From assembly GCA_964016885.1 (NCBI GenBank), contig OZ024742.1:333498001-333562000 (forward strand): a stretch of 64,000 bases of DNA, read 5' to 3'. Within the stretch, counting starts at the first letter, position 1; every line of letters begins with the position of its first letter. Positions 1 to 64,000 of the stretch are shown one piece after another. The stretch comes from Eledone cirrhosa (lineage: Eukaryota). The notes under the pieces are model-generated. The model saw only the letters and a program-made list of their open reading frames with translations. It was not told the origin of the DNA and made no database searches. A program made the translations under genes and the position numbers.

Positions 1-59
1 TTTCTCATTTTCGTTACTCTTATGATATTAGAAATGTTCACTACCTTTTTTGTCTTCAG

Positions 60-504
60 AGTCGTGAATCCATTTATTATCTGCGGCTCTGTTTCAGGTT
101 GTCTGTTATTTACTGTGCACATAGTTAATTCTCCATATACAGGAGATGGTTCATTTTCTTGACATAGAAGTTACGACCAAGTCGAGGCATGTTAAATAAT
201 TCATTTAGTGTTGTCAATGCCAGCCTGAATGAGTATGATGAAAGGGATCTTCCATGAAATACTGTGTTAATTGGGATGGACTCAGCATTTTTACATCCAT
301 GTTTCGCTTTTATCTGCGGAACTGCTGCCATGTACTCGTCACATGTGTGATGAATGTTTTTGTTGCTGGTTCTAATTTATTAATGGCTATTTTCCTAGCA
401 TATATCATGCTGAGGCTATGTTACTTTTTCTGAAGTTTTCTGTCATTGCGTTATTGATTAATAATTCATCCTTATAGTCATATGAACATTGCAGAATCAT
501 TCCT
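60..504 (-). pseudogene. Highly decayed R4/Dong-like reverse transcriptase fragment
   Basis: Minus-strand translation gives YDYKDELLINNAM, INTVFHGRSLSSYSFRLALTTLNELFN and KMNHLLYMEN. These align in order with GCKDELLVNKMI, INCGIFQGDSLSPLLFCIALIPLSKMLN and TINHLFYMDD of the Dong-B ORF in this window. Confidence 0.65.
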
Positions 505-530
505 GCCAGGGATTCTTAGGAATCCCTGGC

Positions 531-750
531 CCGGAAGGACACGCAACGTTTACCTCCCTGGAGGCCATGATGAAAGAGGTCGTGTGGTGCGCACATTTGA
601 AAGGATTGAAGACAAGAACTTTCCCTTTCAGCGACGATTAACTTTTACAGGTGAAGATAAAAATCAGTATAGAGAGCGAAGTGCTTCTGTCCAAACAAAT
701 TATTGAAAGGTGCATGAGGCAATGGGCTTGATCTGATTATGTATCACTAA
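531..750 (+). pseudogene. Highly decayed Tx1-like ORF2 C-terminal fragment
   Basis: PEGHATFTSLEAMMKEVVWCAHLKGLKT...ESEVLLSKQIIER aligns with REGQAVFICLVAMAKEIVWWTRLKGLKT...EKEVLSSQHFVER at 14210-14461. Confidence 0.7.
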
Positions 751-1005
751 ACTCAGCAGTGCCATATTTCTACGGTCACAAGCACTGCCAGAGACCCAGG
801 ACATATATTGAATCTCTGAGATTAACACCATTGCTAGAGAATCTTTACAAAAGTGAACAAATTATTATTATTATTATTATTGCTGTTGTTGTTCTTCTCA
901 CTATTATTATTATTATTATTTCGCTTTTGCATTATCGTTTCCACTTCAGACATATAAACAAACTGACCAATATGTCTGGTGACCCCAGATATCCAGTACC
1001 TGTCA

Positions 1006-1045
<40 letters not shown>

Positions 1046-1259
1046 GAATGCTATGGTTGACGGAGGCTCGGCTCTGTAAGGTATTGTAAATTTTGACCAC
1101 TATAACAATTGTAAATTGTTTAAAACTTTAACCAAATTGTAGACAAAAACACCCTCTTCCTCGTGAGAGGGGTCTTTCTACCCGTTATTTGGCCCTTCAG
1201 GGTTAAATAACCGCTTATTGGGGTTTTGTGCCCAATATTTATTTTAAACAAAAAAATAC

Positions 1260-3414
1260 ATGGCTACGAAAAAGAATTTCCATAGGTCACTCCCATTCAT
1301 TCCGTCTTTTTCTTCCTCAATCGTCACTACAGGAGAGAGAGGATTGTCTCTCTCCCTCCCTTCTCTAAATGTGTCTCTCTCCCTCCCTTCTCTAAATGTG
1401 TCTCTCTCGCTCCCTTCTCTTTCGCGAAGCCAGAAAAGAAAAATCACGTGCAAAGCGTGCAAGATTTCTCCACGACGACGACGACGACAACGACGAAAAA
1501 TGTGTGCGGGAAATACGAAAACCCATTTCATTCGTCTGACGTCATGCATAATAGCAGTAGCAGCCGTAATAACAGCAGCAGCAGCAACAGTGACAAGGAA
1601 AACAACAGTAGCAGCCGCAAAAGCATCAGCATCAGCATAAACAACAACAGCATTAGCAGCAACGGCAACAACAGCAGCAGCAGCAGCAGCAACAACAACC
1701 ACAGCAACAGCGGCAGTAGTCGTAGTACCTGCAGCAACAACAAAAGTAACAGCAGTTCTGACGACAACAATAACAACAACAACAGCAGCAAAGAAAAACC
1801 AATCTCATTTGCAGGTATCGCAAAGAACCTGGAAACCATCCTCATAACAAATGAGGAATTACAGGAAGCGAAGAAGATGGTGACGAAAACCGGACACCGA
1901 GCAATCTGCAAGGCAGCCGAAAAGTGTTTCGAAACCCAACAGCACTGTACGGTCACGTACCGTACAGTAAGCACAAAATCCCGTAGAGTTGAAAGAGCCA
2001 CAGAGGCTCAAATACAACAGGCCTTAGGGTCTGTCTGGCAGCGGAAAACGCATATCACGCGAGGCAAGATATATGCCACCCTAGACGTGCTTTTTGCCAC
2101 ACCCCAGGAGGCAAAGGCTCAATCCTTAGTGACCCTAAGGAGCGAGGAAATGGTGTTGGTGCCCTCCTACTGCGGGCAAAAAATTGTGAGGGACAAACTA
2201 ACCCACGTCCCACCCGGGCTGGCCCCTTCTTGGCTGGCCGCGTCTGTCCTCGTCGGAATCGAGGACAAAACAACTGTAAGTACAGAAAAAAGTAAGAGAA
2301 GATTGGGTCGGCACCTCCATTGAGATGTTAATCCAAACCAACCAGGAGTGCATCGAAGCTATCCAGGATGTGATAGACTTCGATAACGGCACTCAACTGC
2401 CCATAAGTGTTGAGAGCAAACGCCCGAAATGCTTTCACTGTGGATCGAAGACTCACCTCAGGGCCTTCTGCAACGAGATGACCCTGAGAAAGGAGAAAAC
2501 ACCCTCCTTCCGAAACCGGCTCAACGGCTACCAGCAACAGGACAAGCGGCAACCAGCAATGATAGGTCCGTGGCACCCATACCCACGCCAAGGAAATCAA
2601 GAACAGCAGCAGCTGTGGAAGTATTAACTACAACAACAGTAATACCAAATGCAGCTGCAACAGAGACTCCACTGTAAACATCACCACCAACAACAAGTGA
2701 AAGAGTGGAGCTGGTACCCCTGCGACCTCACAGAATCAGACATGGAGTGTGAGGGGGGAGAGGGATGGCAAAAAGTCGTAAGAAGGCACAAACGCAGAAG
2801 CAGCGCATCGTCGCCTTCGAAAAGGGGGGAAAGAAATGAAAAAAAAGGGTTAAGGCTACTGCAAAGAGACTCACAGGAGCAACACCAACAACATCATCAC
2901 CACCCACACTAGCACCACCATCACAACCGGCGACAACCCCACCGTCAACAACAACAACACCTTCAACACCACCACCACAAGCACCAACATCGCAAACACA
3001 ACAACAAAACACACACACTCAGCAACAACGACAAGAAAATAGCAGAACCACACCCCACCCCCAGAAAAACAAATGCACGGCAATAAATACACACAACAAG
3101 AAACTAATGACTTAATAATTGAACACACAGACATTTCACAGCACGACTAAATAATATCAGCACCAATCAAAACGCCAACTAACATAAGACTGCTAACAAT
3201 AGCACAGAAACAATACACAAACATTAAAACGAAATTCCCTAACGCAGTTGGTGATTTCAGAGACCTAGGAGGGACTCTCAACCGAAGAGTATATTCGGAC
3301 ATACTCATAGAAGAGCCGACGACCAGCCGAAGGGACGATTCAACGGTCCCTTCACCAGACGATCAAGTGAAAAGGGATGGAAAAACCATCCTTCCTCTAC
3401 GAAAAGCACGGTAA
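1260..3414 (+). pseudogene. Tx1 ORF1 (gag-like, CCHC zinc knuckle), frameshifted
   Basis: Starts MATKKNF; N/S-rich tract; knuckle CFHCGSKTHLRAFC; Pro/Thr-rich tail; several frameshifts and stops. Confidence 0.85.
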
Positions 3415-3449
3415 GTGGTCTTTCCCATCTTTTCCACTCTATTTTAAAC

Positions 3450-6400
3450 ATGACCTCACTCAGAATAGGTAGCATACATGCGCGTGGCTTGGGGTCGTCA
3501 TGGAAGCAGGGTCACCTGCTCAACGACCTCAGGTCACTAAACATAGCTGTAGTGGCCATCATCGAGACCAGAATCTCCGAAGCACGGGCCTTCGCACCAA
3601 TCTTCGGCGGCTACGATGAGTACGCATCTCCCAGCCGTCCTGGATCAGGGGGGAGGAGTTGCTGTGCTTCTTCGGAGAGGTTTGGATCTCGCCATACGGG
3701 CCATCTTCCTGGACTCAGAGCGTAAGTTGGTGGTGCTGGACGTGACCAGCGGAGACGGGCAAGCTTTCAGGCTAGTGGCCGTCTATGCCCCGACAGGAGC
3801 AAGGCGGCCTGACTTCTGCCGGCGTCTGGAGACCTTTCTTGGAACGTCCCGCTCTTTAGTGTTAGTGGGCGACTGGAACGGGATCTTAGATGCACTCTGG
3901 GACTGTGTGGGATTAGCGGATAGGGGTGGAGGGTGCAAGAGCCTCACCAACCTGCTCAGGCATTTTGAACTGTCTGACAGGTACCGATTGGATTTCCCGA
4001 ATGTGCCAATGTGGACTTGGACAAATCGCATATGGTCATCCAGATCATATCTAGAGAGAGTATTTTGTAGGGAAATAGATAGGTCTAGCATAGGCTGTCC
4101 ACAATTCAAGATAGTCAACTACACGGACCACAAATTCGTGATCTGTGTGCTTGACTTAGATAGGCTTCATAGACGAGGACCCGGCTACTGGAAGCTAAAC
4201 GCGTCCTTACCAGCGCGCAAGGCCTACAGAGACCGGATTAGCGAACTAGTTAAGCGGGCGTTGACGGGGGCCATCGTCAACAACAAGTGGTGGTTTGCTC
4301 TGAAAAGAGCGATTAGAATAGAATCGATTAGGTTTAGTAAGGCTTTAGCAATAGAGAAAAATAGAGCAGAGGGAGAACTAGTTAGAAAATTAGACGAGGC
4401 GCTTAGCAAAGACATTGCGACCGACGTGCTTGCGGCGAAAGGGCCCTTGACAAATTCTTCAATGCAAAGCACGAAGGCTGCGTTGTCAGAGCAAGGGTAC
4501 GTGCTCTCAGACACGAGGGGACGAAAGCCGTTCAATGGCTCCGAGTGGCGGAGGCGCGTCATGGCAACAAAGCCACGATCCGGTCTTTGGTGGACCACGA
4601 CGGGCGCATGTTACTCGATCCCGGGCAAATGTGTGAAGCTTTTAAGCAACACTTCGCTCAGCTGTTCGGGGGCAGCGGTGGGCCGGGTTGAGGGATGGAC
4701 TTTAGTGTCTACCTCGACGGACTGCCGCGGCTCTCGGCCACTGAGGCGAAGTGTTGCGAAAAGCCGATAACAGCCGCTGAAGTAAGGGAGGCAATGACTG
4801 GCTGCACAAGGGGTAAATCGCCTGGTTTGGATGGTCTGCCCTATGAACTTTACGTACAGATGCCAGACTTGTTCGGAGGCCTCTTGGCGGACGTCTACTG
4901 CAACTGGCAACAGAACGGGAGAATTCCCAGTTCTGTGAGCCGAGGAGCGGTGGCACTGCTGAGAAAGGATCCGAACAAGGGGGATAAGATAGATAATTTC
5001 CGGCCCATAACTCTGCTAAACACAGAGTTCAAGATTTTGGCCAAGGTGCTAGCAAAGAGGTTGATGCTTGGCGTTGGTGGTCTGGTGGGAGAGGCGCAGA
5101 CATGCGCCATTCCCGACAGATCCATCCACGACAACCTCCACCTCATGCGATACATCGTAGAGATGGTAGCTAGGGAACCTGGCACGGGTGGGTCCTTGAT
5201 AAATTTAGATCAGTCGAAAGCTTTCGATAGGGTCGACCATCGTTACCTAGCGGCAGTCCTGAGGGCGGCTGGCTTTGGGCCCGTCTTCAGAGGCTGGATC
5301 GCTGCTATGCACAGCGACATCTGCTCTGTAGTGAGAGTGAACGGTCACCTGTAGGAACCGTTCAACTTCATGCGCTCGGTCCGCTAAGGATGTCCCCTCT
5401 CGTCCCCCTTGTATGTATTGACTCTCGAGTCATTACTGCACAAACTGGAGACGTTGAGGGGCGTCCCGCGCGAACTAGGATGCGGAAGATCCGTGTCAGC
5501 ATATGCGGACGATGTCACCGTAGTTGTGTCGAACGCCAAACAAATCGAGGCGATCGGCACTACACTAAGAGAATACGAAGCGGTGACAAGAGCAATGATC
5601 AACCAGGAAAAGTCAGTGGGCCTGCAGCTCGGCACCTGGAGAGGCAGGTCCATGCCGTCCAACAGCGTCGTCGGACGCTGGGCAGACGGACCGGTTAAAG
5701 TGCTAGGGGTCTGGTTCGGTCCAGACCTCCAGACGGACAAAAACTGGGACGAGGTGACGAGCTGGATGGCTTCTCTCACCCAGAAATGGGCCGAGAGTAA
5801 GCTATCCCTGAAAGGTCGAGCGGAGGTGGCTCACGCGTACATCGCGTCTGTCACCTGCTACCGCCTGACCGTCGTACCTTGTCCTAAGCCTCGACTGACT
5901 GCACTGGAGCGTTTGCTCTTTCGCTTTTTGTGGAAGGGACGCGCTCCGATGGTCAGGCGGTCCATCTGTTGTCAACACCCGCTACGTGGAGGGCTGGGTA
6001 TGCCGTGGCTGATGATGCGCAGACACGCGCTCAGGCTACGACAATTCCACCTCTTCCTCGACGGTGATCAGGTGTGGTCGCCGATTGCAAGACACGTTTT
6101 TCCCCAGCTCGTCTCCTTGACGGAGTTGCAGTCCTGGGTCAAGCGAAGACCGAGAGGGAGCGCTTGGAGACTGGAATGTCTTCAGGCGCTCACAGCCCTC
6201 GACCAATCGGGCAATGTGATCGGTGGAAACTCCACCTTGGCGTTCTATAGGGGATTAGTGGAGGGGAAGAGCGACGACGTACTTGGAGAAACTCTAGGCG
6301 TCGACGAAAATCAACTAGCCAATCTCTTCGGAAGGACTTTCGGGCCGGGGCCTATGGACAACTTCCAGAAATCCCTGGCCTGGCAGTGCTACCGAGGAGT

Positions 6401-6505
6401 CTTGCCAGTTCTGATAAACTCTACAGGCATGGAGGTGCCGTCAGCCGGGCATGTCCGAGATGCGCGCAGGTCGATGAAACCGTCCTGCACGCACTCGCCC
6501 AGTGT
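3450..6505 (+). pseudogene. Tx1 ORF2 (APE endonuclease-RT), disrupted
   Basis: Motifs GDWN, TDH, GYWKLN, KSPGLDG, FRPITLLN, DQSKAFDRV and AYADD are split over several frames with stops. Confidence 0.9.
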
Positions 6506-6592
6506 CAGAAATGCCCATTTGTACCGTCCTGTATTGTCCTGTACTGTCCTTAATGTCTACTTTATGTGAACCCTTGTGGTTAATAAAGAAAA

Positions 6593-6647
<55 letters not shown>

Positions 6648-6669
6648 ATTATTAGTATTATTATTATTA

Positions 6670-7465
6670 CAGTTGCATTTATCTTGCTTTATTTTCATAC
6701 GAGTTATCACCAATTCACATCCAGTGACCTCAAGACACAGCAAGGTCCGCCATGTCCAAGAAAGAACATACATACACACATTTGCATATTTAGGTATTTA
6801 GACTTGAGATGTACTTATATTGACAGAATCTTCCTTAATATATGAGCAGTTCCCATTAGTACTATCTTTTGTTTTTTCTCCTATACGCGGGTTTCCTGGG
6901 ATTTGCAATAAGTAATCATTATACCACGTAGGTATCATTCCTAGAGCGCCTACAACCACTGGTATTGTTTTAGTTCTCAACTTCCAGATTTTTCCAATTT
7001 CTATCTCCAGGTTTTATACTTGCTCAATTTTTCAAATGTTTTTATAGATACATTCTTATCTATTGGAACAGGCATATCAATCAGCAGGCATACCCTCTTT
7101 TTAAAGTCCTTCAGTATGATATCAGGTCTATTTGCGTCTATTATTCGGTGTGTGTGGATGCTAAAGTTCAACAAGATTGAGATGTGAACTTTTTCAAGTA
7201 CGGAGGTTTTTGATGATACCACCAATTCCTTTGATGGGGCAGGTCAAAATGCTTCCACATTATCCAAAGTATATATTGTGCAGCTCTGTCATGCCTGTTT
7301 AACTATAGTACTGCACATTGAAATTATATCATCGATGGTCTCTGGTTGTTTTTTACATACACGGCATAATGGGGTGCATCCATTTTTTTATTATGTAGGT
7401 TTTATTTTGTTAGCAGTTACTGGTCTTGTGCTGATATAATCAATCCTTCAGTCTCCGATTTCAGT
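6670..7465 (-). mobile_element. Dong family B 3' fragment (3'UTR plus endonuclease domain), decayed
   Basis: Matches 19735-20538; encodes ANRPDIILKDF...LIDMPVP and IPVVVGALG. Confidence 0.9.
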
Positions 7466-8312
7466 TGGACAGTGTCAACAAGTACATCCAACTCCTCGCT
7501 CTTCCCAAAGAGTTTAAGATCGTCCATGAAGAGGAGGTGGTTGATGGTAAGCTCTCCTTTTCCCAACTTGTATCCTGCTCTCACTTTTCGCAATATAACG
7601 GTAAGGGTTATCAGTGCAAGGTCAAACAGCAGAGGGGACAAACTATCTCTCTGGAAGATACCTCTCTTGATCTTCACGCCTCCCAAGGATTCTCCACCCG
7701 ATGGTAACTCTGTTTCCCAGGACTTCACACTTTTTTTACTTTTGCTCAAAAACTGTCTGATGTTATCTGCCACCTTTAAGATCTCTAGGCTTTTGGTTAA
7801 CCAAGAATGAGGTACCATGTCAAATGCCTTTTTGTAATCTCCATCCCATGGCAAGACCAGTGGCCCTCCTCTTGCAATTCCTCATTAGCATATTATCAAT
7901 AAGTAACTGGTCTTTTGTACGATGGGACTTCTTTCGGCGTCCTCTCGGTTCGTCCGGTAACAAGTTGTTTATGTGCAGGTGATGATAGATTTCCTCAGAC
8001 ACAATGCTTGTTAACAGTTTCCACATTACGGACAGACATGTGATAGGCCTATAGTTGGTAGCATTATTACCCTTGATTCGGTCTTTCATTACCAGAACTG
8101 TGGTACCTTTTGTCAACCACTCTGGTACTTCACCCGACATCAAGCAGTCATTGAACATGGTTGTCAGTTTCGGGTGGAGAGATGTTATATTTTTAATCCA
8201 ATAGTCTTGCACACCATCTGAGCCTGGTGATTTCCAGCTAGCTAGTTTTTTGGCCTGCTCTTTAAGAGTGTCAACTGTGATACTCAAATCAGTCTGTTGT
8301 TGTGCCTGCTCA
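7466..8312 (-). mobile_element. Dong family A internal RT fragment, decayed
   Basis: Matches about 16225-17066; encodes WKSPGSDGV, NYRPITCL, GIFQRDSLSPLLF and HLLFMDD. Confidence 0.9.
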
Positions 8313-8315
8313 ATA

Positions 8316-8657
8316 AGGGTAGAGAGGGAAGTGCTCTCTTCCCAGCATTTTGTTGAAAGATGGGTGAGAGAAGCAAGTATGGCCCGAATGAATGGGCCTT
8401 CTCTGAGTATGTGTCTGTAAATTAAAGGTGGAAAACTGGGAGAGGGCACTTGCCCTGGTGGTCAGGGCCACTGTGGTCTTTTAATGGGCTTTCTCCACAA
8501 ATGTCCCTTGGAAGTCTCCCCCCTATTGGGGAATTTTTCTTTGTTATTTTATTTCAACCTCTGTTTTTTTACACGCAGAAATGCCCATTTGTACCGTCCT
8601 GTATTGTCCTGTCCTTAATGTCTACTTTATGTGAACCCTTGTGGTTAATAAAGAAAA

Positions 8658-8658
<1 letters not shown>
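8316..8658 (+). mobile_element. Tx1 3' terminal fragment
   Basis: Matches 42920-43265 (ORF2 end, 3'UTR, AATAAAGAAAAC) and is followed by (ATT)n. Confidence 0.9.
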
Positions 8659-8697
<39 letters not shown>

Positions 8698-8910
8698 GAA
8701 TGCCATGGTTGACGGAGGCTCGGCTCTGTAATGTATAGTAATTTTTAACCGTTAAAACAATTGTAAATTGTTTAAAACTTGAACCAAATTGTTGATAAAG
8801 ACACCCTCCTCCTCGTGAGAGGGGTCTTTCTGTCCGTTATTTGGCCCTTCGGGGTTAAATAACCAGTTATTGGGGTTTTGTACCCAAAATTTCATTTTAA
8901 ACAAAAAAAC

Positions 8911-11007
8911 ATGGCTACGAAAAAGAAATTTCATACGTCACTCCCACTCATTCCGTCTTCTTCTTCCTCAATCATCACTACAGCAGAGAGAAGATTGTCT
9001 CTCTCCCTCCCTTCTTTAAATGTGTCTCTCTCCCTCCCTTCTCTTTCGCAAGTGACGAAAGAAAAGAAAAGTCTCGTGCAAAGCGTGCAAGGTTTCTCCA
9101 CGACGACGACGACAGCGACGAAACAGGTGTGCGGGAAATACGAAAACCCAGTTCATTCGTCTGACGTCAGGAATAATAGCAGTAGCAGCCGTAATAACAA
9201 CAGCAACAGTGACAATGAAAACAACAGTAGCAGCCGCAACAGCATCACCAGCAGCATAAACAACAACAGCATTAGCAGCAGCAACACCAACAACAACCAC
9301 AGCAACAGCGGCGGAGGCAGTAGTCGTAGTACCTGCAGCAACAACAAAAGTACCAGCAGCTCTGACGACAACAACAACAGCAGAGAAAAACCAATCTCAT
9401 TTGCAGGTATTGCGAAAAACTTGGAAACAATCCTCATAACAAATGAGGAATTAGAGGAAGCGAAGAAGATGGTGACAAAGAACGGATACCGAGCAATCTG
9501 CAAGGCAGCGAAAAATTTTTTCGAAACCCAAGAGCACTGTACGGTCACGTACCGTACAGTAAGTACAAAATCCCGTAGGGTGGAAAGAGCCACAGAGGCC
9601 CAAATACAAAAAGCCTTGGGGTCTGTGTGGCAGAGGAAAACGCACATCACCCGGGGCAAAAAATACGCCACCGTAGACGTACTTTTTGCCACACCCCAGG
9701 AGGCAAAGGCCCAATCAGTAGTGACCCTAAGGAGCGAGGAAATGGTGTTGGTGCCCTCCTACTGCGGGCAAAAAATTGTGAGGGTCAAACTGACCCACGT
9801 CCCCCCCCGGAATGACCCCTTCTTGGCTGGCCGCGTCTGTCCTCGTCGGAATCGAGGACAAAACAACTGTACTGCAAGTACAGAAAAAAGTAAGAGAAGA
9901 TTGGGTCGGCTCCTCCATTGAGATGCTAATCCAAACCAACCAGGAGTGCATCGAAGCTATCCCGGATGTGATAGACTTCGATAACGGCACTCAACTGCCC
10001 ATAAGTGTTGAGGGCAAACGCCCGAAATGCTTTCGCTGTGGATCGAAGACTCACCTCAGGGCCTTCTGCAACGAGGAGACCCTGAGAAAGGAGAAAACCC
10101 CCTCCTTCCGAATCCGGCTCCACGGCTACCAGCAACAGGACAAGCGGCAACCAGGAACGATAGGTCCGTGACACCCATAGCCACTCCACGGAAATCAAAG
10201 ACACCAGCAGCAGTGGAAATATTAACAACAACAACAGCAATACCAAATGCAGCTGCAACAGAGACTCCAGTGCAAACATCACCAACAACAACAAGTGAAA
10301 GAGTGGAGCTGGTACCCCTCCCCGACCTTACAGAATCAGACATGGAGTGTGAGGTGGGAGAGGGATGGCAAAAGGTCGCAAGAAGGCACAAACGCAGAAG
10401 CAGCGCATCGTCGCCTTTGAAAAGGGAGGAAAGAAATGAGAAAAGTGTAAAGTCTACTGCAAAGAGACCCACAGCAGCAACACCACCAACACCATCACCA
10501 CCCACACCAGCACCACCATCACCACCGGCGACAACCCCACCGCCAACAACACCTTCAACACCACCACCACAAGCACCAACATCGCAAACACAACAACAAA
10601 ACACACACACCCAGCAACAACGACAAGAAAATAGCAGAACCACACCCCACCCCCAGAAAAACAAATGCACGGCAATAAACACACACAACAAGAAACTAAT
10701 GACTTACATAATTGAACACACAGACATTTCACAACAGGACTACATAATACCAGCACCAATCAAAACGCCAACTAACATAAGACTGCTAAAAATAGCACAG
10801 AAACAATACACAAACATTAAAACGAAATTCCCCAACGCAGTTGGTGATTTCAGGGACCTAGGAGGAACCATCAATCGAAGAGTATATTCAGACATTCTCT
10901 TAGAAGAGCCGACGACCAGCCGAAGGGACGATTCAACGGTCCCTTCACCAGACGATCAAGTGAAAAGGGATGTAAAAACCATCCCTCCTCTACCAAAAGT
11001 ACGGTAA
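8911..11007 (+). pseudogene. Tx1 ORF1 (zinc knuckle CFRCGSKTHLRAFC), two frameshifts at C-runs
   Basis: ORF pieces 8878-9921, 9812-10171 and 10027-11007 join at C-runs near 9801-9808 and 10098-10102. Confidence 0.88.
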
Positions 11008-11042
11008 GTGGTCTTTCCCATCTTTTCCACTCTATTTTAAAC

Positions 11043-14000
11043 ATGACCTCACTCAGAATAGGCAGCATAAATGCGCGTGGCTTGGGGTCGTCATGGAAGC
11101 AGGGTCACCTGCTCAACGACCTCAGGTCACTAAACATAGATGTAGTGGCCATCAGCGAGACCAGAATCTCCGAAGCACGGGCCTTCGCACCGATCTTCGG
11201 CGGCTACGATGTGTACGCATCTCCCAGCCGTCCTGGATCGGGTGGAGGAGTTGCTGTGCTTTTTCGGAGAGGTTTGGATCTCGCCATACGGGCCATCTTC
11301 CTGGACCCAGAGGGTAAGCTGGTGGTGCTGGACGTGACCAGCGGAGACGGGCAAGCTTTCAGGCTAGTGGCCGTCTATGCCCCGACAGGAGCAGGGCGAC
11401 CTGATTTCTTCCGGCGTCTGGAGACCTTTCTTGGAACGTCCCGCTCTTTAGTGTTAGTGGGCGACTGGAACGGGATCTTAGATGCACGCTGGGACTGTGT
11501 GGGATTAGCGGATAGGGGTGGAGGGTGCAAGAGCCTCACCAACCTGCTCAGGCGTTTTGAACTGTCTGACAGGTACCGATTGGATTTCCCGAATGTGCCA
11601 ATGTGGACTTGGACAAACCGCATAGGGTCATCCAGATCATATCTAGATAGAGTATTTTGTAGGGAAATAGATAGGTCTAGCATAGGCTGTCCACAATTCA
11701 AGATAGTCAGCTACACGGACCACAAATTCGTGACCTGTGTGCTTGACTTAGATAGGCTTCATAGACGAGGACCCGGCTACTGGAAGCTAAACGCGTCCTT
11801 ACCAGCGCGCAAGGCCTACAGAGACCGGATTAGCGAACTAGTTAAGCGGGCGTTGACGGGGGCCATCGTCAACAACAAGTGGTGGTTTGCTCTGAAAAGA
11901 GCGATTAGAATAGAATCGATTAGGTTTAGTAAGGCTTTAGCAATAGAGAAAAATAGAGCAGAGGGAGAACTAGTTAGAAAATTAGACGAGGCGCTTAGCA
12001 AAGGCATTGCGACCGACGTGCTTGCGGCGAAATTGGCCCTTGACCAATTCTTCAATGCAAAGCACGAAGGCTGCGTTGTCAGAGCTAGGGTGCGTGCTCT
12101 CAGACACGAGGGGACGAAAGCCGTTCAATGGGCCCGAGTGGCGGAGGCGCGTCGTGGCAACAAAGCCACGATCCGGTCTTTGGTGGACCACGACGGGCGC
12201 ATGCTACTCGATCCCGGGCAAATGTGTGAAGCTTTTCAGCGACACTTCGCTCAGCTGTTCGGGGGCAGCGGGGGGCCGGGTAGAGGGATGGACTTTAGTG
12301 TCTACCTCGACGGACTGCCGCGGCTCTCGGCCACTGAGGCGAGGTGTTGCGAAAAGCCGATAACAGCCGCTGAAGTACGGGAGGCAATGACTGGCTGCAC
12401 AAGGGGTAAATCGCCTGGTTTGGATGGTCTGCCCTATGAACTTTACGTACAGATGCCAGACTTGTTAGGAGGCCTTTTGGCGGACGTCTACTGCAACTGG
12501 CAACAGAACGGGAGAATTCCCAGTTCTGTGAGCCGAGGAGCGGTGGCACTGCTGAGAAATGATCCGAACAAGGGGGATAACATAGACAATTTCCGGCCCA
12601 TAACTCTGCTAAACACAGAGTTTAAGATTTTGGCCAAGGTGCTAGCAAAGAGGTTGGCGCTTGTCGTTGGTGGTCTGGTGGGAGAGGCGCAGACATGCGC
12701 CATTCCCGACAGATCCATCCACGACAACCTCCACCTCATGCGATACATCGTAGAGAGGGTAGCTAGGGAACCTGGCACGGGTGGGTCCTTGATAAATTTA
12801 GATCAGTCGAAAGCTTTCGATAGGGTCGACCATCGTTACCTAGCGGCAGTCCTGAGGGCGGCTGGCTTTGGGCCCGTCTTCAGAGGCTGGATCCCTGCCA
12901 TGCACAGCGACATCTGCTCTGTGGTGAGAGTGAACGGTCACCTGTCGGAACCGTTCAACATCATGCGCTCGGTCCGCCAAGGATGTCCCCTCTCGTCCCT
13001 CTTGTACGTATTGACTCTCGAGCCATTACTGCACAAACTGGAGACGTTGAGGGGAGTCCCGCGCGAACTAGGATGCGGAAGAGCCGTGTCCGCATATGCG
13101 GACGATGTCACCGTAGTGGTGTCGAACGCCAAACACATCGAGGCGATCGGCACTACACTAAGAGAATACGAAGCGGTGACAGGAGCAATGATCAACCAGG
13201 AAAAGTCAGTGGGCCTGCAGCTCGGCACCTGGAGAGGAAGGTCCATGCCGCCCAACAGCGTCGTCGGGCGCTGGACGGACGGACCGGTTAAATTGCTAGG
13301 GGTCTGGTTCGGTCCGTACCTCCAGACGGACAAAAACTGGGACGAAGTGACGAGCAGGGTGGCTTCTCTCACCCAGAAATGGGCGGAGAGGAAGCTATCC
13401 CTGAAAGGTCGAGCGGAGGTGGCTAACGCGTATATCGCGTCTGTCATCTGCTACCGCCTAACCGTCGTACCTTGTCCTAAGCCTCGCCTGACTACGCTGG
13501 AGCGTTTGCTCTTTCGCTTCTTGTGGAAGGGACGTGCTCCGATGGTCAGGCGGTCCATCTGTTGTCAACACACGCTACATGGAGGGCTGGGCATGCCGTG
13601 GCTGATGATGCGCAGGCACGCGCTCAGGCTACGACATCTCCACCTCTTCCTCGACGGTGATCAGGTGTGGTCGCCGTTTGCTAGACGCGTTTTTCCCCAG
13701 CTCGTTTCCTTGACGGAGCTGCAGTCCTGGGTCAAGCGAAGACCGAGAGGGAGCGCCTGGAGACTGGAATGTCTTCAGGCGCTCACAGCCCTCGACCAAT
13801 CGGGCAATGTGATCGGTGGAAACTCCACCTCGGCGTTCTACAGAGGATTAGTGGAGGGGAAGAGCGACGACGTACTTGGGGAAACTCTAGGCGTCGACGA
13901 AAATCAACTAGCCAATCTCTTCGGAAGAACTTTCGGGCCAGGGCCTATGGACAACTTCCAGAAATCTCTGGCCTGGCAGTGCTACCGAGGAGCCTTGCCA

Positions 14001-14461
14001 GTTCGGGATAAACTCTACAGGCATGGAGGTGCCGCCATCGGGCATGTCCGAGATGCGCGCAGGGCGACGAAACCGTCCTGCACGCACTCGTCCAGTGTCC
14101 GAAAATTGCTGACTTGTGGGTTTATGTCGAACACCTGCTGTCGCGTTTAGGACGGATCCAGCTATCATCTGAGTCTATCGTGAGGATTGCCCCGCCCTCC
14201 TCCTTTAGCCGGGAAGGGCAGGCAGTTTTTATCTGTCTGGTGGCCATGGCGAAAGAGATAGTATGGTGGACACGTTTGAAAGGGCTGAAGACGAGCACTT
14301 ACCTCTCCGGTGATGCTCTGATTGACTTTTTCAAATTTCATTTGAAAAGGAAAATCAGAGTAGAGAAGGAAGTGCTCTCTTCCCAGCATTTTGTTGAAAG
14401 ATGGGTGAGAGAAGCAAGAATGGCCCGAGTGAATGGGCCGACTCTGAGTAAATATCTGTAA
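11043..14461 (+). CDS. Tx1 ORF2: APE endonuclease, reverse transcriptase and C-terminal CCHC finger (one 1-nt frameshift near 14038)
   Basis: Uninterrupted ~1000 aa with SINARGL, SET, GDWN, SYLDR, TDH, GYWKLN, RQGCPLS and AYADD. CPRC-x8-HALVQC continues in the next frame to the stop at 14461. Confidence 0.93.
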
Positions 14462-14721
14462 ACTAAAGGTGGAAAACTGGGAGAGGGCACTTGCCTTGGT
14501 GGTCAGGGTCATTGTGGCTTTTTACTGGGCTTTCTCCACAAATGTCCCTCCGAAGTCTCCCCCCTATTGGGGAATTTTTCATTGTTATTTTCATTGTTAT
14601 TTTTGTTACATCCTCTGTTTTTGTTTTTTTACACGCAGAAATGCCCATTTGTACCGTCCTGCATTGTCCTGCACTGTCCTTAATGTCTACTTTATGTAAA
14701 CCCTTGTGGTTAATAAAGAAA

Positions 14722-14771
<50 letters not shown>

Positions 14772-14851
14772 GTTATTCCTTGAATCTCAGTCATTGATGT
14801 TGGTTAACTGGAAAGTCCGTTGGATTGAATATCAAGCCACTACCTGCAGCT

Positions 14852-17800
14852 TCAGATATTCAGGACGTATCGGAGGGTTCTTGCCGTTCCAAGCAAGCAT
14901 GCCTTTTGAAGCGTTCCAAAAAGCGTGAAGGGGCCGATTTTCTTTAACCATCCCTGGAAACCTTTGGAGATAGTCCCCAGTGCGCCTATGACAATCGGGA
15001 TCACTTTGACTTCATGGCAGTTCCAAATCCTTTTCACCTCCCACTTTAGGTCCTGGTATCGGTTAATTTTCTCCCTCTCCTTCTCTTGCACTCTCGTGTC
15101 GAACGGGCAGGCCACATCCACAATCAGGCACGATCTTTTTTCTTTGTCCACAACCACAAGGTCAGGTCTATTGTGTTCCAGTTTTTTGTCCGTCTGTATC
15201 CTAAAATCCCACAGCACCTTCACCTGACTGTTCTCCATCACCGCCTCTGGCCTATGCTCATACCATTTCTCAGAATGTGGTAGATTGTTTACTTTGCACA
15301 GGTGCCAGTGGATCACCCTGCCCATCACATCGTGTCTCCAGCCCTTATAGTGGGTCTGGGCTAGGTGTTTACACTCGGACACAATGTGAGCCACAGTCTC
15401 CTCTCTCTCTCCACAGATCCTGCACAGCGGGCTAGCCTCCTCCTTGTAGATATGGTGCTTCAACCACTTCGTTTTGAGGGCCTGCTCCTGCGCAGCCATT
15501 AGCATTCCTTCTGTAGCCTGTTTGAGGTCTCCTCTTCTCAACCAGTTCCATGTCTGTGGATCTCTAAATTCAGTTTTCTCAAAGAAGGTACTATGAAGGG
15601 ATTTTCCCTTAAGGCTGCTCTTCCTCCTTGATGTTATTTCCTCCTTGGATATCCCCTGGCCTACTGTCCCCTCCTTCAGTACAGCTCTGAGCATTGGCTC
15701 CTTACTATAGGTCACGTATTTGTATAGGTTGTTTTTCTCCATCTGAACACAGTCCTCTATGCTGATAAGACCTCTTCCACCCTCAGATCTCCTTAGGTAG
15801 AGTCTATCGACATCACTCCTCTTGTGGAACATGTTGTAGATAGTCAATAGCTTCCTAGTCTTCCTATCCATTTCTTTTTGTTCAGCAACATTCCATCTCA
15901 GAATTCCCGCACTGTACCTAATAATAGACACAGCTCGGGAATTTACTGCGCTTATGGCATTTCTGCTGTTCAGATGTGACTTCAATACGCTCCTTACTCT
16001 CCGAATGTATTCAGTTCTTAACAATTCCTTCATTTTTTTGTTCTTTATGCCATCAGCCTCCAGAACGCCCAAATACTTGTATCCTTCCTCAGAGTCAATT
16101 TCCTTTATCATCTCACCTGTTGGTATCTGGATCCCGTTACTTCTGCTCAACCTACCCCTCCTCATCACAATGACTCCACATTTACCAATACCAAACTGCA
16201 TACATATATCACTGCTGAAAATACGGACAGTGTCAACAAGCACATCCAACTCCTTCTCACTTTTCCCGAAGAGCTTAAGATCGTCCATGAAGAGGAGGTG
16301 ATTGATGGTAAGCTCTCCCCTTCCCAACTTGTATCCTGCTCTCACTTTTCGCAGCATAATGGTCAAGGGCATCAGGGCAAGGACAAACAACAGAGGGGAC
16401 AGGCTATCTCCCTGGAAGATACCTCTCTTGATCTTCACGCTTCCCAAGGATACTCCAGTTGATGTCAACTCTGTCTCCCAGGACCCCATACTCCTGCCCA
16501 GCAACTGTCTGATGTTATCTGCCACCCTGAACATCTCCAGGCTTTTGGTGATCCAGGAATGAGGCACCATGTCAAATGCCTTTCTGTAGTCTATCCATCC
16601 CATGGCAAGATCAGTGTGTCTCCTCCTGCAATTCCCCATTACCATCTTATCAATAAGCAACTGGCCCTTTGTACCACGTGACTTCTTTCAGCATCCTTTC
16701 TGTTCGTCCGGTAACAAGTTGTTTGTGTGGAGGTGATGGTAGATTTCCTCAGACACAATGCTCGTCAACAGTTTCCACATTACGGGCAGACATGTGATAG
16801 GTCTATAGTTGGTAACATCATTACCCTTGATTCGGTCTTTCATTATCAGAACTGTGGTACCTTTTGTCAACCACTCTGGCACCTCACCCGACACCAAGCA
16901 GTCATTGAACATGGCCGTCAGCTTCGGGTGGAGGGATGTTAAATGTTTAATCCAATACCCCTGCACACCATCTGGGCCTGGTGATTTCCAGTTGGTTAGT
17001 TCTTTGGCTTGCCCCTTAAGAGTTTCAACTGTGATACTCAAATCAGTCTGTTGTTGTGCCTGCTCACCGATCTCCCTCTGTACTGTCTCAATCCACCCTG
17101 CCTGGGCATTGTGTCTAACATCCTGCTCCCATATTCCTCTCCAGAATGTTTTAGCTTGTTCCGCCCCAGGGATCAAGTCGTTGCCTCTTTCTTTCCCCTC
17201 AAGCTGTCCAAACAGCATCTTCTGGTTGTTGTCGAACATGCGGTTCTGTTTATACTGACTGACTCTGTTCTCGTATCGCCTGATTTTGGCACTCTTTGCT
17301 ACAATGCGTTGCTTCAATTCCTCTATGATAATATTTAGCTTTTTACTCCTAGTTTTGTATTTTATTTCCAGTCTATTTTTAGTGCCTATGTTTTTTAGTG
17401 TCCCATTCAGTAGTGACTCAAGCTTTCCTATGTCATTTCTCATTTCCCCGATTTGCCCACTCAGTCGCTTCTTCCACCACGGCTCTGCTCTTTCTTGTCT
17501 GTTGTTTCCTCTCGCTTTTATACCAAGTAGTTTCCTCACCGTATTTGCTGTTGCTTTGAGGATATTGTTGCACTGGTGAAGACTCCTCGCCTCAAGGTAT
17601 GGGATGACTTTGTTTACCTTAGCTGTTGTTTCTTTTAACTTTTTCCTGTCTACAAATCTTAGGTTCATAGGTCTCCCACTATCATTGTTCAACTCATCTA
17701 CCACTAAATTTAGGATGTCAACCGAATCTTGTCCTAGCCCGTCAGCATTCATCTCCTCAGTGGCCGTATCTCTGTTCCAGGTATTATTTATCTCAGTATT

Positions 17801-18244
17801 CAGATCATTGTCTGCTTCGGGTGGTTCCTCCGTTCTCAGGACCTCCTCACCTTCATTTCCCGCCACCTCGCTTGTCTGGCATACTACACCCGCCATCTCC
17901 AAGCCATTCTCTCTGCTCAGTTCCTCCAGTTCCAGCTCGCTTATCCACCCATTAGTTCTTATTACCCGAGCCTGCCCGGCCAATTTTTGTTCATCTAATT
18001 TAAATAAACCAATCTCGTTCCAGATGTTATGCATCCGTCTCCTGTAGCCCCTCTCCTTGGGGTTACTTTTCAGGTAGCATTGCATAACAGTTCTATTCAA
18101 TTCTTTCGTCCAGTTGGTTCTGGCCCCTTTCCTTCTTCTTCTTGCTCCAACATCAGCAGTATTTGGTTGACAGTCAGGTTCCTGCTGCTGAGCCAGGGGG
18201 CACCTGTTGGGTGAGAGTCTGTCACATGACGTTCTAGTCTCCAT
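14852..18244 (-). pseudogene. Dong-A ORF (RT, CCHC, PD-(D/E)xK endonuclease), one in-frame stop
   Basis: ORFs 16688-18244 and 14852-16660 are in the same frame, separated by CGA>TGA at 16688-16690. Motifs WTKELN..VMQCY, GIFQGDSLSP, FMDD, CRICGEREETVAHIVSEC, RHD and RPDLVVVD...DVACP. Confidence 0.93.
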
Positions 18245-18824
18245 TTCACCGTTATTCGAACTGTTTATGTTCGATATTTAAACACTCTTATCGAGGATTG
18301 GCGAATGTATGTTTACATAGCCATCTGTGGATCCGCCATCCCACTTGGCCCTTGTGTGGCATTATCACCACGCTGTATACGGACACACATAAACAAACAA
18401 ACACACGGGCAGAAAGGGCCCCAAAAATGAATAAGCATAAGTTTCATTGTAATGTAGTATTCGAATGTCTGACTTAGTTTTTGTTTTTTAAGTTTTACTT
18501 TTTCCCCCCTCTTCTTCTCTGTCCGTCCGCCTGCTTTTCTCTTCATTCTTATTTTCTTTACGTTTTTGGGGTTTCTTTTTTGTTTTTGTTTTTTTCTGTT
18601 TGTTTTTCTCGTTTTTTGCTGTTGTTGCTGTGCTGCTGTGGTTTTGTTGTTTGTTTTTTCTTTTTTCTTTTGAGTCTATCTATATATTTTGATGCCTTCC
18701 TCTTTGTTAGTAGTAGGAATTCTATAATGTGGAAGTGGCAGCCAGCAGAGACTGGCGGCGTTGCCGATACTGAGACAGTGGTGGTGGTGATGTCGATACC
18801 GAGGCAGTGGTGGCGGTGATGCGA

Positions 18825-19489
18825 CCGTATTACTGTAGTGATGGTGCTGTAGCGGTGGCAGCAGCAGTGAAGGAGTCAAGGGGTGGTGGCGGCGGTGATG
18901 GGATAGTGGTGGTAATGATGGCCGTAGTGAGCGGTGGCGGTGAATGTGAAAATGCTGTTGTGTTTAGTGTACACAGATGATGGGGTGGGTGGTGTATCTA
19001 GTTTCTGGTGTTGGTGAGTTTAGCTGTCCTATATAGTGTAGCCAGAGGAGAGGAGGGGGGGGTTCTTCTTCTTCCATTTATAGCCATTTTATTTTTTTAT
19101 TTTTTTATTTTTTTTTTTTGGATATACAGTGTACAATACAAAGTTGAATATTTGAATATTTGAGCCGTATTAGTGTAGTGATGGTGCTGTAGCGGTGGCA
19201 GCAGCAGTGAAGGAGTCAAGGGGTGGTGGCGGCGGTGATGGGATAGTGGTGGTAATGATGGCCGTAGTGAGCGGTGGCGGTGGCGGTGAAAATGCTGTTG
19301 TGTTTAGTGTACACAGATGATGGGGTGGGTGGTGTATCTAGTTTCTGGTGTTGGTGAGTTTAGCTGTCCTATATAGTGTAGCCAGAGGAGAGGAGAGGGG
19401 GGGGGGGTTCTTCTTCTTCCATTTATAGCCATTTTTTTTTTTGGATATACAGTGTACAATACAAAGTTGAATATTTGAATATTTGAGCC
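18825..19489. repeat. ~330-340 bp tandem duplication within the Dong-A1 5' leader
   Basis: 18825-19164 is repeated at 19165-19489; the sister leader at ~36950-37260 has one unit. Confidence 0.9.
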
Positions 19490-19659
19490 TTATAACAATA
19501 TATTTGGGGTCCGAATTTTTTGGGGCTCAAGCCGGGTGCTTTACGTAGCATTTGTACTAAGAGTTGTTATTTCACAAATGATTTAAATATGTTAAAAATT
19601 CAAAACTTACGGGAGCGATTTCATGACCTCCGTCACCTCGTGCGTCTTCTTCCCTATTC

Positions 19660-19734
<75 letters not shown>

Positions 19735-19735
<1 letters not shown>

Positions 19736-22700
19736 AGTTGCATTTATCTTGCTTTATGTTCATACGAGTTATCACCAAGTCACAACCAGTGACCTCAAGA
19801 GACAACAAGGTCCGCCATGTTCAAGAGAGAACATACATTTTCACACATGCATCTTTAGTGTTTAGACTTGTGATGTACTTATATTGACAGAATCTTCCTT
19901 AGTATATGGGCAGTTCCCATCTTTTGTATTTCTCCTATACGCGGGTTTCCTGGGATTTGCGATATGTAATCATTAGACCCCTTAGGTATCATTCCCAGAG
20001 CGCCTACAACCACTGGTATTGTTTTAGTTCTCAATTTCCACATTTTCCCAATTTCTATCTCCAGGTCCTTATACTTGCTCAATTTTTCAAATGTTTTTAT
20101 AGATACATTCTTGTCTATTGGAACAGACATATCAATTAGCAGGCATACCCTCTTTTGAAAGCCTTTCAATATTATATCAGGTCTGTTTGCATCTATTTTT
20201 CGATCTGTTTGGATGCTAAAGATCCACAAGATTGAGATGTGATCTTTTTCAAGTATGGGAGGTGGTTGATGCTCCCACCAATTCTTTTGATGGGGCAGGT
20301 CAAAATGCTTACACATTATCCAATGTATGTATTGTGCAGCTCTGTCATGCCTGTTTAGGTATTCGGTTGGAGCTATAGGACTGCACATTGAAATTATATG
20401 GTCAATGGTCTCTGGTTGTTTTTTGCATACACGGCATAATGGGCTGCACCCATTTTTTATTATGTTGGCTTGGTAATTTTTTGTTGGCAGATACTGATCT
20501 TGTGCCGATATAATCAGTCCTTCAGTCTCCGATTTCAGTCCAGAGGATGCCAACCACTGATGGGTTAAAGTTTTGTCAACATCAGGATTGTTAGCTCGCT
20601 CTGGGTATTTTCCATACAGAGGCTTTTCTTGCCATTTCTTAGCCAGTTTCTGTAGCAGTTCTTTCTTTGCAGTTACTTTTACCTGCTTTGCTTTTTCTGT
20701 GTTTTCCATTTCAGCAGTAAATGGGACTTCTCAAATTTGGAGTCCGTTACTGTATCTTTGTGCATCTTTTGTAATGGAATATGATCTTTTGATGCTTTCG
20801 TGTTTCAAAACGAGTTTGATCATCCAATCATGTGATTCCCTTAGATACGTAAATAATCCAATTGTTGCAGTTTTCAACGCAATGTCTAACTGGATTAACC
20901 CACGTCCTCCTTCTTTCCTAGGGAGATATATTCTATCTATATCTGCCTTAGGGTGATGCATTCTGTGCATGGTTAAGAATTTTCGAATTTTCGTATCGAG
21001 CCTACGGATCTCTGTGCTTGACCAGTTGATGACATTGTAACTGTAGGTTACTACTGGTATGGCAAGCGTGTTTATGGCATCGATCCTATTCCTTGCATTC
21101 AATTCCGTTCTTAAGATTGCTCTTACTCTGCGGTAACATTCCTTCCTTATCCTTTCCCTCATTGTCGAGTGCTTGATTCCGTCTCCTTCACAAACACCTA
21201 GGTATTTGTAAGTTTTTTCTTGATCAAGTTCTCTTATCACGTTCCCCCGATCAAGATTAATGTCTGAACTCTTCAGCAGCTTTCCTCTGGTGAACGTTGC
21301 TTTGGCGCATTTATCTAGTCCAAACTCCATTTTAATTTCATCACTGAACTGCTTCACAGTGGATAATAGCCCTTGCAATTGTTCATCATTTTTTGCAATT
21401 AGTTTCAGGTCATCCATGTAGAACAGGTGATTAATGGTTTTGTCATAGACTTTATATCCATCTTTTGTTTTATTGAGCATTTTACTTAATGGTATAAGTG
21501 CGATGCAGAATAAAAGCGGTGATAAAGAGTCACCCTGAAAAATTCCACAATTAATATTAACTTCTCCAGCTTCCAGTGATTTTGTTTCACTATTCAAAAG
21601 GAGTGTCGTTTTCCATGTCTTCATACTGAATGACAAAAACCTCCTGACAACGGGGGATACTTTGAAAATCTCTAAACATTTTTCAATCCAACTGTGTGGC
21701 AAACTATCAAATGCATTTTTATAATCTATCCAAGCAATCGATAGATTTTTGTGTCTATTATGACAATCTTCCAGTATCATTTTGTTAACCAGAAGCTCAT
21801 CCTTACAGCCATATGAGCCTCGTTTACACCCTTTCTGCTCAATGGGAAATAGGTCATTTGTTATCAGGTGGTCATATGTGTATTCAGTTAGGACTGATGT
21901 TAACATTTTATACATTGTGGTCAAGCAAGTTATCGGTCTGTAATTTTGGGGATTGTTTGTCTCATCATTCTTCGGAAGCAGGAATGTAATGCCGTTAACT
22001 AGCCATGAAGGTATCTTTTCTGGCTCCTTAACTATTTCATTGTAAAGTTGGGCTAACAGCTCATGAGACTCTGTGAAGGCATTTATCCAAAAGTTTTGTA
22101 TTTTGGCTTTTCCTGGGGATTTCCATTTGCTGGTTTTTCTTAGAGCCAAGCGCAACTGTTCAACTGTTATATTTTCCCATGTTTGTTCCTCAAGATGAGC
22201 TGTATCTTTCATTTGTCTGTCTATCCATGAGGCATGTATGTTATGAACTTTTTCTTCGGCCCAGATCTTTTCCCAGAATTCTTGCACTTCCTCCTTGGGT
22301 GGTATTGATTTAGCAGTTATTGTTGACTTACCAATTTTTCTGTAGAAGTTTCTTTGGTTGTTTTTGAACATATTATTGTCCTTATAGAATCTAGATCGTT
22401 TTTCAAAGCGCCTTATACGAGCAGCTTTGGCCGACACTTTTTGCTTGATTATTTCTATCAGCATGTCTATGTCACATGTTGATTTTATACTGTACTTTTT
22501 TTTCTATTTTCTAAGTTTAGTTTGTTTAACATGTTCACCTACTTTATAGTTTGTTAAAATTTCTATGTCAGATCGGAGAAGGTTTATTTGGCTATTGATG
22601 TTCTCTTGCCAAGTAGATTTCTTGTGGGAATTCCTTTGATTGTTCATCTTCACTCCACATAAGTGAGTGGTGACTTTAGCCGATGCATAATAGAGATGAT

Positions 22701-24668
22701 TTAAATCAGTAATGTTTAGTTTGTTTGTGATGATAATGTTTTTGAGAATTATGTTAGTCTTGCGTATTATCTTTTGGTTCTGTTTGGAGTTCTGGATCTT
22801 AGGGAGGGTGTCTCGTTGCCCCATGTCAGATTCTTTCATTTTCATCCACTCGATCATAATTTCATCCTTCAAGTTGGCAAGTTCGTTCTCATTCATTTCT
22901 TTATCATTTACGATCTCATTATTTTCATTTGGAATTTCATCCTGAGCATGCACTCCCTCCACTTTTTCGATCCTTTCTTTAATTTGTTCTGATGCCAGTG
23001 ATTCCGCCCCAACCCTGGTATTCGAAGTGTTACAGTTTACTTCGTTTTCACTGACACATGTTTCATTTTCCCTTCGCTGACTTTGTGCTAATAGCTTGAT
23101 CTGATCAATTTCTATATCAGTTAGTAACTTTTTTCTTACAATATTTCTTCGTATATTGGCTAGTTTGTTACTGTCAATATAGCCTCTGTTTTCGGGATGT
23201 TTCTTTTTCCAGTTGATATATGTCTGTTCTGTATTCGATGTATTTGATGGGTAGTACATGGCAGTGTAGAAAGCCTCAAGGACTTCTTTATTATCTTCCC
23301 TTGACCATTTTTCTCTCTTTTTCTTTCGATTTCTTGGTGGTGAGCATGGAGGGCCAACAGTAGGAGTATTCCGATTATGGGAGGTCTCCAGCTCCGAAGT
23401 GATGGGAAGGTTTGAACCATTAGCTGATTTTTCGACCCCAGTCTGGTTCCTCTCTGAGGGACGCGGCCCTTTTTTACCCGGGTGATGGCCGATCCGGTAT
23501 GAGATTTTATCATAAGACATTTACTTTATTTTGTCGCGTTTTATCCTTATCCGCCAAGGGGTAATCATTTCGTGTTACCACTTCTAGAACGAGTGTCAAC
23601 CAAGACTAGAAGGGTAGTTCTCCCCTAGAGACACGGCTATTCCCCGCCGGCCGCCATCCCGGTATTTCTTGGTCACGGGGTTTTCTTTTTGTTGTTTTTT
23701 TAAATTGTTATTATCATTAGTGGTTCCTTAATGTGAGCATTGCGTGGCTTAAGAATGAAATTATTAATAACTGTCTCCACTCCAGGCACAAGGCCAGCAA
23801 TCACCCAGTGCATTACAATAATATAATATACTTTTTGTTGTAGTTGGCTGTTATTGTTGTTGGCTATGTCGGTTGTGGTGCCGGGGCTTTTTATATTGTT
23901 GGTGAGGAAGGGGTGAACCAACAGTCCCATAGTTGTTGATGTTGACGTTTGGCCGTGGCCAGGTCACTAAGTCAATCTATTTATATCTTTTGCTAGCCTC
24001 TCCCTTGTCTAGTGATACCGCCACCTTCCCCTTTCTCTCTCAAAGTAACAGGGTAATAGTGGTGGTAGCATTGGAGGAGTGGTGGCGGCGGGGAGATGTG
24101 GGAGACAGTAGCGGCGGTATCGATACTGAGACAGTGGTGGTGGTGATGTCGATACCGAGGCAGTGGTGGTGGTGATGTGATCGTATTACTGTAGTGATGG
24201 TGTTGTAGCGGTGGTAGCAATGAAGGAGTGGTGGCGGCGGTGATGGGATTGTGGTGGTAATGATGGCAGTAGTGAGTGGTGGTGGTGAAATTGCCGTTAT
24301 CTGGCTGTTGTGTTTAGTGTACACAGAGAGGTGATGGGATAGGTGTTGTATCTAGTTTCTGGTGTTGGTGAGATTGGTGTTGTTTGGCTGTTCTATATAG
24401 CGTATACAGAGGAGGGGGGGGGGTTCTTCTTCCATTTATAGCCATTTTCTTTTTTGAATATACAATGTACAATACAAAGTTGAATATTTGAATATTTGAG
24501 CCTTATAACAATATATTTTGGGTCCGAATTTTTTGGGGCTCAAGACGGATGCTTTACGTAGCATTTGTACTAAGAGTTGTTATTTCACAAATGATTTAAA
24601 TATGTTAAAAATTCAAAACTTACGGGAGCGATTTCATGACCTTCCGCCACCTCGTGCGTCTTCTTCCC
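19735..24668 (-). mobile_element. R4/Dong-like retrotransposon, family B, full length
   Basis: Its 3'UTR and ORF differ from family A, but it has the same 5' terminus GGGAAGAAGACGCACG; bounded by (ATT)n and (TTC)n(ATT)n. Confidence 0.93.
19879..23520 (-). pseudogene. Dong-B ORF (~1210 codons), two in-frame stops
   Basis: Three ORF pieces share one frame, with stops at 22504 and 20731. Motifs KWSREDN, GIFQGDSLSP, YMDD, CRVCKKQPETIDHIISMC, RHD and RPDII...DMSVP. Confidence 0.92.
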
Positions 24669-24679
24669 TTATTCTTCTT

Positions 24680-24793
<114 letters not shown>

Positions 24794-24805
24794 GTTGTTG
24801 TTATT

Positions 24806-25160
24806 CCTTGAATCTCAGTCATTGATGTTGGTTAACTGGAAAGTCCGTTGGAATGAATATCAAGCCACTACCTGCAGCCTCAGATATTCAGGACGTATCG
24901 GAGGGTTCTTGCTGTTCCAAGCAAGCATGCCTTTTGAAGCGTTCCAAAAAGCGTGAAGGGGCCGATTTTCTTTAACCATCCCTGGAAACTTTTGGAGATA
25001 GTCCCCAGTGCGCCTATGACAATCGGGATCACTTTCACTTCATGGCAGTTCCAAATCCTTTTCACCTCCCACTTTAGGTCCTGGTATCGGTTAATTTTCT
25101 CCCTCTCATTCTCCTGCACTCTCGTGTCGAACGGGCAGGCCACATCCACAATCAGACACG

Positions 25161-25162
<2 letters not shown>
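24806..25162 (-). mobile_element. 5'-truncated Dong-A copy (~0.36 kb)
   Basis: Intact 3' end, truncated within the endonuclease domain, (ATT)n on both sides. Confidence 0.93.
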
Positions 25163-25211
<49 letters not shown>

Positions 25212-25223
25212 GTTATTGTTATT

Positions 25224-25775
25224 CCTTGAATCTCAGTCATTGATGTTGGTTAACTGGAAAGTCCGTTGGATTGAATATCAAGCCACTACCTGCAGCCTCA
25301 GATATTCAGGACGTATCGGAGGGTTCTTGCCGTTCCAAGCAAGCATGCCTTTTGAAGCGTTCCAAAAAGCGTGAAGGGGCCGATTTTCTTTAACCATCCC
25401 TGGAAACCTTTGGAGATAGTCCCCAGTGCGCCTATGACAATCGGGATCACTTTGACTTCATGGCAGTTCCAAATCCTTTTCACCTCCCACTTTAGGTCCT
25501 GGTATCGGTTAATTTTCTCCCTCTCCTTCTCTTGCACTCTCGTGTCGAACGGGCAGGCCACATCCACAATCAGGCACGATCTTTTTTCTTTGTCCACAAC
25601 CACCAGGTCAGGTCTATTGTATTCCAGTTTTTTGTCCGTCTGTATCCTAAAATCCCACAGCACCTTCACCTGACTGTTCTCCATCACCGCCTCTGGCCTA
25701 TGCTCATACCATTTCTCAGAATGTGGTAGATTGTTTACTTTGCACAGGTGCCAGTGGATCACCCTGCCCATCACA

Positions 25776-25777
<2 letters not shown>
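25224..25777 (-). mobile_element. 5'-truncated Dong-A copy (~0.55 kb)
   Basis: Intact 3' end, truncated at the RHD motif, (ATT)n on both sides. Confidence 0.93.
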
Positions 25778-25831
<54 letters not shown>

Positions 25832-25840
25832 GTTGTTATT

Positions 25841-28208
25841 CCTTGAATCTCAGTCATTGATGTTGGTTAACTGGAAAGTCCGTTGGATTGAATATCAAGC
25901 CACTACCTGCAGCCTCAGAAATTCAGGACGTATCGGAGGGTTCTTGCTGTTCCAAGCAAGCATGCCTTTTGAAGCGTTCCAAAAAGCGTGAAGGGGCCGA
26001 TTTTCTTTAACCATCCCTGGAAACCTTTGGAGATAGTCCCCAGTGCGCCTATGACAATCGGGATCACTTTGACTTCATGGCAGTTCCAAATCCTTTTCAC
26101 CTCCCACTTTAGGTCCTGGTATCGGTTAATTTTCTCCCTCTCCTTCTCTTGCACTCTCGTGTCGAACGGGCAGGCCACATCCACAATCAGGCACGATCTT
26201 TTTTCTTTGTCCACAACCACCAGGTCAGGTCTATTGTGTTCCAGTTTTTTGTCCGTCTGTATCCTAAAATGCCACAGCACCTTCACCTGATTGTTCTCCA
26301 TCACCGCCTCTGGCCTATGCTCATACCATTTCTCAGAATGTGGTAAATTGTTTACTTTGCACAGGTGCCAGTGGATCACCCTGCCCATCACATCGTGTCT
26401 CCAGCCCTTATAGTGGGTCTGGGCTAAGTGTTTACACTCGGACACAATGTGAGCCACAGTCTCCTCTCTCTCTCCACAGATCCTGCACAGTGGGCTAGCT
26501 TCCTCCTTGTAGATATGGTGCTTCAACCACTTCGTTTTGAGGGCCTGCTCCTGCGCAGCCATTAGCATTCCTTCTGTAGCCTTTTTGAGGTCTCCTCTTC
26601 TCAACCAGTTCCATGTCTGTGGATCTCTAAATTCAGTTTTCTCAAAGAAGGTACTATGAAGGGATTTTCCCTTAAGGCTGCTCTTCCTCCTTGATGTTAT
26701 TTCCTCCTTGGACATCCCCTGGCCTACTGTCCCCTCCTTCAGTACAGTTCTGAGCATTGGCTCCTTACTATAGGTCACGTATTTGTATAGGTTGTTTTTC
26801 TCCATCCGAACACAGTCGTCTATGCTGATAAGACCACTTCCACCCTCAGATCTCCTTAGGTAGAGTCTATCGACATCACTCCTCTTGTGGAACATGTTGT
26901 AGATAGTCAATAGCTTCCTAGTCTTCCTATCCATTTCTTTTTGTTCAGCAACATTCCATCTCAGAATTCCCGCACTGTACCTGATAATAGACACAGCTCG
27001 GGAATTTACTGCGCTTATGGCATTTCTGCTGTTCAGATGTGACTTCAATACGATCCTTACTCTCCGAATGTATTCACTTCTTAACAATTCCTTCATTTTT
27101 TTGTTCTTTATGCCATCAGCCTCCAGAACGCCCAAATACTTGTATCCTTCCTCAGAGTCAATTTCCTTTATCATCTCACCTGTTGGTATATGGATCCCGT
27201 TACTTCTGCTCAACCTACCCCTCTTCATCACAATGACTCCACATTTACCAATACCAAACTGCATACATATATCACTGCTGAAAATACGGACAGTGTCAAC
27301 AAGCACATCCAACTCCTTCTCACTTTTCCCGAAGAGCTTAAGATCGTCCATGAAGAGGAGGTGATTGATGGTAAGCTCTCCCCTTCCCAACTTGTATCCT
27401 GCTCTCACTTTTCGCAGCATAATGGTCAAGGGCATCAGGGCAAGGACAAACAACAGAGGGGACAGGCTATCTCCCTGGAAGATACCTCTCTTGATCTTCA
27501 CGCTTCCCAAGGATACTCCAGTTGATGTCAACTCTGTCTCCCAGGACCCCATACTCCTGCCTAGCAACTGTCTGATGTTATCTGCCACCCTGAAGATCTC
27601 CAGGCTTTTGGTGATCCAGGAATGAGGCACCATGTCAAATGCCTTTCTGTAGTCTATCCATCCCATGGCAAGATCAGTGTGTCTCCTCCTGCAATTCCCC
27701 ATTACCATCTTATCAATAAGCAACTGGTCCTTTGTACCACGTGACTTCTTTCGGCATCCTTTCTGTTCGTCCGGTAACAAGTTGTTTGTGTGGAGGTGAT
27801 GGTAGATTTCCTCAGACACAATGCTCGTCAACAGTTTCCACATTACGGACAGACATGTGATAGGTCTATAGTTGGTAACATCATTACCCTTGATTCGGTC
27901 TTTCATTATCAGAACTGTGGTACCTTTTGTCAACCACTCTGGCACCTCACCCGACACCAAGCAGTCATTGAACATGGCCGTCAGCTTCGGGTGGAGGGAT
28001 GTTAAACGTTTAATCCAATACCCCTGCACACCATCTGGGCCTGGTGATTTCCAGTTGGTTAGTTTGTTGGCCTGCCCCTTAAGAGTTTCAACTGTGATAC
28101 TCAAATCAGTCTGTTGTTGTGCCTGCTCACCGATCTCCCTCTGTACTGTCTCAATCCACCCTGCCTGGGCATTGTGTCTAACATCCTGCTCCCATATTCC
28201 TCTCCAGA

Positions 28209-28210
<2 letters not shown>
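25841..28210 (-). mobile_element. 5'-truncated Dong-A copy (~2.4 kb) with an open RT-endonuclease frame
   Basis: Uninterrupted ORF 25915-28104 (729 aa); the truncation junction merges into (ATT)n. Confidence 0.94.
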
Positions 28211-28264
<54 letters not shown>

Positions 28265-28265
28265 T

Positions 28266-31200
28266 CCTTGTGTCTCAGTCGTTGATGTTAGTTAACTGGA
28301 AAGTTTGTTGGAATGAATATCAAGCCACTACCTGCTGCCTCAGATATTCAGGACGTATCGGAGGGTTCTTGCTGTTTCCAGCAAGCATGCCTTTTTGAAG
28401 CGTTCCAAAGAGCGGGAAAGGGCCGATTTTCTTTAACCATCCCTGGAAACTTTTGGAGATAGTCCCTATTGCGCCTATGACAATCGGGATCACTTTCACT
28501 TCATGGCAGTTCCAAATCATTTTTACCTCCCACTTTAAGTCTGGTATCGGTTAATTTTCTCCCTCTCCTTCTCTTGCACTCTCGTGTCGAATGGGCAGGC
28601 CACATCCACTATCAGGCACGATCTTTTTTCTTTGTCCACAACCACCAGGTCAGGTCTATTGTGTTCCAGTTTCTTGTCCGTCTGTATCCTAAAATCCCAC
28701 AACACCTTCATCTGATCGTTCTCTATCACCGCCTCTGGCTTATGCTCATACCATTTCTCAGAATGTGGTAAATTGTTTACTTTGCACAGGTGCCAGTGGA
28801 TCACCCTGCCCATCACATCATGTCTCCAGCCCTTATAGTGGGTCTGGGCTAGGTGTTTACACTCGGATACAATGTGAGCCACAGTCCCTCTCTCTCTCCA
28901 CAGATCCTGCGCAGTGGGCTAGCCTCCTCCTTGTAAATATAGTGTTTGAAACACTTCGTTTTGAGGGCCTGCTCCTGCGCAGCCATTAACATTCCTTCTG
29001 TAGCCTTTTTAAGGTCTCCTCTTTTCAACCAGTTCCATGTCTGTGGATCTCGAAATTCAGTTTTCGCAAAGAAGGTACTATGAAGGGATTTTTCCTGAAG
29101 GCTGCTCTTTCTCCTTGATGTTATTTCCTCCTTGGACATCCCCTGGCCTATTGTTCCCTCCTTCAGTACAGTTCTGAGCATTGGCTCCTTACTATCAGTC
29201 ACGTATTTGTGTAGGTTTTTTTTCTCCATCTAAACATAGTCCTCTATGCCGATAAGACCTCTTCCACCCTCAGATCTCCTTAAGTAGAGTCTATCGACAT
29301 CACTCCTCTTGTGGAACATGTTGTAGATAGTCAATAGCTTCCTAGTCTTCCTATCCATTTCTTTTTGTTCAGCAACATTCCATCTCAGAATTCCCGCACT
29401 GTACCTAATAATAGACACAGCTCGAGAATTTACTGCACTTATGGCATTCCTACTGTTCAGATGTGACTTTAATACGCTCCTTACTCTCCGAAGTTATTCA
29501 GTTCTTATCAATTCCTTCATTTTTTGTTCTTGATGTCATCAGCCTCCAGAACGCCCAAATACTTGTATCCTTCCTCAGAGTCAATTTCTTTTATCATCTC
29601 ACCTGTTGGTACCTGGATTCCGTTACTTCTGCTCAACTTACTCCTCCTCATCACAATGACTCCACACTTACTAATACCAAATTGCATACATATATCATTG
29701 CTGAAAGTACGGACAGTGTCAACAAGCACATCCAACTCCTTCTCACTCTTCCCGAAGAGCTTAAGATCGTCCATGAAGAGGAGGTGATTGATGGTAAGCC
29801 CTCCCTTTCCCAACCTGTATCCTGCTCTCACTTTTCGCAGTACACTGGTCAGGGGCATCAGGGCAAGGACAAACAACAGAGGGCACAGACTATCTCCCTG
29901 GAAGATACCTCTCTTGATCTTCACGCTTCCCAAGGATTCTCCAGTTGATGTTAACTCTGTTTCCCAGGACTTCATACTTTTGCCAAACAACTGCCTGATG
30001 TTATCTGCCACCTTGAAGATCTCCAGGCTTTTGGTGATCCAAGAATGAGGCACCATGTCCAATGCCTTTTTGTAGTCTATCCATCCCATGGCAAGACCAG
30101 TGTGTCTCCTCTTGCAATTCCTCATTACCATCTTATCAATAAGTAACTGGTCCTTTGTACCACGTGACTTCTTTCGGCATACTTTCTGTTCGTCCGATAA
30201 CAAGTTGTTGGTGTGGAGGTGATGGTAGATTTCCTGAGACATAATTCTTGTCAACAGTTTCCACATTACGGACAGACATGTGATAGGTCTATAGTTGGTA
30301 ACATCATTACCCTTGATTCGGTCTTTCATTATCAGAACCGTGGTATCTTTTGTCAACAACTCTGGTACCTCACCTGACATCAAGCAGTCATTGAACATGG
30401 TTGTCAGTTTCGGGTGGAGGGTTGTTATATTTTTAATCCAATACCCCTGCACACCATCTGGGCCAGGTGATTTCCAGTTGGTTAGTTTTTTGGCCTGCCC
30501 CTTAAGAGTTTCAACTGTGATACTCAAATCAGTTTGTTGGCGTGCCTGTTCACTGATCTCCTTCTGTACTGTCTCAATCCACACTGCCTGGTCATTATGT
30601 TTAACATCCTGCTCCCATATTCCTCTCCAGAATGTTTTAGTTTGTTCCGCCTCAGGGATCAAGTGGTTGCCTCTTTCTTTCCCTTCAAGCTGTCCAAACA
30701 GCATCTTCTGGTGTTGTCGAACATGCGGTTCTGTCTATACTGGCTGACTCTGTTCTCGTATCGCCTGATTTTTGCACTCTTTGCTATAATGCGTTGCTTC
30801 AGTTCCTCTCTGATAATATTTAGCTTTTTCCTCCTAGTTTTGTACTTTATTTCCAATCTATAATTAGTGTCTATGTTTTTTAGTGTCCCATTCAGTAGGG
30901 ACTCAAGCTTTCCAATGTCATTTCTCATTTCCCTGATTTGACCACTCAGTCGTTTCTTCCACCATGGCTCTGCTCTTTCTTGTCTGTTGTTTCCTCTCGC
31001 TTTTATACCAAGTAGTTTCCTCACCGTATTTGCTGTTGCTTTGAGGATATTGTTGCACTGGTGAAGGCTCCTCGCCTCAAGGTATGGGATGACTTTGTTT
31101 ACCTTAGCTGCTGTTTCTTTTAAATTTTTCCTGTCTACAAATCTTAGGTTCATAGGTCTCCCACTATCATTGTTCAATTCATCTACCACTAAGTTTAGGA

Positions 31201-32870
31201 TATCTACCAAATCTTGTCCTAGCCCGTCAGCATTCAACTCCTCAGTGGCCGTATCTCTGTTCCAGGTATTATTTATCTCAGCATTCAGATCAGTGTCTGT
31301 TTCGGGTGGTTCCTCCGTTCTCTCGACCTCTTCACCTTCATTTCCCACTGGCTCGTTTGCCTGGCATACTCCACCCTCCATCTCCAAGCTAATCTCTCTG
31401 CTCAGTTCCTCCAGTTCCAGCTCGCTTATCCACCCATTAGTTCTTATTACCCGAGCCTGCCCGGCCAGTTTTTGTTCATCTAATTTAAATGGACCAATCT
31501 CGTTCCAGATGTTATGCTTCCTTTTCCTATAGCCTTTTTCCTTGGGGTTACTCTTCAGGTAACATTGCATAACAGTTCTATTCAATTCTTTCGTCCAGTT
31601 GGTTCTGGTCCCTTTCCTTCTTCTTCTTCCTCCGACACCAGCAGTATTTGGTTGACAGCCAGGTCCCTGCTGCTGAGCCAGGGAGCACCTGTTGGGTGAG
31701 AGTCTGTCACATGACATTCTAGTCTCTATTTCACCGTTATCCGAACTGTTTAGGTTCGACATTTAAACACTCTTATCGAGGATTGGCGAATGTATGGTTA
31801 CATAACCTCCGGTGAATTACCTGTCTCCGGTGGTTTCGTCACTCCGCGTGACTTTTGTGTGGCATTATCACGCTGTAGACGAACCCAAACAAACAAACAA
31901 ACAAACAGGCAGAAAAAACTCCAAAAATGAATAAGCATAAGTTTCATTGTAATGTAGTGTTTGAATGCCTGACTTAGTTTTTCCCTTCCCTTCTCTGTCC
32001 GTCCGTTTGTTTTTCTCTTCATTTTTATTTCCTTTACGTTTTTCGTTGTTGCTGTGCTGCTTTGATTTTGATTTTTTTTTTTTTTTTTTTATTTCGACCG
32101 GGTCATCAATTCATTCTATTTATAAATTTTGATGTTTTCCTTTTTTAGTGGGAATTCTACAATGTAGCAGGGGATAGCGGGGGAGAATAGCGGCGGTAAT
32201 GATATTGAGGCAGCGGCGGCGGTGGTGGTGGCGGTGCTGTGCTAGCAGCAACTAGCAGGTGGTAGTGGGAGAGAATAGCGGCGGTAGCGATAGTGAGGCA
32301 GCGGTGGTGGTGATGTGGTCGTATTACTGTAGTGATGGTGTTGAAGTTGGAGTAGAAATTTGAGTCGACTTGACCAGAGTTTTCATCGTGGTAGTGTTGG
32401 TGGTATTGGTGGTGAAATTATCTTTAGTGAAATTATCGTTAGTCGCGTATATGTGTTGACATTTATCCATAATATTGGAATTAAACATTTTGTTAAAACT
32501 AAAACTTGAGGCAATAGTAATAGTAATTATTATTATTATGCTGAGATTGGTGGTGGTGGTGGAGAAATTGCCATTATCGGGCTGTTGTGTTTAGTGTACA
32601 CAGAGGGGTGATGGGGTAGGTGGTGTATCTAGTTTCTGATGTTGGTGAAATTGCTGTTTTTGGCTGTTCTATATAGTGTAGACAGAGGGGGTTTTCTTCC
32701 ATTTATAACCATTTTCTTTTTGAATATAAAATGTATAATACAAAATTGAATATTTGAGCGATATGACAATATATTGTGGATCCGAATTTTTTGGGACTCA
32801 AGCTGGATGTTTTATGCAACATTTGTACTAAGAATTGTTATTTCACAATTGATTTAAATATGTTAAAAAA
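28266..32870 (-). mobile_element. Older, diverged Dong-A subfamily copy, near full length; ORF 28340-31762 disrupted
   Basis: Many substitutions, stops and frameshifts. Retains the ATG (MSNLNSS) where the younger copies have ATA. The leader lacks its first ~55 nt. Confidence 0.92.
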
Positions 32871-32900
32871 ATTATTATTATTATTATTATTGTTGTTATT

Positions 32901-35900
32901 CCTTGAATCTCAGTCATTGATGTTGGTTAACTGGAAAGTCCGTTGGATTGAATATCAAGCCACTACCTGCAGCCTCAGATATTCAGGACGTATCGGAGGG
33001 TTCTTGCTGTTCCAAGCAAGCATGCCTTTTGAAGCGTTCCAAAAAGCGTGAAGGGGCCGATTTTCTTTAACCATCCCTGGAAACTTTTGGAGATAGTCCC
33101 CAGTGCGCCTATGACAATCGGGATCACTTTGACTTCATGGCAGTTCCAAATCCTTTTCACCTCCCACTTTAGGTCCTGGTATCGGTTAATTTTCTCCCTC
33201 TCCTTCTCTTGCACTCTCGTGTCGAACGGGCAGGCCACATCCACAATCAGACACGATCTTTTTTCTTTGTCCACAACCACCAGGTCAGGTCTATTGTGTT
33301 CCAGTTTTTTGTCCGTCTGTATCCCAAAATCCCACAGCACCTTCACCTGATTGTTCTCCATCACCGCTTCTGGCCTATGCTCATACCATTTCTCAGAATG
33401 TGGTAAATTGTTTAGTTTGCACAGGTGCCAGTGGATCACCCTGCCCATCACATCGTGTCTCCAGCCCTTATAGTGGGTCTGGGCTAGGTGTTTACACTCG
33501 GACACAATGTGAGCCACAGTCTCCTCTCTCTCTCCACATATCCTGCACAGTGGGCTAGCCTCCTCCTTGTAAATATGGTGCTTCAACCACTTCGTTTTGA
33601 GGGCCTGCTCCTGCGCAGCCATTAGCATTCCTTCTGTAGCCTTTTTGAGGTCTCCTCTTCTCAACCAGTTCCATGTCTGTGGATCTCTAAATTCAGTTTT
33701 CTCAAATAAGGTACTATGAAGGGATTTTCCCTTAAGGCTGCTCTTCCTCCTTGATGTTATTTCCTCCTTGGACATCCCCTGGCCTACTGTCCCCTCCTTC
33801 AGTACAGTTCTGAGCATTGGCTCCTTACTATAGGTCACGTATTTGTATAGGTTGTTTTTCTCCATCCGAACACAGTCGTCTATGCTGATAAGACCACTTC
33901 CACCCTCAGATCTCCTTAGGTAGAGTCTATCGACATCACTCCTCTTGTGGAACATGTTGTAGATAGTCAATAGCTTCCTAGTCTTCCTATCCATTTCTTT
34001 TTGTTCAGCAACATTCCATCTCAGAATTCCCGCACTGTACCTAATAATAGACACAGCTCGGGAATTTACTGCGCTTATGGCATTTCTGCTGTTCAGATGT
34101 GACTTCAATACGCTCCTTACTCTCCGAATGTATTCAGTTCTTAACAATTCCTTCATTTTTTTGTTCTTTATGCCATCAGCCTCCAGAACGCCCAAATACT
34201 TGTATCCTTCCTCAGAGTCAATTTCCTTTATCATCTCACCTGTTGGTATCTGGATCCCGTTACTTCTGCTCAACCTACCCCTCCTCATCCCAATGACTCC
34301 ACATTTACCAATACCAAACTGCATACATATATCACTGCTGAAAATACAGACAGTGTCAACAAGCACATCCAACTCCTTCTCACTTTTCCCGAAGAGCTTA
34401 AGATCGTCCATGAAGAGGAGGTGATTGATGGTAAGCTCTCCCCTTCCCAACTTGTATCCTGCTCTCACTTTTCGCAGCATAATGGTCAAGGGCATCAGGA
34501 CAAGGACAAACAACAGAGGGGACAGGCTATCTCCCTGGAAGATACCTCTCTTGCTCTTCACGCTTCCCAAGGATACTCCAGTTGATGTCAACTCTGTCTC
34601 CCAGGACCCCATACTCCTGCCTAGCAACTGTCTGATGTTATCTGCCACCCTGAAGATCTCCAGGCTTTTGGTGATCCAAGAATGAGGCACCATGTCAAAT
34701 GCCTTTCTGTAGTCTATCTATCCCATGGCAAGATCAGTGTGTCTCCTCCTGCAGTTCCCCATTACCATCTTATCAATAAGCAACTGGTCCTTTGTACCAC
34801 GTGACTTCTTTCGGCATCCTTTCTGTTCGTCCGGTAACAAGTTGTTTGTGTGGAGGTGATGGTAGATTTCCTCAGACACAATGCTCGTCAACAGTTTCCA
34901 CATTACGGACAGACATTTGATAGGTCTATAGTTGGTAACATCATTACCCTTGATTCGGTCTTTCATTATCAGAACTGTGGTACCTTTTGTCAACCACTCT
35001 GGCACCTCACCCGACACCAAGCAGTCATTGAACATGGCCGTCAGCTTCGGGTGGAGGGATGTTAAATGTTTAATCCAATACCCCTGCACACCATCTGGGC
35101 CTGGTGGTTTCCAGTTGGTTAGTTTTTTGGCCTGCCCCTTAAGAGTTTCAACTGTGATACTCAAATCAGTTTGTTGGCGTGCCTGTTCACCGATCTCCCT
35201 CTGTACTGTCTCAATCCACCCTGCCTGGACATTATGTCTAACATCCTGCTCCCATATTCCTCTCCAGAATGTTTTAGTTTGCTCTGCCCCACGGATCAAG
35301 TCGTTGCCTCTTTCTTTCCCCTCAAGCTGTCCAAACAGCATCTTCTGGTTGTTGTCGCACATGCGGTTCTGTCTATACTGACTGACTCTGTTCTCGTATC
35401 GCCTGATTTTTGCACTCTTTGCTACAATGCGTTGCTTCAGTTCCTCTATGATAATATTTAGCTTTTTCCTCCTAGTTTTGTATTTTATTTCCAGTCTATT
35501 TTTAGTGCCTATGTTTTTTAGTGTCCCATTCAGTAGTGACTCAAGCTTTCCTATGTCATTTCTCATTTCCCCGATTTGCCCACTCAGTCGCTTCTTCCAC
35601 CACGGCTCTGCACTTTCCTGTCTGTTGTTTCCTCTCGCTTTTATACCAAGTAGTTTCCTCACCGTATTTGCTGTTGCTTTGAGGATATTGTTGCACTGGT
35701 GAAGGCTCCTCGCCTCAAGGTATGGGATGACTTTGTTTACCTTAGCTGTTGTTTCTTTTAACTTTTTCCTGTCTACAAATCTTAGGTTCATAGGTCTCCC
35801 ACTATCATTGTTCAATTCATCTACCACTAAATTTAGGATGTCAACCGAATCTTGTCCTAGCCCGTCAGCATTCATCTCCTCAGTGGCCGTACCTCTGTTC

Positions 35901-37426
35901 CAGGTATTATTTATCTCAGTATTCAGATCATTGTCTGCTTCGGGTGGTTCCTCCGTTCTCAGGACCTCTTCACCTTCATTTCCCACTGGCTCGCTTGTCT
36001 GGCATACTACACCCGCCATCTCCAAGCCATTCTCTCTGCTCAGTTCCTCCAGTTCCAGCTCGCTTATCCACCCATTAGTTCTTATTACCCGAGCCTGCCC
36101 GGCCAATTTTTGTTCATCTAATTTAAATAAACCAATCTCGTTCCAGATGTTATGCATCCGTCTCCTGTAGCCCCTCTCCTTGGGGTTACTTTTCAGGTAA
36201 CATTGCATAACAGTTCTATTCAATTCTTTAGTCCAGTTGGTTCTGGCCCCTTTCCTTCTTCTCCTTCCTCCAACATCAGCAGTATTTGGTTGACAGTCAG
36301 GTTCCTGCTGCTGAGCAAGGGGGCACCTGTTGGGTGAGAGTCTGTCACATGACGTTCTAATCTCCATTTCACCGTTATTCGAACTGTTTATGTTCGATAT
36401 TTAAACACTCTTATCGAGGATTGGCGAATGTATGGTTACATAGCCATCTGTGGATTCGCCGTTCCACTTGGCCCTTGTGTGGCATTATCACCACGCTGTA
36501 TACGAACACACATAAACAAACAAACACACAGGCAGAAAGGGCCCCAAAAATGAATAAGCATAAGTTTCATTGTAATGTAGTGTTCGAATGTCTGACTTAG
36601 TTTTTGCTTTTTAAGTTTTAGTTTTTCCTCCCTCTTCTCTGTCCGTCCGCCTGCTTCTCTCTTCATTCTTATTTTCTTTACGTTTTTTTTTTTTTTTTTT
36701 TTTTCTCTGTTTGTTTTTCTCGTTTTTTGCTGTTGTTGCTGTGCTGCTTTGGTTTTGTTGTTTGTTTTTTCTTTTTTCTTTTGAGTCTATCTATATATTT
36801 TGATGCCTTCCTCTTTTTTAGCAGTAGGGATTCTATAATGTGGTGGCAGCAGCCATCTTGGAGAAGTGGAAGACTGGCGGCGGTAGCGATACTGAGACAG
36901 TGGTGGTGGTGATGTCGATACCCAGGCAGTGGTGGCGGTGATGTAACCGTATTACTGTAGCGGTGGTAGCGGTGGTAGCAGTGAAGGAGTGAAGGGGTGG
37001 TGGCGGCGGTGATGGGATAATGGTGGTAATGATGGCCGTAGTGAGCGGTGGTGGTGAAAATGCCGTTATCTGGCTGTTGTGTTTAGTGTACACAGGTGAT
37101 GGGGTGGGTGGTGTATCTAGTTTCTGGTGTTGGTGAGTTTGGCTGTTCTATATAGTGTAGACAGAGGAGAGGAGGGGGGGGGTTCTTCTTCCATTTATAG
37201 CCATTTTCTTTTTTGGATATACAGTGTACAATACAAAGTTGAATATTTGAATATTTGAGCCTTATAACAATATATTTTGGGTCCGAATTTTTTGGGGCTC
37301 AAGCCGGGTGCTTTACGTAGCATTTGTACTAAGAGTTGTTATTTCACAAATGATTTAAATATGTTAAAAATTCAAAACTTACGGGAGCGATTTCATGACC
37401 TCCGCCACCTCGTGCGTCTTCTTCCC
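32901..37426 (-). mobile_element. Dong-A full-length copy
   Basis: Same termini as 14778-19654, without the leader duplication. Confidence 0.95.
32975..36367 (-). pseudogene. Dong-A ORF, one in-frame stop
   Basis: ORFs 34718-36367 and 32975-34693 are in the same frame, separated by TGG>TAG at 34718-34720. Confidence 0.93.
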
Positions 37427-37460
<34 letters not shown>

Positions 37461-37699
37461 TATTATTATTATTATTATAGTATTGTTGGCGACCTACATA
37501 TTAAATCGTATCATCGTGAGCTCCGAAAGGTTTGTTATTTTCAGTTGTTCAAAATTGCCATTCATGGAAAATGTTATGGTTAACTGTATATAAGTGCACA
37601 TACATTGTTATCTGAAAAGGACACACAAAAAGATTTGGGCCTTGAGCCCCAAATTAAAACTTTTATAATTATCAAACAAAAATTTTTCTTTGAAACATC

Positions 37700-39660
37700 A
37701 TGGCTGACACAGAGTTACTCCTTTCTCACAAACTAACACCTCACACCGACACCACCATTGTAAATATTACTACGTTTGCCAACAATAAAAAATATAAGCA
37801 GTAGCAATATTTTAAATTTGTCTCAGGCAGACATTCATTTCCCGCCTTTACCAATGACTGCAGGTGCTAAAGCCGCCACCGCCACCACCACCACCGCGAC
37901 AACCCCCACCCCCACCACTACCGCGCCAACAGAAACAAAATAAAAAAATAAATTAACTCGTGATATCGAAATGAATTCAACCAAAATGAACTCTTCCACA
38001 CCGAACACCACTGACGCCACCACCACCACAACTGAAACTAAAATTAATAATAACAAAAATAACGATAACATCAACAGCAACAATGACATTAAGAAAACTA
38101 CTCTCAGTTTTGCCAGAGTAGCAAAAGAGTGCGAAGAATTTCAGGTAACTCAGGAGGAATTAGAAGAAGCCAAAAAAATGGTAAAGAAAGATGGGTACAG
38201 GGTCAGCCCCCCCCCCCCCCCCCACACACACCTAATAAGATGGAGAATCGGCGCCTATGCACCGTATCTTATCGAACAATTAATATGAAATAGCGCCGAT
38301 TGGAACGGGCATACGAGTGCCAAATCCAAAAAGCTTTGGGACATGTGTGGGCAAAAAACACCACATCAGACGTGGGCAGAAGTATGGAACCGTGGACGTG
38401 TTCTGTGAAACACCACAGGAGGCTAGAGAACACTCCATGGCCCCATTAAGAAGTGACGACTTCACACTCGTCCCAAGCTATTGTGGCCAGAGATTCGTAA
38501 AGATCAGGGTGACCCACATTCCACCGGTTATCGAAATTCCCTGGCTAATAGCTGCCGCCCTTGCCGGCATCGAAGCCAACACCAAGATAATCGAAATAGC
38601 GAAAGAAAAGCAGGAGAACTGGTCCGGATCTGGGATGGAGCTCCTGATACAAGCGGACCAAAAAAGCATTGAGGAGATCCCAGAGGTAATAGACCTCACT
38701 GACCGCAGCCACCTCACCGTAATTGTCGAGGGAAGAAGGCCTAGGTGTGTCGTTTGTGGTGAAGGAACCAACCTAAGGGATTACTGCCCTCAGGCTAAAA
38801 GGTTGAGACCACCTCTCCTACTCACACCAGTGACTCAAACATCAACACCACCAGCAGCAGAGATGGCAGCAACAACTGTAGCAGCAACAACAGAAGCAAC
38901 TGTAACAGCAACAACCCCAGCAACAGTAGCAAAACCAACACATCCACCACCCAACGTGCCAGAACTAGCACCAGCGCCTACACCATCCACCACGCCACAA
39001 CCAAAACTAACGCCTGTGGAGGATTTTCCACTCCCCGGCCTATCACAACTGGAGACAGATTGTGACGACGAGGAGTGGGAAACGGTATCAGGTAAAAAGA
39101 AAAAAAGAAACCAAAAAAGAAAAAATTCTCTTCCTTCCCTCTCCAAAAACAAAATACAGAGGGAAACAAATAAACTATCAAACAAAAAAGTTAGGACATA
39201 TATGGCACCATCCACACCAGCATCACCAACGCCATCACCCCAAACACCAACACCATCACCATCATTAACCCCAACACCACCATCACCTACACCACAAAGG
39301 TCACCAAAAAGCGAAACAGAAACAAGCACACAACAAACACAAACAAAACAAAACAACCAAAACGATACACACTACACAGCATTACATTTGAACAACAACA
39401 AATTATTACACTACATCCAACACAACACAAGCATCACAGAAAAAGACTACACAACAACCCAAAAGTTCACACCACCTCCACACACAAATAACTCGCATCA
39501 CACAGAAAAAGTACATGACAATAAAACAAAAATTCCCCAAAGACATCGGAGACTTCCGACAAGCACTCTCCAGGAGGACTTATAAGGACATCCTTCCTGA
39601 GGAGACCACAAGCAGTGAAAATATGGAGAAACCGTCCTTCCTCTACGAGAAGTAAGGTAA
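37700..39660 (+). pseudogene. Tx1 variant ORF1
   Basis: LSFARVAK..VTQEELEEAKKMVKKDGYR, RGQKYGTVDVFCETPQEA, LVPSYCGQ and EGRRPRCVVCGEGTNLRDYC are homologous to, but diverged from, the A-type ORF1. Confidence 0.85.
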
Positions 39661-39694
39661 GTGGACTTTCCCATCTTTTCCACTCCATTTCAAC

Positions 39695-42600
39695 ATGACC
39701 TCACTCAGAATAGGCAGCATAAATGCGCGTGGCTTGGGGTCGAAATAGAAGCAAGGCTACCTGCTCAACGACCTCAGATCACTAAACATAGATGTAGTGG
39801 CCATCAGCGAGACCAGAATCTCCGAAGCACGGGCCTTCGCACCGATCTTCGGCGGCTACGATGTCTACGCACATCCCAGCCGTCAGGTATCGGGGGGTAG
39901 GAGTTGCTGTGCTTTTTCGGAGAGGTTTGGATCTTGCCATACGGGCCATCTTCCTGGACCCAGAAGGTAAGTTGGAGATGCTGAACGTGACCGGCAGCGA
40001 AGACAATGCTTTCAGGCTAGTGGCCGTCTATGCCCCGACAGGAGCAGGGCGGCCTGATTTTTTCCGGGGTCTGGAGACCTTTCTTGGTACGTCCCGCTCT
40101 TTAGTGTTAGTGGGCGACTGGAACGGGATCTTAGATGCACGCTGGGTCTGTGTGGGATTAGCGGATAGGGGAGGAGGGTGCAAGAGTCTCACCAACATGC
40201 TTAGGCGTTTTGAATTGACAGGAACCGATTGGATTTCCCGAATGTGCCAATGTGGACTTTGACAAACCGCTTAGGGTCATCCAGATCATATCTAGATAGA
40301 GTATTTTGTAGGGAAATAGATATGTCTAGCATAGGCTGTTCACAATTCAAGATAGTCAGCTACATGGACCACAAATTCGTGATCTGTGTGCTTGACTTAG
40401 ATAGGCTTCATAGACGAGGACCCGGCAACAGGAAGCTAAACGCATCCTTACCAGCGCGCAAGGCCTACAGAGGCGAACTAGTTAAGCGGGCGTTGACGGG
40501 GGCCATCGTCAACAACAAGAGGTGGTTTGCTCTGTAAAGAACAATTAGAATAGAGTCCATTAGGTTTAGTAAGGCTTTAGCAATAGAGAAAAATAGAGCA
40601 GAGGGAGAATTGGTTTGAAAATTAGACGAGGCACTTAGCAAAGGCATCGCGACCGACGTACTTGCGGCGAAATTGGCCCTTGACCAATTCTTCAATGCAA
40701 AGCACGAAGGTTGCGTTGTCAGAGCTAGGGTGGGTGCTCTCAGACACGAGGGGACGAAAGCCGTTCAATGGGCCCGAGTGGCGGAGGTGCGTCGTGGCAA
40801 CAAAGCAACGATCAGGTCTTTGGTGGACCACGACGGGTGCATGCTACTCGATCCCGGGCAATGGGTGAAGCTTTTCAGCGACACTTCGCACAGCTGTTCG
40901 GAGACAGCAGCGGGCCGGATAGAGGGATGAACTTTAGTGTCTACCTCGACGGACTGCCGCGGCTCTCGGCCACTGAGGCGGAGTGTTGGTCTGCCCTATG
41001 AACTTTACGTACAGATGCCAGACTTGTTCGGAGCCCTCTTGGGAGACGTCTACTGCAACTGGCAACAGAACGGGAGAATTCCTAGCTCTGTCAGCTGAGG
41101 AGCTGTGGAGCTGCAGAGAAAAGATCCGAGCAAGGGGGATAACATAGATAATTTCAGGCCCATAACTCTGCTAAATACAGAGTTCAATATTTTGGCCAAG
41201 GTGCTAGCAAAGAGGTTGGCATTTGTCGTTGATGGTCTGGTGGGAGAGGCACAGACATGCGCCATTCCCGACAGATCAATCCAGGACCACCTCCACCTCA
41301 TGCGATACATCGTAGAGATGGTAGCTAGGGAACCTGGCACGGTTGGGTCTTTGGTTAATTTAGATCAGTCGAAAGCTTTCGATAGGGTCGACCATCGTTA
41401 GCTAGCAGCAGTACTGAGGGCGGCTGGATTTGGGCCCGTCTTCAGAGGCTGGATCGCTGCCATGCACAGCGACATCTGCTCTGTGGTGAGAGTGAACGGT
41501 CACCTTTCGGAACCGTTCAACATCATGCACTCGGTCCTCCAAGGATGTCCCCTCTCGTCCCTCTTTTACGTATTGACTCTCGAGCCATTACTGCACAAAC
41601 TGGAGACGTTGAGGGGCGTCCCGCGCGAACTAGGATGCGGAAGAGCCGTGTCAGCATATGCGGACGATGTCACCGTAGTGGTGTCGAACGCCAAATACAT
41701 CGAGGCGATCGGCACTACACTAAGAGAATACGAAGCGGTGACAGGAGCAATGATCAACCAGGAAAAGTCAGTGGGCCTGCAGCTCGGCACCTGGAGAGGC
41801 AGGTCCATGCCGTCCAACAGCGTCGTCGGGCGCTGGACGGACGGACCGGTTAAATTGCTAGGGGTCTGGTTCGGTCCGGACCTCCACAAGGACAAATACT
41901 GGGACGAGGTGACGAGCAGGGTGGCTTCTCTCACCTAGAAATGGGCGGAGAGGAAGCTATTCCTGAAAGGTCGAGCGGAGGTGGTTAACGCGTACATCGC
42001 GTCCGTATCTACTACCGCCTGACCGTCGTACCTTATCCTAAGCCCCACCTGGCTGCGCTGGAGCGTTTACTCTTTCGCTTTTTGTGGAAGGTACGCGCTC
42101 CGATAGTCAGGCGGTCCATCTGCTGTCAACACCCGCTACGTGGAGGGCTGGGCATGCCGTGGCTGATGATGCGTAGACAGGCGCTCAGGCTACGACATCT
42201 CCATCTCTTCCTCGACGGTGATCAGGTGTGGTCGCCGTTTGCTAGACACGTCTATCCCCAGCTCGTCTCCTTGACGGAGCTGCTGTCCTGGGTCAAGCGA
42301 AGACCGAGAGGGAGTGCTTGGAGACTGGAATGTCTTCAGGCGGTCACAGCCCTCGACCAATCGGGCAATGTGATCGGTGGAAACTCTACCTTGGCGTTCT
42401 ATAGGGGATTAGTGGAGGGTAAGAGCGACGACGTACTTGGAGAAACTTTAGGCGTCGGCGAAAATCAACTAGCCAATCTCTTTGGAAGGACTTTCGGGCC
42501 GGGGACTATGGACAACTTCCAGAAATCCCTGGCCTGGCAGTGCTACCGGGGTGCTTTGCCAGTTCGGGATAAACTCTACAGGCATGGAGGTGCCGTCAGC

Positions 42601-43023
42601 CGGGCATGTCCGAGATGCGCACAGGGCGACGAAACCGTCCTGCACGCACTCGTCCAGTGTCCGAGCATTGCTGACTTGTGGGTTTATGTCGAACACCTGC
42701 TATCACGTGTAGGACGGATCCAGCTATCAGCTGAGACCATCGTGAGGATTGCCCCGCCCTCCTCCTTTAGCCGGGAAGGGCAGGCAGTTTTTATCTGTCT
42801 GGTGGCCATGGCGAAAGAGATAGTATGGTGGACACGTTTTAAAGGGCTGAAGACGAGCACTTACCTCTTCGGTGATGCCCTGATTAACTTTTTCATATTT
42901 CATTTGAAAAGGAAAATCAGGGTAGAGAGGGAAGTGCTCTCTTCCCAGCATTTTGTTGAAAGATGGGTGAGAGAAGCAAGTATGGCCCGAATGAATGGGC
43001 CTTCTCTGAGTATGTATCTGTAA
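39695..43023 (+). pseudogene. Tx1 ORF2, disrupted
   Basis: Colinear with 11043-14461 but with many stops and small deletions; C-terminal CPRCAQGDETVLHALVQC is intact. Confidence 0.9.
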
Positions 43024-43264
43024 ATTAAAGGTGGAAAACTGGCAGAGGGCACTTGCCCTGGTGGTCAGGGTCACTGTGGTCTTTTAATGGGCTTTCTACA
43101 CAAATGTCCCTCAGAAGTCTCCCCCCTATTGGGGAATTTTTCTTTGTTATTTTATTACATCCTCTGTTTTTTACACGCAGAAATGCCCATTTGTACCGTC
43201 CTGTATGATACTGTACTGTCCTGAATGTCTACTTCATGTAAACCCTTGTGGTTAATAAAGAAAA

Positions 43265-49373
<6,109 letters not shown>

Positions 49374-49702
49374 TTTGCTGATGAATTACACACGAAAATA
49401 ATTTTGGCTTCATAAAGCTTTATTTTTTTTTACTTCTGGATAAAATTCGGGTCAACAATATCTAATCCATCCTGGCTATTGATTAATTGCAATGGCGATG
49501 GCACGAAAAAAAGGTTCTATATTAAAGCGTCATTCAGACGCGCCATATTGTTTCAGGTCTGCATCTGTAACAATGTAATAACGAAACAAATGCAAACAAA
49601 TATAGGTACGCATATTTATGTAGAAATATATATACTTGTATATTCGTACGCACACACACGTATAAATAATTAAATAAATAGATAAATAAATAAACACACA
49701 CA

Positions 49703-49737
<35 letters not shown>

Positions 49738-49753
49738 GCGCACACACACACGC

Positions 49754-49794
<41 letters not shown>

Positions 49795-51106
49795 CACATA
49801 TATATATATCCTTTTACAGGTATAGTTTTATATTCATGTATGTCCCTTTTTATATCATACATATATGTGTGTGAGTGTATACTTATATCAGAAATGTTCC
49901 GGGTTAATTTGCAAATGGGTAGCTCCTTTTCCAGAAATGATGCTAACTGCCAAAATATTTATTTTTAGTGTTTTTTTTTAGCTTTGTTTTAATCTTATCT
50001 ATGGGAACATTAAGTAGAATAATCGAGGTGGACGTGAACATGTATAGAAATAAATACAAAATTCCAGACAAATAAGAAGATTCAAACAAAATTAGTCCTA
50101 AGTAAAAAAAAAAATGAAAACAAACGATTACTGCTGCCGCTGTTCCCTTCGGAAAAATAGACAGCGTCTTTCCTGTCGATCACGGTTTGGTATAGACGTG
50201 TCCCCCTATTCCAGTGTCAGAAGAAAACAAATTTAGCTTCTCTTGCATGGGCTAGTCTTATATACATAATCCTTCCTCACACGCCTGAAATTAAGTTTGA
50301 TTAGAAGGAAGCTGATGATTCATATGACGCTAAATTTCTAATGTTCCTCTTAGTTTACTTTCTCCATCCTATTCCCATTACATTTATCCTTTTTCGCAAT
50401 TCTGCAAAACGTTCTGCGCCATCGATCTCATTCTCTCTTTTCTCTTCTCGTCTCTCTCTCTCTATATATATATACACATCTCATTTCTCATCTCATGTTT
50501 TAGAGACCATTTACTCCTTACTCTCCCACTCTCCGTTCATAATGAGGTTTTATCTTAACCCGGCCTTTTTACTCTATATTGAGATTTCAGCTGTTTGCAG
50601 TTACCCGTCGTGCTGAGAATATTATAAATTTATGAAAAAAAAAAGAATATATATATATATATATACCCATGGCTGGACTGTGCGTGTTTCTGACTCTGAA
50701 TGCCAAGCTTCAACATAAACAAATATAGTTTTATGAACTCTTATAACATTATCTTTCTATATTGTTTATATCTTTGTTAATGTTGTCTATATCTTTGTTA
50801 ATGTTTATAACGTAAAAACATATTGAAACATATGTTATTCAAAGTTTAAATCATAGTTTCTTGCTAGATTTCATTTGGTAATTGTATTTTCACTCAAATC
50901 CACATTACACATACTCTTCACAACTCATTGTCATCTAATCTATTTATTTATTTTACTTGGTTGCTTATTGATTGATTAAATGAATGATTGATTTAGTTGT
51001 TATTAATGTTCTTTTCACCAAATGAATTGATTTACTGATACATTTAATGCTAAACGTAAGGCTTTCTTCCCTTCTCTGTTGTATTCTCCCGTCAATAGGA
51101 TAGAGT

Positions 51107-51163
<57 letters not shown>

Positions 51164-52253
51164 AGAGAGAACGATAGTAAATAAAGAGGCAGAAAAAAAA
51201 AACGGAGAAAAAAAAGCAATCTATCCAGAGATAAAACCTCACAAATCTGGAAAGTATCTGTGTGCTGTGTATAAACGAGTGCACTGGAAATTTGAACAAC
51301 GCCTTGATGTGGAAAGAGTGAATGGCAAATACACTGTTTATGCAGAGAAAAAAAAAGGAAAACATAACGTCATCTTCACATGATTCAGTAACTATTATCT
51401 TCCTATGATTCTGATCACAGGGAGATATTTCATTGTTTCACTATATAAGTCATTCCGGAATAATTTAGCTAAAATATTTTGCATGACGTACATTCAATTT
51501 TGCAACAGAACAAATTCATTAGTAATTTGTTAACAGAATACATTGCAACACAGAAGATTTAATGTTATTCAAATATAATTATGACTACAGAATTTCAACT
51601 GGACGTCTTCCAGTGTTACTATAATACTGTTAACTCATTAGTGTGTTTATAATACCGATTATACCCTGTTATTACAGAAATATGTTAAATTAATTCTCCA
51701 ATTAACATCGTATAATTCTGACCTGAATAGATAATAACATTTGAGATGTTAGTTAGAAGAAACACTTTAATTCATATAATTCCAATATACCCTTCTGTGA
51801 ACTTGCCAGACATGGATTATATTAATACGTTAGTATGCAGAGAGCTTACTACAAGATGATTCTGCGCTTTCATACATACACAGCTCTTATATGAGAGCTA
51901 CTTCATGTGTAGAGGTAATCTTCATATATTTGGTTTGTGACACGATAAGAGCAGCCATATATTTTGATACGAAGCATGTTAATGACACTGTATATTTGAC
52001 TGGCAGTATGTAGCATGGTTTTCCTGAAGGCCATATGGGCCTATTCAGTCGCGAAGAGTTACAGATATTCACAGGAAACTTCCCTAACGTGACCTATAAC
52101 GGAATTGAAAATTATCATTCGAACAAAAATCTTATTCGGTCCCGAATATATTTGACTTAATATTATACCAAACATATAGTATGATCTTATAATCGATGGA
52201 TATTGCTGATGTCGGTGGTTCAGCCGGATCATACTCAATTTTATTTTGGGCAA

Positions 52254-52301
<48 letters not shown>

Positions 52302-52423
52302 CGAAATTTCGTATTTTTAAAGAAACAGTATGTTTACAGGTAAACGTTTAGTAAGCCGTAGTTATGCAAAGAACACCGGCGCTAACGCCCTCGGGTGGTG
52401 TCCACCAGAGGCAAGTGCCGTTA

Positions 52424-52451
<28 letters not shown>

Positions 52452-52461
<10 letters not shown>

Positions 52462-54580
52462 AAGAAATTAAATGATGGTTAAAAAAGTTCCATATATTTT
52501 ATTATGCGCATTTCGAAAACAACATCATCCTGGGACAACAATTGTGTTCTCATCAGATAAAATAAGGTAACATGATATGAGGCCTAAAAACACTTGTGAA
52601 CAAGAAAGTGTGCAGTCTACATATGACAAAAATATAAGAGAAGAGAAAAAATAGGAAAAATGAAGAAAAGGAAAGAAGGAAAAGGAAAATAAATAGAAGA
52701 GAGGAAAAATGAAAGAAAGAAGGAGGAGAGAGAAAGATAAAGAGAAAGAGAGAGAGAGTGAGCGAGAGACTTTTGATCTGGAACGCTGTCAAAAAATGAA
52801 CATAGCTGTAAATAACGGCTAAAAAAATAAATAAATAAATTGATGAGGTGCATGTGCTAATATTACAAATATTATAGGTCTAGAACAAAGGTTCTCAAAG
52901 GGGGACATATGCACCCCCGGGAGGCGTTTCGGAACTCCAGGGGTAGGGGCGTTTGGGAGCAAGGTCGCGTTAGGGGGCGTTTGGGGCTGGAGGAGGGAGG
53001 TTAGAGGGGGAGGGCGCTGGAAGGCTCTTTATTTTGGTAAGTTTTATAAGCCATATTTGTATGTCTTTGAGACAGCCAGTGTGAATGCATTTGCATCAGC
53101 TTGCAAACAAGACAGCATAACTATAGTCTGACCGCAGTGAGCAGTCTGTGAGCAGGTGTGCAGGCATGTCTGGTAATTGAGACGTTAACCGGTAATTGAG
53201 ATCCTAAAAATGGAAAAACCCACAGTCAACTGCGTCAAAGACACTTTGAGCGCAGCCAGTTAGAATCTTATCTTTCCTTCACTGATACAATGTATTTCAT
53301 GTCTGAAATTATTGACTCAACCGCAACGAGTTAACACTATGTAGATATATTTTATTCCCTATTGTATAAATAATATTACAAATAAAAAAGAAAAGAAAAA
53401 ACAGAAGCGGGTACCACATACAACACATAATCAGATAATATACACATCTTGGGAATATTGTTAATAATTTTTTTAGTAATCTACTGATATAAAATTCAGT
53501 AGGATATTGAAAAATGGAAAATAGGGGAGGGGACGTTTCGTGATTTCGAGGGACAAAACTGGGCGTTTGGTCTAAATGGGTTGAGAACCTGTGGTCTAGA
53601 ATATAGAAAATGGGTATATTATTTTATATTGAGTTTGAATACTAAAAATTGGATTAAGAAGTGTAAAAATGTATTAATAAAATAAAAATAAAAATAAAAT
53701 AATATTAAATTAGAAATAATTATAATAATTATAAAAAAAAGGTTTTTAAAATAAAATAAAATAAAATAAAATAAAATAAAATAAAATAAGATAGAATAAA
53801 AATGAAAATAACAATATTTTATATATGTCAAAATTAAAAATCACTATTAAAAATTTATATATGTGGGGTATACATTTTAATTATTATTTTATATCAACAA
53901 GTAAATAGTATACCCCTCATATATAAATTTTTAATAGTATTTTTTTAATTATGACATAGATAGACTATTCTTATTTTTATTTTTTATACTATTCTATCTT
54001 ATTTTATTTTATTTTATTTTATTTTATTTTATTTTATTTTAAAAATCTTTTTTTTATAATTATTACAATTATTTCTAATTTAATTTAATTCAATTTTATT
54101 TTATTTTCATTTTATTAATGCCTTTTTACACTTCTTAATCCAATTTTTAGTATTCAAACTCAATATAAAATAATATACCCAGTTTCTATATTCTAGACCT
54201 ATAATATTTGTAATATTAGCACATACACCTCATCAAATTATTTATTTTTTTAGCCGTTTTCATTTTTTGACCACGTTCCCAATCAGAAGTCCTTCTCTCT
54301 CTCTCTCTTTCTCTCTCCCCTTCTTTCTTTCTTTTTTACTTTCTTCTATTTCTTTTTCTTGTTACCTTCTTCTCCTCTTTTCTTCATTTTTCCTATTTGT
54401 TCTCTTCTCTTATATAAGGGCACTTTCTTGTTCACAAGTGTTTTTAGGCCTCATATCATGTTACCTTATTTTATCTGATGAGACCATAATTTTTGTCCCA
54501 GGATGATGTTGTTTGCAAAATGCTCATAATAAAATATAGGGAATTTTTTAACCATTTTAAAATTTCTTGTTTATATATAC
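52452..54580. mobile_element. Long foldback/palindromic element (~0.7 kb arms, ~35 bp spacer near 53874-53907)
   Basis: 52457-52885 plus 53594-53873 is the reverse complement of 53908-54579, for example CATGATATGAGGCCTAAAAACACTTGTGAACAAGAAAGTG versus its complement at 54421-54460. Both ends abut TA repeats. Confidence 0.85.
52886..53593. mobile_element. Non-autonomous hAT-Charlie-type DNA transposon (MITE), 708 bp
   Basis: TIRs CAAAGGTTCTCAA / TTGAGAACCTGTG; perfect 8-bp TSD GTCTAGAA (52878-52885 and 53594-53601) fits the Charlie NTCTAGAN target; subterminal GGGCGTTT repeats. Confidence 0.92.
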
Positions 54581-55340
54581 TCCAGTTCTACCAACTGTTG
54601 AGTGCTACTTATCTGATATATGCATAGTTTTATTGTTCTACAATATTACTAACCTCCTACGTATATATATATATATATATAAATATATTATCAGAAAAAC
54701 AACAAAATCAACAAGTACGAATATGGCACAAATTGCGAATATTAGATTAACGCCCAGGAAAATTAGAGAGAGAGAGAGAGAACCGGACAATGGATATGTT
54801 GTATACCAGGTAAATGTGTAATACAAAGAAGACGTCAGAACGTTTCATTGTTAAATGAAACGTCTAACCGCTAGAGCTACAATCATTTAATTCTAACTGT
54901 ATTTCAACGTGGTTACCTGTATAAGAGCAACCACTTAACAACAACCGGACAGAATAATCCAATATGCGTGTGTATCTATGTGAAATCATTTGAAGTTATA
55001 CTATTCTGGTTGAATAAATATGCCGTTACAACACTGGCTTCCAAATATTAGTATTGTGGCTTCCGACGTATTGTTAATAATTACACACTCCCATTCACCT
55101 CAACAATAACTCAAAACTAACATCATTCTCAAACAGTCGCACTCATTATCACCAGAAACTTGTCTGTTCTATGCGTCTCTAACATCATATTTATAGTCGT
55201 ACAATAGCTCAATATCGACCCCTCAGCCAATTCGTACCAAAAAAATCAATGTTTTTGATTTCGAACAATTATCATGGCATATAAATGCACTAATGTAAAC
55301 CTTTCTCCTCCTCCTAAAACCACTACTTCGGTTGCTGCAG

Positions 55341-55342
55341 CA

Positions 55343-55413
<71 letters not shown>

Positions 55414-55453
55414 TAGTAGTAGTAGTAGTAGTAGTAACACCACCATCTCCAAC

Positions 55454-55525
<72 letters not shown>
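55341..55525. repeat. (ACT)n/(AGT)n compound microsatellite
   Basis: Directly visible in the sequence. Confidence 0.9.
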
Positions 55526-55526
<1 letters not shown>

Positions 55527-55592
55527 CAACAACCATGTAGGGTTGACTCAGGTACCCCACCAATCCTGAACTACCCACGCTCCGTGGGCACA

Positions 55593-56215
55593 CAGTATGT
55601 TTACGAATAAACACTTCAAAGCATTTTAGCTATGAATTTTGGAAGCTGACGTCTAGTGCCATCCAGCAGAGACAGTAGAAGATAACTATCGACGATCTTT
55701 CTGGCAACTGGTCGTTATCAATGTAGTGCTTCGCCTATCCTGCTCTCTGCTGGATATATTTAACACTTATGTACATGGGCTGATTATCCTCATTTACATA
55801 TAGAGCTATCAGGCCGTCTCATCTAGAAAATGGAATTAATGATTTCGCTCCGACATACATGTCGGAATGTGAATTTTGTATATCTAATGATACACATTAT
55901 GATTACGAATACATATTTCAAAGACTTTTAACGATGAAGTTTGGAAGCTGACGGCTAACAACATCTAGCAGATTCCATCAGAGGCTTTCACATGTTTATT
56001 TGTAAACACACCGTATATCATTTGATAGGCAAAATTCACATACTTCTATGTATACAGGTATGTTGGAGCGAAAACTTTAGTTCTATTTTGAAACATTCGT
56101 CGATAGTTATCCTCTCATGCCTCTGCTGAAATCCGCTATATGGTATTAGCCGCCAGCTTCCACTTCCTAACTTCATAGAGAAAAGGATTTTAAATGTCTA
56201 TTCGTAATCATACTG
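55593..56215. mobile_element. Decayed MITE-like element with ~100 bp imperfect terminal inverted repeats
   Basis: CAGTATGTTTACGAATA...GGAAGCTGACG...GATAACTATCGACGA is inverted against TCGTCGATAGTTATC...CAGCTTCC...TATTCGTAATCATACTG. A third copy of the arm lies at ~55895-55985. Confidence 0.6.
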
Positions 56216-56873
56216 TAATAATTAACACAGATAGACACATACACACACATGCACACACACACACACCCATATATATGTATATATACTTTTAAATGTATAT
56301 ATATATGGCGTAGACATATAATACAACAGGAGGAAACATAATAGTACCACTGATGATGTTGCAGATGTGAAACGAAAGAAGTTTAATAGTCTATATATAT
56401 ATATATTTATATCTATAATTATAACCGTTGGTCACTCAATGATAAACGTTGATTGCAAATAAATTAAATATGGATATATAAAATATACAGAAGCGAAAGC
56501 CAACCAAACAAAATGAATGTGTTCTGTTATTATTTCTGGCAATATTATTACAACAATATCACCTTCCCAAGTATAAACATATATATATATATATATATAT
56601 GAAATATATATGATCAATTAAAAAGTTGGTAATACTGTAAATATATATATATCTGATCAAGGAAAGAGTTGTTAATACTCTAAATATAGCCCTTTTCTAC
56701 AGCCGACCATGTTATTCTTCACTCTTTCACTTTATATATATATATATATATATATGGAAAAGAATGAAACGAAATTTCATTTCTCACTCTTAGTACGGCT
56801 GATACCTAAATATAAATATCTATACGTACATGCATATATGTGTACATACGCACAGTAGTATGTATATACATAC

Positions 56874-56911
<38 letters not shown>

Positions 56912-57573
56912 TTTAGTACAGCATTGACGAAGCTTTAGAATACGCCCAAGCTAGCGTATATGCATAATCGGTCTGTAGCTTGAGCTCTCAGATGAGGAAA
57001 GACCCAAGAGTAATAACATTACGTTCAGACAGCTTAGCAAATGAGATATAGCGGTCAGCAGTCCAGCCGCATCACTAGAGCAACGAAAATACAGGACCCA
57101 GGAAAAGATTTTATACTGACCAGGACATAGCGGTGAGGCTGAGTGCAAAATATATAACTTACATCGTATATCAACAATATAGATCACACATAGCATCCAA
57201 CATCAGCGCTAGGTTTCTGCAAATCCAAGATCGACAAATTCCTATTGCAGGAGTCTGCAATATAATGGTTTTTGACGACAGAACATAGGATTTACTTCTT
57301 CAGTAAGTCTTTCGTTCTTAGCCTGAGCGGGTGTGTTGTAGCTTTAAATGTCGCCACACACACGTGGTTTACTCCAAGGGAGGTAACCCCCGCCTAGGCG
57401 GTGAATTCTAATTTCAGATAAAGGAACGAATCCCTTTAGACAAACTGAATAAAGCACTCAACCAGAAGTTATCAAACAAACTTAAACAATTAATCAATCA
57501 AGAGAATCATCTAACTACATTAATCAGTTAATCGTTAATTCTAGGAGTAAATATAAATTTTAGTACAGCATTG

Positions 57574-57637
<64 letters not shown>

Positions 57638-58010
57638 CAAGTCTATATGTTAACGGGTGTAAGTTTAGATAGATCGATGCTCTCACTGAGAATTCAGATC
57701 GATTATCAATAATTGTTGAAATGTATTCCTGATTAGTGATGGATACATATGATTTTTATCAGGTATATATATTTAAATTTTTTGTTAAATTTTAATATGA
57801 TACTGTAATGATCTATGCATTCTTGCATTCTATACAGATTGTCTCTTGTTAAATTTTGAAATGTGTCATTATACATTTATATCATTCGATATTCATGTAT
57901 ATATATATGTCATTCAATAATTTTAATGATTAAATGCTCGGATTTATTCTTTGATTTTCTTTTGGAGTTTATTTTGGGAGAGAAGACATATGTTCGAGAT
58001 TATCTCAAAT

Positions 58011-58030
58011 ATATATATATATGTGTGTGT

Positions 58031-58118
<88 letters not shown>

Positions 58119-58128
58119 TGTGTGTATA
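58011..58128. repeat. (TA)n(GT)n microsatellite
   Basis: Directly visible; similar tracts occur at 49707-49810, 51111-51160, 52255-52300, 57575-57636 and 60488-60563. Confidence 0.9.
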
Positions 58129-59814
58129 CATCAAAATATAGGATTATAAATGGCATACGGATAGGCCAAGACCGAGAAATCGTGTTCAAATGTTAACCAC
58201 CGTATGAGCGAGAGATATGGTCGTTAAATATATAAGACACGGGTGTAAGATTCCCCCAATTTTAGAGTCAATCACGATTTTCTACAAAAATCTCAAATAT
58301 AGAGGAGAAAAAATATGCAAACCCTCTTTCAAAATGATCTACTCAATACAGTCTTCGCCCTAATCTTTTCCACGCATACCTTTCTGTCCATTATTTTATG
58401 ACACCTATGCTTTTAGTCTTACCAGTTTTCGCTGGCCAAAAGTGAGCTAAGTGCATTGCTCTAGTGGTCGGCTCATTAGATTTGTTCATCGCCACTTGTT
58501 CGGGCTTTCAAATCTCTGCGCAATAATAACGTAATTTATTTCGTAAATGAGATTTAGTTTCATATGTATCTATATTAAAAGTGTATATTAACACATATAC
58601 AATACGTCTTCATAAAATAATCAATCTTGATGTATTTATTAAATCTGTGAATATGTCACCAATGTAAGTGTAATTAATGCATTTCACTGACAGTGAGTTA
58701 TTGTCTTGTATTCCTAATCACCAAAGCGAAGGTAAGAGCATGGTAATGATATGTAAAGATAGAAGAATATATCAGCCTCTCTTTAGTGGCTGGTTTTGTA
58801 CCTCTGACATGTTCACATCTTAAATATTGTACGTAGTTTTATAAATGCCTTTATTTGGAAAGATATTGCGTTACTGTTATCGCCAATTAACGATAAATTT
58901 ACCTATTTCTATACAAATAATCTCACTAAAGTTCTATTATCAAATAACTAATTTTTATTTGTTTTGTGATGTGTTACCATGGGTTCCTGTTTAATCAACC
59001 TAGTTTTACTTAATAACGAGTTGAGACCCCATGAACATATATATATATATATGATTGTTGCATGTATATCGTATGCATATATATATGGCACGTCGTTTAC
59101 ATTCATACTTATACTGAATATATATAAACCATTATTTATACTTTGCAAGTGGTGTTGAGCTTTATCAAGTCTTTGATAATTATTTAAATTGGAACTTCAT
59201 TGTATTTAAGCCGGTACAATCTGTCGTGCTGGTGTTGCAAATCTTCTTATATTCCCCTCCCATTTTTTACAGATAATCTTACAGTAATAGAGTTCTTTTG
59301 GCACACATAACTATAAGATTCGTAATAACTTATGTAAGACTGCGCATTTAAAGGTGACATAAGCAGCATGCACACCTGCATCCATTGTATTAAAATACAT
59401 CACATAATGTATTTTAAATTTCATGAGTCCTTAATCGTTCCCTTTGATGTTACACTATTTATATGGGAATATTTGGTTACATGGTATTAAATGATAGTTC
59501 GCTATAAGTATAAGGCTGTTTATATTTATATGGGAATAGAGTAACTGGGCAGATTATAGTTGTATTTGGTGTTGAAGTAGGTGTATCTTGTGATGCAGAA
59601 CATAAATCATGGCTGTGCATTTCAGCGTAATTTAGCTTCATGAAGTATATTTGAGAAGGTTCACTGGGGTTATGAAAGCTTATGTTAAGAATGGTACATT
59701 GTACGACCTACTAATTTCTGCTGGCAATCCGTGGGTAGGTTGTGGATCAAGGAACATGGCAATATTGTTAGAGGGTTGGGCACCATGCTTCCCAGCATAG
59801 AGCTACGCCCCTTT

Positions 59815-59935
59815 GCGGTCTGAGTTCAAATCCCGCCGAGGTTAACTTTGCCTTTCATCCTTAAGGGTTTGATAAAATGAAGTACCAGTAATGCACTGGT
59901 ATAATTGCTAGCCTTGTACCAAAAGTAGAAACAAT
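59815..59935 (+). mobile_element. tRNA-derived SINE fragment
   Basis: Pol III B box GAGTTCAAATCC (59822-59833) is followed by CTTTGCCTTTCATCC...GATAAAATGAAGTACCAGT, a core I recall from abundant octopus/mollusc SINEs. No A box was found. Confidence 0.7.
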
Positions 59936-60371
59936 TATTTAGTAGCGAGGGTGGCTGCGCATCAATTGCTCATTTAGGATGATGTCTGGTTTTGAATTAT
60001 GAGTAATACAATTTATGACACATTAATACACTTCCACACACGCACACTCATTTTGTCTAGTCTCCGAGATTGGTTATAGAGAAATAGTGAGATTTTCACA
60101 AACTGCAAATCTGGCACGGTTAAACTGTTTATGTCAAACCAGGGGTGATTAGATTTGGTGTAACACCTAAGTAGGGAACAGTGAGTTCGTCGAATATTGT
60201 AACACGTCCCATCCGATGCACTAAACTTTCTGTCTATTAATATGTGTTTCTATTGACAGCACACACACACACACGCACACGCACACGCGCATATATATAT
60301 ATATTTATATAGAATTAGGATGTAGCTATAGGCATAGCTGTATACAGGTGTGTATAGAAATTTCGTATTTC

Positions 60372-60473
60372 TAGAGAAATACGGTGTGCTTATAGGTAAA
60401 CATTTAGAAAGCCGTAGTTCTGCATAGCTACGGCTTTCTAAATGTTTTCCTCTAAACATACCGTATTTTTCTA
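60372..60473. repeat. Imperfect ~100 bp palindrome (member of a dispersed repeat)
   Basis: AAACATTTAGAAAGCCGTAG / CTACGGCTTTCTAAATGTTT arms; a related half copy lies at ~52294-52368. Confidence 0.8.
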
Positions 60474-60487
60474 AACACATGACATTC

Positions 60488-60564
<77 letters not shown>

Positions 60565-60843
60565 GTTAAAACTAATCAGATCAGAGCAAACAGCACGGAC
60601 ACTCTATCTCAAAATTATTTTTGAAAAGCATTTAGAAATGCGCAACCGGTAAAAACTTAAAAACTTAAAACCACAACTGAATACTAACCCATACAATCAC
60701 TAATACTCTTTTATTCCTAATTAAACCATTTTTCAACTGTGAACAATTTGTCAGCATTTTCTACTCCGTTTACCAATATATAATAACTTGTGTGTTACAC
60801 CTCTATTCTTTTAACTATCATATCCTCACACGAGATACAGAAA

Positions 60844-61680
60844 ATGCCAACAAAAACGGATACAACCCTCATCAACTCAAATGAAGAGATCCTACAGGAA
60901 CTCAAGAAAATCAACACCAACCTATCTTTGATGGTCGACAAACTTGACTCCACAAATAAGGAAACCGCCACCAGATACAAACCCTCCGAAATCGGCGACA
61001 AACTCCAAAACCTTTGCGATACTATCCAAACTATGTTCACTACTACCAACCCAGGAAAAACCAACGAAAAACCATGTGAGATTGATTCACACAAAATGAA
61101 AATTCGAACAATTCCAAAATGGAACAAATCCCTCAGAGACAGAATGTTCTCATTCTGGAAGATGATACAAAATCACAACAAAGCAGAGATATATGAAAAA
61201 TGGCTTAACTCAACCCATCTAACTCTCCCCCGTAAACTACAAATAAAGTCCATTCCAAATGAACCCGAACCTCAAAGACACCTTAGGGAAAGAATGGCAT
61301 TGGAAAAAATGAAGACAGAAATTGAACTTCTTAAACTGAGGGCCCAGACAAATGAGGAAAAAATCAAAACCATCGATGAAGAGATCCTCCTGGAAATCAA
61401 CAACAAAACTGAAGGCCCCAAGGTAGAGAAGATCTCCAAATTATGGAAAGGGGACTGCAACAGAGAAGCACTGAAATCCCTTCAACGCTGGGAAAAAAGT
61501 GCCGCTTGGTTCCTACACTATGAATCGACATTTCAAACGGATTACACCTCCAATAACCCGTTCATAAAAATAGGAAAACCCATAACTGAACCGCACAACA
61601 ACTTCTCAACCCCCAAGCCTCAAACAAACGAAGAAGGAAGCATCACACCGAAGATGAACTTCCCAACCTCGCTACCATAA
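60844..61680 (+). CDS. PLE upstream ORF / N-terminal region, predicted helical or coiled-coil; probably continues after a frameshift to ~62120
   Basis: Open frame rich in K/E/L (ERMALEKMKTEIELLKLRAQTNEEKIKTIDEEI); another frame is open over 61623-62120. Confidence 0.55.
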   Translation: MPTKTDTTLINSNEEILQELKKINTNLSLMVDKLDSTNKETATRYKPSEIGDKLQNLCDTIQTMFTTTNPGKTNEKPCEIDSHKMKIRTIPKWNKSLRDRMFSFWKMIQNHNKAEIYEKWLNSTHLTLPRKLQIKSIPNEPEPQRHLRERMALEKMKTEIELLKLRAQTNEEKIKTIDEEILLEINNKTEGPKVEKISKLWKGDCNREALKSLQRWEKSAAWFLHYESTFQTDYTSNNPFIKIGKPITEPHNNFSTPKPQTNEEGSITPKMNFPTSLP

Positions 61681-61947
61681 GAAGGAACAAAAACCCAAGA
61701 AATCATCTCCCCCAGAATGACATTTACAACTTTCCCCCTTCAAGGAGACACCATACCAAATCACTCAACTACTACGCGGATTCCTCATCGTCAAACATAG
61801 GGAAAAGAAACCACCGCCATGATAGATGCAACAACTTCCCCGCTTCAAGGGGACAGCAAGGTAATTACCATTTTCTCAACTCTCACTTCCACAATACACA
61901 ACAAACCCACACCACACGATACAACCAACAACGTAGGCCACTTATAA

Positions 61948-64000
61948 CACCACAATACAACATGGCACATAGAAACACACACCCATACTCGCAGTACAGG
62001 AACACCCCATTCAATCTACAACCACCAACCCGAACCACATTTTACAACAACAAGGAATATAACAAACACAGGAGACCACTTAACATCAGCAGACAACCCC
62101 TCTACCCAACCATTTTTTAGACACAGCACACAGATACAGGCAAACAAAATAACACAAGACAGGGAGGAGAAACCGATAGTAATAAAAATTATCAATCTTA
62201 CTAGTGCAGAACCAACACCCAACCTTATCAACTTACTCCCCAAAGGTCTTAAATTCACACCGACCCCACTACGTCCTAACTACTATGAAATGAAGGAAGA
62301 CATCACAGACTTCTGTAGAAAGTTACGACTTAGTGAACAACTATTCGACCAGTACAATGAGGATGAATCATTAGCCAGAAATAGAAGCAATTACACCCCT
62401 TCAAAAGGTAGAAATAAAATCCTGGACGAATTCTGTGAACACATCACAAACTTCCCTTACCAACACTTGCACAGACAAAAACACAAGCCAGACCTCAACA
62501 AGAAAGAATGGGAAGAATTAAATAGATTAAAAACCGACAGAACCATTACATTTAAAGAGGCTGATAAAGGGAGTACAGTAGTCCTAATGGAGGCAGAAGT
62601 CTATATCAACTTAGCGCTCTCCACTTTGGAAAACGAAACATACTACGAAAAGGCTGAACACTACAATCAACAGAAAATTATGAGAAACCTAAAAACTCTA
62701 ATCAACCAATACAAAGAAGGACTCACTAACAAGGAATTCAGCTTCATCACAGACTTCACAAGTAAATCCAGCCTTTTCTACGGTATCCCTGAAGTACATA
62801 AAATCGAATCAATCAGTAAGGCATGCAAGGAAGCCACAGACATAGTCATCAATGTCCCCTCACCCAATGATCTCAAATTAAGACCTATAATAGCAGGCCC
62901 CGCTTGCGAAACGCACCGTCTTAGCAACTTCATTGATACCCTTCTCAAACCCTTCCTCAAGCACATCAAAAGCTATATAAGGGACGACCTAGATATGCTC
63001 AATCACCTCCCTAATATGCCAATTTCTGAACAAACCCTACTAGTGACGTTCGATGTAGTCAACCTATACTCCAACATCCCCCACAACCTAGGAATAGAAG
63101 CTATCCAATTCTGGCTGGATAATTTCCACAATGAACTCCCACAACGCATCAAAAAAGAATTCGTGATAGAGGGACTCAAATTTATCTTGGAGAACAATTA
63201 CTTCGTTTTCAATAACAAACCCTACAGGCAGAAATCTGGGACCGCTATGGGAACGAAAAAAGCCCCTACTTATGCTAACCTAGTCATGGGATACCTGGAA
63301 ATCACCCTCTACACTAAAGTCCTAAACAAATTTGGAAACACCCCCCACTTACACATTGAAAGGAACTGGAAGCGATATCTAGATGACTGCTTCATCCTTT
63401 GGCACGAAAACATCGAAAAACTTAAAGAATTTCACACCCTTATAAATGGGCTCAACACAAATATTAACTTCACGATGGAATACAGCCATAAAACAACTCC
63501 CCTTCCTCGACATCCTCATTAAGATCCATAACAAAAAATAGAAACAGACATATACTACAAGCCCACAGACTCCAAGCAATATCTCCCCTTCAACTCTTGC
63601 CACCCTAGACACGTTAAAATTAATATTCCCTACAACTTAGCCAAGAGAATATGTACTATAGTCTCCAATAAAAACATCTGCTACTTACGGCTACAAGAAC
63701 TAAAGGACACACTCATAGGCAGGGACTACCCTGCATCTCTAATTGACAATGGAATCCAACGTGCCCTAAAAGTCAGTACCCAGGACCTTAGACACCCTAA
63801 AGTAAATCAACCAAAACTAAAAGCTCTTCCATACATCTCCACACACAACCCCCTCAACAATGAGGCCTTTGACACCATCCTCCAGAACATCCCTGTATTG
63901 AAAAAGGACCATAGAATGAACCAAATTCTACGAACACACGATATCATAAAGAGCAAAAGACAATCCAAGTCAATGAAAAACATCTTAACACATGCCAAAG
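61948..64000 (+). pseudogene. Penelope-like reverse transcriptase (Neptune-like motifs), frameshifts near 63495 and 63540
   Basis: IINLTS, KGLKFTPTP, EADKGSTVVLM, FYGIPEVHK, LRPII, TFDVVNLYSNIP, GTAMG..APTYANL, RYLDD, LPFLD and YKPTDSKQYLPFNSCHP..NIPY. Confidence 0.9.

Follow-up and report, generated by a model that had tools for sequence, protein, structure and literature searches.

Two retrotransposon families, A and B, lie in one 64,000-nt stretch of Eledone cirrhosa DNA (the window). Their proteins are clearly different and their 5' leaders nearly the same. How did two distant families come by one leader, in which direction did it pass, and what does it do?

Two divergent families with nearly the same leader

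The first ~49 kb of the window (from nt 1) are a retrotransposon array within ATT/TAA runs. A and B both lie on the minus strand and each has a single ORF with a reverse transcriptase (RT; Pfam RVT_1), CCHC and PD..D motifs being read in the translations. Pfam found no APE domain (Exo_endo_phos) in either ORF. A Myb-like W(T/S)xE motif was recognised by eye in both N-termini, where Pfam gave no match. Insertion is into (TAA)n, with a clean TAA junction at 103 of 125 tips and TAA plus tip repeats at most of the others. By ORF layout and TAA target both families fit the R4/Dong clade as delimited in the available text of PMC7998251. The elements of that clade (Bombyx; ostracod Dong1/2) likewise have a single RT/CCHC/PD..D ORF and a (TAA)n target; they have no N-terminal zinc finger and carry a Myb-like W motif, of which the motif recognised here may be the counterpart, but in the families described here the 5'UTR is ~1.0–1.5 kb long and begins with a leader common to two lineages.

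The full ORFs of A and B are 34% identical (1172 aa) and their RT cores 44% (333 aa). The bodies beyond nt 620 gave zero blastn matches at E<=1e-3, and the 3' ends match over 7 nt only; the proteins are thus as divergent, and the 3'UTRs as unrelated, as an earlier note on this DNA had said. A quick maximum likelihood tree of 36 RT regions, built from unnamed relatives with rows under 700 aa excluded, grouped A apart from B, with each of them closer to proteins from other sources; no named Dong protein was among the 240 matches listed. Anchors at the ORF start counted at least 1958 copies of A and at least 1055 of B in the 3.0-Gb genome.

At the tip, the leaders of B (24668–24481) and A (37426–37240) are 98.4% identical over 188 columns, differing by one inserted A and two substitutions, which are the roughly three differences counted in the earlier note. 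Over leader nt 57–380, B matches young A at 310 of 320 positions, while an old A copy matches young A at 275 of 302, so the B leader stands nearer to young A than the old A leader does, again as first described; over 375 nt the identity of the B leader to young A is 97.5% (substitutions only). The homology does not, however, fade inward over ~700 nt, as had been thought. It stays at ~90% (with gaps) to nt ~577 and then ends at a sharp junction relative to young A, and the B leader stretch up to nt ~712 is common to older A subfamilies only. The collinearity of this older remnant with the oldest A subfamily extends to GTATCACTAGACAA (24005). The four leader-bearing copies (37426, 24668, 19654 and 32869) are indeed present in the window, but they do not all lack a spacer: B has a decayed TAA spacer ~370 nt further in (23721–23683), before its ancestral 5' end.

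Table. Features of the A and B copies in the window (positions are those of the window; B nt, numbering from the tip of the B copy)
Feature	Position	Strand	Basis or remark
Second young A copy; leader with ~320-nt internal tandem duplication	14778..19654	-	
Full-length B copy, form B2, 4,936 nt	19733..24668	-	Junction pattern at G000:C3:333522081-333522107
B ORF: Myb-like WS motif, RT, CCHC, PD..D endonuclease; 2 in-frame stops in this copy	19879..23520	-	
Buried ancestral B 5'UTR	23521..23682	-	L182 alignment; 3 helices at 23680-23635
Decayed (TAA)n, fossil target of the ancestor of B (B nt 948–986)	23683..23721	-	Aligned with L182 TAA run
SINE-like dispersed repeat, 3' end and ATT tail, in B 5'UTR (B nt 854–907)	23762..23815	-	
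Older captured leader remnant, B nt 578–712, and a further ~50-nt A-derived piece	23957..24091	-	
B2 junction: loss of ~230 nt of B1 sequence that lay between short C/G-rich repeats	24081..24107	-	66 exact copies
Recently captured A-type leader, B nt 1–577; first letters GGGAAGAAGAC; contains TATAAAT at nt ~229 and GTAAGT at nt 46	24092..24668	-	
(GAA)n run between TAA target and leader tip; repeats letters of the tip	24672..24709	-	
Old A copy, older leader type, 5'-truncated at leader nt 57	28262..32869	-	
Full-length young A copy; leader at 37426-36830; ORF 36367 (ATG) to 32975, 1 in-frame stop	32900..37426	-	
Tentative, partial HDV-like fold directly upstream of the A ATG (P2, P4 and L3 core present; P1.1 and catalytic C absent)	36368..36428	-	

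Leader forms of B across the genome

B occurs with three leader forms, an older one, B0, and two recent ones, B1 and B2. B1 has an A-type leader followed by ~230 nt of B0, and B2 is B1 without those ~230 nt. Exact junction matches numbered 399 for B0, 27 for B1 and 66 for B2, the last on 11 contigs; these and the anchor counts are lower bounds, and bodies were recovered for 26 B1 and 29 B2 copies. The recent leader is therefore not confined to one B copy, being carried by at least 27 + 66 of them on many contigs. Nor does the leader mostly stand free, the other way in which the proposed capture could have failed: each of 30 copies taken in order of position ran into an A or B body, and no third-family leader was found in those 30 or in 81 leader starts. 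These 30 were the first along contig C1 among 523 exact matches to a 20-nt tip pattern, which misses the commonest young-A tip; they ran into B in 21 cases and into A in 9. The best 30 matches to the young leader comprised 29 A bodies and 1 B body, and the best 30 to the inner 5' region of B comprised 15 B0, 7 B1, 3 B2, 1 mosaic and 4 too truncated to assign.

Over its first 375 nt (substitutions only) the B1 leader is 98.6% identical to young A, 97.8% to middle A and 86.6–87.8% to B0, and the bodies of B0 and B1 differ by 1.4%. The B0 leader is ~90% identical to that of old A. The oldest A subfamily, with a ~1.4-kb 5'UTR, stays colinear with it throughout nt 1–~670 at ~89% (88–90%, 6 loci). 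The idea of a leader that moves between families is upheld by the trees, which conflict: the leaders of B1 and B2 fall among those of middle and young A (support 62), with B0 apart (support 100), while the RT tree separates A and B. B1 follows A to ...TATAG-AATT and then B0 from AATT-ACTATT, with a 4-nt AATT overlap. Because B1 thus carries A-only sequence in a B frame, A was the donor. B0 does not fall within A in the leader tree, so for the older capture the direction, again from A to B, rests on the buried 5' end described below.

Sub-lineages of B2 share linked tip and derived body changes, indicating that the chimeras served as active templates. The body tree of B (26 B1, 29 B2, with B0 rows biased to the best matches) is star-like and is therefore uninformative on a single origin of B1 and B2. 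The tip haplotypes GGTAG, GGCGG and GACGG turn up repeatedly, in A as well as in B and in different B sub-lineages, which may reflect further short exchanges or parallel mutation. B0 outnumbers B1 and B2 together by ~4:1; the recent leader has thus not taken over, and the counts lend no support to a selective gain. Contigs of two other organisms span leader and B body with a B0-type join, at a depth that is low and too thin for dating.

Some single loci have other arrangements. In L002:1340-1343 a young-A leader (nt 1–345) is joined straight to B nt ~776, and L036 is a B0 copy carrying an extra A-type leader piece. B copies also occur on one strand at a regular spacing of ~5.0 and ~5.3 kb (G000:C5:88763455-88773428; G000:C1:131996036-132011875), by tandem duplication or serial insertion.

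The buried 5' end and the function of the leader

B opens with the A leader, which is followed inward by a spacer, the SINE scrap, the former target, the former 5' end and lastly the ORF. A metagenome scan provided 39 relatives; viral contigs had none. The relatives L182 (59% aa), L183 and L184 have no leader; their short 5'UTRs follow (TAA)n immediately. B nt 987–1142 aligns with L182 from the first base after the L182 TAA run, with a score of 79.5 that was reached in 0 of 1000 shuffles (best shuffle, 56). B's own ancestral 5' end is thus buried ~990 nt inside the element, a comparison in which the tip depends on a single full-length relative, L182, and the last ~60 nt on three further ones. 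The SINE-like repeat between leader and old target is found outside the B context, as longer elements, in 17 of 124 matches (80–91% identical in the 14 listed).

Three helices can be drawn in the first 46 nt of the buried end, and in each of them B and L182 differ by one two-sided, covarying change (n=2); the layout was chosen after inspection, and 6 and 50 of 1000 shuffles can form it. Rfam gave no twister match at the buried end, on window positions 23400–24000 or on L182. Twenty distinct loci (31 rows), ~2% of B copies, start at the buried end after a pure TAA run, compared with 3, 2 and 1 starts at control A-run sites in the B 5' region. Seven of these leaderless copies were inspected and have no fixed variant in common. 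The 20 may be products of residual processing, a minor start, or relics of a leaderless ancestor. Finding this ~2% class needed a targeted pattern; without one, the 5' ends of 30 copies each of A and B did not cluster at buried sites. A decayed copy at 6900–7400 was also used to look for an old subfamily of B without the leader; the idea was rejected, the best matches being only 89–91% identical, with no subfamily among them. As a separate observation, B relatives and a neighbouring element have in their 5'UTRs a GGGCTC...AGGAGAAGG.AAACTC motif (L183:200-330, L186:130-200, L222:2530-2600), which we take to resemble RTE-type 5'UTRs; L183 and L186 had no Rfam match.

The leader itself has a very regular start, 116 of 125 tips beginning at the same GGGAAGAA. 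A piece of the tip is repeated upstream in 15 of the 125 (16 with L176), evidence that the RT primes anew when it reaches the end of a template, which agrees with the in vivo template jumps of R2 in the available part of PMC3414825. A descriptor of the HDV-like fold found 0 of 8 representative leaders, canonical examples in L227 and L229 being found as a positive control. Rfam detected no ribozyme in the leader and gave a weak drz-agam-1 match on L229. Folding z-scores of the leader were −1.8 to +1.8, and its first 50–120 nt folded no better than shuffles. Leaders of A also have tandem, monomer-like duplications of ~320 and ~450 nt. Given the fixed start inside transcriptionally blank TAA runs, the lack of a ribozyme fold and these duplications, the simplest reading is that the leader is likely to be an internal promoter, as judged from sequence features.

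A perfect GTAAGT at +45 of the leader (A: 37382–37377) and a T-rich/TACAG stretch before the A ORF (36500–36491), both on the minus strand, suggest a 5'UTR intron. Fusion of a spliced leader ATG to the RT ORF was considered and rejected, the ATG being in frame in 0 of 53 A copies. A search for spliced young-A retrocopies gave one match, a point mutation; the pattern used would overlook other subfamilies and any exon 2 whose first letter is G.

The partial HDV-like fold before the A ORF was present in three subfamilies and was matched by 0, 0 and 1 of 1000 shuffles, with a descriptor made afterwards. Rfam was blank there, and other copies showed no two-sided change. There was no excess of 5' ends at this fold (6 loci of ~1958) or at a second A site (4–5 loci). 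Among the relatives of A, L220 (43% aa) was the only one with a 5' end, and its head is unrelated to the leader. L220:131-330 starts after (TAA)n and looks like a captured 5' module; we take this head to be tRNA-like with a 5S-rRNA-like box.

Routes of capture and known systems

The transfers, their junctions and the buried end are seen directly in the copies. From these we infer, with a probability of about 0.6, that B took the A leader at least twice and that the chimeras then multiplied, that the leader is likely a promoter, and that capture 1 likely went by read-through and capture 2 likely by template switch. An ancestral B, starting at its TAA target, would have sat ~280 nt downstream of an old-A 5' piece, and a transcript from the A 5' end would have run across the spacer into B. 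B's own RT would then have copied the read-through RNA whole, fixing leader, spacer, SINE scrap and old target as B0. The presence of leader, SINE tail, decayed TAA and old 5' end in this order is what points to read-through; flanking DNA and the old 5' junction are kept, as in 5' transduction, and the source locus was not found. In capture 2, nt 1–~600 of an A intermediate between the middle and young subfamilies would have replaced the front of B0 at the AATT overlap to make B1, and a ~230-nt deletion in B1 would have given B2, the form in the window. The buried original 5' end is probably still used by a small minority of copies. Tree conflict, a defined breakpoint and an amplified chimera are together the marks of an inter-family 5'UTR transfer. 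The capture of a 5' cassette between the families therefore stands as first proposed, but it was not a single recent event, since an older leader had been captured before. The suggested route, RT template jumping or gene conversion, survives for capture 2, where a template switch is likely, while capture 1 looks like read-through.

A template switch and DNA-level recombination would leave the same AATT junction. The B1 exchange and the tip variants might thus come from recombination or gene conversion in shared TAA arrays, with the older leader as homology and no template switch. A and B do adjoin in the arrays, they had ~670 nt in common at ~89% after capture 1, and tip haplotypes recur in both families, with L002 and L036 as one-off chimeras. 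However, the B1 breakpoint lies outside the long homology, at a 4-nt overlap with duplication of leader sequence, which homologous conversion would not require; there are also GACGG-tip B2 copies without the young-A marker 3 nt away, so that this variant may be a parallel mutation. We regard recombination as unlikely, although by no means negligible. That the B copy in the window arose by a single local recombination or by misassembly can be given practically no credence: the repetitive setting is all that speaks for it, and it is refuted by the 66 exact junction copies and the linked sub-lineages.

It is distinctly unlikely that A and B separately picked up a third-party module, such as a host promoter with exon 1 and intron or the head of another element. 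The perfect GTAAGT at +45, the T-rich/TACAG stretch and the possible buried former 5' end of A (its partial HDV-like fold, in three subfamilies) would suit such an origin, as would L220, another Dong relative with an unrelated, captured-looking head. Against this, the leader was neither free-standing nor attached to a third family in the copies and starts covered, there was no spliced young-A retrocopy by the pattern used, no in-frame leader ATG in 53 A copies and no accumulation of 5' ends at the A fold, and B0 and B1 contain A-internal sequence, so that the leader of B came from A, whatever the source of A's. We find it more doubtful still that the leader tip is an RNA-processing signal, a self-cleaving ribozyme whether of a familiar or of a new fold, with transcription by read-through. 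In the available text of PMC3774820, Bombyx Dong and R4 cleave themselves at the 5' junction by an HDV-like ribozyme; in the families studied here, the 5' end is very uniform, and in several minimum free energy folds nt 1–44 are enclosed by a short GGGA/TCCC helix. Unlike in Bombyx Dong, however, the tip had no HDV-like ribozyme by a descriptor with a working control, no Rfam ribozyme, and folding like that of shuffles.

A broader reading is possible rather than probable, namely that B is switching 5' strategies, with a captured promoter placed before an ancestral self-processing fold that is still leaky. A would have done the same earlier over a decayed HDV-like ribozyme, and the lineages would keep exchanging the promoter, sharing one regulatory module. 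The B fold would then be an undescribed one with a twister-variant-like layout and inverted pseudoknot polarity. In the available text of PMC8501958, the twister T-variants of Perere-3 resemble the buried end in part (A-run, helix, inner helix, and a loop able to pair downstream), but in B the G/C polarity of the loop and of the downstream strand is reversed, there is no linker, and Rfam gives no match.

The 5'UTR of mouse L1 contains tandem monomers. As far as the available text of PMC3600994 goes, mouse L1 5' termini move between co-active families, polymerase strand switching being favoured. The trading of 5' ends and the tandem, monomer-like 5'UTR are alike in A and B, but the mouse partners are closely related, whereas here the ORFs are 34% identical, transfer is repeated and one-way, and both the former 5' end and the former target site are still present in the recipient. 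SVA_F1, which captured MAST2 exon 1, is a case in which an upstream transcription unit became the 5' end of an expanding subfamily in one event, as with B0; there, by the part of PMC12593883 available, a non-autonomous element acquired it by splicing from a host gene, while here the donor is a retrotransposon and an unspliced spacer is kept. R2/R1 hybrid SIDEs also join a 5' module to an element of the same locus, through an RLE-type RT that jumps at the 5' end; as described in the portion of PMC3414825 at hand they are short, non-autonomous and borrow a ribozyme, whereas B is full-length and coding, with a putative promoter. Pr77 of L1Tc/ingi is likewise a 5' signature across divergent retroposons and a proven internal promoter, but it is 77 nt long, is also an HDV-like ribozyme and is argued to be vertical (accessible text of PMC4035085), compared with ~600 nt transferred here. 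Octopus genome papers list Dong-R4 families, and nothing on their 5' ends was found in the available text (PMC13282606, PMC8967140, PMC9115989). We found no account of leader exchange among Dong families in the literature, although subscription papers, supplements and Repbase/Dfam, which lay largely outside our scope, may record it.

The transfer of 5' ends as such is already known, and what is new here is repeated capture with a buried old 5' end. The gain of new 5' ends by non-LTR elements is usually inferred once the traces are lost. Here one family keeps the junctions of both routes, read-through capture (spacer, old target, old 5' end) and later microhomology replacement. Target-site sharing lets very distant families trade regulatory DNA, and would couple their expression and host silencing. 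The leader is a candidate promoter and the buried 62-nt structure of B a possible self-cleaving RNA, while knowledge of Dong proteins and targeting is unchanged.

Several other elements were noted. The same ATT runs hold, on the plus strand, a third family, C (1050–6591, 8698–14724, 37480–43263 and 43308–49265), with APE and RT in two ORFs, which is L1/Tx1-like and not Dong. The 5' region of the copy at 37480 is unrelated to that of the other three, and this family may also have swapped 5' ends. Canonical HDV-like motifs lie beside RLE-type RT genes at L227:2025 and at L229:1751, 8684 and 10138, on contigs filed in bacterial MAGs; L227, L229 and the L218–L230 contigs look like eukaryotic contamination. 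An RT element (weak RVT_1) at 60787–63999 (+) runs off the window end and is unrelated to A, B and C by blastn. At 53593–54199 there is a ~600-nt AT-rich imperfect palindrome (89%), MITE-like, flanked by an inverted pair at 52451–52885 and 54191–54579 (80%).
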